Shown here: one piece after another, positions 1 to 64,000 of the stretch
Position numbering within the stretch: position 1 is the first letter of the stretch
Layout of the letters: each line of letters opens with the position of its first letter
Source of the DNA: an uncultured Enterobacteriaceae bacterium
Lineage (GTDB): Bacteria > Myxococcota_A > UBA9042
Length of the DNA: 64,000 nucleotides
Reading direction: 5' to 3'
NCBI GenBank assembly: GCA_964586155.1
Contig: CAZPHC010000008.1
Span: forward strand, 112,110-176,109
Program-made: the position numbers and the translations under genes
The notes under the pieces: model-generated
What the model saw: only the letters and a program-made list of their open reading frames with translations
Told to the model about the DNA's origin: nothing
Database searches by the model: none

Positions 1-388
1 GGTACAGGTCGATGCGGTCGGTGCGCAGGCGGCGCAGCGAGTCCTCGCAGGCACGCACGATGCGCAGGCGCGCGGCGCCGGTGTTGTTGCTGCCCGCGCC
101 CATGCGGAAGCGGAACTTCGTCGCCAGCACCACGTCGTCGCGGCGGCCCCGCGCCTCGAACCAGGCGCCGACCACGCGCTCGGACAGCCCGTCCTGGCCG
201 TAGACGTCGGCGCTGTCGAAGAAGTTGATGCCAGCGTCCAGCGCGCGGTCCATGATGGCGAAGCTGGTCGCGTCGTCGCAGCCGACCTTGTGCATGAACG
301 AGTTGGCGTCGGCCTCGCCGAACGTCATCGTGCCCAGGCAGAGCGGCGAGACACGCACCCCCGAGCGACCCAGCTGACGGACCTTCAT
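1..388 (-). CDS. aldo/keto reductase family oxidoreductase (N-terminal part; gene runs off the window start)
   Basis: Absent from the ORF track because there is no stop in the window. The reverse-strand ATG at 388-386 gives MKVRQLGRSGVRVSPLCLGTMTFG...LDAGINFFDSADVYG...LRTDRIDLY, a typical AKR N-terminus. GC3 is high. Confidence 0.8.
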   Translation of the reverse strand, partial: MKVRQLGRSGVRVSPLCLGTMTFGEADANSFMHKVGCDDATSFAIMDRALDAGINFFDSADVYGQDGLSERVVGAWFEARGRRDDVVLATKFRFRMGAGSNNTGAARLRIVRACEDSLRRLRTDRIDLY

Positions 389-489
389 CGTGGCTCCTTG
401 TGCGCGACGCCGGGCGGGCGGGCCGCGGCGCGCCCCGATGCTGTCGCACGGGCGGCTGCTGGCTGCAAGGCCTGCGCATCGCGGGCGCT

Positions 490-524
490 GGACCGTCGAC
501 CTCGACCCGGCGCAACCGCGCTGC
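490..524. repeat. 35-bp motif GGACCGTCGACCTCGAC-N4-CGCAACCGCGCTGC, copy 1
   Basis: 31 of 35 nt are identical to 4683-4717 by hand alignment. It lies in the divergent intergenic region between the AKR start (388) and the small ORF at 571. Confidence 0.5.
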
Positions 525-570
525 CACGCTCACGTGGCCGACCCAGCCGAGCCGGCCCGGACGAGTCACC

Positions 571-789
571 ATGAGCGATCACACCGAGCCCACCGACGAC
601 GCTGACCTCCGCATCGAGGTCGAACCCGGCGTTTGGCTCGACCTCCGGCCCGGCGCAGCGCGGGATGCCAACGGCTGCGACCTCTCGCTCATCGACGCCT
701 GCCTCGACAAGACGCCCTATGAGCGTGTCCTTGCCCTGCGCGGCCTGGCCGGCCTGCTGCAGGGCGTCGAGAGCGACCGTGAGCGCTGA
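571..789 (+). CDS. small hypothetical protein (72 aa)
   Basis: ATG at 571, in frame with track ORF 400..789. GC3 is high from MSDHTEPTDDADLRIEVEPGVWLDL... to the stop. I recognise no family. Confidence 0.5.
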   Translation: MSDHTEPTDDADLRIEVEPGVWLDLRPGAARDANGCDLSLIDACLDKTPYERVLALRGLAGLLQGVESDRER

Positions 790-996
790 GCTTGGCCGGA
801 TCGTCGACCTGCTCGTCGACGCCGAGGTGGAATCGCGGTGGGGTCCGGCGTCGTCGCAGCGACGATCTTCGCAGGGATGCCGGACCTGGCGCCCTACGGC
901 TCGACACACGCCCCCGCCTTGCAGGTGCCCTTGGTCGAGCAGGCGGCGCCACCTGGCAGGTTCAAGCACGCACAGCCGAGCTTGGGGTCGCAGCCG

Positions 997-2310
997 TCAT
1001 TGGTGCATGGGGGGTGGTGCGAGGAGGGCCTCGGTCGGGCAGCGACCATCCTCCAGGAACAGAATTCGCGATGGGGACCGCCCTCGGTGACCCTCCCACC
1101 CGACCGCGAGCCAGGTACCGTCGTCGGCCGAATAGAGGCGCCCACGCACCTGTTCGTGGCGTATCGAATATGCAATCGGAGTTGGACACCGGTGCAGGCC
1201 GCCGGCATCGAGGTGTCCGATGCGCAACTGCGAGCTACCACCGGGTCTCCATTCCGTCCACACGACCAGCACCTTCGCAGAGCCGCTGGTTCCGAGCGAA
1301 ACCGGCGGAATGTCGATGGCCCAGCACTGTCTGCACCGGGGGCGATCGTGCGTCGCATGGTCGATGCGAGCCCATTCCGCAACGTTGCCGAATGCGTCCA
1401 TGGCGAGGATCCGCCAAGGCAAGACACGGGCCACGGTCTTCGGATCGTTCCACTCGATCCCCGGTAGAGCCCATACCGCGTGGTCCCCTCCCGCCGATGG
1501 GGTCCACACACCCTGTCTGGCCAACACAATCGGCAGATCGCCGATGCCCGACAGCTCTCGAACGCCTTGCCGCCTGCCACTCCGGTCGATGCGCCAGAGT
1601 TCGTAAGCTTGGTGCTGCGGCGAACCGCGGGCCACGAGCAGGGCCCCGCCCCAAGACGTCGCCTGGAGCCCGATGATGCGAACGTCGTCCGCGACCGCGA
1701 TCTCATCGCCTCGGATCGGCTCAGACGCGACGTCGAGCCGTGCGCCGAACCACATCTTCGCGCCCCCTGGCTGGCCAAACGTGTTGGGCTCTTGAATCAA
1801 GGCGAGCGCACTTCCGTCGCGACGGGTCGATACGAGCAGGACCGCTGCCGCTCCCTCGGGAGTGCTCCAGGGCTTCACCGCGTGGCAGACCGTTTTCACG
1901 CCGGTGTCGTCGATTCGCACCAACGATCGATCACATCGACCCTGCGCTGTCCCAGGGATCCACGTCGCGTCGTGGTCGACCACCGCCCGCCAGCCCTGCA
2001 GTCCGCCGGCGACACGCGCCGAGTGGGTGAGCAATGCGCCGCTGCGGCCTTTTCGCAACCAGAACACGCTCGTGCCGCGCACATCTGGGGATGCACTGCC
2101 GCTGGCGTTGGCGCCGTCCCACCAATCGTCGTCGGCCAGTACGAGATCGACTTGCGTCGATGCGTGTGCGAGCGGGACAGCCGACGTCATACCGACGCGG
2201 AGATCCAGTTCAACCCAACGCGTGGTCGTCGGTGCACTGCACGAAGCGACAAGTGTCGAGATCAACAGACCCAGGCCAGCGACGGTCCAGACCGATGAAC
2301 CTACACACAT
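997..2310 (-). CDS. hypothetical lipoprotein, gene D of the orphan operon (possibly frameshifted at its 3' end; see findings)
   Basis: Internal ATG at 2310 of track ORF 997..2385 gives MCVGSSVWTVAGLGLLISTLVASC with lipobox LVAS-C. The body is beta-rich with no recognised family. It overlaps the gene C stop by 10 nt. Confidence 0.6.
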   Translation of the reverse strand: MCVGSSVWTVAGLGLLISTLVASCSAPTTTRWVELDLRVGMTSAVPLAHASTQVDLVLADDDWWDGANASGSASPDVRGTSVFWLRKGRSGALLTHSARVAGGLQGWRAVVDHDATWIPGTAQGRCDRSLVRIDDTGVKTVCHAVKPWSTPEGAAAVLLVSTRRDGSALALIQEPNTFGQPGGAKMWFGARLDVASEPIRGDEIAVADDVRIIGLQATSWGGALLVARGSPQHQAYELWRIDRSGRRQGVRELSGIGDLPIVLARQGVWTPSAGGDHAVWALPGIEWNDPKTVARVLPWRILAMDAFGNVAEWARIDHATHDRPRCRQCWAIDIPPVSLGTSGSAKVLVVWTEWRPGGSSQLRIGHLDAGGLHRCPTPIAYSIRHEQVRGRLYSADDGTWLAVGWEGHRGRSPSRILFLEDGRCPTEALLAPPPMHQ

Positions 2311-3377
2311 GTTCCCTTCTCGAACTTCTCGACCACGGTCGGAGTGCCACACTTGAGCGGGTATGTCTGTGCCTGGGCGAGACATTTCTCGACCGAAACA
2401 CCTCCCACGGGGTCGACGAAGGCGACGCTACCGGTCTGATCCTTGCTGCAGCCAAAGTCGAAGATCGGCTTGCGCAGCCAGCAGGTCGCGAACTGGCAGC
2501 CGGGCTGACCGGACTCCTTGCAGCCACATTGGTCACAGGGTTGACCGCTCGTCGGCAAGCTTCCCTTCGGGGGGCAATCACAACGCCAGTCCCCGGCCGG
2601 GCACGCGCACCCGCACGCGTCGTTGCTCCACGCCCACCAAGCCCCCTTGGTCGACGCACAGTCAATGGGTTCCTCGACACAATCGCAGTCGCAGGTACCA
2701 AGATTCAGGAAGGTCCCAGGCTTGCAGGCGTAGGCAGGGTCCAACTCCTGCAAGCAGACGCAGGGACAACCTGGCTTGTGGATGTCGACGAATTTGCCTG
2801 GCGGGCAGGTGACGGGCGTTCCGCAGTGACACACGACGTCATCGGGATCGATGCAGACGCATTCGCAGCCGCGCTTTGGGTCCCGGACCTTCCCAGGACC
2901 GCAGCGCTCGCCAAGGCAGAGTCTCTTGCCGTTGTGATCGTACATCAAGTCGACACGCGGGAACGGGCGTCCCTTCGGTGCGATTTGCGGGGCATCCTGC
3001 CACTCCGGCCCGAGTCCTGTTTGCGACCTTGGAGGTGGCGGCGGAGGAGGTGCCGACGGGCGGCGAAGAAGGGGGCGAGACCCGCTGCCCGTCTCCGCGG
3101 CGTGTTGCTCGTGGCCCCTTGGTCGGTGGAACGGTGCCGTGACGAGCAACACCTCGCCCAGCCGCCCCGACCGTTCGGCGCCGAGGGACGGGACGGACGC
3201 CGTGAGCATGCCCGCGGATCGCGCGTTCATCGGCGGCACCTCGAAGGTCGCCTGCCCCCGCGCATCGCTGCGCGCCGCCCACCGCTGGCCGCGCCAACCC
3301 TGCGCCGTGAGCAGCACGTCGACGCCCGGCACGGGCCGGCCTTGCGGGTCGACGATCCAAGCCGAGACGGCGGTCAT
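2301..3377 (-). CDS. gene C: carboxypeptidase-regulatory-like (Ig-like) N-domain, poly-Pro linker and a 30-Cys C-terminal half with CXCXC repeats
   Basis: ATG at 3377 (MTAVSAWIVDPQGRPVPGVDVLLTAQG...ATFEVPP) forms an ATGA overlap with the gene B stop. A PPPPPPP linker follows. The Cys-rich half contains CECVC, CPCVC, CDCDC and CGCAC motifs. There is no signal peptide. Confidence 0.7.
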   Translation of the reverse strand: MTAVSAWIVDPQGRPVPGVDVLLTAQGWRGQRWAARSDARGQATFEVPPMNARSAGMLTASVPSLGAERSGRLGEVLLVTAPFHRPRGHEQHAAETGSGSRPLLRRPSAPPPPPPPRSQTGLGPEWQDAPQIAPKGRPFPRVDLMYDHNGKRLCLGERCGPGKVRDPKRGCECVCIDPDDVVCHCGTPVTCPPGKFVDIHKPGCPCVCLQELDPAYACKPGTFLNLGTCDCDCVEEPIDCASTKGAWWAWSNDACGCACPAGDWRCDCPPKGSLPTSGQPCDQCGCKESGQPGCQFATCWLRKPIFDFGCSKDQTGSVAFVDPVGGVSVEKCLAQAQTYPLKCGTPTVVEKFEKGTCV

Positions 3378-3688
3378 GAGCGCCTCCTGGAGTCGTCCGA
3401 AACGTCGATGACGGCGACCTGCTGCGCACCGGCCCACGAGCCAGCGTACCAAGCGTTCTGGACGATGTCGCCAAGTTCTTCGACGCGGAGCGTGAGTGGC
3501 CCGGTCGCAGCCGAGACGCGGATTCCAATCAGCGCAATCGCTTTGGGGTCAGGAGTGACATAGAACGCGTTGGCGTCCTCGATCGGCGCGATCATCAAAG
3601 CGACGCGGTGGGGCGACGCCGGGACGAGCGGGGCCGGGTTGACGGCGCCGACGGCGACGTTGACGACGGAGTACTTGGCCGATCGCAT
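3374..3688 (-). CDS. gene B: hypothetical 104-aa protein
   Basis: ATG at 3688 shares its A with the TGA stop of gene A (TGATG). The translation is MRSAKYSVVNVAVGAVNPAPLVPASPHRVALMIAPIEDANAFYVTPD... with high GC3. There is no signal peptide and no recognised family. Confidence 0.65.
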   Translation of the reverse strand: MRSAKYSVVNVAVGAVNPAPLVPASPHRVALMIAPIEDANAFYVTPDPKAIALIGIRVSAATGPLTLRVEELGDIVQNAWYAGSWAGAQQVAVIDVSDDSRRRS

Positions 3689-4518
3689 CAACGACCTCCG
3701 CAGGCGCCGCCGCAGCCACAGCCGCCGCCCTTGCCACAGCCGCAGCCGCCCCTGCCCGCCGCGGTGCCGACGCGCTGGAGCAGCAGAAAGCCCTTGCCGG
3801 CCGCCGGGGTGCCGGCGCCAGGCTGGTAGAGCTCGACGGACGGCGGCGCGATGGCGTCGAAGGTGCAGAGCACGCCGGAGGTCTCGGGCCTCGGCAGCGA
3901 GGGCTCTTCGGACGAGCCGGCGGGCAGCGAGAATGCGCCGGGCCGAAGGGTCTGCCCCGGCGGCAGCAGGCGCATGGCGACGACGAAGTCCTGGTAGTGG
4001 CGGATGCCGAGGACGCGGTAGGAGCCAGCGGGCAAGCGGACGCCGAGTGTGAGGCTGGCGCTCTGCCATTTGGTGGTGACCGAAGCGCTGCTGGGAGCGC
4101 CGCAGGTGTAGGGGACCCAGCCGACGGGCTCGGGCCCCGGGCATTGGAGCTGGTCGGCGAAGAAGACGCCGACGTCGTAGACGATGGAGGTCTCGAGGGC
4201 GGCGAGCACGGCGAGCGGGTCGCCGACCTGCAGGGGCGTGGGGTACATCGAGAGGTCGAGGGTGAGCGGTGCGTCTGCGGGCGCGAAGACGGGGGAGATG
4301 GCGGGCCGGCCGAGCTCGTTGAATGCGGGCAGGTCGAGGAACGCGGCGCTGTCGGTGCTGACGGTGGCGACGCGCGCGCCGGCTCCGATGAGGAGCAAGG
4401 ACTTGGACATCTGGAGCTGGTCGGTGAGGGCGGGGATGACCGAATCCGCGACGGGTGTGAGCGCGACGTTGGTGGTCGCGCTGCTGGTGCCGCGGAACAT
4501 CGAGAAGTGGACTGGCAT
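3688..4518 (-). CDS. gene A: hypothetical 276-aa protein ending in a Gly/Cys tail (GRGGCGCGKGGGCGCGGACGGR)
   Basis: ATG at 4518 is preceded by GGAGG (CGGAGGCCAGATG). The translation is MPVHFSMFRGTSSATTNVALTPVADS... with high GC3. There is no signal peptide and no recognised family. Confidence 0.7.
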   Translation of the reverse strand: MPVHFSMFRGTSSATTNVALTPVADSVIPALTDQLQMSKSLLLIGAGARVATVSTDSAAFLDLPAFNELGRPAISPVFAPADAPLTLDLSMYPTPLQVGDPLAVLAALETSIVYDVGVFFADQLQCPGPEPVGWVPYTCGAPSSASVTTKWQSASLTLGVRLPAGSYRVLGIRHYQDFVVAMRLLPPGQTLRPGAFSLPAGSSEEPSLPRPETSGVLCTFDAIAPPSVELYQPGAGTPAAGKGFLLLQRVGTAAGRGGCGCGKGGGCGCGGACGGR

Positions 4519-4666
4519 CTGGCCTCCGAAAGGTTGCGGCTGGACGGCTGGACCGAAACCGCTTGACATGTGGATGCTGTGAGAATGCTCGCTCGCTCGC
4601 TCGCTCGCTCGCTCGCTCGCTCGCTCGCAAGCGAAACTTGCAGGCCCAGAAAATTCTTCACACACG
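4492..4666. repeat. duplicated leader block, copy 1 (first 9 codons of gene A, its RBS and upstream region)
   Basis: 4492-4592 matches 6174-6274 with 4 mismatches in 101 nt and no indels (hand alignment, constant offset 1682). After the (GCTC) tract the similarity resumes (GCAAGCGAAAcTTGCAGGCC) and then decays. Confidence 0.85.
4587..4628. repeat. tetranucleotide microsatellite (GCTC)x10 (GAGC on the minus strand)
   Basis: I counted ten perfect GCTC units at 4587-4626 plus a trailing GC. The tract lies about 70 nt upstream of the gene A ATG. The paralogous block at 6268-6276 has only GCTCGCGCGC. Confidence 0.95.
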
Positions 4667-4667
4667 T

Positions 4668-5072
4668 TCACAAATGGCCGTCGGACCGTCGACCTCGACG
4701 CGACGCAACCGCGCTGCAGCCCGCGAACACGGCCTGCGGGATGCCGAGCAACACCGGATGCACCGGCAGCGCCAGCAGCTTCTCCTTCGCCAGGGTCGCG
4801 AACAGGCCGAACATCGGCCAATCCCAGGACGTGCCGGGCAGCAACGCGCCGAAGCCCACCGTCAGCAGCGCGATGGCGAGGCCGACGCCTGCCGCGACGG
4901 CGCTCCAGCCGCTGAGGCGGAACGCGTCGAGGCCAACCTCTCGATCGCCGGGGCCGCCACATCGCCGGGCCGCGCACGCGGCGTTGCCAACCCGGCCTCG
5001 GTGCCACGTTGAGCCGACCATGCGCGCCGGCATGGGGTTGGGGCGGTGTGTCCGCTGGTCATGCAGGTGCAC
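4668..5072 (-). CDS. possible small membrane protein (start uncertain; ATG 5021 is also possible)
   Basis: GC3 is high only in the distal two thirds (LSGWSAVAAGVGLAIALLTVGFGALLPGTSWDWPMFGLFATL...). There are two hydrophobic segments. The 3' end overlaps the 35-bp motif copy. Confidence 0.3.
   Translation of the reverse strand: MHLHDQRTHRPNPMPARMVGSTWHRGRVGNAACAARRCGGPGDREVGLDAFRLSGWSAVAAGVGLAIALLTVGFGALLPGTSWDWPMFGLFATLAKEKLLALPVHPVLLGIPQAVFAGCSAVASRRGRRSDGHL
4683..4717. repeat. 35-bp motif, copy 2
   Basis: GGACCGTCGACCTCGACgcgaCGCAACCGCGCTGC, compared with 490-524. Confidence 0.5.
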
Positions 5073-5249
5073 TTGCGACGGATCTTGGCGTTGCCAGCGA
5101 ATTCGTGACGCCGGATCTTGGCTCCGTCCTGGGCGCCGTCACCAAGGGCCACAACGAGTCCAAGTCGTCAGCGACGCTCTCCTGCCCGGATCGATGCCAG
5201 GTTCGTGGAGCTGCGCGCCGTGTCGCACCGCTTCGCGTCCCAGCGCAGA

Positions 5250-5633
5250 TCAGCACCAACACGCGCAGCCGACGTTGGCCAACATCCGCGTGTCGGCCGT
5301 CAGCAACACCGCGCGTTCGACCTCGGCCTGGGCCGCGATGAGGCGATCGAATGGGTCGCGCGTCCACGCAGCCGGCAACGCCGCGGCGACGACTTCGGCG
5401 AAGGGATGTTGCGAGATGCGCAGGCCGATCCGGCGATGCAAGTCGCCAACCACGACGTCGGCTGCCACGGTGGTACGGCCGATCTCGTGCAGGTATTGCA
5501 GCTCGAGTAGCACCATCGGCGAGATGACCACACGAGCGCCCTCGAGCCGCGCAGCCACGGGCGCGAGCCGGGCACGGTCGCCAGCGTAGAGCCAAACCAC
5601 AACGTGGGTATCGAGGTGGACTACGGCTGCCAC
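5250..5633 (-). CDS. vapC: PIN-domain type II toxin (VapC family)
   Basis: GTG at 5633 overlaps the antitoxin stop. The translation is VAAVVHLDTHVVVWLYAGDRARL...DPFDRLIAAQAEVERAVLLTADTRM, 127 aa, with the typical LDTH..W and DPFDR PIN motifs. Confidence 0.8.
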   Translation of the reverse strand: MAAVVHLDTHVVVWLYAGDRARLAPVAARLEGARVVISPMVLLELQYLHEIGRTTVAADVVVGDLHRRIGLRISQHPFAEVVAAALPAAWTRDPFDRLIAAQAEVERAVLLTADTRMLANVGCACWC

Positions 5634-5845
5634 GCGTCGCTCCAGTCGACCCTGGCGAGATCGTCGGGATCGCCCCGCACGACGTCCGAGCGCTCGACGA
5701 GTCGGTCGAGACGGCACGGCGGGTCGTCCGGCACGATGCGCAGCACCCGGCCGTGACGGAGGATCTCGACAGGTTCGCCGCTCTCGAGCACGGCGTCGAG
5801 GACCCGGTAGAGGTTGCTGCGGAGCTCGGTGGCGGTGAGCGACAT
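5621..5845 (-). CDS. Phd/YefM-type antitoxin
   Basis: ATG at 5845 follows GGGAGGGAACC. The translation is MSLTATELRSNLYRVLDAVLESGEPVEILRHGRVLRIVP... It sits immediately upstream of, and overlaps, the PIN toxin gene. Confidence 0.8.
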   Translation of the reverse strand: MSLTATELRSNLYRVLDAVLESGEPVEILRHGRVLRIVPDDPPCRLDRLVERSDVVRGDPDDLARVDWSDAWQP

Positions 5846-5855
5846 GGTTCCCTCC

Positions 5856-5892
5856 CGTACGTTTATAACGTACGTGCGCACTTGGCGTACGT
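5856..5892. promoter_or_regulatory. candidate operator of the toxin-antitoxin operon
   Basis: CGTACGTT-TAT-AACGTACG is an 8+8 inverted repeat at 5856-5874, 11 nt upstream of the antitoxin ATG. A third CGTACGT half-site lies at 5886-5892. The region is locally AT-rich (TATAA). Confidence 0.5.
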
Positions 5893-6200
5893 CAATGCCA
5901 GCGCGCAGTAGGGTCCCCCACGTGGTGTGGAAACGGAACGAGGTCGAGCCCGGGAACGTCGCTTTGGGGGCCTACGTGCCGTCTCCAACCACTCGGGCAC
6001 TCCACGGTGACCTGGATGAGGCGCTGCAGACGACTGGCGTCGACTTCGGGACGAGGTGGTTCGACGTTCAGTGCAGCGATGTGTCCTGCGTCGGGGCGGG
6101 AGGGACGGCCAATGACGAGCCCAAGCCAGCGGCCACGGGGCGTGACTTCCGCCGGACTCCTCGTGATTCTCGGGCGGAACATGGAGACGTGGACAGGCAT
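5892..6200 (-). pseudogene. 102-codon ORF behind leader copy 2, either a remnant or a divergent paralogue of gene A
   Basis: It starts MPVHVSMFR (gene A starts MPVHFSMFR) behind the same RBS and then diverges completely. GC3 is clearly lower than in neighbouring genes. Confidence 0.3.
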
Positions 6201-6317
6201 CTGGCCTCCGAAAGGTCGCGGCTGGACGGCTGGACCGAAACCGCTTGACATGTGGATGCTGTGAGAATGCTCGCGCGCAAGCGAAATCTGCAGGCCGCAC
6301 GAAAACTCCGCACAAGT
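6174..6317. repeat. duplicated leader block, copy 2
   Basis: See 4492-4666. It has the same orientation and lacks the (GCTC) expansion. Confidence 0.85.
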
Positions 6318-6351
6318 CTCCGAGCGACTCGCAGGACCACGAGACGGGCCC

Positions 6352-6453
6352 ACCGATGTCGCCGCCCCACCGATGTCGCCGCCCCACCGATGTCGCCGCC
6401 CCACCGCTGCCGCAGCCCCACCGCTGCCGCCGCCCCACCGATGTCGCCGCCCC
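6352..6453. repeat. 17-bp tandem repeat x6 (ACCGATGTCGCCGCCCC; units 4 and 5 are ACCGCTGCCGC[A/C]GCCCC)
   Basis: The unit-initial A falls at 6352, 6369, 6386, 6403, 6420 and 6437, giving period 17. That is not a multiple of 3, so all three frames rotate through the array, which argues it is non-coding. Confidence 0.9.
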
Positions 6454-6616
6454 GCATCAACGCCCGGAGGTCGATGACAGATCGCGCGCCCCGCCACGCC
6501 ACGGCACCGCGGCAGCGACGGAGTGCCCGCACCTTCGCCTTGCGGCTGCCCGGGGCCTCTGCCACGCTGGTGGATGCCCTGGGTCCGCAGATGCGGTCCC
6601 GGCGTGGAGGTGCCGC

Positions 6617-7204
6617 ATGGCCGAGCCGATGCTGGCGTACGTCAGCGAGCACGACTACCTCGACGGCGAACGGGACGCCCAGCAGCGCCACGAATACGTC
6701 GACGGTCGAATTTTCGCGATGACGGGCGCGAGCCGCCGTCACAACATCGTGTCAGGCAATCTCTTTGCGCGCCTCCACGCCCGCCTTCGAGGCCGGCCCT
6801 GCGACGTCTTCGTCAGCGACATGCGCGTGTATGTCCGCAGCGTCCGCGCGTACTACTACCCCGACGTCGTCGTGACCTGCGACGGTCGCGACCGCGAGAG
6901 CGACGACGTCGCGGGCCTCGAGCATCCAACGCTGCTCATCGAGGTGCTCTCGCCCTCGACCGAGGCCATCGATCGCCGCGAGAAATGGCTGCACTACCGC
7001 CAACTCGAGAGCTTGCACGAGTACGTGCTCGTCGATCCGACGCAGCCCTGGGTCGAGGTGTTTCGCCGCACCGATCGCGGCTGGGTCCAGGAGCTGCACC
7101 GCGACGCCGACGCCGAGCTCGCGCTGGAGAGCGTGGGGCTCACGTTGAGCTTCGCGACCATCTACGAAGGCACGGCGCCCGCTGACGATACGCCGTCGGC
7201 CTGA
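6617..7204 (+). CDS. Uma2 family (DUF820) endonuclease
   Basis: ATG at 6617. The translation is MAEPMLAYVSEHDYLDGERDAQQRHEYVDGRIFAMTGASRRHN...YYYPDVVVTC...PTLLIEVLSPSTEAIDRREKW..., with the PD-(D/E)xK-like motifs typical of Uma2. Confidence 0.85.
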   Translation: MAEPMLAYVSEHDYLDGERDAQQRHEYVDGRIFAMTGASRRHNIVSGNLFARLHARLRGRPCDVFVSDMRVYVRSVRAYYYPDVVVTCDGRDRESDDVAGLEHPTLLIEVLSPSTEAIDRREKWLHYRQLESLHEYVLVDPTQPWVEVFRRTDRGWVQELHRDADAELALESVGLTLSFATIYEGTAPADDTPSA

Positions 7205-7310
7205 CCATCGCCGTCACGGGCGACGCAGCCTCGTCCTTTCGCCCCGCCCGAACCCGCCGCCAGCGCCCCCGCCTGTCGCAGAGGGCGCCGGCGGCAGGCC
7301 CGAGGTCCGA

Positions 7311-8885
7311 TTACGCGGCGTGGGCCGGCGCTTGGGCCGCGCCTTCACCCGCCCGCTGCACCACCGCCCGGCCGCGCCAGCCGCCGCGGCGCCAGCGCTC
7401 GCCGAAGATCGCGGCCTTGAGCGCGCACTCGACCGCGACCGCGGCCCAGACGCCGGCCGCGCCGTAGCCGAGCTCCACGCCGAGCCACCAGCCCAGCGGC
7501 ACCTGCACCAGCCACGTTCCGACGATCACCGCCCACATCACAAAGCGGGTGTCGCCAGCGCCGCCGAGCGCGCCCATGGCCACGACGCAGAGCGCGTCGA
7601 AGACCTGGAACGCCGCCGCCCACAGCAGCAGGTTGCGGCCGATGGCGAGCACCTCGTCGTCGGCGGCGAACGCGGCCAAGATCGGCACCGGCCATAGGGC
7701 GAAGACCACGGCGAAGGCCGCCATGATCGACACCGCGAGGCCCGCCGCGCTGCGGAACACGCGCCTGGCCCGCTCGTCGTCGCCCGCGCCCACGGCCTGG
7801 CCGACCAGCATCGACGCCGCCTCGGAGATGCCGAACCCCGGCAAGAAGCTGACGCTGATGACGCGGATCGCCACCTGCGTCGCGGCGACCTCGGCCGCGC
7901 CGACGCGCGCGAGCAACGCGGTGAGCGTCGCCCAGCCGCCGAAGTCGAGCAGGAAGCGCACGCCGATGGGCAAGCCAACGCGGAACAGAGCGCGGAATTC
8001 CGCCACGCCCGGCCGCGCCCAGCCGCGCCGACGCCAGAACTCGAGCAGCAGCCCGAGCCCACCGAGGCCGAGCGAGATGCTCGTCGCCCACGCCGCGCCG
8101 GCGACGCCCATCGCCGGCACCGCGCCGACCTGGACGTCGCCCACCGCCACGCCTGCCCAGCCAAAGACCAGCAGCGCGTCGAGCGCGACGTTGAGCAGGT
8201 TGGCGCCGACGTTGGCGACCATCGGGGTGCGGGTGTCGCCGCGGCCCTGCATCGCCTGGCCGATGGCCGTCAGCATCAGCCACGCCGGCGCGCCCCACGC
8301 CCGGATGGCGAAGGTCGTGGCCGCGTGCTCCTGCACCGCCGCGTTGCCGCCAAAAAGCGCCGCGACCAACGACGCGAACGGCGCCAACGCCAGGATGCCG
8401 AGGCCCGCCACCAGCGCGACGATCGCGCCGGCCCAGCCAGCCCGGGTCGCCATCGCCAGCTCGCCGGCACCGACCGCCTGCGCCACGACGATGTTGACGC
8501 CGCGCAAGCCGCCGAGCAGCAGCGCGCCGGTGAGCATCGTCGCCAGGTGGCCGAGCGCGGCGCCCGCCAGCGGATCGCGGCCGAGCTGCGCGACAAAAAG
8601 CGTGTCGACCACGCCCATCGCCGTGAAGCTCAGCATCGAGAAGACCACCGGCCAGGCGGCCGAGGCCACGTCGCGCACACCACCCGCGCGGCGGTCGGAG
8701 GCGACATCCCCGACCGCCGCGCGGAGTCTGTGCAGCGCCCGCAAGGGTCCGGCGCGCGACGCGACCGCCTGGGCGCCGAGGCGCGCGCGGCCGTGGATCA
8801 CGGGCTGCGGGGTTGAGGTTGCACGATCGGACAGCGCCGGCAGCTGCAACGAGCTGGGCCGGCGCATCACACGAGAGGTCGACAT
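7311..8885 (-). CDS. MATE family efflux transporter (start uncertain; GTG 8897 or ATG 8885)
   Basis: 12-TM-type sequence: AWPVVFSMLSFTAMGVVDTLFVAQLG...MQGRGDTRTPM...GALGGAGDTRF. The N-terminal extension is long. Confidence 0.85.
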   Translation of the reverse strand: MSTSRVMRRPSSLQLPALSDRATSTPQPVIHGRARLGAQAVASRAGPLRALHRLRAAVGDVASDRRAGGVRDVASAAWPVVFSMLSFTAMGVVDTLFVAQLGRDPLAGAALGHLATMLTGALLLGGLRGVNIVVAQAVGAGELAMATRAGWAGAIVALVAGLGILALAPFASLVAALFGGNAAVQEHAATTFAIRAWGAPAWLMLTAIGQAMQGRGDTRTPMVANVGANLLNVALDALLVFGWAGVAVGDVQVGAVPAMGVAGAAWATSISLGLGGLGLLLEFWRRRGWARPGVAEFRALFRVGLPIGVRFLLDFGGWATLTALLARVGAAEVAATQVAIRVISVSFLPGFGISEAASMLVGQAVGAGDDERARRVFRSAAGLAVSIMAAFAVVFALWPVPILAAFAADDEVLAIGRNLLLWAAAFQVFDALCVVAMGALGGAGDTRFVMWAVIVGTWLVQVPLGWWLGVELGYGAAGVWAAVAVECALKAAIFGERWRRGGWRGRAVVQRAGEGAAQAPAHAA

Positions 8886-8993
8886 CGGAGTCACCACAGG
8901 CGGCGTGTCGCCGCGTCGTGCCTCGGGTCAGTCCCCCGCCGCCCCTGTGGCGGCGTCCGCGGGTTCGTCTGGTGCTGGGGCCGTGTTTCGGGC

Positions 8994-9032
8994 CCAAAAG
9001 CGACGAAGCCGCGGGGGGTGACCCGCGGCTTC
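8994..9032 (-). terminator. hairpin plus short U-tract between the 25-codon sORF and the MATE gene
   Basis: The minus-strand RNA is GAAGCCGCGGG-UCACCC-CCCGCGGCUUC (11-bp perfect stem) followed by GUCGCUUUUGGG. Confidence 0.4.
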
Positions 9033-9058
9033 CTGGAATTCCGGCCTTGGCCGATCCA

Positions 9059-9136
9059 TCACCACGGGTGCGGCGCGATTCCCTGCGGACGCAGGAAGTC
9101 GCACATGCAGATCTGGGCGGTGAAGATCATCGTCAT
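9059..9136 (-). CDS. 25-codon small ORF (MTMIFTAQICMCDFLRPQGIAPHPW), possibly a leader peptide
   Basis: GGGAG lies 9 nt upstream of the ATG at 9136. The ORF is followed by the hairpin at 8994-9032 and then the MATE gene. I recognise no family. Confidence 0.3.
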   Translation of the reverse strand: MTMIFTAQICMCDFLRPQGIAPHPW

Positions 9137-9328
9137 CGAGAGAGGCTCCCGTTGGGCGAGGTCTCCTTGCAGAGACCCCGATTTCGCGCGACGAATTCGC
9201 AAGACCTTGTCGTCCGGGATCGCTGGAGCCGCGCCTTGCGACCCCGAGCCGGACAGCCGCACCCTACGCCCGCCGCAGCCGGCGTCAAGAGCTTCGCCGT
9301 TGCGCCCGTCGTGACCGGGCGCGCTGTC

Positions 9329-10033
9329 CTAACGCGGGCCGTAGGTGGTGCGCAGGTAGCGCAGGATGTCCTCGGATTCGTACATCTCGACGCCGTGGTT
9401 CGGGTCGATGAGGTACGGCACCATCACCTTGCCGCCGCGCGCCAGCAGCCCGGGGCGCCGGTGGCTGCGCTTGGCGATGTTGTGCACGACGTAGCTGAGG
9501 TTGAGCTCGCAAAGCTCCTCGCGGGCCTTGCGGCAATAGGGCGAGATCTCGAACGAGTAGAGCTCGAGCAGCTGGGCGGGCTGCTGGCGCTGGCCGCAGC
9601 CCGGTGCCACGCGCTTGCCACGGCCGCGCAGCAGCGAGGTCAAGATCGAGAACACGGTGTTCGGCACCTTCATCGCGCGGTCGAAGGCCGTGCGCGGCGC
9701 CCCGGCGTAGGTGGCGTAGAGGTACTCGATGATGTCTTCGGATTCGTAGAGCTCTTTGCCCGTGTTCGGGTCGTGCAGGTACGGGAACATCGCCTTGCCG
9801 CCGCGGCGCACGACCTCGTCGCGCTGATCGCCGCCGCGCGGGCAGGGGTGGCAGACGAACGCCAGGTCGAGCTCGCTGAGCACCTCGCGCACCTTGCGGC
9901 AGAACGGGCAGCCCTCGAATTCGTAGAGGTGCAGCAGCTGCGCCGGCTGGCGCGACGGCGGCGTGCGGACGGCGAAGCCGCGTGGGTAGCGGGGCGCGCA
10001 GAGCAGCCAGGAGTGCAGGTCGTTGAGCGTCAT
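9329..10033 (-). CDS. tandem glutaredoxin-like / GST N-terminal domain protein
   Basis: ATG at 10033. There are two thioredoxin-fold halves: LHLYEFEGCPFCRKVREVLSELDL...YESEDIIEYL and LELYSFEISPYCRKAREELCELNL...YESEDILRYL. Confidence 0.75.
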   Translation of the reverse strand: MTLNDLHSWLLCAPRYPRGFAVRTPPSRQPAQLLHLYEFEGCPFCRKVREVLSELDLAFVCHPCPRGGDQRDEVVRRGGKAMFPYLHDPNTGKELYESEDIIEYLYATYAGAPRTAFDRAMKVPNTVFSILTSLLRGRGKRVAPGCGQRQQPAQLLELYSFEISPYCRKAREELCELNLSYVVHNIAKRSHRRPGLLARGGKVMVPYLIDPNHGVEMYESEDILRYLRTTYGPR

Positions 10034-10426
10034 CGCGGCCTCGCCCGGCCGGTGCGGTCTGCGTCGCGACGCTGCGAGCGCGTGGGCTCGCGTCCGGCGG
10101 CTGCGAGCCGGCGCGAGCCTGCCACCGCCCCAGGGACGCGGCAATGGTGGCGTGGCCGGCGCTCCTGCTCCCTTCGGAGGGCGCGCCGCCTGGCCGCCGC
10201 CGTCGATCGCGACCCCCTTGACGACGTCGCGAGGTTTCTCTATCACACGCACCTCTCGTCGAGGTCCGTGGCGGAACCTTGCCCCTCGACGCCGTAGGCC
10301 CCCGTCCTGGGTGGCGGGCCCTGCGACCTGGTGAAATCCACGGCATCGATGGCGTTCGTCTCGACCTGTTGCCAGGCCGAGCGGCTGCCCCGGGAGATGT
10401 GCATGCACTGCACGACTCGCGCGCCG

Positions 10427-10840
10427 ATGGTTGTGTCGGCCCGCTTCTTTGCCCTGGTGTCCTTGGTCCTCTCGCTTTGCACCGGCTGCGTCGACGTCGG
10501 CGCGCCGCTCGATCCGCAGGCACCGGCCTCGACCCCCTACGCCGGCTCGGCCGCCGTCGTCGCTGGCTCCGACATCGTCGGCACCTGGGACGGCGTCGAC
10601 TTCAGCGCCGACGAGGCCCAGGCCGTGCTCTCGTTCGTCAACCACGCCACGCTCGAGCAGCTCGACGCCGACGTCGGCTTGGATCTGCGGGCCGCGCGCA
10701 GCATCGTCGAGGCCCAGCCCATCGCCGACATGGCGACGCTGAGCGGGCTGTTCTTCGTCGGCGAGGTGACGCTGTCGCTGATCAAGCAGGCCGCGACCAG
10801 CCCGAGCGCGCCGACCGCGGTGGTGCAGTTCGGCGCGTAG
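10427..10840 (+). CDS. lipoprotein with ComEA-like helix-hairpin-helix domain
   Basis: The internal ATG at 10427 gives MVVSARFFALVSLVLSLCTGC (lipobox). The C-terminus reads FVNHATLEQLDADVGLDLRAARSIVEAQPI..., which is HhH-like. Confidence 0.65.
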   Translation: MVVSARFFALVSLVLSLCTGCVDVGAPLDPQAPASTPYAGSAAVVAGSDIVGTWDGVDFSADEAQAVLSFVNHATLEQLDADVGLDLRAARSIVEAQPIADMATLSGLFFVGEVTLSLIKQAATSPSAPTAVVQFGA

Positions 10841-10976
10841 GCGCCGCGCCGTCCACGCCCACCGCCCGACGCGGCGGCCTTGCCGCCAAAGGCAACGGCC
10901 GCGCCGGTGCAAGCGCACCGACGCGGCCGTCTGCCCCAGGGCCCATCGCGGATGGGCCCCATCATGCCCCGCGGCG

Positions 10977-12437
10977 TCAGTTCGCCGGCGGGACGATCAC
11001 CGCGTCGATCAGGTGGACGACGCCGTTGGTCGCGACGATGTCGGTCGCGATCACCTTGGCTGCGTCCACCTTCACCACGCCCATGTCGACGGTGATGGTC
11101 AGCGTCTGCTTGCCTGCCGTCTCGACGTCGCCGGCCTTGACGTCCGCGGCCATCACCTTGGCGCCGAGCACATGGAACAGCAGCACGGCGGTGAGCTTGG
11201 CCTTGTTCTCGGGCTTGAGCAGGTCCGTCAGCGTGGCGGCGTCCACCTTGGCGAAGGCGTCGTCGGTCGGCGCGAAGACCGTGAAGGGGCCGGCGCCCTT
11301 GAGCGTGTCGACCAGACCCGCGGCCGTCACCGCCTGCACCAGCGTCTTGAGGTTCGGCTGCAGCACCGCGAGGTCGACCAGGTCCGGCGGCAAGATCACC
11401 GCGTCGATGACGTGGATGACGCCGTTGCTCGCCGCGACGTCGGTCGCGGTGACGGTGGCGCCGTCGACCATCACCTTGCCGCCGTCGACCTTGACCGTGA
11501 TCGACGTGCCGTTGACCGAGGTGACGACGCCGGCCTTGACGTCGGCCGCCATCACCTTGGCCGGCACCACGTGGTGGCTCAAGATCGCGGCCAGCTTGGC
11601 CTTGTTCTCGGGCTTGAGCAGCTCGTCGACGGTGCCGGCGGGCAGCTTGGCGAAGGCGTCGTCGGTCGGCGCGAACACCGTGAACGCGCCCTCGCCGGCG
11701 AGCACCCCGTCGAGGCCAGCGGCCTTGGCCGCCGCGAGCAAGGTCTTGAACGAGCCGGCCTTGTCGGCCTCGGCCACGATCGTGCCGGGCGCCGGGGCCG
11801 GCGGCAGCAGCACGCTGTCGATGACGTGGATCACGCCGTTGCTGGCCTGCACGTCGGCGGTGGTCACCTTGGCGCCGTTGACGGTCACGCCGTTGGCGTC
11901 GGCGACCACGTCGAGCTCCAGGCCCGAGAGGGTCTTGACCTTGCCGGTCTTGACGTCCTTGGCCTCGACCTTGCCCTCGACGACGTGGAACGTCAGCACA
12001 GCGGTCAACTTGGCCTTGTTCTCGGGCTTGAGCAGCTCGTCGACGGTGCCAGCGGGCAGCTTGGCGAAGGCGTCGTCGGTCGGGGCGAAGACGGTGAACG
12101 GGCCGGCGCCGGCGAGCGCGCCGTCGAGGCCGGCGGCCTTGGCCGCCGCGAGCAGGGTCTTGAACGTGCCGGCGCCGGTTGCGACTTCGGCGAGGTTGCC
12201 AGGGCCGGTCGCGGCGTCGCTGCCGCTGGCGTCGTCGCTGCTCGCGGTGTCGCTGCCGCTGGCGTCGTTGCTGCCGGCGTCGTTGCCGCTGGCGTCGTTG
12301 CCGCTGGCGTCGTTGCCGCTGGCGGCGGTGTCGGTCGTCGTGGTCGTCGTGCTGTCGGTGTCGTCGCTGCCGCAACCGGCCAGCGCCACGCTCAAGCTCA
12401 GCGCCACCAGGACGCCGCTCCAAGGCTTCATTCGCAT
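10977..12437 (-). CDS. fasciclin (FAS1) repeat lipoprotein, four FAS1 domains
   Basis: GGAGG lies 7 nt upstream of the ATG at 12437. The signal is [23 protein letters not shown] Ser/Gly/Asn/Asp 15-nt repeat region follows. The motif [20 protein letters not shown]...HVV occurs four times. Confidence 0.9.
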
Positions 12438-12591
12438 CTTCGTTCCTCCATCGCCCCGGGGCTCGGGGACGCAGAGGAGAGATGCGGGCACCGATGCCGC
12501 GAATCGTTGCGTGGCTGGAACAGTGTGTCCCACTGCGCGGCCCGCTCGACCGCGCATCTCGCGGGGCCGGGCTGCATCGGGGCCGTGTGGC

Positions 12592-13645
<1,054 letters not shown>

Positions 13646-13659
<14 letters not shown>

Positions 13660-15244
13660 GCTCCGAAGCGCCCGGCTCCACGGGCGTGCAGGGGTAGTCG
13701 AGGTGGCCGCGCACGCCCGCTTCGACCGCGGCCATCAGCGCCAGCACGATGTCCTCGCGGAAGGGCGGCGCGACGAGCTGCACGCCGACCGGCAAGCCGA
13801 AGCCCTCGACCTCGACCTGGGCGATCTGGCGCTCGATCTTCTCGCCGTGGCCGGTGTCCGGGCGCGCGGCGTCGACGTCCAGCCGCGAGACCCGCGTCAC
13901 GGGCGCGACGCCGGCGGGGAAGTTCAAGAACGTCCAGCGGAACGGGTTCGACAGCGAGAGCGTCATCTCGCCCGACTGGCCGTGCCCCATCGACGGGCAC
14001 GAATGCGCCGGGCAGAGCACGGCGTCGAGGCCCAGCGCGCGCCAGGCGTCGAGCTCGGCGCGGCGCATGGCGGTGCGCTCGGCGGCGATGTCCCAGACCT
14101 CCATGACGCTCTTCTCGCCCAGGACCTCGAGCAGCCGCGCCAGCCGTTGCTCGCCGCGCATGGCCATCGCCCTGGCCGCCGCCCGGCGCAGCAGCGCCGG
14201 CATCTGCAGCGCCTTGGCCGAGGACTCGAGGTGCGCCGACCAGCGCTCGCCGCTGAGCACGCGGCGCATCGAGGCGCCGCCGTCGCCCGAGATCGCGCCG
14301 AGCCAGAGGAAGACCAGATCGCCCGCGCCCACCGGCCGGTACGGGACCAGCGTCGCGCCCGCCTGCTCCAACGCCGCCTTGGCCAGCGCCACCGCGCGCC
14401 GGTTCGACGGCGTCGGCGTCAAGAAGCCGTCGTCGTCGTAGACGCCGATCTTGAGGCCCCGCAGCGACACGGCCGCCGGATCGGGCGGCGCCAGCGGCGG
14501 CACCGCCGGGTCGACCAGGGCCTGGCGACGTGGGTCGATCGCCGCCATCAGCAGCGCGACGTCGGCCGCGCTGCGCGCCAACGGCCCCATCTGCGCCCGC
14601 ACGATCTCCTGGCCCGGCACCGCGCCCTGGCTGCCGCGCACCGAGATGCGGTCGACCGTCGGCTTCAGGCCAAAAACGCCGCAGAAATGGGCCGGGATGC
14701 GGATCGACCCGCCGATGTCGGTGCCCATGCCGCACAGGCTCGAGCCCACCGCGACCGCCGCCGCCTCGCCGCCCGAGCTGCCGCCCGACGAGCGGCCGAG
14801 GTGCCAGGGGTTCGGCGTCCGGCCATGGATCGCGTTGTCGGTCTCTTGCGCCAGCAGCAGCTGCGGCACGTTGGTCTTGCCGAGCACCAACGCACCCGCC
14901 GCGCGCAGGCTGGTCACCGTCACCGCGTCGACCGCCGCCGGTTTGCCGCGCCGCGCCAGCACGCCGAGCGTGGCGTCGCTGCCCTGGACGTCGATGTTCT
15001 CCTTGATCGACACCGGCAGTCCGGCCAGCGCCGGCAGCGCGTCACCGCGCGCCCGCGCCGCGTCGACCGCGCGAGCTTCGGCCATCAACTCCTCGTCGCG
15101 GGTCCAGACGAAGGCATGCACAGCCCGGTCGGTGGCCTCGCGGCGCGCGATCAGCGCCCGGCAGACCTCGACGCTGCTGATCTCGCGGGCGTTGAGCCCG
15201 GCCAGCACCTCGGTGGCGGTCCACGCCCAGAGCGGTCGGCTCAC
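13646..15244 (-). CDS. amidase-signature family amidase
   Basis: GTG at 15244 forms a GTGA overlap with the speE stop. The signature motifs GGSSGGEAAAVA and GTDIGGSIRIPA are present. Confidence 0.9.
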
Positions 15245-16176
15245 AGCCCGTCCTGCGCCAGGCCGGCGCGGAAGAACGCCGGCTGGGCGAACGCCGCGGC
15301 GTGGATCTCCGGCGTGTAGTACATCGTCGGCGGCAGCGCGGCGAAGCGCGCGGCGAAGCCCTCGGCGGCGGGCACGGCGAGGTCGCCGCCCTTGCGCGCC
15401 AGCGTCGCCGACCACGAGCCGGACGGGTACACGCACTGCGGGAAGAACAGCGTCCGGCAGTCGTCGAAGCCGACGGCGCGGGCGGTGCGGTGGACGTGGC
15501 GCAGCAGGTCCATGTGGAACAGCGGCGCCTCGCTCTGGCCGGCCATGATGCCGCCCGGCCGCAGCGCCTTGTGGCAGGCGGCGTAGAACTCCTCGGAGAA
15601 GAGCACCGCCGCCGGGCCGAGCGGGTCGCTGCCGTCGACCAGGATGACGTCGTAGCTCTCGGGCGCGGCGCGGCGCACCCACTCGATGCCGTCCTCGAAG
15701 TGGAACGCGGCGCGCGGATCGCCGTTGTCGCTGCACAGCTCGGGGAAGTAGATCTCCGACAGGCGCGTGACGTCCTCGTCGATCTCGACCTGCGTCGCGC
15801 GCTGCACCGTCTTGTGCCGCAGCACCTGCTGCATCGTGCCGCAGTCGCCGCCGCCGATGATCAGCACGTCCTTGGGCTCGGGGTGCGTGAACAGCGCCGG
15901 ATGCGACAGCATCTCGTGGTAGTAGAAGTTGTCGCGCGTGGTGACCATGACCAGGCCGTCGAGCGTCAGCAGGTTGCCGAAGCGCGCCGTCTCGAAGACC
16001 TCGACCTTCTGGAACGCCGACTGCTTCTCGGCCAGCTTGCGCTTGATCTGGAACGAGATCGCCGCGCCCTCGCCCACCCACTCTTCGGTGAACCAGCCGT
16101 CGACCTGGCCGGCGATCGGCGGGGTCTCGCTGTCGGTGCCTGCGTTCTGGGCGAAGAAATCGGGCTTTTGCGCCAT
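15241..16176 (-). CDS. speE: spermidine synthase
   Basis: ATG at 16176 (MAQKPDFFAQ...). Motifs include QKVEVFET..FGN.L.LDG, IIGGGDCGT and VILVDGSDPLGPA. Confidence 0.9.
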   Translation of the reverse strand: MAQKPDFFAQNAGTDSETPPIAGQVDGWFTEEWVGEGAAISFQIKRKLAEKQSAFQKVEVFETARFGNLLTLDGLVMVTTRDNFYYHEMLSHPALFTHPEPKDVLIIGGGDCGTMQQVLRHKTVQRATQVEIDEDVTRLSEIYFPELCSDNGDPRAAFHFEDGIEWVRRAAPESYDVILVDGSDPLGPAAVLFSEEFYAACHKALRPGGIMAGQSEAPLFHMDLLRHVHRTARAVGFDDCRTLFFPQCVYPSGSWSATLARKGGDLAVPAAEGFAARFAALPPTMYYTPEIHAAAFAQPAFFRAGLAQDGL

Positions 16177-16331
16177 CGTGCGTCCTGTTGCGCCCATCGG
16201 CGCGGGTCGGTTCGTGTCGGTTCGGTTCGTGTCGCGTTTCGGCGACGGCCGGCTGGCCGCTGCGGCGGCAAGGTAGACCAGGTGCAATCGTCGCTGCAAA
16301 CCGCGGGGCGACGCGGCCGATGCGGGCTGGC

Positions 16332-18464
16332 TCAGCGCTTGAGCACGATGACCTGGGCGTAGTCCTTCCAGACCTGCACCTCGACGTCCACCTCCCGCTC
16401 GACGATGCGCTTGCTCAGCTCCTTGGACAGCGCGCGTTGCAGCAGCTTGCGCAGCCCGGCCCGCGCCGACGCGTTGCTGTAGAGCGGGTCCTTGGTGTCG
16501 AGGGCGTCGACGTGCTTGCCCTCGTGCACGTTGACGCGGTCCTGGATCAGCACGTCGGCGGCGACCTTGATCTTGGCGCCGTTGCGGCCCTTGTGGTCCT
16601 CGGCGCCGAGGTGGGCGCGGTAGGTCAACAGCGGGCGCCGGCCCTCGGGGTCCTCGTCGAGCTTGCTACCCTCGTCGAGCTCGAAGCCGCCACCGCGCAC
16701 GGACGGCGCCGCCCCGTCCGGCGCACGCGGCGCGCCCAGCGGCTCGACCGTCGCGGCGCTCGGCAACGCCGGCGCGGCCGGGACCATCGCCGGCAGCGCC
16801 GTCACCGGCGGGTGCAGCTGGCGCTGGCGGACCATCCAGATGCCGCCGACGCCGAACACGACGGCCGCGAGCACCGCCCAGCCGATCCAGCCACTGCGCC
16901 GCGGCTGCACGCCCTCGCCGTCGCCAGCAGCGGGCGCCGAGGTGCCGCCGACGGCGACCGGGCGCCGGCCAGCAGCCACGACGGCGCCGGTCGGCTCGGG
17001 GTTGGCCGGCAGCCTCGGGCCCAGCGCCGGCGCGCTGGGCTGGCGCGCCGCGGTGGCCGGGCGTGCCGGCGCGGGCTCGGACGAGATGAACGAAGGCGTC
17101 GACGCGCCCGATTGGTGCGCCCGCGGCGCTTGGCGCTGCTCTTGCCGCGGCTCTTGTCGTTGCACCTGGAGCGCGAGGCCGGCGTGGGGCGCCCGCGGTG
17201 GCACCAGCTGCACCGCGGCGGGCTCGATCGTCGAGATGACGCTGCCGTGATCGCCGTCGTCGAGGGGTTCGCCGTGGGCATCGCCGCGGTCGTGGTCGCC
17301 GCTGATCTGGCGGCCACGCGCAAACGGCACGCCGGACACGAGCGGCCCGACCTCGCCCAAGGGCGCGTGGCTGCCGAGGGTCTCGGCGTGCGATCCGGCG
17401 TCGTGGTCGTCGGGCAGCGGTCGGGCGCCGCTGCTGTGGCTTCGCCGCGGCGAGGTCGTCGTGCCGAAGCGCCGCGCTTGCTCCAGGGGCGCCTCGAGAT
17501 CGGGCAGCTCCTCGCCCTGCAGCACGCGATCGAGCAACGCCAGGGTGATCCGCGCGGTCTGGGGCCGATCGTCGGGCCGCTTGGCCAGCAGCGCGTGGAC
17601 CAGGCGCGCCAGGCCCGGCGGCGTCTCGGGCGCGTCGTCGGTCACCGGCGGCGCGATGCTGTGCATGTGCAGCGTCGCCAGGCGCATCAGCAGCGCCGAC
17701 GGCGACGTGATCTCGGACGCGACGAACGGCGGGTGCCCGGTCAGCATCTCGTAGAGCATGCAGCCGACCGAGTAGAGGTCCGAGCGCGCGTCCGAGCTGC
17801 CGCCCCATTGCTCGGGCGCCATCGCATGCGGCGTGCCGATCGCGCCCTGGGTGCCGGCGCCGCTGCCCTCCAGCGAGCGGGCGACGCCAAAGTCCACGAC
17901 CTTGACGAAGTCGTCGTCGCCGACCTGCTTGCAGATCAGGATGTTGGCCGGTTTGATGTCGCGGTGGACGATGCGCCGCGAGTGCTCGTGCGCCTCCCAC
18001 AGCGCCATCAACACCTGGCGCGCGATGCGGCTGGCGCGGCGCCACTCGAGCCGGCGTTCGCGCTTGATCAGCGCCTGCAGCGACTCGCCCTCGAGGAACT
18101 CCATCACCAGGAACATCAGGTCGTCATCGGCGCCGAAGTCGAGCACGCGCACGGTGTTGGCGTGGCGCAGCGCGGCGGCGTTCTGGGCCTCGAGCGAGAA
18201 GCGCTTGATCGCGACCGGCCGGCTGGCGCGGTCGGGGATCATCACCTTGAGCGCGACCTCGCCGCCGGTCTCGATATGCCGCGCCCGGTAGACCGAGCCC
18301 ATACCGCCGGAGCCCAAGTGGGCCTCGATGCGATACTTCGCCGCCACGATGCGCCCCATCAGCGGATCGCTGGGCGCCAGGACCGCCTCGTCGAGCGTCA
18401 CCAGCCCGTCGTTGGGGCACGTCAACTGCTCGGATCGATGGCCGCATTGGGGACAGACGCGCAT
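16332..18464 (-). CDS. Ser/Thr protein kinase with N-terminal zinc-ribbon motif and a long low-complexity linker
   Basis: MRVCPQCGHRSEQLTCPNDG, then GSGGMGSVYRA...ALKV...HRDIKPANIL...DFG...GTPHAMAPE. Confidence 0.9.
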   Translation of the reverse strand: MRVCPQCGHRSEQLTCPNDGLVTLDEAVLAPSDPLMGRIVAAKYRIEAHLGSGGMGSVYRARHIETGGEVALKVMIPDRASRPVAIKRFSLEAQNAAALRHANTVRVLDFGADDDLMFLVMEFLEGESLQALIKRERRLEWRRASRIARQVLMALWEAHEHSRRIVHRDIKPANILICKQVGDDDFVKVVDFGVARSLEGSGAGTQGAIGTPHAMAPEQWGGSSDARSDLYSVGCMLYEMLTGHPPFVASEITSPSALLMRLATLHMHSIAPPVTDDAPETPPGLARLVHALLAKRPDDRPQTARITLALLDRVLQGEELPDLEAPLEQARRFGTTTSPRRSHSSGARPLPDDHDAGSHAETLGSHAPLGEVGPLVSGVPFARGRQISGDHDRGDAHGEPLDDGDHGSVISTIEPAAVQLVPPRAPHAGLALQVQRQEPRQEQRQAPRAHQSGASTPSFISSEPAPARPATAARQPSAPALGPRLPANPEPTGAVVAAGRRPVAVGGTSAPAAGDGEGVQPRRSGWIGWAVLAAVVFGVGGIWMVRQRQLHPPVTALPAMVPAAPALPSAATVEPLGAPRAPDGAAPSVRGGGFELDEGSKLDEDPEGRRPLLTYRAHLGAEDHKGRNGAKIKVAADVLIQDRVNVHEGKHVDALDTKDPLYSNASARAGLRKLLQRALSKELSKRIVEREVDVEVQVWKDYAQVIVLKR

Positions 18465-18669
18465 GCGCGGGGACTGTAGCAGGTTCGCCGATGTGCGCTA
18501 GCTGCGTGGGCAGGTTCCGCCGGCTCGTCGCGCGATCAGGGCCGCAATGCCGCAGCGGTCGCTTGACCTCGCCGAGACGGCTCCGGCACCGTCCGGTCGT
18601 GGGGCGCGGGGCCTCGCCGGGTCGCGTCATCGTCGCGGGCCAGCCCCGCGACCGCTGCGAGGGTGGGCG

Positions 18670-20490
18670 ATGGTGGAACGACCTGGTCGATCGGTGTCGA
18701 GGCTGCCGCTGCTGCTGGCCCTCTGGCTCGCGCTGGGGGGCACCGCCTGCAGCGAGGACGTCGAGCCGGCCACCAAGGTCGTCGCCCTCACCGCCGAGGA
18801 GCTGCTCGACCCCGAGGCCTGCCGTGGCTGCCACAAGAAGCACTACGACGAGTGGGCCGGCTCGATGCACGCCTACGCGGCCGAAGATCCGGTCTTCCTG
18901 GCGATGAACCAGCGCGGCCAGCGCGAAACCAAGGGCGCGCTCGGCGACTTCTGCGTGCAATGCCACGCGCCGATGGCGCTCGAGCGCGGCGCCACCAAGG
19001 ACGGCCTCAACCTCGCGCAGGTGCCCAAGAAGCTGCGCGGCGTCACCTGCGTCACCTGCCACACCGTCACCGAGGTCCAGGGCGACCACAACGCGCCGCT
19101 GGTCCGCGCCGACGACGGCGTGATGCGTGGCCCGATCGCAGACCCTGTCGTCAACCCCGCGCACAAGATGGCCTACAGCGCCCTGCTCGACGGCGGCACG
19201 CCCGCGTCGTCCACGCTCTGTGGCTCCTGCCACGACGTCGTGACGCCCAACGGCGTGGCCCTCGAGCGGACCTTCGCCGAGTGGAAGCAGACGCTTTTTG
19301 CCGCCGACGACGCCGGCCAGTTCAACTCGTGCGGCGGCTGCCACATGCACACCGCGCCCGGCAACGCCGGCGACGCACCGGGTGCTGCAGACCGGATCAT
19401 CCACGATCACGGCTTCCCCGGCGTCGACGTCGCCCTGACCGACTTCCCGGGCAAGGCGATCCAGCGGGCCCATATCCAGGACGACCTCGACTCGACCGTC
19501 GTCGCCCAGCTCTGCGTCGCGGTCACCGCCACCGGGCCGACCGAGGTCGAGGTGACGCTGCAGAACGTCGCCGCCGGCCACAGCTTCCCGTCCGGGGCGG
19601 CCCACGACCGCCGCGCCTGGGTCGAGCTGATCGCGCGCAAGGCCGGCCAGGTCGTCTACCAGAGCGGCGTCGTCGGCGAGGACCAGGCGGTCGCCGAGCT
19701 CGACGATCCGGACCTCTGGCTGCTGCGCGACCGTGTCTTTGACGCCAAGTACAAGGACGTCCACATGTTCTGGGACATCGAGAAGCTCGTCAGCGAGCTG
19801 CTGCCCGGGCCGCCCAAGGGCACGGCCGCCGGCGCGTCCGGCGCCGACACGCGCCGCAGCCGCGTCTACACCTTGCCGACGGCGCCGGACGAGATCGCGA
19901 TGCGCGTGCGCTTGCGGCCGATGGGACTCGACGTCCTGCACGACCTCGAGGCCAGCGGCGACCTCGATCCGATCCACCGCAAGGCCATGCCGACCTTTGA
20001 CCTCAAGGGCACGACCCTGCTCTGGCGCGCCGATCTGGCCGTGTCCAAGCCCAACGCCAAGGGCGGCAGCTCGCTCTGCGTGCCGTCGCTGGTCGTCACT
20101 GGCGCCGACGATCCGCTGGCCGGCGCCGAGCCCTACCATGCCAACCTCGCAAAACCGGGCAAATCGCAGCAGGTCGTGTTCACCCTGGTCATGGCCGAGC
20201 CCGAGCCGCCGTCGATCGGCAGCAACCATTGGACGGTCGACGTGCACGACAACGAGGGCAAGCCGCTGACCGGGCTCAAGCTCAGCGCCGCGACCTGGAT
20301 GCCGCTGCACGCCCACGGCTCGCCGATCGTCGCCACCAGCGTCGAGCAGGGGGCCGGCCGCTACCGCGTCTCGCCGGTCGAGCTGTTCATGCCCGGGCTG
20401 TGGGAGATCACGCTCAGCGCCCAGGGCGGCGAGATCCCTGGCGTCATCGTCGACGACAAGGCAGTGTTCCGCTTCGGCGTCGTGCAATGA
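18670..20490 (+). CDS. multihaem c-type cytochrome lipoprotein with YtkA/FixH-like C-terminal domain
   Basis: ATG at 18670 gives MVERPGRSVSRLPLLLALWLALGGTAC. Five CxxCH motifs are present (CRGCH, CVQCH, CVTCH, CGSCH, CGGCH). The C-terminus reads NHWTVDVHDNEGKPLTGL...GLWEITLSA. Confidence 0.8.
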   Translation: MVERPGRSVSRLPLLLALWLALGGTACSEDVEPATKVVALTAEELLDPEACRGCHKKHYDEWAGSMHAYAAEDPVFLAMNQRGQRETKGALGDFCVQCHAPMALERGATKDGLNLAQVPKKLRGVTCVTCHTVTEVQGDHNAPLVRADDGVMRGPIADPVVNPAHKMAYSALLDGGTPASSTLCGSCHDVVTPNGVALERTFAEWKQTLFAADDAGQFNSCGGCHMHTAPGNAGDAPGAADRIIHDHGFPGVDVALTDFPGKAIQRAHIQDDLDSTVVAQLCVAVTATGPTEVEVTLQNVAAGHSFPSGAAHDRRAWVELIARKAGQVVYQSGVVGEDQAVAELDDPDLWLLRDRVFDAKYKDVHMFWDIEKLVSELLPGPPKGTAAGASGADTRRSRVYTLPTAPDEIAMRVRLRPMGLDVLHDLEASGDLDPIHRKAMPTFDLKGTTLLWRADLAVSKPNAKGGSSLCVPSLVVTGADDPLAGAEPYHANLAKPGKSQQVVFTLVMAEPEPPSIGSNHWTVDVHDNEGKPLTGLKLSAATWMPLHAHGSPIVATSVEQGAGRYRVSPVELFMPGLWEITLSAQGGEIPGVIVDDKAVFRFGVVQ

Positions 20491-20576
20491 CGTGGTCGGT
20501 GGCGGATCGACCGTCGGCAGCGACGGCGGACGGGTGTGCGGCGGGCACGCCTCACGGCGGGCTTCTGGGGGCGGCG

Positions 20577-21572
20577 ATGAGCGTTCAGACGAGGCGGCGC
20601 GTGTGCGTCAGGGGTTGGATCGGCGGGCTGATCGGCCTGGTGTCGGTCCTGGCCGGATGTGGTTCGAGCGCAGGCGGCGCTGGCACGCTCGGGGCCGGCT
20701 CCGACGCGGCCACCGACGTCACGACGGCGAGCGACACGACCTCTGCGGCGGACTCGGTCACTGGCGGTGACAGCGCAGACGCCGCCGCCAGCTGCAGCTC
20801 GGCCGACCAGCTCGAGCTCTACGCCCGGCGCATCAAGCCGCTGGTCGACGGCTCGCAGCCCTCGTCGTGCAACCAATGCCACCTCTCGGGCGTCGACCTC
20901 GGCATGTACGTGCAGTCCGACCCGTGCCAGACGATGGCCTGCCTCGCCAAGCAGGGCATGGTCGACTTCGCCTCGCCCAAGGACTCGAAGATCCTCGCCC
21001 AGATCAAGATGGCCAAGCCGCAGTCGTCGCTGATCACCCAAGCGGTCATCGACGCCGAATACCAGGGCTTCCTCGAGTGGATCACCTTCGCCAGCACCTG
21101 CATGGACCAGACCTGCGGCCCGATCAGCGAGGCGTGCAAGAGCCCCAGCGACGCCATCGGCACCACCGGCGGCGCCAAGGAGCTGCTCGGCGGCTGCACC
21201 GAGGCGGCGCTCGGCGAGCTGTTCCGCACCAAGATCTATGCCCAGCGTGGCCGCTGCAGCCCGTGCCACCTCGCGCCGGGCTCGACCGAGTGGCCGACGA
21301 CGCATTTCTTCGACACGTCGTTCAGCCAGGGCGACGGCCAGGAGGCCGAGTTCAAGGCGGCGCTCTACTCGATGTACAACATCATCGGCATCGGCGCGCT
21401 CAACCTCGAGCAGCCCGAGAAGAGCATCCTGCTGCTCAACCCGCTCGATCCCAAGTACGGCGGCCTGCCCCACGCCGGCCACATCAAGTTCGCCAGCAAG
21501 CAAGACAAGACCTACCTCGCCTTTCTGTCGTGGATCCAGGCGTACGCCGACTGCAAGACCAAGGCGCCCTGA
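20577..21572 (+). CDS. lipoprotein with two CxxCH haem-binding motifs
   Basis: ATG at 20577 gives MSVQTRRRVCVRGWIGGLIGLVSVLAGC. The motifs are CNQCH and CSPCH. It lies directly downstream of the multihaem gene. Confidence 0.65.
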   Translation: MSVQTRRRVCVRGWIGGLIGLVSVLAGCGSSAGGAGTLGAGSDAATDVTTASDTTSAADSVTGGDSADAAASCSSADQLELYARRIKPLVDGSQPSSCNQCHLSGVDLGMYVQSDPCQTMACLAKQGMVDFASPKDSKILAQIKMAKPQSSLITQAVIDAEYQGFLEWITFASTCMDQTCGPISEACKSPSDAIGTTGGAKELLGGCTEAALGELFRTKIYAQRGRCSPCHLAPGSTEWPTTHFFDTSFSQGDGQEAEFKAALYSMYNIIGIGALNLEQPEKSILLLNPLDPKYGGLPHAGHIKFASKQDKTYLAFLSWIQAYADCKTKAP

Positions 21573-21626
21573 GCGCGCTGAGCGTGCTGAGCGTTCCAGG
21601 CGTCCTGCGGTCCCCGGCCCGCCCGG

Positions 21627-22127
21627 CTACGAGCCCTTGAGGAAGCGCTCGCTGCCGTCGCCGTAGCGCTCGAGCTTCCACACCGGCAGGTCGGCCTTGA
21701 TCTGCTCGACGATGGCGCGGCAGGCGGCGAAGGCCACGACGCGGTGCGGGCTGCTGACGTGCACCGCCAGGCTGACGTCGCCCGGCACCATCTCGCCGAT
21801 GCCGTGTTGCACCACGACCGCCACGTCGCGCAGCGCGGCAGGCGGTAGCTCGTCGGCTTGGTCGCCAGCGGTCGCCAGGCCATGCAGCGTGCCGTCCTCG
21901 GCAGTCGCCGCGACCCGCTCTGCGATCTGACGCAGCACCCGCTCGGCCATCGGCACGTAGCATTCGTAGCGCAACGAGCGCACCGCGCGGCCGGCGTGGT
22001 GGTCGCGGACCACGCCCAAGAAGCTCGCGATCGCGCCGTGATCGCGGTCGATCAGCGCGCCCGGGCCGAGCTCGTCGCCTCGCAGCGGCCGGTCCAGCAC
22101 CGCGCTCTGGCAGGTCCGCAGCGCCAT
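21627..22127 (-). CDS. moaE: molybdopterin synthase catalytic subunit
   Basis: GAIASFLGVVRDHHAGRAVRSLRYECYVPMAE...VHVSSPHR..AF.ACR.IV..IK...P.WK. It follows moaD. Confidence 0.85.
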   Translation of the reverse strand: MALRTCQSAVLDRPLRGDELGPGALIDRDHGAIASFLGVVRDHHAGRAVRSLRYECYVPMAERVLRQIAERVAATAEDGTLHGLATAGDQADELPPAALRDVAVVVQHGIGEMVPGDVSLAVHVSSPHRVVAFAACRAIVEQIKADLPVWKLERYGDGSERFLKGS

Positions 22128-22130
22128 GGC

Positions 22131-22379
22131 CTAGCCTCCTGACACCGGCGGGATCAGCGCCAGCTCGTCGCCGTCGGCCAACTGCAGCGTCGAGCCCGCG
22201 AACTCGAGGTTGTGGGCGATGCGGCACGCTGGCAGCACCCGTTCGAGCGCCGGGTGCCGCTGCACCAGCAGCGCCCGCAGCTCCGCGGCGCTCAACGCGG
22301 CCGGCAGCTGCAGCGGCTCGTCGGCGCAGCCGGCCGGGTCGCGGGCGTGGGCGAAGTAGCGCATGGTCACGGTCGGCAT
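22131..22379 (-). CDS. moaD: molybdopterin synthase sulfur-carrier subunit
   Basis: ATG at 22379. The protein is 82 aa (MPTVTMRYFAHARD...) and ends DELALIPPVSGG, the MoaD/ThiS Gly-Gly C-terminus. Confidence 0.8.
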   Translation of the reverse strand: MPTVTMRYFAHARDPAGCADEPLQLPAALSAAELRALLVQRHPALERVLPACRIAHNLEFAGSTLQLADGDELALIPPVSGG

Positions 22380-22438
22380 CGGCTCGGCTCCTGAGGCGCG
22401 GTTTCGTCGCGGCGCGGACCACGCCGCTGGCGGCGACA

Positions 22439-23041
22439 TCACTGGCCGATCGCCAGCGCGCCGAGCTCCACCAGCCACAAAAAAAAGATGACGCGCGGGA
22501 TGCGCAGCAGCGACACGAGCAAGAACGTGCGCCAGCGCATGCCCAGCGCGCCCGCCGCGTAGCAGGTCAGCGCGTAGGGCAGCGGCGTCAACGCGCCGAT
22601 CGCGAGGCCGATCGGGCCGTAGCGCATGATCATCGCGTGCGCCTTGGCCCCGCGCCGCGCCAGCAGCGCCGCGATCTTGGGCAGGCGCGCGAGCTGGCTG
22701 CCAAGGACGTAGGCCACCGGCCCGGCCAGCAGCGTGCCCAGACAGCCCCAGGCCACGATCTCCCAGAACGGCACGCCGCCGAGCAGGGCGAACGTCGTCA
22801 CCGCCTCCTGCGGCAGCGGCATCAGCAGCGCATCGGGCAGGAAGTAGCCGACCGCCACGGCCCAACCGCCGGTGGCCTCGACGAAGCGACGGCTCGCGTC
22901 GAGCAGCGGCGCGCGAAAGGCCAGCCCCAGACCGACCAACAACGCGAAGACCACGACGATGCCGGCCGCCATCTGCCACAGCAGCCGGCGCAGCTCCGGG
23001 CCCAGCGTGCCGACCTCGGCGACCTCGCTCTCGTCACTCAT
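22439..23041 (-). CDS. DedA/YqaA-type (VTT domain) membrane protein
   Basis: ATG at 23041 forms an ATGA overlap with the upstream gene's stop. Hydrophobic segments fit the pattern PDALLMPLPQE...GYGPIGL..GALTPLPY. Confidence 0.6.
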   Translation of the reverse strand: MSDESEVAEVGTLGPELRRLLWQMAAGIVVVFALLVGLGLAFRAPLLDASRRFVEATGGWAVAVGYFLPDALLMPLPQEAVTTFALLGGVPFWEIVAWGCLGTLLAGPVAYVLGSQLARLPKIAALLARRGAKAHAMIMRYGPIGLAIGALTPLPYALTCYAAGALGMRWRTFLLVSLLRIPRVIFFLWLVELGALAIGQ

Positions 23042-25134
23042 GGCGCACGCTCTGCCGCAGCGGGGGGCTGCACCGGGCCGCCGATGTGTCGGCGGCTGCG
23101 CGCGATCGTCTGCAGCGCCGGCAAAACTGCAAGAGGCAAAACCGGACCGGGCGGACGCAGGCCGCCGTCGCGCAGCGCCCGCCCCGAGGCCGCGCCGGCC
23201 GCGGCCTGGACCGCGGCGTCCACACGACCGAGCGGCGAAGCCCACTCGGTGAGCCCCGCGGCACGCCCGGCGTCACGGGGCTGGCAGCGGGCGCAGGCGC
23301 GCTCGGGCGGCAGCCACGGCGCCATCGACGGGCCGTCGACGCAGCGCTCGGCGTCCCCCAGCCAGCGCAAGACGAGCTCGCCGGCGGGCCCCCCCTGCAG
23401 CCGGCGATGGCGCGCCCACTCCTGCAGCCGGTGCGGCGCCGCGGCGAAGACGACGCAGGTGCCCGGCTCGACCGGCGCGGCGTGGACGAAGTAGGTCCAG
23501 CGCTTCTCTTGCAGCGCGACCTCGATGTCCGGCTCGATCGGCCGCCAGCCATGCGCCGCCGAGGTCGCGAAGTTGTAGACCGGCCAATGCGGATGCAGCA
23601 CCCCGGCGATGGTCCAGCCCTCGTCGCGCAGCGCGACCGCCAGCGCCGGCAGCGACGGGTCGACCAGCGGCGCGATCTGGGCCCAGGGACGCTCGCCGAT
23701 GTGCTCCTGGTAGCCCTGGTAGAGCCGGGCGTTCGAGGCTGCGATCCGTCCCGGCGCCCAGACGACCAGCAGCAGCGCCGCCGCCGCGAGCGCGCCCGCC
23801 TGCCAGCGCGGCGTCGAGCCTTGGCTCTGGGCCCACGCCGCCGTCGCGGCGCCGACCGCCGCCGCCGCCCCGAGCAGGCCCATCCACTCGAGCAACATGC
23901 CGTGCTTGAACAGGTAGTACTCACGCGGCAACGACGGCAGCAGCAGGTGCATCGCCACCAGCAGCGCGCCGGCACCGATGTTGACGAGCAACCACGCCCC
24001 GGCCGCCCGCTGCTTGCGCCCCGCCAGGCCGAGCAGCATCGCCGCGACGCCGCCGATCGTCAGGGCCAACGCGCGGCCGGTCAGCGTCGGCGTCATCACC
24101 GAGCCCGCCTTCTTCCACGACAGCGCCAGCATCAAGCAGAAGATCAGCGCCTCGATCAGGCAGAGCAGCGCCGCGCCGCGCCAGAGCCACGGCCACGCCG
24201 TGCGCAGCAGCGGCGCCCGCGCCAGCCGCCGCAGGGCCGCGATCCCGGGCCATTCGCCCAGGCCGCGCGCGATGTCGTCGGCGACGGTCGCCGGATCGGT
24301 GGCGCCCACGGCCCAGGCCAGCATCGCCAGCGCCAGCAGCTGCTCCGGCAGGTCGATGCCGTAGACAAAGCGCAGCAGGCCGAGGCCCATCGCGGCGCCG
24401 ATCCATCGACCGAGCGCCGTCCGCGCCGTCGCCACGGCCCACAAGCCCAGGTGCCACGGCAGCAGCGCGTGCAGCTGGCCGACGAAGCCCTCGGCCGCCA
24501 GGTAGTGCGTCAGGGCGAAGCCCCAGCCCTGCGCGACCCAGAGCAGGGCCAGGCCGCTGACGCTGGCGCCGACCCAGGCGGCCGCGCCCTGCCGACCCGC
24601 CGCACCGAGCGACACCGCCACGACCGCCGCGACCGCCCACGACGCCGCCGAGCCGGCGTGGATCGCCACGGCCGCGGCGTCGCCGATGTCCAGGCCCCAG
24701 AGCTGCGAGACCGACCACGCCATCGCATGCCAGCCGGTGAAGCCGACGTAGACCTGCGGCATCCGGTCGACCAGCTGCTCAGCGAGCGAGAGGTGGTTGC
24801 CGAAGTCGCCGCCGCCGACGGTGACGAGGCCGCCTTCGGTCGTCAGCACCAGCTGCTGCACCAGCGAGCCGACGACGGCCCAGGCGGTGAGCACGCCCGG
24901 CACTGCGGCCGCCCATGGCACGCCGCCAGCCCGCAGCGACGCCCGCAGCAGCAGCAGCGCCACCAGGCCGATGGCCCCCGCGCCCAGCCACGCCGCCGTC
25001 GCCATCGGCACGCCGAGGGTGTGGCGGAACGCCGCGCCGGCCGTCCACGCGACCACGCACGCCACCGGCACGCCGACGGCGACAGCGAGCAACAGGGCTG
25101 CGGCACGGCTCGGTGCCGCGGGTGCGCTCGTCAT
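23038..25134 (-). CDS. large polytopic membrane protein, function unknown
   Basis: ATG at 25134 (track ORF starts at TTG 25140). About 700 aa with many Ala/Leu/Gly-rich predicted TM segments and a soluble C-terminal part. It starts 13 nt after the stop of the fibrinogen-like paralogue. Confidence 0.7.
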   Translation of the reverse strand: MTSAPAAPSRAAALLLAVAVGVPVACVVAWTAGAAFRHTLGVPMATAAWLGAGAIGLVALLLLRASLRAGGVPWAAAVPGVLTAWAVVGSLVQQLVLTTEGGLVTVGGGDFGNHLSLAEQLVDRMPQVYVGFTGWHAMAWSVSQLWGLDIGDAAAVAIHAGSAASWAVAAVVAVSLGAAGRQGAAAWVGASVSGLALLWVAQGWGFALTHYLAAEGFVGQLHALLPWHLGLWAVATARTALGRWIGAAMGLGLLRFVYGIDLPEQLLALAMLAWAVGATDPATVADDIARGLGEWPGIAALRRLARAPLLRTAWPWLWRGAALLCLIEALIFCLMLALSWKKAGSVMTPTLTGRALALTIGGVAAMLLGLAGRKQRAAGAWLLVNIGAGALLVAMHLLLPSLPREYYLFKHGMLLEWMGLLGAAAAVGAATAAWAQSQGSTPRWQAGALAAAALLLVVWAPGRIAASNARLYQGYQEHIGERPWAQIAPLVDPSLPALAVALRDEGWTIAGVLHPHWPVYNFATSAAHGWRPIEPDIEVALQEKRWTYFVHAAPVEPGTCVVFAAAPHRLQEWARHRRLQGGPAGELVLRWLGDAERCVDGPSMAPWLPPERACARCQPRDAGRAAGLTEWASPLGRVDAAVQAAAGAASGRALRDGGLRPPGPVLPLAVLPALQTIARSRRHIGGPVQPPAAAERAP

Positions 25135-25146
25135 CCACAAACCGGT

Positions 25147-27378
25147 CTACTTCTTGTCGTTGGTCGAGCAGAGGTACTTGCTCGTGCTGTAGCTGCAGGA
25201 GCCGTCGTTGAACTGGATGTTGTTGGCGTCGTAGTTGTACATCGACAGCCAGCAATTCGCGTCGTAGTCGCCGTTCGGCTCGCTGTAGGTGCTGTCGCGC
25301 AGCCACCAGCGGCCACCGTCACCGACCTTCCAATCGTTGCAGCCCGAGCCGTAGCTGGCGGGGTCGCGCATGACGCAGCCGGTGTAGTTGCCGCCGTTGC
25401 CCGACTTGGTCACGCCCGGGATCGTGGCGAAGTAGCCGCTGCCGAACTTGGCCAGCATCCACGTCCACTGCGCCTTGGAGCGCGGGTAGACGATGTTGAG
25501 GCCGTAGGTCTTGCAGGTGTCGTTGTCGGTCGAGCGCGACGTCACGATGCCGCTGTCCACCGGGAAGTAGGTGTAGCCGCCGCCCTCGGTCGTCATGTCG
25601 CATTGCACCGCGACGACGTCGCCGTTCTTGGGCGTCGCGATCCAGTAGCTGCCGTCGGTCGCCTTGCCGCCGCCGGCCGCGTACTTGGTCAGGATGTCGA
25701 GGCAGCTGGTGCCGGGCTTGTCCTTGACCGTGCCGTAGCCGGGCTGGCAGGCGTTGGTGCAGCCGTCGGTGTCGACCTTGTTGCCGTCGTCGCACTGCTC
25801 GTTGCCCACCTTCTTGCCGTCGCCGCAGACCGTCTGGCAGGTCGACGAGCAGCCGTCGCCGTCGGTGTTGTTGCCGTCGTCGCATTGCTCGTTGCTCTCG
25901 AGGATGCCGTTGCCGCAGGTGTCGGCCAGCGTCCGCCAGACCGATCCGTCGCAGTAGCGCAGCGACTTCGACGCCTTGTCGAAGTAGAGCGTGCCCATGT
26001 GGTTCTCGGTGCAGGGCAGCGGCGCGGCGGCCAGCGGCTGCAGTTGTAGCGACGAGGTCGCGGCGACCTTCTTGGTCGAGATCGTCTTGGCCTCGACCGA
26101 CCAGTCGACGATCACGCCATCGGTCTTCTTCGTCAGGTCACAGAGCGCGCCGTTGCCGGGCGCTTGCGGCAGGCAGTAGCTCGAGTCCGTCACCAGCAGC
26201 GTCCAGTCGCCCTTGGGGTTGCCGCCGATCCAGGCCGCCAGATCGCCCGACTTCGGCGCGATCTTGTCGCTCCAGCTCGCCTTGAGGCTCTTGGCGTCCT
26301 TGTCGCCACAGGGGTCGCAGAGCGTGTAGCCGACCTTCTTGTCGTTGGGCGGCAGCAGGCGCACGCGCACCGTCGACAGGTCCGTGTTCGTCACCTGCAC
26401 CGTCACCGTGATCGCCAGCGCCTCGCCCAGATCGGGGAACGAGACCAGCGACGTCGCGTCCGAGCCGGTGTTGTCGGGGATCGCGACGTTCGACTGCTGC
26501 GCTCCCTGCGCGTCGACGAACTGGTTGCTGAGCAGGCCGGCCGAGAGCCCGGCGATGCCGTCGGCCGGGGCGCCCGCCGCGACGGCCTTGCACACGAGCG
26601 AGCCGTCGCTGCCGATGCCGGTCACGGCCTCGCCCGACTTGCAGCTGCCCGACGCGGTCTTGATCCCGGTGAGCTTGCTGCCGTCGCCGACGAACGAGGT
26701 CGCGGTCACGGTCTTGGCCACGACGTCGCCGGCGAAGGTGCCGTTCTTGGCCTTGATCGAGTTGCCGCCGAGGTCGACGTCGCCGTCGAAGTTCAGCTCG
26801 GCGACCGAGACGCAGCCCGTGCAGGCGAGATCGAGCGCGGCGCCGCCCTTGGTGGTGCTGGCCGCGTAGTTGAAGCCAGCGGCCGACGCGCCGATGCAGC
26901 CGCTGCACTCCAGGCTGCTGGCCACGCCCGCGCGCATCGCGTACGGCGTCGCGGTCAGCGCCTGGCGCGGCAGCTCCGGATCGGCGCCGACCTTGACGCC
27001 CAGCCAGACCTTGCCGCTGGCGAGCGCGCTGGCCGGGATCGGCGTCGACGCGCCAGCGACCCACGAGAAGCGCCCGGCCGTGATCGTCACGTCGGCGAGC
27101 TCGGTCCAGAGCGCGTTGCCGGCCTGCGCGGCGTCCCAGAGCGTCAGCGTGAGCTTGTAGCTGCCGTCGGCCGCCGGGGTGCCTCCCGCCGCCAGCAGCA
27201 GGCCCTCGATCTGGGTCGTGCCCGGCACCGCGGCTGCAGCCGGGATCGCGAGCAGCAGCGCCAGCAGCGCCAGCAGGGGTCGCCACCAGACAGGTGTTGC
27301 GCCACGCCGCGGCTGGTCGTGGCGCTGGCGAGGCGATGCGGGGCGCGACTGGGACGGGGCGGTGCGGAGTGGGACCAT
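25147..27378 (-). CDS. secreted modular protein P1: stalk, tail-fibre-like motif, proprotein-convertase P-like domain, Myxococcus Cys-rich repeats and fibrinogen-like (CDxxxxGGG[WY]) head
   Basis: GGGGAG RBS and signal WWRPLLALLALLLAIPAAAA. Domain evidence: SFVGDGSKLTGI; AIPDNTG...VTVQVTNTDLSTVRVRLLPP...GDWTLLVTD; CGNGILESNEQCDDGNNTDGDGC x2; SCLDILTKY...DGSYWI...VQCDMTTEGGGYTY. Confidence 0.85.
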   Translation of the reverse strand: MVPLRTAPSQSRPASPRQRHDQPRRGATPVWWRPLLALLALLLAIPAAAAVPGTTQIEGLLLAAGGTPAADGSYKLTLTLWDAAQAGNALWTELADVTITAGRFSWVAGASTPIPASALASGKVWLGVKVGADPELPRQALTATPYAMRAGVASSLECSGCIGASAAGFNYAASTTKGGAALDLACTGCVSVAELNFDGDVDLGGNSIKAKNGTFAGDVVAKTVTATSFVGDGSKLTGIKTASGSCKSGEAVTGIGSDGSLVCKAVAAGAPADGIAGLSAGLLSNQFVDAQGAQQSNVAIPDNTGSDATSLVSFPDLGEALAITVTVQVTNTDLSTVRVRLLPPNDKKVGYTLCDPCGDKDAKSLKASWSDKIAPKSGDLAAWIGGNPKGDWTLLVTDSSYCLPQAPGNGALCDLTKKTDGVIVDWSVEAKTISTKKVAATSSLQLQPLAAAPLPCTENHMGTLYFDKASKSLRYCDGSVWRTLADTCGNGILESNEQCDDGNNTDGDGCSSTCQTVCGDGKKVGNEQCDDGNKVDTDGCTNACQPGYGTVKDKPGTSCLDILTKYAAGGGKATDGSYWIATPKNGDVVAVQCDMTTEGGGYTYFPVDSGIVTSRSTDNDTCKTYGLNIVYPRSKAQWTWMLAKFGSGYFATIPGVTKSGNGGNYTGCVMRDPASYGSGCNDWKVGDGGRWWLRDSTYSEPNGDYDANCWLSMYNYDANNIQFNDGSCSYSTSKYLCSTNDKK
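26656..26751. repeat. inverted repeat arm (within P1)
   Basis: The reverse complement matches 29971-30066 with 5 mismatches in 96 nt (hand alignment), including a perfect run of about 44 nt. Confidence 0.85.
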
Positions 27379-27477
27379 CTTGAACTCCCCTGTGAGGACC
27401 GCAGCAGCCTAGCAAGGCCGGGACCGATCGCCTAGACATCGCACAGATCTGCCGAGGCGTCGTGGTCTGGCGTCCGG

Positions 27478-28905
27478 TCAGGCGTGCGGCACGGGCGGCG
27501 GCTCGTCGTCGTCGAGGAAGTCGATCATCTCAGGCATGAGGTCGAAGTCCTCGCTCGGAGGTGCGGCCGTGGCGGCGGACAAGGCCGGGATCGCCGCCTG
27601 GCGAGACGGGGTTGGCCGCGTCGCTAGCGAAGGCCGCAGCGTCGCTTGGGCCTTGGGCGGGGGCCCCGGCGGCGGCGCCTTCGACCGCGGGGCCGGCGCG
27701 CTGGCGCTGGTCGTCTCGGACGCGGCGGCGTGGGCGCTGGTCACCGTCGGCGGCGGCGCCACGGGCGGCATCGGGCTGCCGTGCCCGGGCGTGATCTGGA
27801 CCGCCGGCATGTTCGCCCGCGTCCGCGACGTCGCGACCTGGGCGATGCTGCGCGGCGCGCGGCGGATGCCGACGGTGCGCGTGGCGTCGTTGGCCGCAGG
27901 GCCGACCGGGCGCGGCGGCAACGGCGCCGGCGCGACGCCTCGGCCGCGATCGCGCAGCGCGGCGCGCATCTCGGCCGCGTCGGCGAAGCGCTCCTCGGGG
28001 GTCTTGGCCAGCGCCCGCAGCACGATCGTCGCCAGCGCCTCGTCGAGATCGGCGCGGAACTCTCGCGGATCGGGCACCGGCGACAGGACGTGGTGCATCA
28101 TCGTCATCAGCGGGTTGTCTTCGTCGGGGTACGGCGTCCGGCCCGTCAGGCATTGGAACAGGATGACCCCGACCGAGTAGAGGTCCGCGCGGCCGTCGAC
28201 CGCCGCGCCTCGGGCCTGCTCCGGGCTCATGTAGGCCGGCGTGCCCAGGACCTGACCGACCCGCGTCATCTCGCTGCCTTCGCGGCGCGCGACGCCGAAA
28301 TCGATGACCTTGATGATGCGGCCGCGCTCGCCCACGCGGTGCAGGAAGACGTTGTCTGGCTTCAGATCGCGGTGGACCAGGCCGACGCCGTGGGCCTCGA
28401 TCAAGCTGCTCAGCACGCCGTTGGCGACGTGCACCGCCTCGTCGATCGGCATCGGCTGCTGGTCGCGGCGCAAGTGGCGCAGGCGATGGGTCAGCGTCGC
28501 GCCGTTGAGCCGCTCCATCAGCAGCAGCAGCTGGCCGTCGAGGGTCTGGCCGACGTCGAAGACGCGGATCGTGTTGCCGTGGACCAGGCGGCTGGTGATG
28601 TCGGCCTCGCGCACGAAGCGGCGGATGATGTCCGGGTCGGCGGCGATGTACGCCTTGGACATCACCTTGATCGCCAGCGGGACACCGGTGCGTTCGTCGA
28701 CGCCGCCGTAGACGCGGGCGAAGCCGCCGGCGCCGATCACGTCGACCACGCGGATATGGCCGTCGAGCAGGACGTTCGGCCCGATCGCCGCACCATCGCA
28801 CGCGATCGGCCGCACGGTGCCGGCGCCGTCGGCCGGACACGACCGGTCCGCGGTGCGATCACCGCAGATGGGACAGATGCGCAGCGGAATGTCGTCGCCG
28901 GGCAT
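27478..28905 (-). CDS. Ser/Thr protein kinase with N-terminal zinc-ribbon motif
   Basis: ATG at 28905 gives MPGDDIPLRICPICGDRTADRSCPADG, then GAGGFARVYGG...AIKV...HRDLKPDNVFL...DFG...GTPAYMSPE. The C-terminus is a Pro/Ala-rich tail. Confidence 0.9.
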   Translation of the reverse strand: MPGDDIPLRICPICGDRTADRSCPADGAGTVRPIACDGAAIGPNVLLDGHIRVVDVIGAGGFARVYGGVDERTGVPLAIKVMSKAYIAADPDIIRRFVREADITSRLVHGNTIRVFDVGQTLDGQLLLLMERLNGATLTHRLRHLRRDQQPMPIDEAVHVANGVLSSLIEAHGVGLVHRDLKPDNVFLHRVGERGRIIKVIDFGVARREGSEMTRVGQVLGTPAYMSPEQARGAAVDGRADLYSVGVILFQCLTGRTPYPDEDNPLMTMMHHVLSPVPDPREFRADLDEALATIVLRALAKTPEERFADAAEMRAALRDRGRGVAPAPLPPRPVGPAANDATRTVGIRRAPRSIAQVATSRTRANMPAVQITPGHGSPMPPVAPPPTVTSAHAAASETTSASAPAPRSKAPPPGPPPKAQATLRPSLATRPTPSRQAAIPALSAATAAPPSEDFDLMPEMIDFLDDDEPPPVPHA

Positions 28906-29364
28906 CGGCACGGGCAACCTCGTGTAGCGACAGCGCGGCGCTGCCACGGCTCGCACGCGGTCGCCGCTGCGACCCGCACTGGCCACGCGACAGCCCGCAT
29001 CCCTGCCTCACCCGACCCCGTCCCAGAGGCTAGCCGCCAAGGTCGGCAGCGACAAGCACGGGGTTCACAATCCCTGGCCACCGAGCTGCCGCAACTGCGG
29101 GCGAACCCAGGCCGTGTCATTCGTTTTGACGCCATACGGTTCACAAAACTGCACCATTGCGCATCGAGTGTTGCGATCCGAGGTGGCCATCGCTACGCTC
29201 CTCGGGTGGCTCGCCCCTCGTCGCGTCGACGTCTCCGGTGTCGTGCGTGGCGGTCCGGGCCCCCCGGCGGCGCGTTCGTGTGTCGTCAAACCGCGATGGC
29301 GCGCTGCGTCCCCAATCTGTCGTGAGCGGCGGTGCCGCCCCGACCTACCAAGTGAGGATTCCCG

Positions 29365-31335
29365 ATGCGTACAGCTGCACGATCGACGCTGCAAGCGCTC
29401 TTCGCCGTCGCGATGGGCGTTTGCTTCGCCCTTCCGGCGGTCGCCGCCGTCCCGACCTCGACGCTCGTCGAAGGTGTCCTGACGTCGTCGGGCGGTGCGC
29501 CTGCGGCGGACGGCGACTACCAGGTGACGTTCTCGCTCTACACCACCGCCAGTGGCGGCAACGCGACGTGGACCGAAGGCCCGGTCAAGGTCGCCATCAC
29601 CGGCGGCCGCTTCCACTACGCCATGGGCGCGACCAAGGCGATCACGCCGGCGGCGCTGGCCGGCATGACCGAGGCCTGGCTGGGCATCAAGGTCGGCGCC
29701 GATCCCGAGCTGCCGCGGCAGAAGCTGCAGGCCGTGCCCTACGCGATCAACGCGGGCTGGGCGGCCACGGCGGCCAAGCTCGAGTGCGACGGCTGCCTCG
29801 ACGCGCAGTCCTTCGCCAACGGCAGCATCGCCTCGGCCAAGATCGGCTTCAACTACGCCGGCAGCTCGACCAAGGGTGGCCCGGCGCTCGACCTCGAGTG
29901 CAGCGGCTGCGTCAAGGTCTCGGAGCTCGCCTTCGACGGTGACGTCGACCTCGCGGGCAACTCGCTCAAGGCCAAGAACGGCACCTTCGCGGGTGACGTC
30001 GTCGCCAAGACGGTGACCGCGACCTCGTTCGTCGGCGACGGCAGCAAGCTCACCGGCATCAAGACCCCGGCCGGCACCTGCAGCAAGGCCGGCGAGGTGG
30101 TCAAGGGCATCAACGCCGACGGCACGCTCGCCTGCGTCGCCGCGCTCGATCCCACGGCGCTGCCGAAGGACGGCCTGAACGAGATCAGCAACGATCTCAT
30201 CAGCAACCAGTTCATCGACACGATCAGCGCCGACGTCAAGAACGTGCCGATCCCCGACTTCACCGGCACCGAGGGCGTCAGCAACCTGACCTTCCCCGAC
30301 ATCGGCATCGCCCAGACGATCGAGGTCACGGTCCACGTGACCAACACCAACCTGAACAAGCTCTCGCTCGTGCTGCTGCCGCCGGACGACAAGAAGACCG
30401 GCTACACGCTCTGCGACCCCTGCGCCGCCGACGACACGGTCAAGATCTTCAAGGTCACGTACCCGCCGGCCAAGCAGAAGACCGGCGACGTCACCGACTG
30501 GATCGGCAAGAACCCCAAGGGCTTGTGGAACCTCAAGGCCAAGGACGTCGAGTACTGCGTGCCGCAGAAGCCGGGCAACGCGCCCTACTGCGACACCACC
30601 AAGAAGACCGACGGCCTGATCGTCGACTGGTCGATCAAGATCCAGACGCTGAGCAACCAGAAGGTCGCCTTCGCCTCGGACATCCTGGCCAACAAGGACG
30701 CGATCTTCTCGAACGGCATCACGATCAAGGCCTCGACCGGCCTTTGTGACGCCGCGCACAAGGGTCAGATCCGCTGGCTGACCGGCAAGGGCATGATGGC
30801 CTGCAACGGCAGCGCCTGGGTCAGCGCCGCCGCGACTCCGGCAGTCTACCAGGGCTACTGCACGCTCAACCGCTACTACGTCTCGAACTGGAACTGGTAC
30901 TGCCTCAACAAGACCAGCCTGAATACCGCGACCGACTACATCACTGTCAGCACCTACGCGCCACCCTCTGGCACGACCAGCAACACCTACGACGCGCAGT
31001 GGCAAGGAGCGAACAACCCGAACAAGATCGGCCGCATCGACGTCAAGATTCCAGGCTACTACCGCGTGTCCTGGCACATTCGCAGCCAGCCCTACGCCTA
31101 TTGGGACACGCAGATCTTGGTCAACGGCACGGGCGTGAGCTACTCGCAGACCTATCGCCCGGCAAGCTACCTTGACGATACGCACCGGCACAGCAAGGTC
31201 GTGAAGCTGGCCGCGGGCGATAAGATTGACTTCCGTTCGTATCCCCAGAGCGCCGACAACACCAGCAACTACGCATGGTTCTCTGGTCCAGAGAACTCCT
31301 ACGTCGAAGTCGAGTATCTCGGCTCCGACTGGTAG
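29365..31335 (+). CDS. secreted modular protein P2: same stalk and P-like domain as P1 but with a C1q/TNF-like jelly-roll head
   Basis: GAGGA RBS and signal MRTAARSTLQALFAVAMGVCFALPAVAA. The first approx. 430 aa align with P1. The C-terminus reads GRIDVKIPGYYRVSWHIRS...ILVNGTGVS...SKVVKLAAGDKIDFRSY...NSYVEVEYLG, which is C1q-like. Confidence 0.85.
   Translation: MRTAARSTLQALFAVAMGVCFALPAVAAVPTSTLVEGVLTSSGGAPAADGDYQVTFSLYTTASGGNATWTEGPVKVAITGGRFHYAMGATKAITPAALAGMTEAWLGIKVGADPELPRQKLQAVPYAINAGWAATAAKLECDGCLDAQSFANGSIASAKIGFNYAGSSTKGGPALDLECSGCVKVSELAFDGDVDLAGNSLKAKNGTFAGDVVAKTVTATSFVGDGSKLTGIKTPAGTCSKAGEVVKGINADGTLACVAALDPTALPKDGLNEISNDLISNQFIDTISADVKNVPIPDFTGTEGVSNLTFPDIGIAQTIEVTVHVTNTNLNKLSLVLLPPDDKKTGYTLCDPCAADDTVKIFKVTYPPAKQKTGDVTDWIGKNPKGLWNLKAKDVEYCVPQKPGNAPYCDTTKKTDGLIVDWSIKIQTLSNQKVAFASDILANKDAIFSNGITIKASTGLCDAAHKGQIRWLTGKGMMACNGSAWVSAAATPAVYQGYCTLNRYYVSNWNWYCLNKTSLNTATDYITVSTYAPPSGTTSNTYDAQWQGANNPNKIGRIDVKIPGYYRVSWHIRSQPYAYWDTQILVNGTGVSYSQTYRPASYLDDTHRHSKVVKLAAGDKIDFRSYPQSADNTSNYAWFSGPENSYVEVEYLGSDW
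29971..30066. repeat. inverted repeat arm (within P2)
   Basis: See 26656-26751. It encodes AKNGTFAGDVVAKTVTATSFVGDGSKLTGIKT in both genes. Confidence 0.85.
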
Positions 31336-31353
31336 CCGCGTCGGCACAACCGC

Positions 31354-31393
31354 GCAGGCGGCCGGCCCCTCGGGGTCGGCCGTCTGCCGTTTT
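31354..31393 (+). terminator. rho-independent terminator downstream of P2
   Basis: GCAGGCGGCCGGCCCC/GGGGTCGGCCGTCTGC forms a stem of about 16 bp (two G-U pairs), followed by CGTTTTGGG, 19 nt after the stop. Confidence 0.6.
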
Positions 31394-31426
31394 GGGCGTT
31401 GTCTTGGAGGATGGGCCCGGCTGGGC

Positions 31427-32506
31427 TCAGGTGCGGCCGAGCGGCAGGCCCCACCAGGCCGACGGGTCGATCGTGCCGACGCGCAGCAGGCGTTCGTCGT
31501 GCAGCGAGAGCGGCCGCGGCAGCGAACGCACCAGGCGCGACATCGCCGCGTCGATCGGCTCCAGCGCCGCGTCCACCGCGAAGCTCTCGCCGTGGCCGCG
31601 CAGCAGCACCGCCGCCGAGGCGAGATCGTCGCGCAGGTGCAGGCCCGCGATCAGCGCGTCGCGCCAATGCGCGCTCTCGAGGTCGATCTCCGCGCGCAGC
31701 ACCGCGTGGGATTCGGCGAGCGCGTGGATATGGGCCAGCGCGCCCTCGGCCACCGCGCGGCGCACGTCCGGGTCCAGGCCGCCGAACCAGGTCGAGGCCC
31801 GCTCCAGCAGCTCGTCGCGGTCACCGAGCAACAGCGCTGCCAGCGCCGCGTTGCGCTCTGCGGCGCTCGGCTCGTGCAGGCGATGCCAGATGCCGCTGGC
31901 CACCGCCGCAGCGTAGGGGCCGCGCCGCGCCGCACGGCTGCGCACCAGCACCGCCAGCCAGTCCGGATCGGTCTCGCGTAGCCAGTCCGGGGCCGGGCTC
32001 GCGATCGGCAGCAACGCCGCCGGGCGCGGCCGGATGCCGGTGCGCGGCCGGAAGCCGTAGACGAAGCTGCCCTTGCCGCGCTCGTGGACGACGACCACGC
32101 CAGAGCCGTCCGAGCCACGGACGCTGCAGGCACCGTCGGCGCCGGGCGCGATGTAGACGGTCGTCGGATCGTCGGGATCGACCGTCCAAGGCACCAGTTC
32201 CTCACCGGCGGTGGTGACGCTGAGCTCGCCCATGCCCTGCAGCTCGAGGCGATACAGCTCACCGTGCGCCGATCGCAGCGCCTCGACGCGCAGGCTGCCG
32301 AGTTCGATCGCGGGTTGCGAGCCTCGGCGGTACAGCGGCTCGAAGCCCGGCTCGAAGCGGGCGCGATCTTGGTGGTGCGTCGTGCGCAGCGCGGGGTCCG
32401 GCTCGGGGCGCGGCAGTGGCACCCCCTCGCCGAGGCGAACGCTGTCGAGGCCAAGACGCGTCATGGCGTCGGGTTGCAGGTGTGCGCGGGTGTTGAAGCT
32501 CGACAT
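31427..32506 (-). CDS. hypothetical protein downstream of the sigma-like gene
   Basis: ATG at 32506 (MSSFNTRAHLQPD...). GC3 is high throughout. There is no signal peptide and no recognised family. Confidence 0.6.
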   Translation of the reverse strand: MSSFNTRAHLQPDAMTRLGLDSVRLGEGVPLPRPEPDPALRTTHHQDRARFEPGFEPLYRRGSQPAIELGSLRVEALRSAHGELYRLELQGMGELSVTTAGEELVPWTVDPDDPTTVYIAPGADGACSVRGSDGSGVVVVHERGKGSFVYGFRPRTGIRPRPAALLPIASPAPDWLRETDPDWLAVLVRSRAARRGPYAAAVASGIWHRLHEPSAAERNAALAALLLGDRDELLERASTWFGGLDPDVRRAVAEGALAHIHALAESHAVLRAEIDLESAHWRDALIAGLHLRDDLASAAVLLRGHGESFAVDAALEPIDAAMSRLVRSLPRPLSLHDERLLRVGTIDPSAWWGLPLGRT

Positions 32507-32587
32507 GGACCCCCATTGTCTCGGCCCGAACGGGGCGACTGCACATAGCGAGGACGCGGGCATCCTGCACTCTGACGGGCTGCCGCA

Positions 32588-33538
32588 TCAGGACACCGAG
32601 AATCCTCCAGAGAGGCGCCGATCGCGCTTGAAGGCCGCTGCGCGGACATGGTTGGCCAGCACGCTGTCGCGCCGGCGCTGCAGGTAGAGGACCTCTTGGA
32701 CCGCCAACGACAGGCGCGCGACCATCGCGTCGTTGATCTGGTTCTCTTTGCGCATCAAGTCAATTTCTGCCAGCACCGCCTCGCGGGCACGCTGGAAGCG
32801 CTTGTCGATCGCGGCGCGGCGCTTCTGCAGGGCTTGCGGCGTCGCGGCGGCGTTGGGGTCCTGGGCGATCTCTGCGGCGGCGATCTCCTGCACGTCGCGG
32901 CCGGCCGAGGCCGCCGCTTGCAGCTCGACCAGCGTGATCTGCAGGCGCTCGCCGGCACCGGGCGCGGCGCGTTCCTTGGTGCGGACCGCGCGCGGCAGCA
33001 CGATCGCGTGCAGCATCGTATGCGCCTGCCGCTCGAGGTTGACCTCGCGCGCGGCCTGGTCCTGCTGCTCGGCGATGCTGCTGCCGTCGGCGCCGCGATC
33101 GGTCTGGCCCGAGGCGTCGGCCATGGCGCGGCTGACCTCGGCGGCCAGCGACGCGGCGCTGTTGTTCGAGTCGTCGTCGAGCGAGCGGGTCGGTCGCCGC
33201 TGGCGCAGGATGTCGCGGCCGGCGTTGCGCACGGCCGTCACCAGCCAGACGCGGACGCCCGAGAGATCGGTCGGATCGCCGGGCCGGCCGCGGCGCGGGC
33301 CGAGCTTGACCATGCGGTAGAGCACGGTGCTGACGACGGTGTCGCGATCGTCGTCGCTGAAGCTGCGGCGCGGCAGCTGCTGGCGGCTCATCACGACGAG
33401 CTCGCCGTGCAGCACACGCGCGGCGTCGCGGGCGGCGCGCGCTTCCGCTGCGGACAGGTGCGGTGCCAGCGGCTGCAGGCTGACGAATGCCTCGACCAGG
33501 TCCATCGCAGCTCCGGCGTCACGGGGGGAGGACGCCAT
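32588..33538 (-). CDS. divergent sigma-70/ECF-like protein (start ATG 33538 or 33505)
   Basis: The region-2-like segment is DDRDTVVSTVLYRMVKL...VRVWLVTAVRNAGRDILRQRR. The region-4-like segment is DVQEIAAAEIA...LQKRRAAIDKRFQRAREAV. The protein is longer than a canonical ECF sigma. Confidence 0.55.
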   Translation of the reverse strand: MASSPRDAGAAMDLVEAFVSLQPLAPHLSAAEARAARDAARVLHGELVVMSRQQLPRRSFSDDDRDTVVSTVLYRMVKLGPRRGRPGDPTDLSGVRVWLVTAVRNAGRDILRQRRPTRSLDDDSNNSAASLAAEVSRAMADASGQTDRGADGSSIAEQQDQAAREVNLERQAHTMLHAIVLPRAVRTKERAAPGAGERLQITLVELQAAASAGRDVQEIAAAEIAQDPNAAATPQALQKRRAAIDKRFQRAREAVLAEIDLMRKENQINDAMVARLSLAVQEVLYLQRRRDSVLANHVRAAAFKRDRRLSGGFSVS

Positions 33539-33721
33539 CGCGCTAGCGTAGCCGGGCGCCTTGCGCTTCGCCAGTGAAGATCGAAGTCGCTCGCGATCGT
33601 GCGGATTTGCCGAGCAGGGGTCAACTGCACAGTGGACAGAACCGCCCTGGCGGATAGACTGCCGGCCGCCGCATCCTCGCGCCGTCCGCACCACGGCGCA
33701 CCGCAGAAGGTGAAGGTCCCG

Positions 33722-34492
33722 ATGGCAATGGAAGTCTCACCACCCGCCGAAGACAAAGGCGCCGCCCTGGGCGTGGGGGCGTACGCCCACGCGCTGCCGC
33801 CTTCGTCGCGTGGATCCCAGATCCATCGCTTCCTGGAGGGCTCCTCGATCGTCGTGCTGCTGCTGAGCATCGCCCTGGGCGTCTGGCGCGTCGGCGCGGT
33901 CGCGAGCTGGTCGAACATCGCGTGGATCCTGGCGTCGATCGGCCTGGGCTATGTGCTCGCCGACCTCGGCTCCGGCGTGGTCCATTGGCTCGGCGATCGC
34001 TACGGCTCGCCGGACATGCCGGTGCTGGGCAAGGCCTTCGTCCAGCCCTTCCGCCGCCACCACGTCGCACCCAAGGAGATGACGGAGCACGACTTCATCG
34101 AGACCAACGGCAACAACAGCATCGTCACGCTGCCGGTGGTCGGGGCCGCGTTCTGGCTCTTCTCGCTCGAGTCGACCGTCGGCTTGCTCGCGTTCTGCAG
34201 CGTCGTCTCGCTCGCGGCCTGGATCTTCGCCACCAACCAGATCCACAGCTGGAGCCACCAGCAGGACGTCGGGCCGGTGATCACGTGGCTGCAGCAGCGG
34301 CACATCATCCTCGAGCCCCGCCACCACGACGTGCACCACACCGCGCCGTTCGAGACGTACTACTGCATCACCTCGGGCATCCTGAACCCGATGCTGCACA
34401 AGATCCGTTTCTGGTCGCGCATGGAGTGGTTCGTCGAGAAGGCGTTCGGCCTGCCGCCCTACAAGGACACGCTGCCGTCGCGCAAGGCGTAG
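33722..34492 (+). CDS. carF: CarF/TMEM189 (Kua) family plasmanylethanolamine desaturase-like membrane protein
   Basis: ATG at 33722. The histidine motifs HWLGDRYG, FRRHH, HSWSH and HHDVHH are set in a 4-TM frame, as in Myxococcus CarF and human TMEM189. Confidence 0.8.
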   Translation: MAMEVSPPAEDKGAALGVGAYAHALPPSSRGSQIHRFLEGSSIVVLLLSIALGVWRVGAVASWSNIAWILASIGLGYVLADLGSGVVHWLGDRYGSPDMPVLGKAFVQPFRRHHVAPKEMTEHDFIETNGNNSIVTLPVVGAAFWLFSLESTVGLLAFCSVVSLAAWIFATNQIHSWSHQQDVGPVITWLQQRHIILEPRHHDVHHTAPFETYYCITSGILNPMLHKIRFWSRMEWFVEKAFGLPPYKDTLPSRKA

Positions 34493-34507
34493 CGCCGCCC
34501 TCTTCGC

Positions 34508-35662
34508 TCAGGGGCGCGCCTGCCAACCGCCGACCACGCGCGTGATCGCGTCGACGGCGCGGAGCAGCTCCGCCTGCTCGACGTACTCGTCGGCCTGATG
34601 CGCCACTTCGATCCGGCCCGGGCCGAAGATCAGCGGCGCGCAGCCGAGCAGCGCCAGGTTGCCGCCGTCGGTCGCGAACCCCGCGGTCCCGGTCTCGGCG
34701 CTGACGGCGCAGCCGCTGAGCGCGTGCTGCAGCGCCGTTCCCTCGGGCGTGCGCAGCGATGGCGTGACCCGCAGCAGCTCGCGGACCGCCGACGTCCCCG
34801 CCGGCAGCGCTGCGCCCGCGATCGCGCGATCGACGACCCCGAGCAGGCCGTCATGGCCGCAGCCCGGCGGCGGACGGAAGCCCAGGCGCAGCGTCGCGGC
34901 GTCTGGCACGATGTTGATGGCGTCGCCGCCGTGGATGCTGGCGATGTTGATCGGCACCGGCCCCAGTTCGGCGTTGGCGCCTTCGCTGCGAGCCGCGGCG
35001 TCGAGGTCGGGCCCGGCCGCCATCAGCGCTTCGGCGATGCGCGCCGCCGCGAGCACGGCGTTGGCGCCGAGCTCCGGGTACGCCGAGTGCGCCGCCTGGC
35101 CGCGGCAGGCGACCTCGACCGCGACGTGCCCGGCGTGCTGGCGCAAGATGCGCATGCCCGTGGGTTCGCCGATCCAGCACGCGCTCGGCAGCCGCGCCTG
35201 GCGCGCCAGCAGCGCCTGCGCCAGCTTGGCCGATCCGCGGCAGCCGATCTCCTCGTCGTGGGTCCAGACCAGCACCAGCTGGTGACGCAGGTTGCGCAGC
35301 GGCAGGCCGGCGAGGGCGCTGAGCGTCGCGGCGATGAAGCCCTTCATGTCGGCGCTGCCGCGCGCGTGCAGGCGGCCAGCGCGGTCGGTGAGCTTGAACG
35401 GGTCGCTGGTCCAAGGCTGGCCCTCGGTCGGCACGACGTCGGTGTGGCCCGAGAGCACGAGCCCGTCGGCGTCGTCCGGGCCCGCGCGGCAGATCAGCGT
35501 CGCCTTGCCGGCCTCCTCGGGGTCCTCGAAGCGCTCGATGGTGAAGCCGAGCGCCTCGCACCGCTCCGCCAGGAAGGCGATCAACGCCAGGTTCGGCCGG
35601 CTCGACACCGTCGGGAACGCGACCAACGTCGCGAGATCGTCGACCACGGAGGGCTGGATCAT
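34508..35662 (-). CDS. argE: M20 family peptidase, acetylornithine deacetylase-like
   Basis: MIQPSVVDDLATLVAFPTVS...LSGHTDVVP...WTSDPF...RGSADMKGF...THDEEIG... Confidence 0.8.
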   Translation of the reverse strand: MIQPSVVDDLATLVAFPTVSSRPNLALIAFLAERCEALGFTIERFEDPEEAGKATLICRAGPDDADGLVLSGHTDVVPTEGQPWTSDPFKLTDRAGRLHARGSADMKGFIAATLSALAGLPLRNLRHQLVLVWTHDEEIGCRGSAKLAQALLARQARLPSACWIGEPTGMRILRQHAGHVAVEVACRGQAAHSAYPELGANAVLAAARIAEALMAAGPDLDAAARSEGANAELGPVPINIASIHGGDAINIVPDAATLRLGFRPPPGCGHDGLLGVVDRAIAGAALPAGTSAVRELLRVTPSLRTPEGTALQHALSGCAVSAETGTAGFATDGGNLALLGCAPLIFGPGRIEVAHQADEYVEQAELLRAVDAITRVVGGWQARP

Positions 35663-35699
35663 CGTCGCTCCTGGTGCGCGGGCGCGGCACGCCCTGGCG

Positions 35700-36485
35700 C
35701 TACCAATACTTCTCGAGGTGGATCTGGCCCGGGCGGTGCGGTCGGTGCAGCTGCAGCCCACGCGCCAGCAGCCGCTCGCGCATGTCGTCGAGCATCGCCG
35801 GGTTGCCGCAGAGCATGACCTGGCTATGCCCGGGGTCGAGCGCAACGCCGGCGGCCTGTTCGATCCGGCCGTCGTCGAGCGCGTGGGTCACGCGGCCCGC
35901 GATCACGCCCTCGACGCTGTCGCGGCTGGTCGTCGGCAGGTACACGAGCCGGCCGGCCGAGGCCGCGACCAGGCCCTGCAGCTCGTCGCGATAGCCGAGG
36001 TCGACCGCGTGGCGCACGGTGTGCACCACGATCACCCGCTCGAACGTCGCCCACGGCGCGCTGGCCCGCAGCATCGACAAGAACGGCGCCAGGCCGGTGC
36101 CGGTGCCGATCAGCCAGAGATCTCGGGCGGCCGGGACGCGCTCGAGCGTGAATTTGCCGCGCGGCTGCGACCACGCGCGGATCGGCGCGTCGATGCAGAG
36201 GTCGAACAAGCAGGGCGAGAGCGCGCCGTTCTCGACGCAGGCAAGGAAGAGCTCGAGCGGCTGGCCCGGCGCCGAGGCGATGGAGTAGTGGCGCTGGATC
36301 AGCTCGCCGTCGCGGTCGCGGGCCAGGGTGCAGTACTGGCCGGGGCGGAACGGCGCGCTCCAGCCGTCAAAGGTCAGGCTGGCGAGGTCCGGCGCCCAGT
36401 CACGGCGCGCGCGCAGCGTCAGGTCGATCCAGGTCGGGGCGTCGTCGGTCGCTGCGGCGGACGGATCTCTCGGCTCCTGCTCCAT
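35700..36485 (-). CDS. fpr: ferredoxin-NADP+ reductase
   Basis: ATG at 36485 follows GGGGAGG. Motifs are RHYSIAS and LIGTGTGLAPF, with the C-terminal EKYW typical of Fpr. Confidence 0.9.
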   Translation of the reverse strand: MEQEPRDPSAAATDDAPTWIDLTLRARRDWAPDLASLTFDGWSAPFRPGQYCTLARDRDGELIQRHYSIASAPGQPLELFLACVENGALSPCLFDLCIDAPIRAWSQPRGKFTLERVPAARDLWLIGTGTGLAPFLSMLRASAPWATFERVIVVHTVRHAVDLGYRDELQGLVAASAGRLVYLPTTSRDSVEGVIAGRVTHALDDGRIEQAAGVALDPGHSQVMLCGNPAMLDDMRERLLARGLQLHRPHRPGQIHLEKYW

Positions 36486-36516
36486 CGCGACCTCCCCGCC
36501 GCTTCGCGGCGTCTGC

Positions 36517-37203
36517 TCAGGCCAACCAGAGCGCTCCGGCCCAGAGCGCGAAGCCGGCCACCGCCGTGCCCAGCCACGGCAGCGCCGCCCGCTGCATCGC
36601 GCCGTCGCCGTCGAATCCACGAGCCCAGGCCATGCCCAGGCCGCCGAGCCAGGCGACGAACCCGAGCGCCACCAGCAGCGCCAGCCAGCCAGGCACGCCG
36701 ACCGGGCGAGCGAAATCGGCCTGCAGCCGCGCTTGCAGCTGCGCCTTGTCGCGGCCGTCACCGCGGCGTTCGGCGACGCGCAGCAGCAAGCCCGGCAGCC
36801 GCGTGTTGGCCTCGGCCAGCAGGTCCGCGTGCGGCTGCCACAACGAGCGCGAGGCGATCAGGCCCGAGCGCAGCGCGTCGAGCGCGAACGCGGCCCGTTC
36901 GGGGCGCTGGGCCTCGGCTTCGTTGGCGATGCGCAGCAAGGCAGCGGCGGCGTCGCCGTCGCGCGGGCCGAACGGCGTCGTCCAGCGCAGCGTCCAGCGG
37001 TACTCGGCGATCGCGCGCTCGGGCAGGCCGGCGGCCTCGGCCGCGACGGCGCGCTCGTAGGCGCCGAGCTGCTCCCAGGTGGCGCGGCCGATCATCGCCG
37101 CCAGCACCAGCACCAGCGCCAGCAGCGGGAACCGCCAGCGCCGCCAACCCGCGGCCTGCGGGCGCTGGGGAGGTGTGTCGCTGGCGGTCTCGGACGGGGT
37201 CAT
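36517..37203 (-). CDS. hypothetical membrane protein
   Basis: ATG at 37203. One N-terminal TM segment (WRFPLLALVLVLAAMIG) and two C-terminal TM segments. No recognised family. Confidence 0.6.
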   Translation of the reverse strand: MTPSETASDTPPQRPQAAGWRRWRFPLLALVLVLAAMIGRATWEQLGAYERAVAAEAAGLPERAIAEYRWTLRWTTPFGPRDGDAAAALLRIANEAEAQRPERAAFALDALRSGLIASRSLWQPHADLLAEANTRLPGLLLRVAERRGDGRDKAQLQARLQADFARPVGVPGWLALLVALGFVAWLGGLGMAWARGFDGDGAMQRAALPWLGTAVAGFALWAGALWLA

Positions 37204-37309
37204 GGACGTTCGCCTCGGGCGCGATGGGCGGTGCGCGCGTGGCCAGCATCGCCCACGGCGCGAGCGGCGTCCAGGGCGAGCGCGCGGGCCCGATCGGCCC
37301 GACGCCAGG

Positions 37310-37378
37310 GCCTGCAAGGTGCCAGACGTCTTGCGGCGGCGGCCTGCAAGGCCTGCAAGGTGCCAGACGTCTTGCGGC
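37310..37378. promoter_or_regulatory. two identical 28-mers (GCCTGCAAGGTGCCAGACGTCTTGCGGC) 41 nt apart in a divergent promoter region
   Basis: The copies lie at 37310-37337 and 37351-37378, with a partial GCCTGCAAG between them. Each contains the 8-bp palindrome AGACGTCT and GCAAG...CTTGC arms. They sit 31 nt upstream of the GNAT ATG. Confidence 0.6.
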
Positions 37379-37408
37379 TCGCGGCGCGCCCCGGCAGGCT
37401 AGTGGCCC

Positions 37409-37987
37409 ATGTCTGCCGCCTTCACCGTTCGTACGCTGCTGCCCGCCGACCTGCCCCGTGTGGCCCACCTCGCCGACCGGCTGATCGGCCGTGGCTATTG
37501 GACGGTGGAGGCGCTGCAAGAGGCCTTGGACGCCGCGACCATCGACGGGGTGGTCTGCTGCCACCTGGCCGAGGCGGCAGACGGCACGCTGCTCGGCTTC
37601 CGCCTGGCCCAGCCGCCGGGGGCGTGGTCGAGCGGCCGCGGCGAGGCGCTTGCGTCGGAGCGTTGGCCATTCCCGCTGGAGCGCGCGGGCTACTTCCAGT
37701 CGGCCTGGGTCGCGCCGAGCGCGCGCGGCCTCGGCGTCGGCGCCGCGATGGCCCAGGCGGCGATCGCGGATCTGCGTCGCCTGGGCGCTGCGGGCGTCGT
37801 CACCCACAGCTGGAAGGAGTCGCCGCAGGGCAGCTCCCGGCGCTACCTCGAGCGGCTCGGTTTTGTCGCCGTGGCCGAACACCGCGACTATTGGATCGAC
37901 GTCGACTATACCTGCAGCCGCGACGGACGGCCCTGTCGCTGCACGGCGATCGAGATGGTGCTGCCACTCGACGCGGAGGTTCCATGA
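37409..37987 (+). CDS. GNAT family N-acetyltransferase
   Basis: MSAAFTVRTLLPADLPRV...YFQSAWVAPSARGLGVGAAMAQAAI..L...G. The stop overlaps the next ATG (ATGA). Confidence 0.8.
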   Translation: MSAAFTVRTLLPADLPRVAHLADRLIGRGYWTVEALQEALDAATIDGVVCCHLAEAADGTLLGFRLAQPPGAWSSGRGEALASERWPFPLERAGYFQSAWVAPSARGLGVGAAMAQAAIADLRRLGAAGVVTHSWKESPQGSSRRYLERLGFVAVAEHRDYWIDVDYTCSRDGRPCRCTAIEMVLPLDAEVP

Positions 37988-39150
37988 CCGTTCCCTACTG
38001 GCTCGACCGCAGCGCAGAGCAAGGCGACGTCGAGGTCGACGTGCTTGTCATCGGGGCCGGGATCTCGGGCTGCTCGACGGCCTACTTCCTGCGCGACCAG
38101 GGCCTGCGCGTCGCGGTCGTCGACAAGGGCGACCTCGCCAGCGGCGCCAGCGGCCGCAACGCCGGGTTCGTCACCTGCGGCTCGGTGGAGCACTACACGC
38201 GCCAGGTCAGCAAGCACGGGCCGGAGCTGGCCCACGACCTGTGGACGCTGTCGCAGCGCAACCTGGAGCTGATCCGCGACGGCTTTGTCGCCGAGGGTGG
38301 CGTGGAGTGCGACTTCGCCCAGCGCGGCACCTACTCGCTGGCCGGCACCGCGCACGAGATGGTCGAGCTGCGGGCGGCGGCGGCGTTGATGGCCGAGCGT
38401 GGCATCGGCGTGACGGTCGTCGACGAGGACCACATCGCCAAGGAGCTTGGCGCGCGGGGGTTCTTTGGCGGCGTGCTCTACCACGACGACGGCGAGGTCA
38501 ACCCGGCCAAGCTGGTGCGCGGCATCGCCCGGCTGAGCGGCGCGGACTTCTACCTGCACCACGAAGTCCGCGGCATGCAGGTCCAGGCCGACGACTCGGT
38601 CGTGGTCCAGACCTCGCAGCGGCGTTTTGTCGCCTCGTTCGTCGTGCTGGCGACCAACGGCTACTCGTCGCAGGTGCACCCCTACTTCGAGGGCAAGATC
38701 TACCCGACGCGGGGCCAGATCTTGGTGACGGCGCCGGTGCCGAAGCTGATCGCCGCGCCGTGCTACTGCAATTTCGTGCTCGACTACTTCCGCCAGCTCG
38801 CCGACGGCCGCGTCCTGATCGGCGGCTTCCGCCAGCTGGCGCGCGAGACCGAGGTCGGCACCTCGGACGCGCCGAACCCGGAGATCCACGCCGCGCTCGA
38901 GCGCTTCCTGCACGAGCACTTCGAGTCGCTGCGCGGCGTGCCGGTGGACTACCGCTGGGCCGGAACGATGGGCTTCTCGGCCGACGGCCTGCCGCTGCTC
39001 GGCGCGCTGCCGACGGCGCCGCAGATCTACGTGATCGGCGGCTTCACCGGCCACGGCATCGGCATGGCGGTGCGCTGCGCCGAGATGCTCGTCGGCGTGA
39101 TGCTGCGCGGCGAGTCGGTGGGCGCGCTCTCGGCGCGGCGGCTCGGCTGA
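37984..39150 (+). CDS. FAD-dependent oxidoreductase (DAO family)
   Basis: DVLVIGAGISGCSTAYFL...ASGRNAG... It is about 388 aa and translationally coupled to the GNAT gene. Confidence 0.85.
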   Translation: MTVPYWLDRSAEQGDVEVDVLVIGAGISGCSTAYFLRDQGLRVAVVDKGDLASGASGRNAGFVTCGSVEHYTRQVSKHGPELAHDLWTLSQRNLELIRDGFVAEGGVECDFAQRGTYSLAGTAHEMVELRAAAALMAERGIGVTVVDEDHIAKELGARGFFGGVLYHDDGEVNPAKLVRGIARLSGADFYLHHEVRGMQVQADDSVVVQTSQRRFVASFVVLATNGYSSQVHPYFEGKIYPTRGQILVTAPVPKLIAAPCYCNFVLDYFRQLADGRVLIGGFRQLARETEVGTSDAPNPEIHAALERFLHEHFESLRGVPVDYRWAGTMGFSADGLPLLGALPTAPQIYVIGGFTGHGIGMAVRCAEMLVGVMLRGESVGALSARRLG

Positions 39151-39238
39151 CGAGGCCGGCCCGACCGGGTCGATCCAGTTCCAAGGGCGGGCGCAGCCTG
39201 CTACGCTCACGCCGGCCTGCGCGCAGCGACGACGGGCC

Positions 39239-42200
39239 TTGCGAGGCGGCGTGCGACGGGACGAAGACCAGGAGCCTCGGCCAGACGAGGCAGCGCCGGA
39301 GCCAGAGCGGCGCGACGGCGTCACCCGCGTCCAGCGGTTCCGTACCACTGCGGGCTTCGACAGCGCCGAGGTCGACCGCGCCCTGCACCCTCGACGGCTC
39401 AGCGAAGCGGACGTCGCCCACTACGACGCGGTCCACGAGCAGGTGGTCGACGCCGCGGCCAGGCCCGGGACGCGCGCGCCCTCGCGGGTCGTGCTCGACG
39501 ACGACGTCACGCGCATCGGCGCCACCCTGGACGAGCTCGCGCCGCAGACGCGGGGCAACACCGCCGCCGACGCGCTGCGCAACCTGACGGCCGCGCCGAT
39601 GCTGCCCGGCGATGGCGACGCCCCGGCGGCGGTCGGTGCCGAGCATCCGGGCCGCTACGTCGACGTCGACGTGCTCGGGCGCGGCGGCATGGGCGAGGTC
39701 CTGCGCGTCACCGACACGTTCCTGGGCCGCGACGTCGCGCTCAAGCGCCTGTTGCCGAGCCACGCCGGCAGCCCCGAGCACGTGATGGCGCTGCGCCGCG
39801 AGGCCCGGATCATCGGCGGCCTCGAGCATCCCACGATCATCCCGGTGCACGAGGTCGGCACCCGCCTGGACGGCGCGCCCTACTACACGATGAAGCTGAT
39901 GCCCAACACCAACCTGGGGCAGGTCATCGAGCTGCTGCGGCTGGGCGATCGCGACGTCGTCGAGCGCTACGACCTGCGCCGGCTGGTGGTGATCTTCGTC
40001 GCCGTGGCCCAGGGCCTCGAGTACGCCCACAGCAAGGGCGTCGTGCACCGCGACCTGAAGCCCGAGAACGTGCTGCTCGGCGAGTTCGGTGAGGTGCAGA
40101 TCGCCGACTGGGGCATCGCCAAGCGCATGGGCGTCAACAACGCCTCGGCCGAGGGCTTCATCGTCGGCACGGCGTCGTACATGAGCCCCGAGCAGGCCTC
40201 GGGTCGCGACTCGATGGTCGATCACCGCAGCGACATCTACTCGCTGGGCGTGATGCTCTACGAGGTGCTGGCGCTGCGGCGGCCCTTCGGCGGCGAGACC
40301 TCGGAGCAGCAGCTCGAGGCGACGCGCTCGCTGACGCCGCTGCCGCCGTCGGTCGTGGCCCGCGATCGCGAGGTGCCGGCCGAGCTCGAGGGCCTGGTGC
40401 TGCAGATGCTGGCGAAGCATCCCTCGCAGCGGCCGCAGACGATGCGCGAGGTCTGGAGCGCGCTCGAGCGCTTCCTCGCCGGCGTCGCCGAGCGCGAGCG
40501 GCGGCGGCTGCGCGCCAACGAGGCCTACCACAAGGCGCTCGAAGAGCTCGGCCGCTACGAGGCGATGGCGGCGCAGCGCGACTATCTGCGCCAGGAGGAG
40601 GAGCACCTCTCGCGCATCGTGCGGCCTTGGGACGATCGCGGCCAGCGGCAACAGCTGCAGCAGCTGCGCCACCGGCTCGCCGTGCTCGACGTGTTGTACG
40701 CCCACGCCTTCGGTACGGTGACGAGCTTGCTGCGCGACGCGATCGAGGCGGTCGATCACGCCGAGGCGCGCCGCCGCCTGATCGAGCTGTACTGGGCGCG
40801 CCACGACGAGGCCGAAGCGCGCCAGGACGCCGCGACCAAGCTGTTTTTTGCCCGCCTGGCCCACGAGCTCGAGGAGCGCGGCGCCGAGCCGACGCGCATG
40901 GGCTTGCTGCAGATCCGCAGCCAGCCGTCCGGGGCGACCGTGTTCGCGGTGCCGTTCTCGGAGTACAGCGACGGCAACACGCTCTCGGCGAGCTGGGAGA
41001 TCGGCAAGACGCCGATCCTGGACGCGCGCCTGCCGGTCGGCCCGTACGTGCTGGTCGCCCGGATCGCCGGCCACCAGGACGCGCAAGAGACGTTCTACAT
41101 CCGCGAGCAGACCCACCACCTGCTGCTGCTCTGCGACCCGTGGACCAGCGACTTCCCGCTCGTCGGCCGCGAGGTCGAGCTCGGCCGGCTCTGGGCGCTG
41201 ATCGACGACATCGAGGTGCGCAGCCGGCCGCTGACCTGCCTGGTGTCGGGCGCCGCCGGCATGGGCAAGAACATGCTGCTCGACGCCTTCCGCAGCGAGG
41301 TGAAGGCGCACCCCGGCAAGCTCTACAACCTGCTCGAGGTGACGTGCGCGCCGCTGCGCCGCGACGTGCCGTGGGCGGTGGCGGTGGAGCTGATCCGCTC
41401 GCGCGCGGGCGTGCTGGCCGCCGACAGCGCCGATGTGGTGCGCGACAAGGTGCGGCGCATGGTGATGGTCGCGTTCTCGCGCTTTGGCCGGCGCAAGATC
41501 GGCGACGTCGAGCAGGGTGAGGCCTTCGCCTGCGCCGACACGATCTGCGCGCTGCCGGCGTTCGACCTCGAAGATCCGGCCCGCCGCGCGGTGCACGACG
41601 AGATGACCGAGGCCGGGCGCCTGGCGCTGGTCCACGCGCTGGCCAACTTCTTCCAGCGCCTCGCCGTCAGCGCGCCGGTGCTGATGCTGGTGCGCAACGC
41701 CCAGTTCATGGACAGCGCCAGCCGCGACTTCTTGCGCGACTTGACGGTGTTGGTGCAGGGCGCGCCGATCTTGATCGTGGCGACGTCGTCCGAGCTCGAC
41801 CGCGACGAGCCGACGCGGCCCGGATTGACGCGCCGATCGGGCGCTGTCGACGCGCCGCTCGACTTCGACGAGCACCTGCACCTCGAGCCGCTGCGGCCGC
41901 TCGCGGTCGACCAGCTGGTGCGGCAGCTGCTGAGCGCGCCGGTCAACCACAAGCTGCTGGCGTGGATCCGCGAGCACGCCGGCGGCAACCCCTTCCTCGC
42001 CGCCGAGACGATCGCGGTGCTGGCGCAGCGCGGCGCGATGGTCTTCGAGTCGGGCGAATGGCGCCTGGAGCGGGCGCAGCTGCCCGAGTTCGAGCGCGGC
42101 GAGATCGAGGCCGCGGTGCGCCTGCTGCTGATGACGTTGCCCGAGCCGGTGCGCGAGATGTTGTCGCTGGCCGTCGTCGTCGGCCGCGTGTTCTGGGACG

Positions 42201-42679
42201 GCGCGGTGCGGGCGCTCGGCGTGAAGGACCTCGACGCCGCGCTGGACCTGCTGATCGAGCGCGGCTTCGTCACGCGCAACGCGACCTGCCGCTACCGCAA
42301 CGAGACCGAGTATCGCCTGACGTCGTCGCTGCGCTGGCGCGTCGCCTACGATCTGCAGCCGCCCGCCGTGCGGCGGACTGCGCACCGCAAGGTCGCGGCG
42401 TGGATGATGAAACAGGGACGCACCGACCTCGAGGAGAGCCTGGCGATGTCCTGGCACCTCGAGATGGGCGGCCAGCCCGAAGAGGCGGCGTTGCTGCTGC
42501 TGCGCGCGGCGCGTGCGGCGCAGACGGTCGGCGCGTTCGAGGAGGCGGCGCGCATGTTCACCCGCGCCCACGTCCTCAGCGACGATCCGGCCACCCAGGA
42601 CGCCGCCGAGCTCGCCTTGCGCGCGCTGCAGCTGCGGATCGGCGAGCGCCGTCGTCGTCGTCGCGAGACGCTCTACTGA
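39239..42679 (+). CDS. Ser/Thr kinase fused to a PEGA-like domain, AAA/STAND ATPase and helical repeats (start uncertain)
   Basis: GRGGMGEVLRV...ALKRL...HRDLKPENVLL...DWG...GTASYMSPE. Then LLQIRSQPSGATVF...GKTPI. Then the P-loop VSGAAGMGKN. The track start at 39239 is TTG. Confidence 0.85.
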   Translation: MRGGVRRDEDQEPRPDEAAPEPERRDGVTRVQRFRTTAGFDSAEVDRALHPRRLSEADVAHYDAVHEQVVDAAARPGTRAPSRVVLDDDVTRIGATLDELAPQTRGNTAADALRNLTAAPMLPGDGDAPAAVGAEHPGRYVDVDVLGRGGMGEVLRVTDTFLGRDVALKRLLPSHAGSPEHVMALRREARIIGGLEHPTIIPVHEVGTRLDGAPYYTMKLMPNTNLGQVIELLRLGDRDVVERYDLRRLVVIFVAVAQGLEYAHSKGVVHRDLKPENVLLGEFGEVQIADWGIAKRMGVNNASAEGFIVGTASYMSPEQASGRDSMVDHRSDIYSLGVMLYEVLALRRPFGGETSEQQLEATRSLTPLPPSVVARDREVPAELEGLVLQMLAKHPSQRPQTMREVWSALERFLAGVAERERRRLRANEAYHKALEELGRYEAMAAQRDYLRQEEEHLSRIVRPWDDRGQRQQLQQLRHRLAVLDVLYAHAFGTVTSLLRDAIEAVDHAEARRRLIELYWARHDEAEARQDAATKLFFARLAHELEERGAEPTRMGLLQIRSQPSGATVFAVPFSEYSDGNTLSASWEIGKTPILDARLPVGPYVLVARIAGHQDAQETFYIREQTHHLLLLCDPWTSDFPLVGREVELGRLWALIDDIEVRSRPLTCLVSGAAGMGKNMLLDAFRSEVKAHPGKLYNLLEVTCAPLRRDVPWAVAVELIRSRAGVLAADSADVVRDKVRRMVMVAFSRFGRRKIGDVEQGEAFACADTICALPAFDLEDPARRAVHDEMTEAGRLALVHALANFFQRLAVSAPVLMLVRNAQFMDSASRDFLRDLTVLVQGAPILIVATSSELDRDEPTRPGLTRRSGAVDAPLDFDEHLHLEPLRPLAVDQLVRQLLSAPVNHKLLAWIREHAGGNPFLAAETIAVLAQRGAMVFESGEWRLERAQLPEFERGEIEAAVRLLLMTLPEPVREMLSLAVVVGRVFWDGAVRALGVKDLDAALDLLIERGFVTRNATCRYRNETEYRLTSSLRWRVAYDLQPPAVRRTAHRKVAAWMMKQGRTDLEESLAMSWHLEMGGQPEEAALLLLRAARAAQTVGAFEEAARMFTRAHVLSDDPATQDAAELALRALQLRIGERRRRRRETLY

Positions 42680-42730
42680 GCGGGGGGCGACGAGCGCGCG
42701 GCGACCACGAACCGCGCAGAGGAGGCAGCG

Positions 42731-43291
42731 GTGGATCAAGCAGGAGCCGATGACAGCCCACCGCTGCCGCCGAACGTGCAGATCCGCCCGGTGCGCACCA
42801 GCGATGCTGCCGCGCTGTGCAGCTTCAAGCGCGTCGTGCTGACCGAGACCGAGTTCCTGCTGCAGGGGCGCGAGGATTGGGTCGACGACGTCGCCGCCGA
42901 GCGCGGCCTGATCGACGCGTTCTTGCAGCATTCGCGCAGCATCCTGCTGGTCGCGGTCGAGCAGACGGCGGCCGGCGCCGCGATCGTCGGCATGTGCTCG
43001 GTCGTCGGCGGGCCGTATGTGCGCAACGCCCACGTCGGCCAGCTCGGCATGGCGGTGCGGCGCAGCCATTGGCGCACGGGCATCGGCCGCGGCCTGCTGC
43101 AGACCTGCCTGCGCTGGTGCGGCGCGCCGGGGCGGCTGCGCAAGGTCACGCTGCAGGTCCACGTCGACAACGCCCCGGCGCGTCGGCTCTACGAGTCGAG
43201 CGGGTTCATCGTCGAGGGCCACCTGCACGGCGAGGCCATCATCAACGGCAAGCTCGTCGACCTGTTGACGATGGGCCGGTTCGTGCCCTGA
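42731..43291 (+). CDS. GNAT family N-acetyltransferase
   Basis: IRPVRTSDAAAL...GQLGMAVRRSHWRTGIGRGLL...VHVDNAPARRLYESSGF. Confidence 0.8.
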   Translation: MDQAGADDSPPLPPNVQIRPVRTSDAAALCSFKRVVLTETEFLLQGREDWVDDVAAERGLIDAFLQHSRSILLVAVEQTAAGAAIVGMCSVVGGPYVRNAHVGQLGMAVRRSHWRTGIGRGLLQTCLRWCGAPGRLRKVTLQVHVDNAPARRLYESSGFIVEGHLHGEAIINGKLVDLLTMGRFVP

Positions 43292-43322
43292 GCCTGGCCG
43301 CCCGGCCCTGCGGAGATCCTCG

Positions 43323-44027
43323 ATGCCCGAGCTGCCGACCACGGACGTCACCCCGAATCTGTGGGCCCCGTACCTGCGGGCCACGTCGTTCCTCGACTTC
43401 GACCATCCGGCGGTCGCGGCGTTCGTCCGGGCCCACAGCCTCGACGCTGGCGCGAGCGCCATCGAGCGCGCCGTCTCGCTCTACTACGCCGTCCGTGACG
43501 GTTACCGGTACAGCCCGTGGAACGTCGCCAGCACGCCGGCCGGGTTCGCCGCCAGCGTCGTCGTCGCCCGCGACGAGGCCGACGGCGCGCACTGCGTCGA
43601 CAAGGCCGTGCTGCTCGCTGCCTGCTGTCGCGCCATCGGCATCCCGAGCCGGCTGCATTTCGCCAACGTGCGCAACCACGTCGGCACCGCAGAGCTGGAG
43701 CGCCAGCTCGGCACGGACCTGCTGGTCTACCACGGCTACTGCGAGCTCTACCTCGAGGACCGCTGGGTCGCGGCGACGCCGGCGTTCAACCGGGCGCTGT
43801 GCGAGCGTCTCGGCGTCGCGCCGCTCGACTTCGACGGCCGCCACGACAGCGTGTTCCAGGCCTACGACCGCCAGGCTGGCCGCTTCATGGAGTACGTCGA
43901 CGACCACGGTTGCCACGCCGACGTGCCCTACGAGGCGATGGTCGCGGCGTGGAAGCGCCACTACCCCAAGTTCGCCGCGATGGGGGCCTGGCCGCGGCCC
44001 GGGGCGGCGCCCTTGCCGGGGGCGTGA
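43323..44027 (+). CDS. transglutaminase-like cysteine peptidase superfamily protein
   Basis: GAHCVDKAVLLAACCRAIGIPSRL...YHGYCELYLEDRWV matches the Cys-His core pattern of transglutaminase-like domains. Confidence 0.7.
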   Translation: MPELPTTDVTPNLWAPYLRATSFLDFDHPAVAAFVRAHSLDAGASAIERAVSLYYAVRDGYRYSPWNVASTPAGFAASVVVARDEADGAHCVDKAVLLAACCRAIGIPSRLHFANVRNHVGTAELERQLGTDLLVYHGYCELYLEDRWVAATPAFNRALCERLGVAPLDFDGRHDSVFQAYDRQAGRFMEYVDDHGCHADVPYEAMVAAWKRHYPKFAAMGAWPRPGAAPLPGA

Positions 44028-44157
44028 GTGGGCGACGCGAGCATGACCTCTGACGAGCGCCTTCGACTCGCGTCGCCGGGCCTGTGCGACGCAAGTTGTG
44101 ATGCGGTTCAGCCTCGAGGTTGGTTGCGCGCTGTGTCGTGGCCGCTGAGAGAAGATC

Positions 44158-44190
44158 GTGCGATCGCGCGATCGCACTTCGTCCTTGACA
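44158..44190. promoter_or_regulatory. perfect 20-bp palindrome followed by TTGACA upstream of the metzincin gene
   Basis: GTGCGATCGC/GCGATCGCAC at 44158-44177, with TTGACA at 44185-44190, about 75 nt upstream of the ATG at 44266. Confidence 0.4.
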
Positions 44191-44265
44191 GGCGACGCGC
44201 CAGATTCGACTCTCGCAGACGAGCCCGACAAGATTTGGACATTCGGCCCTGACGCGGAGGATGCG

Positions 44266-47200
44266 ATGGACGGCGCGACTCAACGCAACGCAACGCAACG
44301 CAACGCAACGCAACGCAACGCAACGCAACGCAACGCAACTTGGCGGAGCCGTAGCCGCCGCGCAACTTGGCCGGCGTCGATCGTTCTGCTGATGTGCGCA
44401 GCACCGCCGGCCGCCATCGCCAAGCCGGCGCCCACGCCGGCGCGTGACCTGCCTCCCCCCTCCGTCGTGCCACGCGGCACCCCCTCGACCAGCACGATCG
44501 ACGCCGAGATCGCCGCCGACACGTCGCTGACGTTGGAATGCGAGCAACTGCTCGCATCGAACACGAAGCTCAGCGCGAAGAAGCGTGCGACGCTGCTGGC
44601 CGACTGCAAGGCGGGGACCGCCAATGGTGGCGGCGGCGGTGGCGGTGTGCAGGCGATGGCGATCAGCTACGACCCCAGCTACGACCACTGCGTCGACGGC
44701 AGCAAGACGCTGTGCGCCAACCCGGACGTGTTTCACTTCGTCGTCCGCACGTTTCAGGTGACGTCGAGCGCGCCGCTCACGGTGTCGACCGGCGACCTGC
44801 AGAGCATTGGCGGCTCGACGCCCGACACGGTGCTCTACTTGGTCAAGTGCGACACGTCGGCCTGCGACGCAGGCGACATCGTGGCGATCGACGACGATAT
44901 CGGCGGGTCGCCGATCAACTGGGCCAGTTCGATCACGGTCGCATCGCCGGCGGCAGGGACGTACGCCGCCTACGTCGTGGCGTACAGCGCCGCGCGCGGC
45001 GGGCTGTGCGATCTGTCGGTGAGCCAGGCTGGAGGGGTCAACTTCGTGGACCAAGATCGGCGATTTTCGCTGTGGAAGGTCGCCAACAAGGAGCTGCGGA
45101 CCGGCGATGTGGTGGTGGCGGCGACCAACCCTGGCGCGCCGAGCATGACGACTCCTGGCTATGCGAACTACCACGACAGCAAGGTGCTGGTCGTGTCGAA
45201 CAGTGCTTTCGACTGTAGCAGCAACTGCGGGCGGTCGCAGTTTGCGGATGATACCGCGTTCGGGTCGAGCGCGTCGACGTACATGACGCGGATGACGATC
45301 GGCGCGGCGCTTGGGTCGCCGACGGCGGCGAAGATCATGGTTGGGGTGTACAACGACTTCACGATAGGTGGAGAGTACTTTCGAATGCACGCGCGGTTGG
45401 CGCACATGCGACGTCATGTCAACGACGGCGGTAGCTGGAGTGGCAGCACTGCGTACAACGACGATGACAGCGACGGCGTGACATACGAGGTCGAGCTGCA
45501 GCTGGGGACGTGCGACGACCCCGACTCCGTCGACGGCACCGACGTGATCGTCGAGGGCTGGAACTGTGGTCAGGCGCAGGACTGGGTGGACGACCACGTC
45601 AACCTCTTCGAGAAGCAACAGATCTGTACCGGCAGCTCGAGCGACGCACGTTGCTGGCGGCCGAGCGACAGTGATCACGACGGCTTGGACGATGGGGCCG
45701 AGCTCTTCGTGCCGGTCATCAGCTGCGACGGTGCGCCGGCCGGGCCGTACCGGGAGGCGACCGGCTGCACGCGCGTCAATCCGATCGTCGGTACCTGCGA
45801 CAGCGGGGACTGGTGTGCCCTCGAGCCGGCCAGTGGCGACTTGGACTCCCCATGGTTCGGGCAGGATCCGACGGTGTACGATGGATTTGTCGAGGCGGAT
45901 TGGCTGGCGAGCACGAACGGCGCCATCGACGCCACTACGTCCGCCCATGCTCTGACCGCTGCGCAGCAAACGACACTCCGCAACATGTGGAGCGTGGAGC
46001 CTGGCCGATGCTGGGACGGCAGCACCGGTAGCTGCCCGGGAGCCAGCGACCTTCACTATCGCGTCAACCTCCATGCCTACGCCGGCAGCGGATGGCTCGT
46101 TGCGGATGACCGCGCTGAGCGTGAGATCATCAAGGGCGGCGAAGATGCCGGAGCCGTCTTCGCCCGTTCACACTTTTTTGCGCGATCGAAGCCGTCGCTA
46201 CGCCACTACGGAGTCCTGCGCTATGGCTTCGCGCTCCATCAGGCAGGCAATGGCTGGTCGGATTGGTCTCGCTCCTTCCAATGGGGCAACCTGGATCCCG
46301 CACCAGAGAAGGCACGATCGGCCTTCGCGCATGAACTGGGCCACTCGTTTGGCCTGGCCCATCGCCATGGCGCGCAGACGTGGGAAGTCTGTGGTCCAGG
46401 TCCAACGATGTGTACGCGCTGCGCACTGGACGGCGACGCGTGCACCTCGGCGTTGCCGAACCACAGCTGCAATCCGGCGCCCAACGCAGGCACCGCATGG
46501 CAAGAGAATCCAGTTCCGACGGTCATGTCGTACCAGTACAGCGGTGGAATGTTGCAGCAGCAGTCGTCGCTCCCAGGCAGTGTCTTCGACTATTCGCAGT
46601 GTTCCCAGGTCAACCTGCGCTACTCCAAGGGCCTGCTTGAGCGGAGGCTCGACGAGAAGGCCCTCGACAACTCTTGGGACGCTGGCAGTGCATTTGCCGG
46701 TTGGCAGCTACGATTGCTAACCCAGGCGATGTTCTGCTACCGGAGTCTGAACGTCTGTCGCGGCGGCATCGCGACGTTCGCCCTTCGCGAGGGCCAGGGC
46801 GGGTACTACGGGCCGACATGCGACCTCGACGGCTCTGGCGAGGCGACGACTTGCTATTTCAACTGGAATGGCCAGTTGCAGGGGCCAACTGATACCAGTT
46901 CGGCGCTTGGTGATACGGACATTACCGCGGGCCGGTGGAATGGCGATGCCAACGTGACCAGCAATCGGGAGGTCCTGGAAGACCAGGATGAGTGGGCACG
47001 AATTGTCTCCATGGGGCGGCTTTGGGCCGCGCGCGAACCGGGCAAGGCCATGTGCTTGTACGCCAATACGTTCAATGGGCCGCAGGTTGGCGATGATTTC
47101 TGTGGTTGGGGCGAGACGATCACGGTGGAAGGCGGGATGACGGCCGGGGGCGTCAACTACCCGATCGGCGGGTGCGCCGTGGCTGGCGACTGCGCGGGGG

Positions 47201-48057
47201 CGGGGGCGACTTGTTCGGCGGATCCGGCGACGTGCTCGGCGAATGAACAATGCCTGAGCGGAAGCTGTGTGTCGGGGCAGTGCGCATGCAGCTCAGACTT
47301 GGGGTGTCGATCGGGGCAGTGTGTGGCTGGGGCTTGTTTGACATACTGGGGTAGCTGTAGTTGTCAGAATGATGGCGAGTGTCCGGGTCAGCTCATTGAC
47401 TCGCTTCAGTGTGATTCTGGACCGAGTCCTGACCGATGTGTGACAGCTCGCACGTCCAGTGCTGTCGTCCCGCCTCAAAGCGAAGGGAGTCAGCCATGGG
47501 CACTTGGCGCGTCCGCCGCCTTCGATGGCTCCGACGATCGCATCAAATTGACAGGCGGCAGCAACTCGCGGCTCGAGGCCCTGTCCAGCACCTACGAGAA
47601 CCGCTTCACCCTCCATTTCGACTTTCGCTTTGACGGCTTTCAGGCCAGTGAGACAGCACATGTGCTGTGGAAGTCGGGGGCATTCCAGATGACGATCGCG
47701 AATGGAGATCAAATCCAGGCGTCAGTTGGCGGCCACACAGCGCTGGTCTGGTCGGGCTTCCAACGCGGCCGCTGGTATCGCGCCATCTGGTCGGCAAGCA
47801 AGAACGACCAAGGGCATTTTCTCTGGCTTCGGCGAATGGACCCAGAGACCGGGTGGTACGCAGACCCTGGCGATGGGGGCGGCGGCGCCTGCGTTTACCA
47901 GACGTGGACCTCTGAGCTGCCGTCGCCCGGAGACGTCTGGCTCGGCCACGACGGTGGCAGCGACGCAGACCTCTACTTTCACGGCCGCGTCGACAACGTC
48001 GCGCTCGTGAACTTTGTTGCAACCGCCCGGCCTTCTGGCTGTACGGCACAGCAGTAG
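44266..48057 (+). CDS. large secreted metzincin-type zinc metalloprotease with Asp-rich calcium-type repeats, a Cys-rich region and a LamG/ConA-like C-terminal domain
   Basis: GGAGG lies 5 nt upstream of the ATG at 44266. The signal-like segment is RSRSRRATWPASIVLLMCAAPPAAIA. Motifs include HELGHSFGLAH (HExxHxxGxxH), DDDSDG and DSDHDGLDDG, and the LamG-like FDGSDDRIKL...YFHGRVDNVALVN. Confidence 0.8.
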   Translation: MDGATQRNATQRNATQRNATQRNATWRSRSRRATWPASIVLLMCAAPPAAIAKPAPTPARDLPPPSVVPRGTPSTSTIDAEIAADTSLTLECEQLLASNTKLSAKKRATLLADCKAGTANGGGGGGGVQAMAISYDPSYDHCVDGSKTLCANPDVFHFVVRTFQVTSSAPLTVSTGDLQSIGGSTPDTVLYLVKCDTSACDAGDIVAIDDDIGGSPINWASSITVASPAAGTYAAYVVAYSAARGGLCDLSVSQAGGVNFVDQDRRFSLWKVANKELRTGDVVVAATNPGAPSMTTPGYANYHDSKVLVVSNSAFDCSSNCGRSQFADDTAFGSSASTYMTRMTIGAALGSPTAAKIMVGVYNDFTIGGEYFRMHARLAHMRRHVNDGGSWSGSTAYNDDDSDGVTYEVELQLGTCDDPDSVDGTDVIVEGWNCGQAQDWVDDHVNLFEKQQICTGSSSDARCWRPSDSDHDGLDDGAELFVPVISCDGAPAGPYREATGCTRVNPIVGTCDSGDWCALEPASGDLDSPWFGQDPTVYDGFVEADWLASTNGAIDATTSAHALTAAQQTTLRNMWSVEPGRCWDGSTGSCPGASDLHYRVNLHAYAGSGWLVADDRAEREIIKGGEDAGAVFARSHFFARSKPSLRHYGVLRYGFALHQAGNGWSDWSRSFQWGNLDPAPEKARSAFAHELGHSFGLAHRHGAQTWEVCGPGPTMCTRCALDGDACTSALPNHSCNPAPNAGTAWQENPVPTVMSYQYSGGMLQQQSSLPGSVFDYSQCSQVNLRYSKGLLERRLDEKALDNSWDAGSAFAGWQLRLLTQAMFCYRSLNVCRGGIATFALREGQGGYYGPTCDLDGSGEATTCYFNWNGQLQGPTDTSSALGDTDITAGRWNGDANVTSNREVLEDQDEWARIVSMGRLWAAREPGKAMCLYANTFNGPQVGDDFCGWGETITVEGGMTAGGVNYPIGGCAVAGDCAGAGATCSADPATCSANEQCLSGSCVSGQCACSSDLGCRSGQCVAGACLTYWGSCSCQNDGECPGQLIDSLQCDSGPSPDRCVTARTSSAVVPPQSEGSQPWALGASAAFDGSDDRIKLTGGSNSRLEALSSTYENRFTLHFDFRFDGFQASETAHVLWKSGAFQMTIANGDQIQASVGGHTALVWSGFQRGRWYRAIWSASKNDQGHFLWLRRMDPETGWYADPGDGGGGACVYQTWTSELPSPGDVWLGHDGGSDADLYFHGRVDNVALVNFVATARPSGCTAQQ
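44281..44335. repeat. pentanucleotide microsatellite (CAACG)x11 inside the 5' end of the CDS
   Basis: Eleven perfect units counted, followed by a degenerate CAACT. They encode (ATQRN)n. Confidence 0.95.
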
Positions 48058-48069
48058 AGGGGGGCGCAC

Positions 48070-49137
48070 ATGCGAGTCTCCCTCTGGCCTGCATGCGGTC
48101 TACTCGCGGCGATAGCTGCCCTCGCAGCTCCAGGCGGCTGCGGCTGCGAGCGCCCGCCTCACGCCGGCGACAGCGAAGCAGGAAGCACCGTGACCGACGC
48201 CATGCCAAGCGTCGACTCATTCGTGAACACAGTGACCGATGCCTTGGCGGAGTTGGACGAAGCAACGGCAAGTGAGAGCGAAGATGACGCGTCGAACGTC
48301 GACGACGTCGACGCATCGAGTGCCGAGGTGGTCCCCGACACGTCGCCGGACGCCCTGTGCACCAAGATCGATCTGCCCCTGCCCGGAGATGTGTGCACGG
48401 AGCTGGGGATTGTGCGCTGCACCAACGTGGAAGCCAAACCACTCACGGCAGGCAACAGCGATGGGGTTGACTGCTTTCGCCCCAATGCCGTCCGATGCAT
48501 GATGACCGAAGCTGGACTGCGGTGGGGTCTGGAGAATTGCAAAGTCTCGACGGGAGTCGAGCCCGGTGTACCGCCGGGCTTCGGACAGTGCGCGAATGGC
48601 GTTACGTGTGTCGTTCGCTCGGACACAGATCAAGGTTGTCAGCCAATTTCTTTTCTTGTCAAAGACTTACCGCAGCACCCACCATGGGAGCAGACTTCCA
48701 AGCTCAGCTCAGGTCATGCCGTCGGCGGGCAGTGGTGCTCTCCAACCTCAACCAACCCCCAGCTCCGTCCCGGCGCCCCACCGTGGTGCAGCGCAAACGC
48801 CGTCGTCCAATGCATGACCATCGACAAGAGCCCGTTCAAGGACCAAATCCTCGCAGCTGCAGGCGACTGCGCCAAGTACCTCCTGGTCGGCGAGTGGACC
48901 TTCCCGATCGAGCTCTGCCAGATCGAGCCCATGCACTGCTCGCCGAAGGAGCAGAAGTGCGTCCTGCCGCAGTACAAGTCGACCGCAGCGTGCAAGGAGT
49001 ATTTCTACCTCTGGTGCATGGACGAGAAGACGTACAAGGACCCCTTCTACGACCCCGTCACCAACAAGCTCCGCTGCAAGAAGGACTGCTTCGAAGCCGG
49101 CGCGCCTGGCTACGCGGCTGGAGAGAAGGGGCAATGA
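48070..49137 (+). CDS. secreted Cys-rich hypothetical protein
   Basis: RBS GAGGGGGG, ATG at 48070. The signal is MRVSLWPACGLLAAIAALAAPGGC, and many Cys follow. It starts 13 nt after the metzincin stop. Confidence 0.65.
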   Translation: MRVSLWPACGLLAAIAALAAPGGCGCERPPHAGDSEAGSTVTDAMPSVDSFVNTVTDALAELDEATASESEDDASNVDDVDASSAEVVPDTSPDALCTKIDLPLPGDVCTELGIVRCTNVEAKPLTAGNSDGVDCFRPNAVRCMMTEAGLRWGLENCKVSTGVEPGVPPGFGQCANGVTCVVRSDTDQGCQPISFLVKDLPQHPPWEQTSKLSSGHAVGGQWCSPTSTNPQLRPGAPPWCSANAVVQCMTIDKSPFKDQILAAAGDCAKYLLVGEWTFPIELCQIEPMHCSPKEQKCVLPQYKSTAACKEYFYLWCMDEKTYKDPFYDPVTNKLRCKKDCFEAGAPGYAAGEKGQ

Positions 49138-49281
49138 GCGCGACGCGTCACGATGGGGCAAACGTGGCGCCGCTGCCTGGGGCGTGAGCGGGCGACAACG
49201 GCAAATTTGGCCGTTCGGGCGCAATGGGCCTACGCTGGCGCAGCCGCCGGCCGCCCCTCGCGCTGGCGCTGGGAGCTCAGG

Positions 49282-50526
49282 ATGCGACTCTGGAACCGGC
49301 CGACGACGCGCGCGCGCCCCCCCTCGCCGCGGCCCTGGCTCGCGGTCTGCGCCGCCGCCCTCACGGGCGCGATGGTCGCTGGCTGCGGCGGAAAGGGCGA
49401 CGATCCGGCGCTGCCGCCACGCGCAGAGTCGGTCGCGGCGGGCCCCGCCGGCGCCGGCAAGCCCGTCGATCCGGCCCCCGCCAACGCGCCGCCGACCGAA
49501 GAGGCTGAAGAGTCGCCCGAACCGGTCGCCGCGCCTGAAGGTGCCACGCCCGGTGACGTGCTCGGGCCGGCGCCCAAGCCTGCCCGTCGCCTCGGCGCCA
49601 AGGGCGTCGCGGTCGGTGCCGACGGCAAGCCGGGCAAGCCGCTGCAGGCCGAGGTGCCCTGCGACGAGCTGGCGCCGGACTCGGCGTTCAAGCTGGCGAG
49701 CAAGGCCGAGATCCAGCTGCCGGCGCCCGCCGGCGAAGAGCCGGCGACGATCGAGGTCTGCCTGTTCCACAAGTCGACCGCACGCCAGGACGTCGAGCGC
49801 TTCGCCCGCACGGGCCGGCAACACGCCTTCGTCGCCGCCTTCCCCGGCCGCGACGTGGCCATCTGGACCGCTGACGAGCAGCAGTTCGAGCCGGCGACGC
49901 TGCCGGCCGACGCCGCCGTCAGCGCGTCGGGCTGGGCCGCCCTGCTGCCGACCGGCCTCGACGATCGCGTCGCGTTGGCCGTCGTCTCGGCCCGCTTCTA
50001 CGATGGCCCGGCGTCCGAGGTCGTGCGCACCGTGCGCGTCGGCCGCGTGCTCGAGCAGAAGGGCGGCCGCTGGGGCTGGCAGCCGCTGGCGCAGGTGGCG
50101 GTCGACAGCCTCGACCTCGACTACATCGACGCCCGCTGCAAGGCCGACCCCGCCGCCGAAGGCTGCGCCGACCTGGTCGCGCGCGCCGAGCGCTGGCGCG
50201 CCGAGGCCGAGCAGCGCAGCAGCCGCCGGCAGCAGCGGCTCGACGGCAAGGCCGCCGCCGGCCCCAAGGGCAAGCCCGAGGGCGACCCGCAATCCGAGTG
50301 GCTGCGCCGCGCCAACGCCGCCCTGGGCGCGCGCAAGCCCCACGACGCGGTCGTGGCCGCGCTGCACGTCGAGATGCTCTGTGGCGAGGCCGTGCTCGAG
50401 GCCCGCGCCGCGTTCGCCCAGGCCGCTCGCCTCGCCAACCAGCCGATCTTGCGCGTCGAGCCCAAGCCGCGCGCCACGGCGCTCTGCGGCCCGATGGCCG
50501 ATCGTGGCGGACCTGCGCGCAAATAG
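49282..50526 (+). CDS. hypothetical lipoprotein
   Basis: GGGAG RBS, ATG at 49282. The signal is MRLWNRPTTRARPPSPRPWLAVCAAALTGAMVAGC (lipobox). Confidence 0.65.
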   Translation: MRLWNRPTTRARPPSPRPWLAVCAAALTGAMVAGCGGKGDDPALPPRAESVAAGPAGAGKPVDPAPANAPPTEEAEESPEPVAAPEGATPGDVLGPAPKPARRLGAKGVAVGADGKPGKPLQAEVPCDELAPDSAFKLASKAEIQLPAPAGEEPATIEVCLFHKSTARQDVERFARTGRQHAFVAAFPGRDVAIWTADEQQFEPATLPADAAVSASGWAALLPTGLDDRVALAVVSARFYDGPASEVVRTVRVGRVLEQKGGRWGWQPLAQVAVDSLDLDYIDARCKADPAAEGCADLVARAERWRAEAEQRSSRRQQRLDGKAAAGPKGKPEGDPQSEWLRRANAALGARKPHDAVVAALHVEMLCGEAVLEARAAFAQAARLANQPILRVEPKPRATALCGPMADRGGPARK

Positions 50527-50550
50527 CGCTGCGCGCTCAGGCCGCCGGGC

Positions 50551-53500
50551 TCATTTGACCGCGCGGACGTAGACCAGCCAGCTGCCGTAGTTGTCCTTGC
50601 CGCAGATCGACATCGCGCCCTTGGTCCACATCTGGCCCGGGGCGGCGCATTGGTCGACGGCGGTCTGGCCGGGCACGAGCAGGGTCTTGCCGTCGCCTTC
50701 GAAGCAGCCGACGCCCCAGCCGCAGGTGAGCTTGTCGAAGTCGACGGAGTTGCCGCAGTTGACCGCCTGGCCATTGGCCGTCCAGGTGCCCGCGAGCGCC
50801 ACCTTCTTGGTCCAGCTCCAGCTGCCGGTGTACACCGGCGAGACGATGCCGTCGGTGTCGGACTCCTTGCACTTGTAGAGGAACTGCGCCTTCGGCCCCA
50901 TCAGCTTGGCCAGCTGTTCGCCGCTGATCTTGCTGTCGATGCGCGTCCAGCCACCGCCGGCGGTCGTCAGGTCGCAGCCGGTCGCGAACGAGGGCAGCTC
51001 GTCCTTGGGGTCCGGGTCGATCCAGACCTGGCTCAGGCCGGCGAGCTTGCTCGTCGCGCCGAACGCCTGGCAGCTGGTCGCGGCCGCACCGGGGGCGCCG
51101 CCGAGCAGGTCGCCGCAGCTCGTCAGGTCGAGGCGGACCTTGCGTACGCGGTTGTATTGCGCGTCGGCGACCCAGACGGCCCCCTTGGCGTCACGGCCGA
51201 GGCTGAGGTTGTTGCCCAGGCGGGCCTGCGGGCCGAGTCCGTCGAGCCAGCCCTCGGTCGTGAGATGGCCGACGATGGACTCGACGCGCTGCGTCGGCCA
51301 GACGCGCCGCACCGCGCTCGATCCGGTCGAGGTCACGAGCAAGGTCCCGTCCGGCAACGCCACGACATCGGTGGGCCGGTAGAACGTGCCACCGCGGCGG
51401 CCCACGCCGTCGACGTTGTTGCGCAGCGGCGGGCCCGCGTCGCCGATCACCGTCGTGAGCAGGCCGGTCGTGTCGAGCTTGCGCACGCTGTGCGTGTCGG
51501 CGTCGGCGATCCAGAGCACGCCCTTGGTGTCGTAGTCCAGGCCCTCGGGGTTGCACAGCTTGTTCGCACCGAACGGGCCGTCGACCGCGCCGCACGCGCC
51601 CAGGGTGCCCGCGACGGTGGTCACCTTGCCGTTGGTGTAGCGACGCAGCAGATGGTTGCCGGCGTCGGCGATGGTCACGATGCCGTCGGCGGTGGCCGCG
51701 ACGCCCAGGGGGTTCTTGATCGTCGCCGCGAGGCCGTCACCGTCGTACGCGCCGGCCTTGCCGTTGCCGATGATGCTCGAGACATTGCCGTCCGGGTCGA
51801 CGCGGCGGATGCGCTGGTTGTTCGGATCGCTGACGTAGAGGTTGCCCGCGCCGTCGACGGCGATACCCGTCGGGTTGGAGAACTTGGCCGCTCCGCCTTT
51901 GCCTTCGGCGTAGCCGGGGCCCTTGCCGCCGGCCAGGGTCGTGACCTTGCCGTCGGGCTCGATCTTGCGCACCGCAGCGCCGTAGTAGTCGACGGCGTAG
52001 AAGTTGCCCTTGTTGTCGCCGACGATGTCGCGCGGAGAGGCGAACATGACCTCGTTGCCCACGCCGTCCTTGACGCCGTTGCCGCCGCCGCCCGCCATCG
52101 TCGTGATCACGCCCACGCTGCTGCATTGGCCGTTGTAGCACTGCTTGGAGCATTCGCCGGCGCTGCCGCAGAGCGTGCCGTCGACCCGCGCCTTGCTGCG
52201 GCAGACGCCCTCGGCCGGATCGCAGGTGGCCTCCTGGCAGGGGTTGCCGTCGTCGCACAGCGTCGTGCCCGCGTCGCTGTGCTTGCAGCCGACCTTCGGA
52301 TCGCAGATGTCGAGCGTGCAGTCGTTGCCGTCGTCACAGGTCGAGCCGATCGGCGTGATGCGGCGCAGGGCATGGACGCTCGGCACGCTGACCAACACCG
52401 AGCCACCGCCCGCGTCAGCAAGGCCCGAGGCGACGCTCAAGGCCACCGCGCCGCCAAAGCCCTGCATCTGCTTGCCGCCGCCGGCGACCATGGTCACCTC
52501 GTTGCGGACCGGATCCCAGCGCCGGACGACGTGGAGCTGCGCGTCGCTGAAGTAGACGCCCGCGTCGGTGGGCAGCACGCTGCGCATGTTGTAGATGCGC
52601 ACCGAGAGCGAGCCGACGCCCGTCAGGGGCGCCTCCGGGCCACCGTCGGCGAGCACGGTGCTGACGACGCCGGCCGGGTCGATCTTGCGCAAGCGGCCGC
52701 CTGCCCACTCTGCCACCCAGAGGGTGCCCTTCTTGTCGAGCGCGACGTCCACCGGGTAGTGGAAGCGCGCCACCGAGCCCGGGCCGTCGAAGCCGCCGAT
52801 GTTGCCGTCGCCGGCGATCGTGGTCGTCGTGCCGTCGGCGCCGATCTTGCGGATGGCGTGGTTGGCGAAGTCGGCGAGGAAGGCGGCACCTTCGGCATCG
52901 ACCGTCAGCGCCAGGGGTTCGCGGAACCGGGCATCGGCGCCCTTGCCGTTGACCAGGCCGAACGCGCCGGTCTTGCCCGCCAGCAGCGTGACCGTGCCGT
53001 CCGCTGCGACGCGGCGGATGGTGTGGTTGTAGCGATCGGCGACGAAGAGCTCGCCCTGCTTGCCGAGCGCGATGTCTTCCGGTCGGTTGAAGCGGGCTTC
53101 CGTGGCGCCGCCGTTGGTGTCGCCCGAGGCCTGGCCCGGCCCGCCCGCGACCGTGTCGACCGTGCCGTCGGGGAGCATGACGCGGATGGTGTGGTTGTTC
53201 GCGTCTGCGATCCAGACCTTGCCCTTGCCGTCGGTCGCCATGCCAGTCGGGTAGTAGAAGCCCGCGACCGCGACCTGGCCCGCCAGCTTCACCGTGCCGT
53301 CGCGGGCGTTCACCGTGTTGAACGCCGCGGCCTCGCTGCCGGCACCGTGGCGCACCACGACCTGGTCAGGGTCCGCGAGGCAGCTGCCTCCGTTGCAGCG
53401 CTCGCTGGTCGTGCAGGCGCTGCCGTCGTCGCAGGGATCGCCGTCGGTCTTGGTCGTGTGTGCGCAGCCCTTCTGCGGATCGCAGGTGTCGACGCTGCAC

Positions 53501-56500
53501 GAGTTGTTGTCGTCGCAGCCGAAGCCCACGATGTTCTTGCAGGTGCAGCCCGTGACCTTGGTCCCGGCCTTGCAGACGCCTGCGGCGCAGACGCCGGCGT
53601 AGGTGCAGGCATCGCCGTCGTCGCAGGGCGAGGCGTCCGCGACGTGCTTGCAGCCGATCTTGGGCACGCAGGCGTCGACGGTGCAGCTGTTGCCATCGTC
53701 GCAGCCCAACACGGGCGATTGCAGCGCGACGAGCGTGTGCTTGTTGGTCCAGGTGACCCAGATCTCGCCGTTGTTGCCCTCGGTGATGCCGGCGGGGTTG
53801 GCGAGGTTGAGCGCTTGCGCCGGGCCGTTCTGGGCGCTGCCACCGCCCGCGATGAACTGCAGCCGGCCGGTGATGTCGATGCGCGAGATGAAGCCGTCGT
53901 AGCTCGCGACGAGCAGCGATCCGTCCCCGGCCACCGCGATGGCGCGGGGGTGCCGCACCGAGGCGCCCAGGCCGACGCCCTCGAGGTCGATCGGGCGGTC
54001 GTTGCCGACGACGGTGGTGACGATGCCGTCGGTGCCGATGCGGCGGATGGCGTGGTTGTAATGGTCGGCCACATAGACCGATCCGTCCGCGCCCATCGCG
54101 AGGCCCACGGGCTGCTCGAAGAGCGCGACCTCTAGCGGCCCGTCGCGCAGGCCCCAGTTCGATTGGCCGGTCAGCGTCGAGACGACGCCGGCCGCCACCT
54201 TGCGGATCCGGTGGTTGTGCCGGTCGGCCACCAAGACGCCACCCTTGCTCTCGACGAGGACGTCGTAGGGCTGGTTGAAGGTCGCGATCGCGACCGGGCC
54301 GTCGATGTACGAGACCGTGCCGGTGCCGGCGACGGTGCTGACGACGCCGGCCGCGCTGACCGCGCGGATCCGATGGTTGGCCATGTCCGCGACGACGTAG
54401 CCGCCGTCCGCGGTGAAGTCGACGCCGACTGGCTGGTTGAAGCGCGCGGCGCTCGGGCCACCATCGGCGAAGCCGACGCCACTGAAGCCGCCTGCGACCG
54501 TGACGACCTGGCCGTCGGGACGCAGCAGGCGCAACCTGCCGGCGTTGGACTCGGTCAGGGCGATCCGACCGTCCGGCGCACGCCGGATGGCTGCGGGCCA
54601 GTTGTAGCGGGCGACGTCGAGCTTGCCGTCGATGCCCCCGGCGTTGCCGCCCCAAAGCTTGGCGTTCGGGCTGGCCGCATAGCAGCTGCCGCCCTGGCAG
54701 ACGTTGAGCGCCGTGCAGGTGTCGCCGTCGCTGCAGGGCGCGCTGTTGGGCTCTGCGGTCCCCTCGCAGGCACCCGTCAGGCTGTTGCAGACGTCCTTGG
54801 TGCAGGTGTTGCCGTCGTCGCAGGTGTTCGCGGTGTGCTTGCACGAGCCGGATTGCTTGTCGCAGCTGTCGCGGGTGCAGATCTTGCCGTCGTCGCAGGT
54901 GTCGCTGCGCAGCCGGATGCGACGCAGCACGTGGTTCTCCCAATCGGCCACGACCAGCTCGCCGAAGGCGTCGAAGACCAGCCGGGCGGGGGTGTTGACC
55001 TTGGCTGCGTTGCCGATGCCATCGACGTAGCCGCTGCCGGCCGTGCCGATGATGGTCGTGACGGTGCCGTCGGGATCGATGCGACGAATGCGGTGGATGC
55101 CGCACTCGCTGATGTAGATCCGTCCGTCGGCCGCGGCCGCGACGCCGCAGGGATCGGTCAAGCGCACGGCGGCTCCCTTGCCATCGACGGCGCCAGCGAG
55201 GCCGTTGGCGCCCGCGACGGTCGTCACGGTGCCGTCCGCGAGCACGCGGCGGATGTTGTGGCGCCCGCGATCGGTGACGAGGAAGCTGCCGTCCGGGGCG
55301 CGGATCAGGCCGTAGGGCTGCGTGAAGCGCGCGGCCTCGCCCTTGGCGTCGATCGTGCCGCCGGCGCCCTGCTTGCCCGCGAACGGAGTCGTGGTGCCAT
55401 CGAGCGCGACGCGCCGCAGCAGGTTGTTGTGGCGATCGGCGACGAGGAGCGAGCCGTCGTCGAAGAGCGCGATCCCGGCGGGGTCGTAGAACTTGGCCTG
55501 CGCGCCCTTGCCCTCGGCGTAGCCCTGGACGCCGCTGCCGGCGAGCGTCGTGACCGTGCCGTCCGGGGCGACCTTGCGGATCGCGTCGAATCCGGCGTCC
55601 GAGACGTAGATCGTGCCGTCGGCGCCGTAGACCAGGCCGTTGAGCCAGCCGAAGGTCGGCGCCTTGCCATCGGTCAGCTTGTCGCCATAGAAGAAGTTGT
55701 GGTTGCCGACCACGCTGCGCACCTGGCCGTCGAGGCCCACTTCGCGGATCACGCCGGCCTGATCGTCGACGAAGCCGATCGCGCCGCTCGGGGCGAGCGC
55801 CACGCCCACCGGGCGGCGCAGCTGCGCGGTGCGCCAGTGCCCATCGCCGATCGCCGACGTGCCCGTGCCCGCGAGCGTCTCGATCTCGACGGTCGCCGGC
55901 ACCATGCTGCAGACCCCGCCGGTGCAGGTCTCGCCCTTGCTGCAGGCGTCACCGTCGTTGCAGGCGGTGCCGTCCACCTTGCCCTTGCACTGCGCCGGGT
56001 CGACGCTGCACGCGGCGGACTTCGGACCCGCGGTGCACTTGCCGGACTTGCAGGTGTCGCCGACGGTGCACGGGTCGGCGTCGAAGCAGGCGACGCCGTC
56101 GGCCGCCGCCGCGTGGCTGCAGCCGACGCCCGGCGTGCAGGTGTCGATGGTGCAGGCGTCCTTGTCGTCGCAGCCCTCGGCCGAGGCGAAGTGCTGGCAG
56201 CCGACCTGCGTGCTGCAGACGTCGTTGGTGCAGGGGACCTTGTCGTCGCAGGCGACATCGGCGGCGAGGTGGGCGCAGCCCGTGATCGGGCTGCAGGTAT
56301 CGACGGTGCAGTCGACCCCATCGTCGCAGACCACCGAGGCCGAGACCTTGTCGTCGTGCTTGCACGCGCCGGTCTTCGAGTCGCAGCTGTCGACGCTGCA
56401 CGGGTTGTTGTCGGCGCAGTCCGCCGGCTTGCCGGGGACGCATTGGCCGCCCTTGCACGCGTCGCCGACCGTGCAGCCGTCGCCGTCGCTGCAGAGGTTG

Positions 56501-58827
56501 GAGTTGGTGATGCCGACGCAGCCGCTCTGCGGGTTGCACAGGTCGGTGGTGCACGGGTTGTTGTCGTCGCAGAGGTTCGGCTTGCCCTTGGTGCAGACCT
56601 TGTTGGCGCAGATGTCGCCGAGCGTGCACTTGTCGCCGTCGTCGCAGGCGGCGGTGTTGGCTTTGTAGAGGCAGCCGAGCTGCTTGTCGCAGCTGTCGTC
56701 GGTGCAGGGGTTGCCGTCGTTGCACTTGCCGCCGCTGTCGGCCAGCGGATCGACGCAGATGCCGGCCTTGCAGACCGTGTTGACGGTGCAGGTGTCGTCG
56801 TCGTCGCAGGGCTCGTCGGTGTGCAGCGGCGTCAGCTTGCACAGGCCGGTCTTGGCCTGGCAGATCGACTGCTGGCAGTAGCCGTCGTTGACCGTGGGGC
56901 AGGTGATCACCGTGCTCGGCTTGACCTTGCAGTTCCACGGGATGGCGTCCTTGGCGCAGTAGAGCGTGCCGTTGCAGACGTCGCCGTCCTCTTGCGGCAG
57001 GCAGTCGGTGTCGCCGTGGCAGAGGCAGATGTCGCCGCCGGGCTTGCACTTGCCGTTGTTGCAGGTGTCGCCCTTGGTGCAGACCTCGCCGTCCTCGCAG
57101 ACCTCGCCCTGGTGGACGAAGGTCATGGCGCATTTGCCGGTCTTGCCCTGGCAGATGCTCTGCAGGCATTCGGTGTTGTCGACGCTGGGGCAAGAGGGGA
57201 TCGTCGCCGGGTTGACCTTGCAGCTGCCCTTGCCTTGCTCGCCCTCGGCGGTGGACTTCTCGCAGTAGAGCTGGCCGTTGCAGAGATCGCCGTCGTCCTG
57301 GGCCGCGCAGTCGGCGTTGGTCGAGCAGACGCAGGTGTTGACGTCGTCGACGACGCAGCCGCCGGCCTTGCACACGTCGTTGGGCGTGCAGGGGTTGCCG
57401 TCGGCGTTGCACGGCGTGCCGTCGAAGACGGCGGCCATCTTGCAGCCGCCGGTCTTGGGATCGCAGGTGTTCTTGCTGCAGGTCGTGTCGTCGACGGTGG
57501 GGCAGACGACGATCGTGGCCGGGTTCACGGCGCAGGAGCCGGCCTTGACGTCGCAGTACGACACGCCGTTGCACGGATCGCCGTCGTCCTTGTCGGCGCA
57601 GTCGCTGTCGACCTTGCACGGGCAGGTGTTGGTCTCGGTCGCCAGGCAGACGCCGCCCTTGCAGGTCTCGCCCGGGGTGCAGGGGTTGCCGTCGTCGCAG
57701 ACCTCGCCGTCGCTGGTGGACTTCGGCGCGCAGGTGCCGGTCTTGGGGTCGCAGGTGTTGGTGCTGCACGTCGTGTCGTCGACCGTCGGGCACTTGACGA
57801 TGGTCTGGGGGTTGAGCTGGCACTTGCCGGTGGCCTTGTTGCAGAAGAGCGTGCCGTTGCAGGCGTCGCCGTCCTCGGCCTTGGCGCAGTCGATGTCTGC
57901 TGCGCAGCAGATCTGCGTGCCGCCGCCGCACGCGCCCTTGGTGCACGTCTCGCCGGCCGAGCAGGCGTCGCCGTCGTCGCAGGGGCCGCCGTCGGCGGTG
58001 GTCTTGAGCGAGCAGGTGCCGGTCGCAGGATCGCAGAGGTTCTTCTGGCAGGGCGTGTCGCTGCTGCCGTCGCAGTTGACGATCGTCGCAGGGTTCTGGA
58101 CGCAGGCCTTGCCGCCGCTCGCCTGCACCGCGCAGTACCACGAGCCGGCGCAGAGGTTGTCCTTGCCCTTGTCCTTGCAGTCGGCGTCGGTCTCGCAGAG
58201 GCAGATGTTGATCGGGCCCTTGCAGCTGCCGTCCTTGCAGGCGTCGCCGCTGGTGCAGGCGTTGTTGTCGTCGCAGGCGCTGGGCGTCGCGGCGGTCGGC
58301 ACGCTGACGCAGGTGCCGTCCTCGCACAGGTCGTCGGTGCAGGGGTTGGTGTCGTCGCAGTCCTTGGCCGCCGTGGCGACGCATTGGCCGCCGGTGCAGG
58401 TCGAGATGGTGCTGCACGGGTCGCCGTCGTCGCAGACCGAGGCGTCCGGCATCGTCGCCGGCACGCAGCCGAGGTTGCTGTCGCAGACAAAGCGCAGGCA
58501 CGGGCCGGGCGCGTCGCCGCAGTCGCCAGGGCCTTTGCACGGCGGGTTGCGGCCGAGGATGTCGCCTGGCACGTCCGCGGGGCTGGTGTCGCTGGCCGTG
58601 GCGGTGTCGGCGGCCGTCGCGGTGTCTTGCGCCTGGACGTCGCCGCCCGTGTCGCTGGCGCCAGCGTCCGGGCCGGGCTCGACGCTGTCGTTGCCGCAGG
58701 CCGCCAGGGCCAGCAGCGACAGCGAGACGGCCAGCTGCGCCAGGCGTGCGCGTGCGCGACTGCGCTGGGGCGGGGCGTCGGTGCGCGGACGGGGGAGGAG
58801 ATCGCAGGTCGGGGGGCACGCTGACAT
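50551..58827 (-). CDS. giant (about 2758 aa) lipoprotein: Cys-rich repeat arrays, four NHL-repeat beta-propellers and a fibrinogen-like CDxxxxGGGW C-terminal domain
   Basis: ATG at 58827 gives MSACPP...LAVSLSLLALAAC. Five units of about 95 aa (C.C..D.DC....DGD.CNG..YC...NP.TI..CP) are present, plus many CDDGNPCT.D.C modules. NHL motifs occur as F.QP.G.A...DG...VAD..NH.IRR. The C-terminus reads VWIDPDPKDELPSFATGCDLTTAGGGWTRI. Confidence 0.85.
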   Translation of the reverse strand: MSACPPTCDLLPRPRTDAPPQRSRARARLAQLAVSLSLLALAACGNDSVEPGPDAGASDTGGDVQAQDTATAADTATASDTSPADVPGDILGRNPPCKGPGDCGDAPGPCLRFVCDSNLGCVPATMPDASVCDDGDPCSTISTCTGGQCVATAAKDCDDTNPCTDDLCEDGTCVSVPTAATPSACDDNNACTSGDACKDGSCKGPINICLCETDADCKDKGKDNLCAGSWYCAVQASGGKACVQNPATIVNCDGSSDTPCQKNLCDPATGTCSLKTTADGGPCDDGDACSAGETCTKGACGGGTQICCAADIDCAKAEDGDACNGTLFCNKATGKCQLNPQTIVKCPTVDDTTCSTNTCDPKTGTCAPKSTSDGEVCDDGNPCTPGETCKGGVCLATETNTCPCKVDSDCADKDDGDPCNGVSYCDVKAGSCAVNPATIVVCPTVDDTTCSKNTCDPKTGGCKMAAVFDGTPCNADGNPCTPNDVCKAGGCVVDDVNTCVCSTNADCAAQDDGDLCNGQLYCEKSTAEGEQGKGSCKVNPATIPSCPSVDNTECLQSICQGKTGKCAMTFVHQGEVCEDGEVCTKGDTCNNGKCKPGGDICLCHGDTDCLPQEDGDVCNGTLYCAKDAIPWNCKVKPSTVITCPTVNDGYCQQSICQAKTGLCKLTPLHTDEPCDDDDTCTVNTVCKAGICVDPLADSGGKCNDGNPCTDDSCDKQLGCLYKANTAACDDGDKCTLGDICANKVCTKGKPNLCDDNNPCTTDLCNPQSGCVGITNSNLCSDGDGCTVGDACKGGQCVPGKPADCADNNPCSVDSCDSKTGACKHDDKVSASVVCDDGVDCTVDTCSPITGCAHLAADVACDDKVPCTNDVCSTQVGCQHFASAEGCDDKDACTIDTCTPGVGCSHAAAADGVACFDADPCTVGDTCKSGKCTAGPKSAACSVDPAQCKGKVDGTACNDGDACSKGETCTGGVCSMVPATVEIETLAGTGTSAIGDGHWRTAQLRRPVGVALAPSGAIGFVDDQAGVIREVGLDGQVRSVVGNHNFFYGDKLTDGKAPTFGWLNGLVYGADGTIYVSDAGFDAIRKVAPDGTVTTLAGSGVQGYAEGKGAQAKFYDPAGIALFDDGSLLVADRHNNLLRRVALDGTTTPFAGKQGAGGTIDAKGEAARFTQPYGLIRAPDGSFLVTDRGRHNIRRVLADGTVTTVAGANGLAGAVDGKGAAVRLTDPCGVAAAADGRIYISECGIHRIRRIDPDGTVTTIIGTAGSGYVDGIGNAAKVNTPARLVFDAFGELVVADWENHVLRRIRLRSDTCDDGKICTRDSCDKQSGSCKHTANTCDDGNTCTKDVCNSLTGACEGTAEPNSAPCSDGDTCTALNVCQGGSCYAASPNAKLWGGNAGGIDGKLDVARYNWPAAIRRAPDGRIALTESNAGRLRLLRPDGQVVTVAGGFSGVGFADGGPSAARFNQPVGVDFTADGGYVVADMANHRIRAVSAAGVVSTVAGTGTVSYIDGPVAIATFNQPYDVLVESKGGVLVADRHNHRIRKVAAGVVSTLTGQSNWGLRDGPLEVALFEQPVGLAMGADGSVYVADHYNHAIRRIGTDGIVTTVVGNDRPIDLEGVGLGASVRHPRAIAVAGDGSLLVASYDGFISRIDITGRLQFIAGGGSAQNGPAQALNLANPAGITEGNNGEIWVTWTNKHTLVALQSPVLGCDDGNSCTVDACVPKIGCKHVADASPCDDGDACTYAGVCAAGVCKAGTKVTGCTCKNIVGFGCDDNNSCSVDTCDPQKGCAHTTKTDGDPCDDGSACTTSERCNGGSCLADPDQVVVRHGAGSEAAAFNTVNARDGTVKLAGQVAVAGFYYPTGMATDGKGKVWIADANNHTIRVMLPDGTVDTVAGGPGQASGDTNGGATEARFNRPEDIALGKQGELFVADRYNHTIRRVAADGTVTLLAGKTGAFGLVNGKGADARFREPLALTVDAEGAAFLADFANHAIRKIGADGTTTTIAGDGNIGGFDGPGSVARFHYPVDVALDKKGTLWVAEWAGGRLRKIDPAGVVSTVLADGGPEAPLTGVGSLSVRIYNMRSVLPTDAGVYFSDAQLHVVRRWDPVRNEVTMVAGGGKQMQGFGGAVALSVASGLADAGGGSVLVSVPSVHALRRITPIGSTCDDGNDCTLDICDPKVGCKHSDAGTTLCDDGNPCQEATCDPAEGVCRSKARVDGTLCGSAGECSKQCYNGQCSSVGVITTMAGGGGNGVKDGVGNEVMFASPRDIVGDNKGNFYAVDYYGAAVRKIEPDGKVTTLAGGKGPGYAEGKGGAAKFSNPTGIAVDGAGNLYVSDPNNQRIRRVDPDGNVSSIIGNGKAGAYDGDGLAATIKNPLGVAATADGIVTIADAGNHLLRRYTNGKVTTVAGTLGACGAVDGPFGANKLCNPEGLDYDTKGVLWIADADTHSVRKLDTTGLLTTVIGDAGPPLRNNVDGVGRRGGTFYRPTDVVALPDGTLLVTSTGSSAVRRVWPTQRVESIVGHLTTEGWLDGLGPQARLGNNLSLGRDAKGAVWVADAQYNRVRKVRLDLTSCGDLLGGAPGAAATSCQAFGATSKLAGLSQVWIDPDPKDELPSFATGCDLTTAGGGWTRIDSKISGEQLAKLMGPKAQFLYKCKESDTDGIVSPVYTGSWSWTKKVALAGTWTANGQAVNCGNSVDFDKLTCGWGVGCFEGDGKTLLVPGQTAVDQCAAPGQMWTKGAMSICGKDNYGSWLVYVRAVK

Positions 58828-58960
58828 CGGAGCCTCGGGCACAAGGTGGGGCGGGGGGACGCTTTGCCCCCAGCATGCCAGAGTCGTTCGTCTTGCGGTA
58901 GGACCAACGTTCGCGTACCAACCGCACGGACGCGGCGCAGACGCAGCGCGGGGGCAGGCG

Positions 58961-59647
58961 ATGGAGGCGGATTTCTGGCACGAGCGATGGCAGCAGGGGC
59001 AGATCGGCTTCCACCAGGCGGCCGTCAACGACGCCCTGCTCGGCCATTGGGCTTCGACCGTCGGCCCGGCGGCCTCGCGGCGGGTGCTCGTCCCGCTCTG
59101 CGGCAAGAGCATGGATCTGCGCTGGCTGCACAGCCAGGGGCATCGGGTGCTGGGCGTCGAGCTCTCGGCCCTGGCCTGCGACGCGTTCTTCGCCGAGCAG
59201 GGCTTGCCGGTCGAGGTGCGGCCGCTGGGGGGCGTGTGCTGGTACCAGGGCCGGGGTGTCGCAGAGGGCCTGGACCTGCTGCAGGGCGATATCTTCGGCC
59301 TCGACCTCGACGCGCTCGCGGCCGCGGGCCTCGCCCCCTGCCCGCTGCTCTACGATCGCGCCAGCCTGGTCGCCATGCCCGAGGCGATGCGCGCGCGCCT
59401 GGCCGCCCGGTTGCTGCAGCTGCTGTCGGCCGACGCGTCCGGGTTGGTCGTGACGTTCGACTACCCGCAGGACGAGCGGCCCGGGCCGCCTTTCAGCGTG
59501 CCGCCGGCCGTGCTCGCCGGGCTCTTCGCGGCCGAGGCCTCGCTCGACGTGCTGCAGAGCAACGACATGCTCGCCCACGATCACTCGGGACGCTGGACGA
59601 TGTCGTCGCTGGTCGAACACGTCTGCCGCTGGCGGCGCGGCGCCTGA
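58961..59647 (+). CDS. tpm: thiopurine S-methyltransferase family protein
   Basis: MEADFWHERWQQGQIGFHQ...VLVPLCGKSMDLRWL...GVELS...DRASLVAMP. Confidence 0.9.
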   Translation: MEADFWHERWQQGQIGFHQAAVNDALLGHWASTVGPAASRRVLVPLCGKSMDLRWLHSQGHRVLGVELSALACDAFFAEQGLPVEVRPLGGVCWYQGRGVAEGLDLLQGDIFGLDLDALAAAGLAPCPLLYDRASLVAMPEAMRARLAARLLQLLSADASGLVVTFDYPQDERPGPPFSVPPAVLAGLFAAEASLDVLQSNDMLAHDHSGRWTMSSLVEHVCRWRRGA

Positions 59648-59649
59648 TC

Positions 59650-60483
59650 GTGGTCGCACCCGCCCTCGACGCGCGCGACGGCGCGGCGGTGGCTGCGGCG
59701 TTTGGCCTGCGCCCGGGCGACCTCGCGCTCGGCGTCTTCGCCCACCCCGACGACGAGGCGTGGTCGGCGGGCGGCACGCTCGCTGCGCTGGTCGACGCTG
59801 GGGTCCGCGTGCGCGTGATCTTCGCCACCGACGGCGAGGCCGGCCTCGACGACCTGCGTCGCGGCTGGTCCAAGGCAGCGCTCGGCGCCCACCGGCGCAC
59901 CGAGGCGCGCGCGGCGGCGGTGGTGCTCGGCTGCGGCGAGCCCGTGTTCCTGGGCTTGCCGGACGGTGGTCTCGCGGCGGACGGCGCCAGCGCGGCCGGT
60001 CCGGGTGTCGCCGCGGCGCTGCGGCAGGCCTTGATCGACCAGCTCGCGGCGACGCGGCCGCAGGCATTGTTCGGCCTTGGCGACGACGGCGGCTACCCGC
60101 ATCGGGATCACGTCGCGCTGGTCGTCGCTTGCGTTGACGCCTGCGCCGCGCTCGGGTCCACCGCTCCGAGGCATTGGCAGGCCGCGTTCGCGCCCGGCAC
60201 CTTCGCGCCCCTGCTGCGCGGCCTGCGTCGGGCGGGCGCGACGTCCTTGCTCGACCCGGCCTGGCCCGCCGAGCGGCTGGGCTGGCGCGGCGGGGCCCAG
60301 CCATCGGTCAGCCTCGACATCGGCGCGCTCGCAGCCCGCAAAACCGCGGCGATCGCGGCCCACCGCAGTCAGCTGCGTGGTGGCGATCCGCTGGCGCTGC
60401 TCGGTCCTGGCGTGGTGGCGTCGTTGCTCGCGCGCGAGACCTGGGGCCGCGCGGGCGCCCCTGCGTCGCCGGCTCGTGCCTAG
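59650..60483 (+). CDS. PIG-L/LmbE family deacetylase (start GTG 59650 inferred)
   Basis: VFAHPDDEAWSAGGT...GYPHRDHVA... is in frame with track ORF 58846..60483. The first plausible start follows the tpm stop directly. Confidence 0.8.
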   Translation: MVAPALDARDGAAVAAAFGLRPGDLALGVFAHPDDEAWSAGGTLAALVDAGVRVRVIFATDGEAGLDDLRRGWSKAALGAHRRTEARAAAVVLGCGEPVFLGLPDGGLAADGASAAGPGVAAALRQALIDQLAATRPQALFGLGDDGGYPHRDHVALVVACVDACAALGSTAPRHWQAAFAPGTFAPLLRGLRRAGATSLLDPAWPAERLGWRGGAQPSVSLDIGALAARKTAAIAAHRSQLRGGDPLALLGPGVVASLLARETWGRAGAPASPARA

Positions 60484-62207
60484 GCCGCGACCTCGCGGCC
60501 GAGGCCGGCGCGCTGGCGCTGCGGCGTGACCACCGCCGCGACCGCGTGCCGGCGCAGCGAGCCGAGCGCGTCGCCGCCGAGGGCGCCGTAGCCCTGCGGC
60601 AACACGGGGGCCTGCACCGGCGCGAGCAGCGCATCTTCGGCCTCGTCGAGCGCGGCGATCACGGCGGTGCGCACGGCGTCGCCGCCGACGTCGACGGCCC
60701 AGCGCACGATGTCCCAGGCCAACTCGGCGTGGCGGCCCTCGTCGTCGGCGATCGGCTGGAGCCAGGCCTGCAGCGCCGGATGGCGCGCCTGCACGGCCTC
60801 GACCTGCGCCTGCAGCGCGGCGACCGTCTCCCAGACGCAGCCCTCGCGGGCGGCGGCGGCGGCGACCTCGACCAGGGTCGGCGCGCGCAGGCTGCCGTCG
60901 ATGGCCAACGGGCCGGGGCCGACGTCGCCCGCGCCGAGGGTCTGGGCCAGGCTGTAGCACGCCTGGGCGTGACGGACCTCGTCGATGCCGGCGGCCTGGC
61001 TGCGCGCCAGCAGCTCCGGCGGCGCGCCGATCGCGAGCAGCTCCAGCGTCAGGCGGGCGAAGCTCGCGACCGAGGCGTGCTCCATGCGCGCGGCGTCGAG
61101 CCAATGGCTGGCCAGCGCGGCGCGGCCCTTGGCGTCGAGTGCGGCGAACGCGGCCTCGAGCGTGTTCGCGCCCTCGGCCTGCCAATCCTCGCGATCGACC
61201 GGCTCGGCGCTGCGCCAGCTGCCGGCGACCTCGAAGGGGCGGCCGATCGCGCACATGTACGGCTCGCAGACGTGCTTGCCGCTCTGGGCGCCGTTCTCGA
61301 TGGCGCAGAAGGGCTTGTCGCTCGGGCAGTCCTTGGGGCCGCCGCAGAGGTCGTCGGCGGTCTGGCAGGCCAGCGCCTTGCCGCCGCAGCCGGGGTTGGT
61401 GTCGTGGGTCACGCAGTCGCCGACCGTGCAGTCGTGGCTGTCGGTGCAGGTCGCCGACATGCAGGTGCCGTAGCTGGGGCCGCAGAGGCAGACGCTGCCC
61501 GTGCCGCAGTCCGCGTCGGTCTGGCAGGTCTGCTGGCAGAAGCACCAGGGAGTACCGAGGCCCGGCAGGCAGGGGCCGTCGCCCTTGCCGACGCAGTCGT
61601 TGTCGCTCTGGCAGCCGTTGGTGCTGCCGCTGCCGACGCTGCAGGTCGAGTTCGGATCGGGGACAAAGGCCGGGCAGGCGACCACGGCGCGGCGTCGGAC
61701 CATGCCGTTGTCGCAGTTGTCGACGCCGACATCGACGCCGTTGATCACGATCGGCTTGGGGTTGACGCAGGGGAAGGGCGCGGGCGGGTTGCCGCCGGCG
61801 TCGGACGTATCCTTGATCGTCGTGTCGGTCACGGCGGTGTCGGCGCCGGCGGTGTCGGCGACCGTCGTATCTGCCACGGCGGTGTCGGCGACGGCGGTGT
61901 CAGCGACCGCGGTGTCGACCTCGGCGCTGTCGGCGACTGCGGTGTCGGTGGTCGTCGTGTCCGCCGTGTCCGCCTCGGTGGAGTCTGCCGTCGCCGTATC
62001 GGTCGCGCCCGTGTCTGCCGTGGCCGTGTCGGCGGCGGACGTGTCGGTGGCGGACGTGTCGGTGGCGGACGTGTCGCCTCCGCCGCTGGTGTCGGCGCTG
62101 GCGGTGTCAGCGGTGCCGCCGTTGGTGCCGGCTTCGGTGCCGCAGGCCGAGACGACCCAGGCGAGCGCCGCGGCGCGGAGGATGTCGTGCAGGCGATAGA
62201 GCTTCAT
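60480..62207 (-). CDS. lipoprotein with a DTAVA-type low-complexity repeat, a Cys-rich module and a C-terminal ferritin-like (di-iron motif) domain
   Basis: MKLYRLHDILRAAALAWVVSAC (lipobox). The helices MEHASVASF, DEVRHAQ, WETVAAL and DDEGRHAELAW carry E/H motifs. Confidence 0.75.
   Translation of the reverse strand: MKLYRLHDILRAAALAWVVSACGTEAGTNGGTADTASADTSGGGDTSATDTSATDTSAADTATADTGATDTATADSTEADTADTTTTDTAVADSAEVDTAVADTAVADTAVADTTVADTAGADTAVTDTTIKDTSDAGGNPPAPFPCVNPKPIVINGVDVGVDNCDNGMVRRRAVVACPAFVPDPNSTCSVGSGSTNGCQSDNDCVGKGDGPCLPGLGTPWCFCQQTCQTDADCGTGSVCLCGPSYGTCMSATCTDSHDCTVGDCVTHDTNPGCGGKALACQTADDLCGGPKDCPSDKPFCAIENGAQSGKHVCEPYMCAIGRPFEVAGSWRSAEPVDREDWQAEGANTLEAAFAALDAKGRAALASHWLDAARMEHASVASFARLTLELLAIGAPPELLARSQAAGIDEVRHAQACYSLAQTLGAGDVGPGPLAIDGSLRAPTLVEVAAAAAREGCVWETVAALQAQVEAVQARHPALQAWLQPIADDEGRHAELAWDIVRWAVDVGGDAVRTAVIAALDEAEDALLAPVQAPVLPQGYGALGGDALGSLRRHAVAAVVTPQRQRAGLGREVAA
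61820..62090. repeat. degenerate 15-nt coding repeat (GCGGTGTCGGCGACx) encoding (A/T)DT(A/S)(V/T)
   Basis: Seen directly in the sequence. It translates to ADTAVADTAVADTAVADTTVADTAGADTAVTD on the minus strand. Confidence 0.8.
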
Positions 62208-62314
62208 CGAGGACTCCCGGAGCTGGCCCCTCTATTGGCCACCGTCGTCGGGAGTATGCGGGCCGCGGCGGGCTGGGTCCAGCGCGTTGGCTGCAGCTGC
62301 GGCTGCGGGGCCGT

Positions 62315-63217
62315 CTACTCGCCCTCCTCGTCGCCAGCTTCGCCCCCCTCGTCCTCGCCGTCGCCCGTGCCGTCGACGCGCAGCGAGGGGCCCTGATCCA
62401 GGTTGGCTCCGTCGCCCTCGTCGATGCCGTCCTCCTCGGGATCCGGGGCGTCGAGGTCCGGGTCGTCTGGCACCTCGCCGTGCGGGTCGTCTGGCACCTC
62501 GCCGCCGTGCGGGTCGTCTGGCACCTCGCCGTGCGTTTCGCCCTGCGGCTCCTCGCCCTGCGCCAGGGCGCTGCGCAGGCTCGACAGGCGCTGCAGCTTC
62601 GGCATCAGCCGCGTGCGGGCCAGGTTCGTGACCTCGGTGCGCTCGTCGTCGGTCAGCTCGTCTTGGATCGCGCTGGCCTCGCGGCTGACCTCTTGCAGGT
62701 CGCGGCCCAGTCGCACCCACACCTCCGTCGCGGCGTCTTGCTGTCCGGTTCCCTGCAGGCGCTCGAGCTCGTCGATGGCGCCACCGACGCGCGCGTCCAG
62801 CAGCTCGATGGTCCGCTGCGCGCGCTGGAAGGCCGCGGAGCGCGGCGGCTCTGGCTCTGGCGCGTCGTCGGCGAAGAGCCGCTCCGCCGTCCCCGTCTGC
62901 GGCGGCATCGGCGGCATCGCGACGGTGCCGGGCGGCGAGGCGCTGGCGACCTGGGGCAGCGCGGGCAGGCGGCCGGGGACGACCAGCCGCGCGCCGTCGT
63001 CGTCGCCGTCGCCGCGCTCGTCTGCGCGCTCGTCTGCGCGCTCGTCTGGGCGCTCGTCGTCCGCGGCGTCGCGCGCGTTCGCGGCCTCGTCGCCGCGGCC
63101 TTCGGCGGCGCGGTCGTCGTCGCGCAGGCGCTGTGGTGTCGCCGCGAGGCCCCAGGACAAGGTCGAGACGGTCGCCACCACTGCCATCGCCAGCGCCAAG
63201 GTCGTTCGGGACGTCAT
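62315..63217 (-). CDS. secreted, highly acidic low-complexity protein
   Basis: GGGAGG RBS, ATG at 63217. The signal is MTSRTTLALAMAVVATVSTLSWG. ERADERADER and GEVPDDPHG repeats are present, and the C-terminus is Asp/Glu-rich. Confidence 0.6.
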   Translation of the reverse strand: MTSRTTLALAMAVVATVSTLSWGLAATPQRLRDDDRAAEGRGDEAANARDAADDERPDERADERADERGDGDDDGARLVVPGRLPALPQVASASPPGTVAMPPMPPQTGTAERLFADDAPEPEPPRSAAFQRAQRTIELLDARVGGAIDELERLQGTGQQDAATEVWVRLGRDLQEVSREASAIQDELTDDERTEVTNLARTRLMPKLQRLSSLRSALAQGEEPQGETHGEVPDDPHGGEVPDDPHGEVPDDPDLDAPDPEEDGIDEGDGANLDQGPSLRVDGTGDGEDEGGEAGDEEGE

Positions 63218-63377
63218 CGGAGCCTCCCTGCGGCGGTCGCAGCTGCGCGCCGTGGTGGCAGAGACGCGCCAGGGCCGGCTGGGATCTACGGCGTCTCCTG
63301 GCGTCGATCCTCGCCTTCGTGGCAAACTCGCCGCATGGAGCGAACCCGCGTCGTCGCGACGCATATTCGGGTGGAGC

Positions 63378-64000
63378 ATGGCGACCGCGAAGAAGAGGCC
63401 CGCGTCCGGTGGGCCCCGGCAGTACCGCATCCTCTCGTTCGACGGCGGGCCTTCGACCGTGGACTACCTGCGCCAGCTGCGGGTGATCGAGCACGAGCGG
63501 CCCGGATTCCTCGACCGCGTCGACATGTTCGCCGGCACCTCGGACGGCGCCTGGGCGGCGCTGCACATGGCGACGCGCGCGCCGGGCACGCTCGGCATCG
63601 ACGCCATCGACCAGGCGATCCTGTTCAACGAACAGATCGTCAACTCGCTGAGCATGGGGCCGCTGGGGCTGATGCGGCTGGCGAGCGGGCTCACGTCGGC
63701 GATCGACAACCGCAAGCTGCTGCGCAACCTCGAGCGCGCCTACGGCAACGGCCCGGACGGCAAGCCGATCACCATGCGCGACGTGCACCGTGACGTCTGC
63801 GCCGTGACCTTCCACCTCGGCCAGCAGCCGGCGAAACCCGGCGCGCGCTTCTATCACAACCTGGCGCGGACGATGAAGGATCTGCCGGACGGCGGCAGCC
63901 ATCTGCCCTTCGAGGACCTCGACACGCCGGTGGCCGAGGTCGCGCTTCGCAGCGGCTCGTTCCCGATGCTCATGCCGATCCGCGCCGGCTTCGCCGACGG
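63378..64000 (+). CDS. patatin-like phospholipase (N-terminal part; runs off the window end)
   Basis: Absent from the ORF track because there is no stop in the window. ATG at 63378 follows GGAG. The translation is MATAKKRPASGGPRQYRILSFDGGPSTVDYL...MFAGTSDGAWAA (G-x-S-x-G)... Confidence 0.85.
   Translation, partial: MATAKKRPASGGPRQYRILSFDGGPSTVDYLRQLRVIEHERPGFLDRVDMFAGTSDGAWAALHMATRAPGTLGIDAIDQAILFNEQIVNSLSMGPLGLMRLASGLTSAIDNRKLLRNLERAYGNGPDGKPITMRDVHRDVCAVTFHLGQQPAKPGARFYHNLARTMKDLPDGGSHLPFEDLDTPVAEVALRSGSFPMLMPIRAGFAD

What the first reader, a model, noticed from the sequence alone, without database searches (positions are those of the whole stretch)
997..4666. Orphan, tightly coupled four-gene operon (A-D) with no recognisable family and unusual Cys chemistry
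Four minus-strand genes are stitched together by overlaps: TGATG between A and B at 3688, ATGA between B and C at 3374-3377, and a 10-nt overlap between C and D at 2301-2310. That pattern suggests stoichiometric co-production. A (276 aa) and B (104 aa) are beta-rich, lack signal peptides and match nothing I recognise. C combines a carboxypeptidase-regulatory-like Ig domain, a Pro7 linker and a 30-Cys half, also without a signal peptide. D is a lipoprotein. The operon lies in an accessory-looking patch next to a VapBC module and a Uma2 endonuclease. It sits behind a duplicated leader and a microsatellite (reported separately). Cys-dense proteins that are apparently cytoplasmic are odd. Metal or cluster binding, or a non-classical export or assembly route, are possibilities. 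I cannot assign a function.
Basis: partly seen in the sequence, partly recalled or inferred. Interest (0 to 1): 0.75.

Follow-up and report, generated by a model that had tools for sequence, protein, structure and literature searches.

The report
Capsid-like gene pair with variable spike cassette
The four overlapping genes are real, and the first two are not orphans: they resemble the two shell-building genes of a group of small unclassified virus-like elements, here joined in a myxobacterial-type chromosome to a highly variable cysteine-rich protein and a variable lipoprotein.

Summary
Four minus-strand genes (A 3688-4518, B 3374-3688, C 2301-3377, D 997-2310) overlap exactly as described, and GC3 supports all four frames. 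A, B and the N-terminal domain of C are under purifying selection (dN/dS 0.14-0.45 among close relatives).

A and B are not orphans, although curated libraries (Pfam, PHROGs, NCBIfam, PADLOC, PDB sequences) give nothing. A profile of A finds 606 cluster representatives among 1.84 billion. In most loci examined, a B-like gene of about 100 aa follows A.

AlphaFold2 models give A as two consecutive jelly rolls (pLDDT 89) and B as a single jelly roll (pLDDT 87). Typical family members lie in 9-10 kb contigs that also carry a protein-primed DNA polymerase B and a lysozyme/coiled-coil protein. There, A and B are the only plausible capsid genes.

In the window and its close relatives, the A-B pair lacks replication, packaging and lysis genes. 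It is followed by C, which has a conserved Ig-like N-terminal domain, a proline linker and a hypervariable 30-Cys half. D, a hypervariable lipoprotein, comes next. These modules occur in tandem and carry a (GCGA)n tract of variable length upstream.

Best reading (confidence about 0.45): a virus-derived shell or vertex module displaying a polymorphic spike with a cognate envelope partner. Function is unproven.

The parts
4629..4717 (-). Conserved upstream region of the module. It holds two TGTGAAGA-like boxes (about 4654-4673) and the right-hand copy of a 42-nt direct repeat (4676-4717).
   Evidence: 93% identical to L001 up to 4717. The boxes are conserved in L001, L003, L018 and L009. The direct repeat is family D6.
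4589..4628 (-). (GCGA)10 microsatellite between the conserved upstream boxes and the leader.
   Evidence: Tandem Repeats Finder: period 4, 10.5 copies, 100% matches. The same tract has 3, 6, 7, 8 and 11 units at the same place in homologous loci.
4519..4588 (-). Leader (5' UTR) with a GGAGG Shine-Dalgarno sequence 7 nt before the ATG of A.
   Evidence: It is conserved in L001, L003 and L018, and duplicated at 6174-6278 (95% identical).
3688..4518 (-). Gene A, 276 aa. It has two consecutive 8-stranded jelly rolls (double-jelly-roll type) plus a disordered Cys/Gly tail, GGCGCGKGGGCGCGGACGGR. It is the proposed shell (capsomer) subunit.
   Evidence: GC3 0.895. dN/dS 0.14-0.26 against close homologues. 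606 family representatives. AF2 pLDDT 89.3. Weak Foldseek hits to all four known double-jelly-roll classes and to TNF-like knobs. Direct tblastn link to the A-like gene of polymerase element L024, E 7e-7.
3374..3688 (-). Gene B, 104 aa, no Cys. It is a single 8-stranded jelly roll with one helix, and is the proposed vertex (penton-like) or accessory shell subunit.
   Evidence: AF2 pLDDT 86.6. Foldseek TM about 0.5 to jelly rolls, including Ena pilins, cupins, an HCIV-1 capsid chain and the CCMV coat. hhalign of the window group against the polymerase-element group gives probability 97.4%, E 1.3e-11. dN/dS 0.17-0.30.
3138..3377 (-). C, conserved N-terminal Ig/transthyretin-like domain (residues 1-80). 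It is the proposed docking domain.
   Evidence: Pfam CarboxypepD_reg E 9e-5 but below the gathering score (23.2 against 32.3), and Big_1 E 0.0095. Conserved in L001, L002, L003, L009 (both modules) and L018. It is a separate ORF in L018 and in L009 module 2.
3030..3050 (-). Pro7 linker in C (residues 110-116).
2301..3137 (-). C, linker plus hypervariable half with 30 Cys (CxCxC and PGxF...CxCxC patterns). It is the proposed exposed head or spike.
   Evidence: DNA homology to L001 stops at 3137. There is no detectable similarity to four other module variants. No relative was found in JGI metagenome contigs, and there are no Pfam or PDB hits.
997..2310 (-). Gene D as it reads in the window: a 437-aa predicted lipoprotein (LVAS|C24) with a hypervariable body.
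   Evidence: The body has no significant similarity to D of L001, L018 or L009 module 2, and only a weak local match to L009 module 1 (30% over 82 aa, E about 7e-5). The homologues also carry lipoboxes.
1009..1014 (-). C6 homopolymer where D leaves the frame used by its homologues. This is a frameshift or a sequencing error.
   Evidence: Deleting one C gives a 471-aa D ending ...PPPCTNDGCDPKLGC...CKAGACVEP. That tail is in frame in L001, L018 and L009.
894..1016 (-). Conserved C-terminal Cys repeat of D (Dicty_CTDC / myxobacterial Cys-repeat type), out of frame in the window. It forms the left boundary of the variable segment.
   Evidence: 84% identical to the D' tail of L001. DNA homology to L001 resumes at 1011. 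Pfam Dicty_CTDC hits the homologous tails.
571..789 (+). Conserved 72-aa gene, convergent with D, at the end of the module. Function unknown.
   Evidence: 92% identical to the gene at the same position in L001. dN/dS 0.31. No Pfam or PADLOC hit.
483..524 (.). Left-hand copy of the 42-nt direct repeat that brackets the 4.2-kb unit.
   Evidence: 88% identical to 4676-4717. In L001 this sequence is single-copy, at the junction of two tandem modules.
6174..6317 (-). Remnant of a second, upstream module: promoter-proximal region, leader and the first few codons of A (about the first nine, MPVHVSMFR, still match A). It has no microsatellite and is followed by the toxin-antitoxin genes.

Best explanation
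The operon is a chromosomal module derived from the structural genes of a tailless virus.

Shown here:
- A (two jelly rolls in one chain) and B (one jelly roll) are a conserved, adjacent gene pair.
- Their distant homologues sit in the same order in 9-10 kb elements that carry a protein-primed DNA polymerase B and a lysozyme/coiled-coil protein. In those elements nothing else could build a capsid.
- In the window lineage the pair has no replication, packaging or lysis genes.
- The pair is under purifying selection and occurs in tandem modules.
- It is translationally coupled to C, which has a conserved N-terminal Ig-like domain, a proline-rich linker and a hypervariable Cys-rich half, and to D, a hypervariable lipoprotein with a conserved C-terminal Cys repeat.
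- The variable segment (window 1012-3136) is bounded by conserved sequence on both sides.

Inferred:
- A forms capsomer-like oligomers and B forms vertex or accessory oligomers.
- C docks on this scaffold through its conserved N-domain and displays the variable head on a flexible stalk, as the vertex spikes of PRD1-type viruses do.
- D is the cognate envelope partner of that head, acting in receptor masking, exclusion or immunity, or in release. It is exchanged together with the head by recombination between the conserved flanks.
- The Cys/Gly tail of A cross-links subunits or binds metal.
- The (GCGA)n tract makes expression switchable.
- Assembly in the cytoplasm followed by release would explain why Cys-rich C has no signal peptide.
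For: Genes and coupling:
- Coordinates, overlaps and coding signal.
- Purifying selection.

Family size and lack of annotation:
-.

Folds:
- A is two 8-stranded beta sandwiches, pLDDT 89.
- PDB hits for A, all weak, include PHM (1yip), DUF2961 (4kq7, 7v1v), a PNGase (7zgn), STIV (3j31, 4ind) and PM2 P2 (2vvf). These are the four double-jelly-roll classes listed in PMC8812541.
- BFVD hits for A include the Wip1 and STIV capsid proteins and phage minor tail proteins.
- B is a single jelly roll with TM about 0.5 to known jelly rolls.

Pairing conserved across distant groups:
-.
- B-to-B hhalign probability 97.4%.
- A profile E 1e-9 to 1e-16 to the roughly 250-aa group, and a direct tblastn link, E 7e-7.

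Viral context of typical members:
- PF03175 polymerase, GH25 lysozyme with a tape-measure-like coiled coil, and a short terminal inverted repeat in L016.
- The polymerase is closest to those of tectiviruses, autolykiviruses and the archaeal viruses Muninn virus and Methanosarcina spherical virus.
- Genome size and divergent module layout resemble an autolykivirus.

Cassette structure:
-.

Variable microsatellite:
-.
Against: - No known capsid protein matches either model convincingly. For A the full-length TM is at most 0.25, and the best PDB E-value is 1.2e-3, to a non-capsid protein. The highest-probability hits are single TNF-like knobs of tail and spore-surface proteins, so a fibre or knob role is equally compatible with the fold.
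- Profile comparison with an autolykivirus capsid protein finds nothing.
- No packaging ATPase or Walker A motif was found in the polymerase elements. None of them is a proven virus, and none was found in IMG/VR (one pattern scan) or in GenBank phages (tblastn).
- In many Myxococcota loci A-B follows four giant proteins of unknown function, which no capsid model explains.
- A lipoprotein of 440-570 aa is far larger than known phage exclusion lipoproteins.
- Oligomeric state, localisation and particle formation were not testable here.
Confidence: 0.45

Rival explanations
1. A polymorphic effector/partner cassette for kin recognition or antagonism. C is a polymorphic effector or recognition protein with a conserved trafficking N-domain and a variable head. 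D is its cognate immunity or receptor lipoprotein. A and B are accessory assembly or export factors rather than a shell.
For: The architecture is conserved 5' part, variable middle and conserved 3' part, with C-head and D exchanged together. Modules occur in tandem arrays. Toxin-antitoxin or nuclease genes lie next to the modules. A hypermutable tract lies upstream. Some loci split the head into its own ORF.
Against: No toxin domain is recognisable in any C variant. D is 437-570 aa, unlike typical small immunity proteins. No secretion-system gene lies in the operon. The C and D types do not always co-vary: L018 and L009 module 2 share a C-head but not a D body. The model does not explain why A-B also sits in polymerase-bearing elements.
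Confidence: 0.2
2. A decaying remnant of an integrated tailless virus: its structural and host-recognition module with no present function.
For: Homology to genes of polymerase-bearing elements. There is an apparent frameshift in D, a truncated second copy of the leader and the start of A at 6174-6317, frameshifted A copies in L002 and L009, and a low-GC accessory setting.
Against: dN/dS is 0.14-0.30 for A and B across several contigs. The promoter, leader and overlaps are conserved. The same module without any replication or lysis gene occurs in at least five contigs and as tandem copies. Some of the frameshifts are in low-coverage assemblies, for example L002 at 3.2x coverage.
Confidence: 0.15
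3. A surface fibre or appendage. A (tandem TNF/C1q-like knobs) and B (an Ena-like jelly roll) polymerise into a disulfide-linked fibre through the Cys/Gly tail of A. C is the tip adhesin and D the anchor.
For: The highest Foldseek probabilities are to Ena1B/Ena3A for B (0.99), and to ExsFA, a BclA-annotated phage protein, a Mtd N-domain protein and Gordonia minor tail proteins for A (0.93-1.00). The Cys tail of A is invariant. D is a lipoprotein.
Against: B has no Cys and no Ena-type connector. There is no DUF3992 or other pilin family hit. A, B and C have no signal peptide, and no usher or sortase is present. Most family members lack the Cys tail.
Confidence: 0.12
4. A is a cellular double-jelly-roll enzyme, like DUF2961 glycosidases, PNGase F or PHM, that modifies the Cys-rich or glycosylated partner proteins.
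For: The PDB hits include PHM, DUF2961 and a PNGase. Distant A-B pairs lie next to glycosyltransferases, methyltransferases and FGE-sulfatase proteins.
Against: The nearly invariant positions in 125 sequences are G, P, W, Y, F, L and R, plus a single Asp. There is no conserved His, Cys, Met or Glu set. There is no Pfam hit to PF11175 or any enzyme family.
Confidence: 0.08

Closest known systems
[quoted passage not shown]
   Same: A protein of about 250-290 aa with two jelly rolls is paired with a jelly-roll protein of about 100-120 aa. Typical family members lie in 9-10 kb elements with a protein-primed polymerase B on the opposite strand, small membrane proteins and a lytic enzyme. This matches the layout of the 10.6-kb autolykivirus MG592402. 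C resembles a vertex spike: docking domain, flexible linker and variable head (established knowledge of PRD1 P5/P31; not tested here).
   Different: There is no sequence or profile similarity to any known capsid protein, and only weak structural similarity. No packaging ATPase was found. The window locus has no polymerase, lysis or membrane-protein genes. It is tandemly repeated and carries a lipoprotein and a Cys-rich head unknown in these viruses.
Cellular double-jelly-roll proteins (DUF2961/GH172, PNGase F, PHM; Krupovic et al. 2022, PMC8812541)
   Same: A chromosomally encoded protein with the two-jelly-roll architecture outside a provirus. These families appear among the Foldseek hits.
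   Different: Those families are enzymes with conserved active sites and lie in carbohydrate or peptide-processing contexts. A has no conserved catalytic set and always travels with a second jelly-roll gene.
Polymorphic toxin-immunity and receptor-binding-protein/exclusion-lipoprotein pairs (CdiA-CT/CdiI, Rhs-CT/RhsI, phage T5 pb5/Llp)
   Same: A conserved N-terminal part, a variable C-terminal part and a co-located variable partner gene, bounded by conserved sequence that allows cassette exchange. This comparison rests on established knowledge of those systems.
   Different: There is no toxin domain, no demarcation motif and no dedicated secretion system. The partner is a large lipoprotein with its own conserved Cys-repeat tail.
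Domesticated virus-derived particles (gene transfer agents, tailocins, encapsulins)
   Same: Structural genes of viral type are kept under selection in a chromosome without replication genes.
   Different: All known examples derive from tailed phages or the HK97 fold. None uses jelly-roll capsid proteins. Particle formation is not shown here.

Membership tests
[quoted passage not shown] | Two consecutive 8-stranded jelly rolls in one polypeptide | tested here: met
   The AF2 model has pLDDT 89.3, pTM 0.86 and about 16 strands in two blocks, 3-121 and 132-249. Foldseek retrieves tandem-jelly-roll proteins of all four known classes, all weakly.
[quoted passage not shown] | Significant structural similarity to a solved capsid protein | tested here: not met
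   The best capsid hits are STIV at E 3.9e-3 (TM 0.19-0.21) and PM2 P2 at E 2e-2 (TM 0.25), and Wip1 and STIV at E 3e-3 to 9e-3.
[quoted passage not shown] | Pseudo-hexameric trimer that tiles an icosahedral shell | not testable with these tools
   No multimer prediction or experiment was available.
[quoted passage not shown] | Encoded in a virus genome with a single-jelly-roll penton gene | tested here: inconclusive
   The adjacent B is a jelly roll. Distant members lie in polymerase- and lysozyme-bearing 9-10 kb elements. The window locus itself has no other viral gene, and none of the elements is a proven virus.
[quoted passage not shown] | FtsK/HerA-type packaging ATPase in the same element (present in most groups, absent in FLiP-like viruses) | tested here: not met
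   No Walker A motif in any ORF of L016, L017 or L024. No ATPase Pfam hit among the ORFs scanned in L016 and L017; L024 ORFs were not scanned against Pfam. None in the window operon.
Polymorphic toxin-immunity cassette | Conserved N-terminal region with a variable C-terminal region, and a variable downstream partner | tested here: met
Polymorphic toxin-immunity cassette | Recognisable toxin domain or delivery-system domain | tested here: not met
   No Pfam, NCBIfam, PADLOC or PDB hit in C beyond the N-terminal Ig-like domain.
Ena / DUF3992 endospore-appendage pilins | Jelly-roll subunit with an N-terminal Cys-containing connector and a family profile hit | tested here: not met
   The fold resembles Ena1B/Ena3A (TM 0.52-0.53). 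B has no Cys and no Pfam hit.
CarboxypepD_reg-like / transthyretin-like Ig domain (C, residues 5-53) | Pfam PF13620 score above the gathering threshold | tested here: inconclusive
   23.2 bits against a cut-off of 32.3, E 9e-5. No structure model was made for C.
Bacterial lipoprotein (D) | Hydrophobic signal segment followed by a lipobox [LVI][ASTVI][GAS]C | tested here: met
   The N-terminus reads ...GLGLLISTLVAS|C24, with a maximal hydropathy of 2.07. The D homologues also carry lipoboxes. This is a pattern check only; no dedicated predictor was run.
VapBC-type toxin-antitoxin (neighbour) | PIN-domain toxin preceded by a small antitoxin | tested here: met
   PIN at E 3.7e-12 and Phd/YefM antitoxin at E 5e-8. 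The antitoxin is therefore of the Phd/YefM type.

The most novel reading that the evidence does not exclude
Myxococcota have domesticated the jelly-roll capsid and vertex proteins of a tailless virus into a chromosomal, phase-variable system. It would build non-infectious particles, or shell-like assemblies, that display strain-specific Cys-rich spikes. A co-varying lipoprotein would act as the self-recognition or protection partner. This would be a jelly-roll counterpart of tailocins, gene transfer agents and encapsulins, used for interactions between cells. As a corollary, the roughly 600-member A/B family would mark a previously unrecognised group of small polymerase-B viruses.
Probability: 0.2. 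Interest if true: 0.85.

Novelty: new variant of a known kind. Interest (0 to 1): 0.7.

Why it matters
All known domesticated virus-derived particles (tailocins, gene transfer agents, encapsulins) come from tailed phages or the HK97 fold. The only cellular double-jelly-roll proteins described so far are enzymes.

A selected, tandemly arrayed, polymorphic chromosomal module built on a jelly-roll capsid-like pair would be a new route of viral gene capture. It would also be a new candidate system for strain-specific interactions in social bacteria.

Independently, the A/B pair gives a sequence handle on 606 cluster representatives that no curated library recognises. At least some of these sit in 9-10 kb polymerase-bearing elements, which may be an unclassified group of small tailless viruses of Chloroflexota, Actinomycetota and other phyla.

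The same pair also marks a conserved cluster of giant proteins (DUF6603 and three unannotated proteins) of unknown function.

Tried and rejected
Searches that found nothing:
- Pfam, PHROGs, NCBIfam and PADLOC scans of A-D gave nothing, apart from the weak Ig-like hit in C.
- PDB sequence searches with A profiles, C, D and three giant neighbour proteins gave nothing.
- A genome scan with A alone found nothing.
- Scans with the 125-sequence alignment failed because it has no conserved stretch to search with.
- An IMG/VR scan with a subgroup alignment found nothing.
- tblastn of three family members against 50,697 phage records found nothing.
- Profile comparison of A and B with an autolykivirus capsid protein and a neighbouring small ORF found nothing.
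- A metagenome scan for the window's C found no relative.
- Literature searches for DUF6603, and for double-jelly-roll proteins in Myxococcota or Chloroflexota, found nothing relevant.

Tests that were uninformative:
- A synteny test of the insertion site using the MATE gene was uninformative, because the closest genome contig is only 5.4 kb and not syntenic.
It was repeated with database homologues.
- The third gene of the polymerase elements could not be shown to match the N-domain of C.

Readings rejected:
- MYXO-CTERM sorting signal for the tail of A, because no transmembrane helix follows the Cys/Gly tract (sequence; family definition from established knowledge).
- Metalloenzyme, because no conserved His/Cys/Met set exists.
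- RNA element, because the only Rfam hit is a below-threshold animal microRNA model inside the A/B junction and is taken as chance.
- tRNA-linked island, because there is no tRNA in the window.

Full report
**1. The observation**

The region contains four minus-strand ORFs whose junctions are exactly as described:
- A/B: TGATG, with A's stop at 3690-3688 and B's ATG at 3688-3686.
- B/C: ATGA at 3377-3374.
- C/D: a 10-nt overlap at 2301-2310.

Third-position GC is highest in the proposed frame of each gene: 0.895, 0.81, 0.78 and 0.73.

A starts at ATG 4518 and is 276 aa. A GGAGG lies 7 nt upstream, gene callers use this start in every homologue, and the upstream ATG at 4569 is not conserved. 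Good Shine-Dalgarno sequences for B and C lie inside the preceding genes. The invariant ...ACGGR end of A doubles as B's ribosome-binding site.

No promoter-like site and no credible terminator-like site lies within the block.

C has Pro7 at residues 110-116 and 30 Cys, all between residues 154 and 357. It has no hydrophobic N-terminus. D has a signal-like segment and the lipobox LVAS|C24.

The neighbours are a PIN toxin with a Phd/YefM antitoxin, a Uma2 gene and, downstream, an aldo/keto reductase. GC content falls to 62-66% over C and D, against about 70-73% in the flanks.

**2. Corrections to the anatomy**

- *D is probably frameshifted.* D leaves the frame of its homologues in a C6 run at 1009-1014. 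Removing one C gives a 471-aa protein ending in ...PPPCTNDGCDPKLGC...CKAGACVEP. This Cys repeat ends D in L001, L018 and L009 and matches Pfam Dicty_CTDC. It is either a real frameshift or a sequencing error.
- *The repeating unit is larger than the operon.* It also contains a conserved 72-aa gene on the other strand (571-789; 92% identical in L001), and it is bracketed by a 42-nt direct repeat at 483-524 and 4676-4717. In L001 that sequence is single-copy and sits exactly where one module (...C'-D'-small gene) abuts the next (promoter-A-B...). L009, an NCBI 'Deltaproteobacteria bacterium' genome bin, has two complete modules in tandem, separated by AAA-ATPase/PD-(D/E)XK genes.
- *The duplicated leader is a module remnant.* The copy at 6174-6317 is the remnant of a second module, now followed by the toxin-antitoxin pair.

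**3. What is conserved and what is not**

Against L001, DNA identity is:
- 93% over promoter, A and the start of B (window 3626-4717);
- 90% over the end of B and the first 80 codons of C (3137-3456);
- 90% over the D tail, the small gene and the repeat (487-1011).

There is no match for window 1012-3136.

The variable halves of C and the bodies of D were compared across five module variants: the window, L001, L018 and the two modules of L009.
- The window's C-head matches none of the others. The window's D body has only one weak local match, to L009 module 1 (30% over 82 aa, E about 7e-5).
- The other variants share at most 24-43% identity.
- The C and D types co-vary only in part.
- A metagenome scan found no relative of the window's C.

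In L018 and in L009 module 2, the N-domain and the Cys-rich head are separate, overlapping ORFs.

dN/dS among close relatives is 0.14-0.26 for A, 0.17-0.30 for B and 0.22-0.45 for the N-domain of C. So the conserved part is maintained by selection.

The (GCGA)n tract is present at the same position in every related locus, with 3, 6, 7, 8, 10 or 11 units. It lies between conserved TGTGAAGA boxes and a conserved leader.

**4. A and B are not orphans**

Curated libraries are silent. A word-indexed search found only five close relatives of A.

An exhaustive profile search found 606 cluster representatives at E<=1e-3 and 68 at E<=1e-10. Most are about 250 aa and about 25% identical to A. In most contexts recovered, a B-like gene of about 100-120 aa follows A. 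No B-like ORF was found after A in L011, L013 and L014, and L022 has B-like genes without an adjacent A.

B of the window group and B of the most distant group align at 97.4% probability, E 1.3e-11. An A-like gene of that distant group hits the window's A directly by tblastn, E 7e-7.

**5. Folds**

With a 125-sequence alignment, AlphaFold2 gives A at pLDDT 89.3 and pTM 0.86. The model has two blocks of about eight strands each, and the Cys/Gly tail (residues 258-276) is disordered.

No PDB hit for A is significant. The weak list nevertheless contains PHM, DUF2961 (4kq7, 7v1v), a PNGase, STIV proteins and PM2 P2. These are the four known classes of double-jelly-roll proteins according to PMC8812541. 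The highest probabilities, however, are for single TNF-like knobs: ExsFA, a BclA-annotated phage protein, Gordonia minor tail proteins and a Mtd N-domain protein.

B (pLDDT 86.6) is a single jelly roll. It reaches TM about 0.5 to Ena pilins, cupins, an HCIV-1 capsid chain and plant-virus coat proteins.

The nearly invariant residues of A are structural (G, P, W, Y, F, L, R) rather than catalytic.

**6. Context of distant members**

*Group i: small polymerase-bearing elements.* L016, L017 and L024 are contigs of 9.1-9.7 kb from genome bins, and L031 and L032 are metagenome contigs. They share this order:
- a conserved protein of 140-168 aa;
- A (249-257 aa);
- B;
- small ORFs, including predicted membrane proteins;
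- a coiled-coil protein of 494-1002 aa, which in L016 carries a GH25 lysozyme and matches tape-measure profiles;
- on the opposite strand, a protein-primed family-B polymerase.

L016 has a short imperfect terminal inverted repeat. The polymerase is closest to those of Muninn virus, Methanosarcina spherical virus, Bacillus phage AP50, PRD1-type phages and autolykiviruses. Size and layout resemble a 10.6-kb autolykivirus.

Nothing else in these elements could be a capsid protein. However, no packaging ATPase was found, and none of the elements is a demonstrated virus.

*Group ii: giant-protein clusters.* In several Myxococcota bins and metagenomes, A, usually followed by B, follows a conserved run of giant proteins: DUF6603 (~1100 aa), then ~1010, ~1600 and ~590 aa. 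A-B is in turn followed by Cys-rich, FG-GAP or FGE-sulfatase secreted proteins, or by glycosyltransferases. These giant proteins have no Pfam or PDB match. This association is unexplained and weakens any simple capsid story.

**7. Interpretation**

The most economical reading is that A and B are the shell and vertex-type proteins of a lineage of small polymerase-B elements. In the window lineage they have been kept, without replication, packaging or lysis genes, as the invariant core of a polymorphic cassette.

C would dock through its conserved Ig-like domain and expose a strain-specific, disulfide-type head on a proline-rich stalk. D would be its envelope-located partner. Cytoplasmic assembly followed by release would explain the absence of signal peptides on Cys-rich proteins. 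All of these steps are inference; only homology, fold class, synteny, selection and cassette structure are shown.

The rivals are a polymorphic effector/partner cassette in which A-B are accessories, a decaying provirus fragment, an Ena-like fibre, and an enzymatic double-jelly-roll protein. Each is scored separately. None is excluded.

**8. Novelty and verdict**

The finding is real and more interesting than an unannotated operon. It links a large unannotated jelly-roll protein pair to virus-like elements, and it shows a selected, tandem, hypervariable chromosomal derivative.

It is best filed as a new variant of a known kind: viral structural genes retained in a cellular genome. Membership in the capsid-protein family is only partly met, and function is untested.

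Interest is 0.7. Confidence in the leading model is about 0.45.

Noticed in passing
window 1009-1014 and 894-1016: A C6 homopolymer shifts D out of the frame that encodes the conserved C-terminal Cys repeat. One base fewer gives a 471-aa D like its homologues. This is a real frameshift (possibly a second switch), a pseudogene or a sequencing error.
   Followed up: partly
window 6349-6453: A 17-nt tandem repeat (CCCACCGATGTCGCCGC, 6.2 copies, 93% matches) lies immediately upstream of the truncated second copy of the A leader and inside the long ORF that ends as Uma2.
   Followed up: no
window 4589-4628; L001, L002, L003, L009, L018, L019: The (GCGA)n tract upstream of A is conserved in position but has 3 to 11 units in different loci. 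It is flanked by two conserved TGTGAAGA-like boxes and a conserved leader. The truncated second copy in the window has lost it.
   Followed up: partly
L004-L008, L010, L011, L013-L015, L033-L036: A conserved cluster DUF6603 (~1100 aa) - ~1010 aa - ~1600 aa - ~590 aa - A-like (- B-like) occurs in Myxococcota bins and metagenomes. Some loci have two A paralogues. The four large proteins have no Pfam or PDB match, and no paper mentions DUF6603.
   Followed up: partly
L016, L017, L024, L031, L032: Contigs of 9-10 kb (Anaerolineaceae, Bellilinea and Conexibacter bins, plus metagenomes) carry protein-primed polymerase B, A-like and B-like genes, a conserved 140-168 aa protein and a long coiled-coil/lysozyme protein. 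No match was found in GenBank phages (tblastn with three family members) or in one IMG/VR pattern scan. They are a possible unclassified group of small tailless viruses.
   Followed up: partly
L018 3909-5284; L009 9642-10888: In two loci the Ig-like N-domain and the Cys-rich head of C are separate ORFs with an ATGA-type overlap, so the head can be a free-standing protein.
   Followed up: partly
L009 113-1729, 6579-8294, 12587-12770: AAA-ATPase_like/PDDEXK_9 genes alternate with the A-D modules in the NCBI genome bin. In L018 a PemK toxin takes that place, and in the window a PIN/Phd pair does.
   Followed up: no
L018 2496-2708 and 6857-8275: The 70-aa ORF upstream of A repeats part of the 472-aa gene downstream of D. 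The module there is therefore flanked by a duplicated piece of a host gene.
   Followed up: no
L022 10001-10300 and 12580-12879: Two near-identical 99-aa B-like genes (one residue apart) without an adjacent A-like gene, next to SBBP-propeller and beta-helix (pectate-lyase-like) proteins.
   Followed up: no
window 50551-59112: A 2853-aa Cys-rich ORF (194 Cys) gives many tblastn matches to the conserved Cys-repeat tail of D.
   Followed up: no
window 4668-5072: A small ORF with high GC3 and a hydrophobic stretch lies between the module's right-hand repeat and the PIN toxin gene. It has no Pfam or PADLOC hit.
   Followed up: partly
window 6620-7201: The Uma2 protein matches PADLOC candidate defence family PDC-S03 (E 4e-28).
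   Followed up: no

What the first reader, a model, noticed from the sequence alone, without database searches (positions are those of the whole stretch)
44266..44395. (CAACG)x11 inside the first codons of a secreted metzincin/LamG protein: an opa-style translational phase-variation layout
Eleven perfect CAACG units (44281-44335) begin 15 nt after the only plausible start codon (ATG 44266, with GGAGG 5 nt upstream). They end just before the Arg-rich and hydrophobic signal segment WRSRSRRATWPASIVLLMCAAPPAAIA. The unit length of 5 is not a multiple of 3. With 11 units the ATG is in frame with the whole 1263-codon ORF. Worked by hand, adding one unit reads into TGA at 44390-44392, and removing one unit reads into TAG at 44352-44354. 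No in-frame ATG, GTG or TTG lies between the tract and ATG 44392, and starting at 44392 would delete the n-region and most of the h-region of the signal peptide. The tract is therefore hard to dismiss as 5' UTR. Neisseria opa genes use the same logic with CTCTT repeats in the leader-peptide coding region. I am not aware of SSR contingency loci being described for high-GC myxobacteria-like genomes. The two downstream secreted proteins (48070, 49282) would probably be co-switched through polarity.
Basis: partly seen in the sequence, partly recalled or inferred. Interest (0 to 1): 0.8.

Follow-up and report, generated by a model that had tools for sequence, protein, structure and literature searches.

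The report
Repeat-driven on/off switch, myxobacterial secreted protease
A run of eleven CAACG units sits just after the start codon of a secreted protease-like gene, and every known relative of this gene in environmental Myxococcota carries some slippery repeat at the same spot, often one unit out of frame, so this looks like a real mutational on/off switch in free-living bacteria, where such switches are barely documented.

Summary
(CAACG)11.8 is perfect at 44281-44339, 15 nt after ATG 44266, which has GGAGG 5 nt upstream. It lies ahead of the only signal-peptide segment of a 1263-codon ORF. Eleven units are in frame; 10 units stop at TAG 44352 and 12 units at TGA 44390.

All 11 orthologue lineages with recoverable 5' DNA (28-67% identical; Myxococcales, Myxococcota and Deltaproteobacteria MAGs and metagenomes) carry a repeat in the 5' coding part. 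The motifs differ: CAACG, GCCTC, AC, poly-C and poly-G. Background repeat density gives P of about 6e-18. Every out-of-frame allele is exactly one unit from a full-length protein with a signal peptide, and its 1,100-1,260-codon body is intact.

In two strain-level pairs (99.6% and 99.85% identical over more than 5 kb) the only indel lies in the tract. Two lineages have both ON and OFF alleles in nature.

The mechanism is the known one: slipped-strand translational phase variation, as in Neisseria opa and pilC. The host group and the gene family are new. The family is a weakly supported metzincin-like protein with a ConA/LamG-like C-terminal domain, followed by a conserved Cys-rich lipoprotein gene. 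Switching rate, reversibility and phenotype are untested.

The parts
44185..44190 (+). TTGACA, a candidate -35 element 81 nt upstream of the start codon
   Evidence: Read. A TTGAC(A) lies 66-107 nt upstream of the proposed start in 7 of the 13 loci examined (window, L001, L012, L002, L019, L022, L008) and at 72 nt in L018. The consensus promoter scan found no full sigma-70 match, so the transcription start is not fixed.
44256..44260 (+). Shine-Dalgarno sequence GGAGG, 5 nt before ATG 44266
   Evidence: Every orthologue has a GGAG/GGAGG/AAGGAG-type SD a few nt before the start codon that precedes its repeat.
44261..44263 (+). Alternative ATG, 5 nt upstream of the main start and in a different frame
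   Evidence: it is in frame with the ORF at 7, 10, 13 or 16 units. It abuts the SD (spacing 0), so it is probably little used. It could still make two of the three phases partly ON.
44266..44268 (+). Start codon ATG of the 1263-codon ORF
   Evidence: The same start is used in the public gene call P0001.
44281..44339 (+). (CAACG) x11.8 perfect pentanucleotide repeat, the switch element; it encodes (QRNAT)4 and has no stop codon in any frame
   Evidence: The homologous CAACG tract is present at the same place in the 67%-identical orthologue, with 8.6 or 11.6 units.
44341..44421 (+). Signal-peptide n-, h- and c-regions WRSRSRRATWPASIVLLMCAAPPAAIA, with inferred cleavage before KPAPTPA
   Evidence: It aligns with the AxA|K/S/D signal-peptide ends of the orthologues. 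No signal-peptide predictor was available; this is judged by inspection.
44352..44354 (+). TAG reached when the tract has one unit fewer or two more
44390..44392 (+). TGA reached when the tract has one unit more or two fewer; it overlaps ATG 44392 as TGATG
44266..48057 (+). Gene 1: secreted 1263-aa protein with an HELGHSFGLAH zinc motif, a Cys-rich region and a C-terminal ConA/pentraxin/LamG-like beta-sandwich
   Evidence: metzincin-type matches, all below threshold. (C-terminal fold, Foldseek E about 1e-6). Eight homologues in 5.8 billion proteins.
48070..49137 (+). Gene 2: conserved Cys-rich lipoprotein-like partner, 12 nt after the gene 1 stop; a likely operon mate
   Evidence: It lies 0-11 nt downstream of gene 1 in the loci where a downstream gene was called. 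The alignment has an invariant Cys at position 24 after a hydrophobic leader. No Pfam or NCBIfam hit.

Best explanation
The CAACG tract is a slipped-strand mutational switch (a contingency locus) that sets translation of a secreted metalloprotease-like/lectin-domain protein ON or OFF. Translation starts at ATG 44266. The ribosome must read through the repeat to reach the signal peptide and the 1,200-codon body. Gain or loss of one 5-nt unit during replication moves the start codon out of frame, and translation ends after 27-43 codons. A later slip restores the frame. The window allele (11 units) is ON. The same design is maintained across the whole gene family in Myxococcota, with whichever repeat motif a lineage happens to carry. 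This implies selection for switchability of this gene, and probably of the lipoprotein gene that follows it. Shown here: the tract, the frames, the conservation of a repeat at this site in all orthologues, tract-length polymorphism between near-identical strains, and natural ON and OFF alleles. Inferred: slippage as the mutational process, high rate and reversibility within a clone, polarity on gene 2, and the ecological reason for switching.
For: (1) Anatomy in the window: a perfect 59-nt repeat lies 15 nt after the SD-ATG and before the only signal-peptide segment. Both off-phases stop within 43 codons, and there is no alternative in-frame start.
(2) All 11 orthologue lineages with 5' DNA have a non-triplet repeat within 0-393 nt of the start. 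They are CAACG 8.6/11.6 (L012, L001), C8 (L002), GCCTC >=6 (L004-7), G8 (L008), AC 9.5/11.5 (L011, L022), G7 (L013), C11 (L014), G10 (L015), G10 (L018) and C10 (L024). Only 9 comparable repeats occur in the other 139 kb, giving P of about 6e-18.
(3) Every OFF allele becomes a full-length protein with a complete signal peptide after a change of exactly one unit. The downstream ORF of more than 1,100 codons is intact in all of them, as expected for transient rather than decaying inactivation.
(4) Strain-level polymorphism is confined to the tract. L001 and L012/L020 are 99.6% identical over 5,691 nt, and the only gap is 15 nt (3 units) in the CAACG tract. L002 and L019 are 99.85% identical over 5,403 nt, and the only gap is 1 nt in the poly-C tract.
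(5) ON and OFF alleles of the same gene occur in nature. MNTCPPVEH... (P0017 and P0015; 7-nt TC6 tract) is ON, while C8 (L002, L003) is OFF. The P0008 and P0022 proteins require C11 and are ON, while L024 has C10 and is OFF.
(6) In L013, L015 and L018 the tract lies inside or after the hydrophobic core of the signal peptide, so it must be translated.
(7) About one third of lineages are ON (3 of 10 scorable ON only, 2 mixed, 5 OFF), roughly as expected for a freely switching three-phase tract.
Against: No read-level or culture data were available for the window organism, so switching there is inferred. The two CAACG alleles of the sister species differ by 3 units and are both OFF, so no ON allele of a CAACG tract other than the window's has been seen. 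Homopolymer lengths in short-read assemblies can be wrong by one. However, lengths were reproduced in independent assemblies (L002=L003; L008=L009=L010=L016). ATG 44261 could rescue one off-phase. Weak downstream starts exist in some orthologues (GTG 609 in L002, GTG 114 in L011) and could give leaky expression. The transcription start is not mapped.
Confidence: 0.85

Rival explanations
1. The repeats are mutational hot spots without adaptive value. The out-of-frame copies are genes being lost, not genes that switch back.
For: Five of the 10 scorable lineages were seen only in an OFF state. All four assemblies of the sister CAACG species are OFF. No reversal was observed directly.
Against: A repeat is present at the same site in 11 of 11 lineages, with five different motifs. 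Decay would not create and keep them. Every OFF allele still has an uninterrupted body of 1,100-1,260 codons and is one unit from ON. ON and OFF alleles coexist at more than 99.8% identity.
Confidence: 0.07
2. The tracts tune expression rather than switch it. RNA polymerase slippage or ribosomal frameshifting on the repeat produces some in-frame product from every allele.
For: Six lineages use G or C runs of 7-11 nt. From general knowledge, long homopolymers can cause transcriptional slippage.
Against: The window, its sister species, the GCCTC lineage and the AC lineages use 5-nt or 2-nt units, for which no such RNA-level correction is known. The DNA tract lengths do differ between strains. 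This could add leakiness in the homopolymer lineages but does not replace DNA slippage.
Confidence: 0.05
3. The tract is 5' UTR or a short upstream ORF, and the real start codon lies downstream of it.
For: Gene callers placed starts downstream of the tract in OFF orthologues (P0002, P0003, P0006). One off-phase in the window ends in TGATG overlapping ATG 44392.
Against: Those downstream starts remove the charged n-region and part of the hydrophobic core of the signal peptide. No in-frame start exists between the tract and ATG 44392. An SD plus start codon precedes the tract in every lineage. ON alleles read from that start straight through the tract into the signal peptide. In L013, L015 and L018 the tract is inside the signal peptide.
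Confidence: 0.03

Closest known systems
Neisseria opa genes (CTCTT pentanucleotide repeats in the leader-peptide coding region)
   Same: A pentanucleotide repeat with no stop codon in any frame sits between the start codon and the hydrophobic part of the signal peptide. Unit number sets the reading frame, so one phase in three is ON. This is translational control by slipped-strand mispairing (general knowledge; Opa phase variation is listed in PMC11868660).
   Different: There is no sequence or structural relationship. Opa proteins are small outer-membrane adhesins of a host-restricted pathogen and form a multi-copy family within one genome. Here the gene is a single-copy 1263-aa secreted zinc-protease-like/lectin-domain protein in environmental high-GC Myxococcota. 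The repeat motif differs between orthologues.
Neisseria pilC1/pilC2 (poly-G tract within the signal-peptide coding region)
   Same: The orthologues L013, L015 and L018 carry G7-G10 inside the signal-peptide coding region, exactly the pilC layout (Jonsson et al. 1991, as summarised in PMC13190605).
   Different: The protein family, organism and function are different. The window itself uses a 5-nt unit, not a homopolymer.
Contingency loci / phasomes of Haemophilus, Campylobacter and Helicobacter; homopolymer phase variants in Mycobacterium tuberculosis (PMC10334774)
   Same: These are localised hypermutable repeats in the 5' coding regions of genes for surface or secreted products, with tract-length polymorphism among strains.
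   Different: All of those are host-adapted organisms. Long repeats are reported to correlate with dependence on a eukaryotic host (statement in PMC4060949). A 2025 review names soil and ocean bacteria as a knowledge gap (PMC11868660). Here the hosts are groundwater and other environmental-metagenome Myxococcota.

Membership tests
SSR-mediated translational phase-variable (contingency) locus | A perfect tandem repeat whose unit length is not a multiple of 3, lying inside the translated 5' part of an ORF | tested here: met
   (CAACG)11.8 at 44281-44339 lies between SD-ATG 44266 and the signal peptide.
SSR-mediated translational phase-variable (contingency) locus | A change of one unit causes a frameshift and early termination, and a further change restores the frame | tested here: met
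   In-silico alleles of 6-16 units: ON at 8, 11 and 14 units, stops after 22-48 codons otherwise. The same holds for 12 orthologous alleles.
SSR-mediated translational phase-variable (contingency) locus | Tract length is polymorphic among closely related strains while the flanks are conserved | tested here: met
   Met in orthologues. L001 vs L012/L020 have a 15-nt tract indel as the only gap in 5.7 kb at 99.6% identity. L002 vs L019 have a 1-nt tract indel as the only gap in 5.4 kb at 99.85% identity. C10 (L024) contrasts with C11 (P0008, P0022). Not tested for the window's own species, because no second genome was found.
SSR-mediated translational phase-variable (contingency) locus | High-frequency, reversible switching within a clonal population, with an ON/OFF protein phenotype | not testable with these tools
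   This needs reads or cultures. Only consensus assemblies were available.
Neisseria Opa family | Homology to the Opa outer-membrane beta-barrel and CTCTT repeats | tested here: not met
   Pfam and NCBIfam give no Opa-type hit and the repeat unit is CAACG. It works like opa but is not a member.
Metzincin zinc metalloproteases | An HExxHxxGxxH zinc-binding motif within a recognisable metzincin catalytic domain (plus a Met-turn) | tested here: inconclusive
   HELGHSFGLAH is present, and HExxH is invariant in the family. The Reprolysin, Matrixin and serralysin matches cover only the motif region and are below the curated cut-offs. The structural model of this region was unusable, with pLDDT below 50.
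LamG / concanavalin A-like lectin fold | A beta-sandwich jelly-roll superimposable on LamG, pentraxin or ConA-like domains | tested here: met
   The C-terminal ~150 aa were modelled at pLDDT 68-83. Foldseek hits are C-reactive protein, serum amyloid P, agrin and pikachurin LG domains, neurexin LNS and the trans-sialidase lectin domain, with E of 1e-6 to 1e-5 and TM (target) about 0.5. There is no Pfam hit, so the membership is at fold level only.
Sec-type secreted protein | An N-terminal signal peptide: a positively charged n-region, a hydrophobic core and an AxA-type cleavage site | tested here: met
   By inspection: RSRSRR / IVLLMCAAPPAAIA / AIA|K. Equivalent segments are present in all ON or reconstructed orthologues. 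No dedicated predictor was available.

The most novel reading that the evidence does not exclude
A whole gene family of free-living or predatory Myxococcota is obligatorily gated by slippery repeats. The family is a secreted zinc-protease-like/lectin protein plus a Cys-rich lipoprotein partner. The repeats have been born or replaced many times at the same 5' site, giving five motif classes in 11 lineages. This would be the first documented contingency-locus family in this phylum and one of very few in non-host-associated bacteria. It suggests stochastic ON/OFF expression of a costly or risky extracellular product in social soil and water bacteria. Possible reasons are a public-good enzyme, a phage or predator target, or a kin-recognition or toxin component.
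Probability: 0.6. Interest if true: 0.75.

Novelty: new member of a known kind. Interest (0 to 1): 0.68.

Why it matters
Phase variation by simple repeats is textbook biology for mucosal pathogens, but it is almost undocumented in environmental bacteria. A 2025 field review names soil and ocean bacteria as the gap (PMC11868660). Earlier surveys tied long repeats to host dependence (PMC4060949). This locus gives a concrete and testable case in Myxococcota. Natural ON and OFF alleles are already visible in public metagenomes. The family-wide pattern, with the same site but different motifs, argues for selection on mutability itself. It also flags a practical problem: gene callers truncate or split these genes (P0002, P0003, P0005 and P0006 all start at false downstream codons). 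Finally, it points to an uncharacterised protease/lectin plus lipoprotein pair whose expression these bacteria apparently need to randomise.

Tried and rejected
- The window's own protein could not be located in the contig index. The source organism is therefore unnamed, and no second allele of this exact locus was obtained.
- Pfam and NCBIfam gave no significant family for gene 1, gene 2 or gene 3. LamG was not detected by sequence.
- AlphaFold on residues 560-1263 with an 8-sequence alignment was poor (mean pLDDT 36) apart from the C-terminal domain. The protease fold could not be checked.
- The sigma-70 consensus scan found no promoter. Only a conserved TTGAC(A) can be offered.
- Logan contigs for the GCCTC lineage and one CAACG contig end inside the repeat. 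Their unit number and phase are unknown, and a contig break is not evidence of heterogeneity.
- The 1299 vs 1263 aa cluster members were considered as a possible gene-caller artefact. The JGI member P0021 may be one. The Logan pair P0022 and P0024 are distinct sequences, and L024 shows a real C10 frameshift.
- The idea that (QRNAT)n has a role as a peptide was rejected, because the encoded peptide is not conserved among orthologues.
- Seven literature searches found no description of repeat-based contingency loci in myxobacteria. Absence from the held library is not proof of absence.
Full report
**1. The observation**

The sequence shows GGAGG (44256-44260), a 5-nt spacer and ATG 44266. Five codons later come eleven perfect CAACG units plus CAAC, at 44281-44339. 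TRF reports 11.8 copies with 100% matches, the highest-scoring short-period repeat in the window. A four-unit probe is expected 0.00 times in dinucleotide shuffles.

The ORF continues to 48057. The public gene call uses the same start (P0001, 1263 aa). After the tract the frame reads WRSRSRRATWPASIVLLMCAAPPAAIA|KPAPTPA. This is a charged n-region, a hydrophobic core and an AxA-type end. No ATG, GTG or TTG is in frame until ATG 44392, which lies inside the hydrophobic core.

- 8, 11 and 14 units are open.
- One unit fewer stops at TAG 44352-44354.
- One unit more stops at TGA 44390-44392.

Two details were added here. A second ATG at 44261 abuts the Shine-Dalgarno sequence (SD) and would be in frame at 10 or 13 units. 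The tract has no stop codon in any frame.

**2. What the relatives show**

The protein is rare: 8 clusters in 5.8 billion sequences. DNA around the homologues was fetched. More loci came from GTDB genomes and JGI metagenomes. They include MAGs labelled Myxococcales, Myxococcota and Deltaproteobacteria.

Every lineage with 5' DNA has a simple repeat between its SD-start and the end of its signal peptide. One lineage has it at codon ~133 instead.

| Lineage (loci) | Identity to window protein | Repeat | State |
|---|---|---|---|
| Window | 100% | (CAACG)11.8 | ON |
| L012, L020 | 67% | (CAACG)8.6 | OFF |
| L001, L023 (same species as above) | 67% | (CAACG)11.6 with one CAACC | OFF |
| L002, L003 | 58% | C8 | OFF |
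| L004-L007 | 57% | (GCCTC)>=6; all contigs end in the tract | unknown |
| L008-10, L016/17 | 47% | G8 in a Gly linker | OFF |
| L011 / L022 | 43% | (AC)9.5 / (AC)11.5 | OFF |
| L013 | 41% | G7 | OFF |
| L015 | 47%, partial | G10 | ON |
| L014 | 32% | C11 | OFF |
| L018 | 33% | G10 | ON |
| L024 | 28% | C10 | OFF |

With one fixed repeat definition, 11 of 11 lineages have a repeat within 425 nt of the start. Only 9 comparable repeats occur in the remaining 139 kb. That gives p = 0.027 per zone, or about 6e-18 for all lineages.

The window and its 67% relative share the CAACG motif, so those two are not independent. The other motifs are different, which points to repeated origin or replacement at one site.

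**3. Frames**

In each lineage an SD precedes the start codon that lies upstream of the tract. For every OFF allele, a change of exactly one unit yields a full-length protein whose N-terminus is a complete signal peptide. The other phases stop within 7-84 codons for tracts near the start. For the G8 tract at codon ~133 of L008 they stop shortly after the tract, at 135-145 aa.

The gene callers' downstream starts remove the n-region. Examples are MTLACVWPTLATA|K and MLLQPGDAFA|A. In L013, L015 and L018 the tract lies within or after the hydrophobic core, so it must be translated. The body of the gene (1,100-1,260 codons) is uninterrupted in all OFF alleles. This fits transient inactivation and not decay.

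**4. Polymorphism**

- L001 and L012/L020 are 99.6% identical over 5,691 nt. Their only gap is 15 nt (three units) in the CAACG tract.
- L002 and L019 are 99.85% identical over 5,403 nt. Their only gap is 1 nt in the poly-C tract.
- L019 and the NCBI protein MEY3015251.1 (P0015) read MNTCPPVEH... from the SD-ATG and are ON. L002 and L003 have C8 and are OFF.
- In the most distant lineage, P0008 and P0022 begin MKASKAQQPAASPPPRKGNL..., which needs C11. L024 has C10 and is out of frame.

Tract length is therefore the variable character between near-identical genomes, and both expression states occur in nature. Of ten scorable lineages, three are seen only ON, two are mixed and five are seen only OFF. 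This is roughly the one-in-three expected for a three-phase switch.

**5. Mechanism**

The best explanation is slipped-strand mispairing at the tract during replication. Slippage would change the unit number and so the reading frame between start codon and signal peptide. This is the logic of Neisseria opa (CTCTT in the leader) and pilC (poly-G in the signal peptide; PMC13190605).

- Shown: the anatomy, the family-wide conservation of a repeat at this site, tract-only indels, and ON/OFF alleles.
- Inferred: the rate and reversibility within clones, and the effect on the downstream gene.

Gene 2 (48070-49137) is a Cys-rich lipoprotein-like protein. It is conserved 0-11 nt downstream of gene 1 in the seven lineages compared, so co-regulation is plausible but untested. 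The gene at 49282 is 145 nt further on and has its own SD. It is not seen next to the pair in the loci that extend far enough, where a different or opposite-strand gene follows. It is unlikely to belong to the unit.

**6. The protein**

Only the HExxHxxGxxH motif region matches metzincin families, and these matches are below threshold. The C-terminal ~150 aa fold as a ConA/pentraxin/LamG-like beta-sandwich. The rest could not be modelled. 'Secreted metzincin/LamG protein' is therefore reasonable but only partly verified.

**7. Rivals**

- Neutral hot spots and gene decay (0.07). This is contradicted by 11 of 11 lineages with different motifs and by the intact gene bodies.
- RNA-level slippage that tunes expression (0.05). 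This is possible only for the homopolymer lineages, and the DNA lengths do differ.
- 5' UTR or upstream ORF with a downstream start (0.03). This is contradicted by the signal-peptide anatomy and by the ON alleles.

**8. Novelty**

The mechanism is known, so this is a new member of a known kind. What is new is the setting: environmental, high-GC Myxococcota. The family-wide turnover of motifs at one site is also new. Seven full-text searches found no description of repeat-based contingency loci in myxobacteria. A survey paper states that long repeats correlate with host dependence (PMC4060949). A 2025 review lists soil and ocean bacteria as an open gap (PMC11868660).

**9. Limits**

- Only consensus assemblies were available, with no reads.
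- Homopolymer lengths from short reads carry some risk, although they were reproduced across independent assemblies.
- The promoter and transcription start are unmapped.

Noticed in passing
window 4587-4628 (compare 6175-6300): A second perfect repeat, (GCTC)x10.5, lies in an intergenic region about 70-110 nt upstream of a minus-strand gene (start codon at 4516-4518, SD GGAGG). A paralogous copy of this upstream region at 6175-6300 is almost identical over about 95 nt but has only GCTCGC at that point. The repeat therefore expanded in one copy. It may be a promoter or 5'-UTR length switch. The 276-aa product has no Pfam family.
   Followed up: partly
window 49317-49323: A C7 run lies in the charged n-region of the lipoprotein-type signal peptide of the gene starting at ATG 49282 (MRLWNRPTTRARPPSPRPWLAVCAAALTGAMVAGC...). 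Adding one C or removing two stops translation after 74-75 aa. The other off-phase stays open. It is a short tract, and no orthologue comparison was made.
   Followed up: partly
window 6349-6453: A 17-nt unit (CCCACCGATGTCGCCGC) is repeated 6.2 times, at 93% identity, just upstream of a Uma2-family endonuclease gene.
   Followed up: no
window 44158-44177: A perfect 20-bp palindrome, GTGCGATCGCGCGATCGCAC, lies 8 nt upstream of the TTGACA at 44185. It may be a regulator binding site for the switch gene's promoter. The terminator scan flagged it on the minus strand.
   Followed up: no
window 44021-44036 and 49181-49196: The 16-mer GGCGTGAG[T/C]GGGCGAC occurs twice, each time just after a gene end and upstream of gene 1 and of the gene at 49282. 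Only 1 of 100 shuffles reached two matches.
   Followed up: partly
window 48028-48054 (protein C-terminus) and orthologues: The extreme C-terminus ...RP(S/x)xC(T/S)xQQ is conserved across most of the family (the most distant member, P0008, ends CTEVP). It resembles no sorting signal that I could name.
   Followed up: no
L022 649-657; L024 1875-1882: Other homopolymers occur near relatives. A C9 run (G9 on the gene's strand) lies just upstream of a minus-strand DUF3592/LRR gene in L022. A G8 run lies inside the orthologue body in L024.
   Followed up: no
window 50551-59112 (minus strand): The neighbouring gene encodes a 2853-aa protein with many NHL/teneurin-NHL repeats and Dictyostelium-type Cys repeats. 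It shows that this is a region of large secreted or surface proteins.
   Followed up: no
L001, L002, L008, L011 gene calls (P0002, P0003, P0005, P0006): Automatic gene callers start these orthologues at false downstream codons, or split them into two ORFs, because the repeat is out of frame. Database entries for this family are therefore systematically N-terminally truncated.
   Followed up: yes
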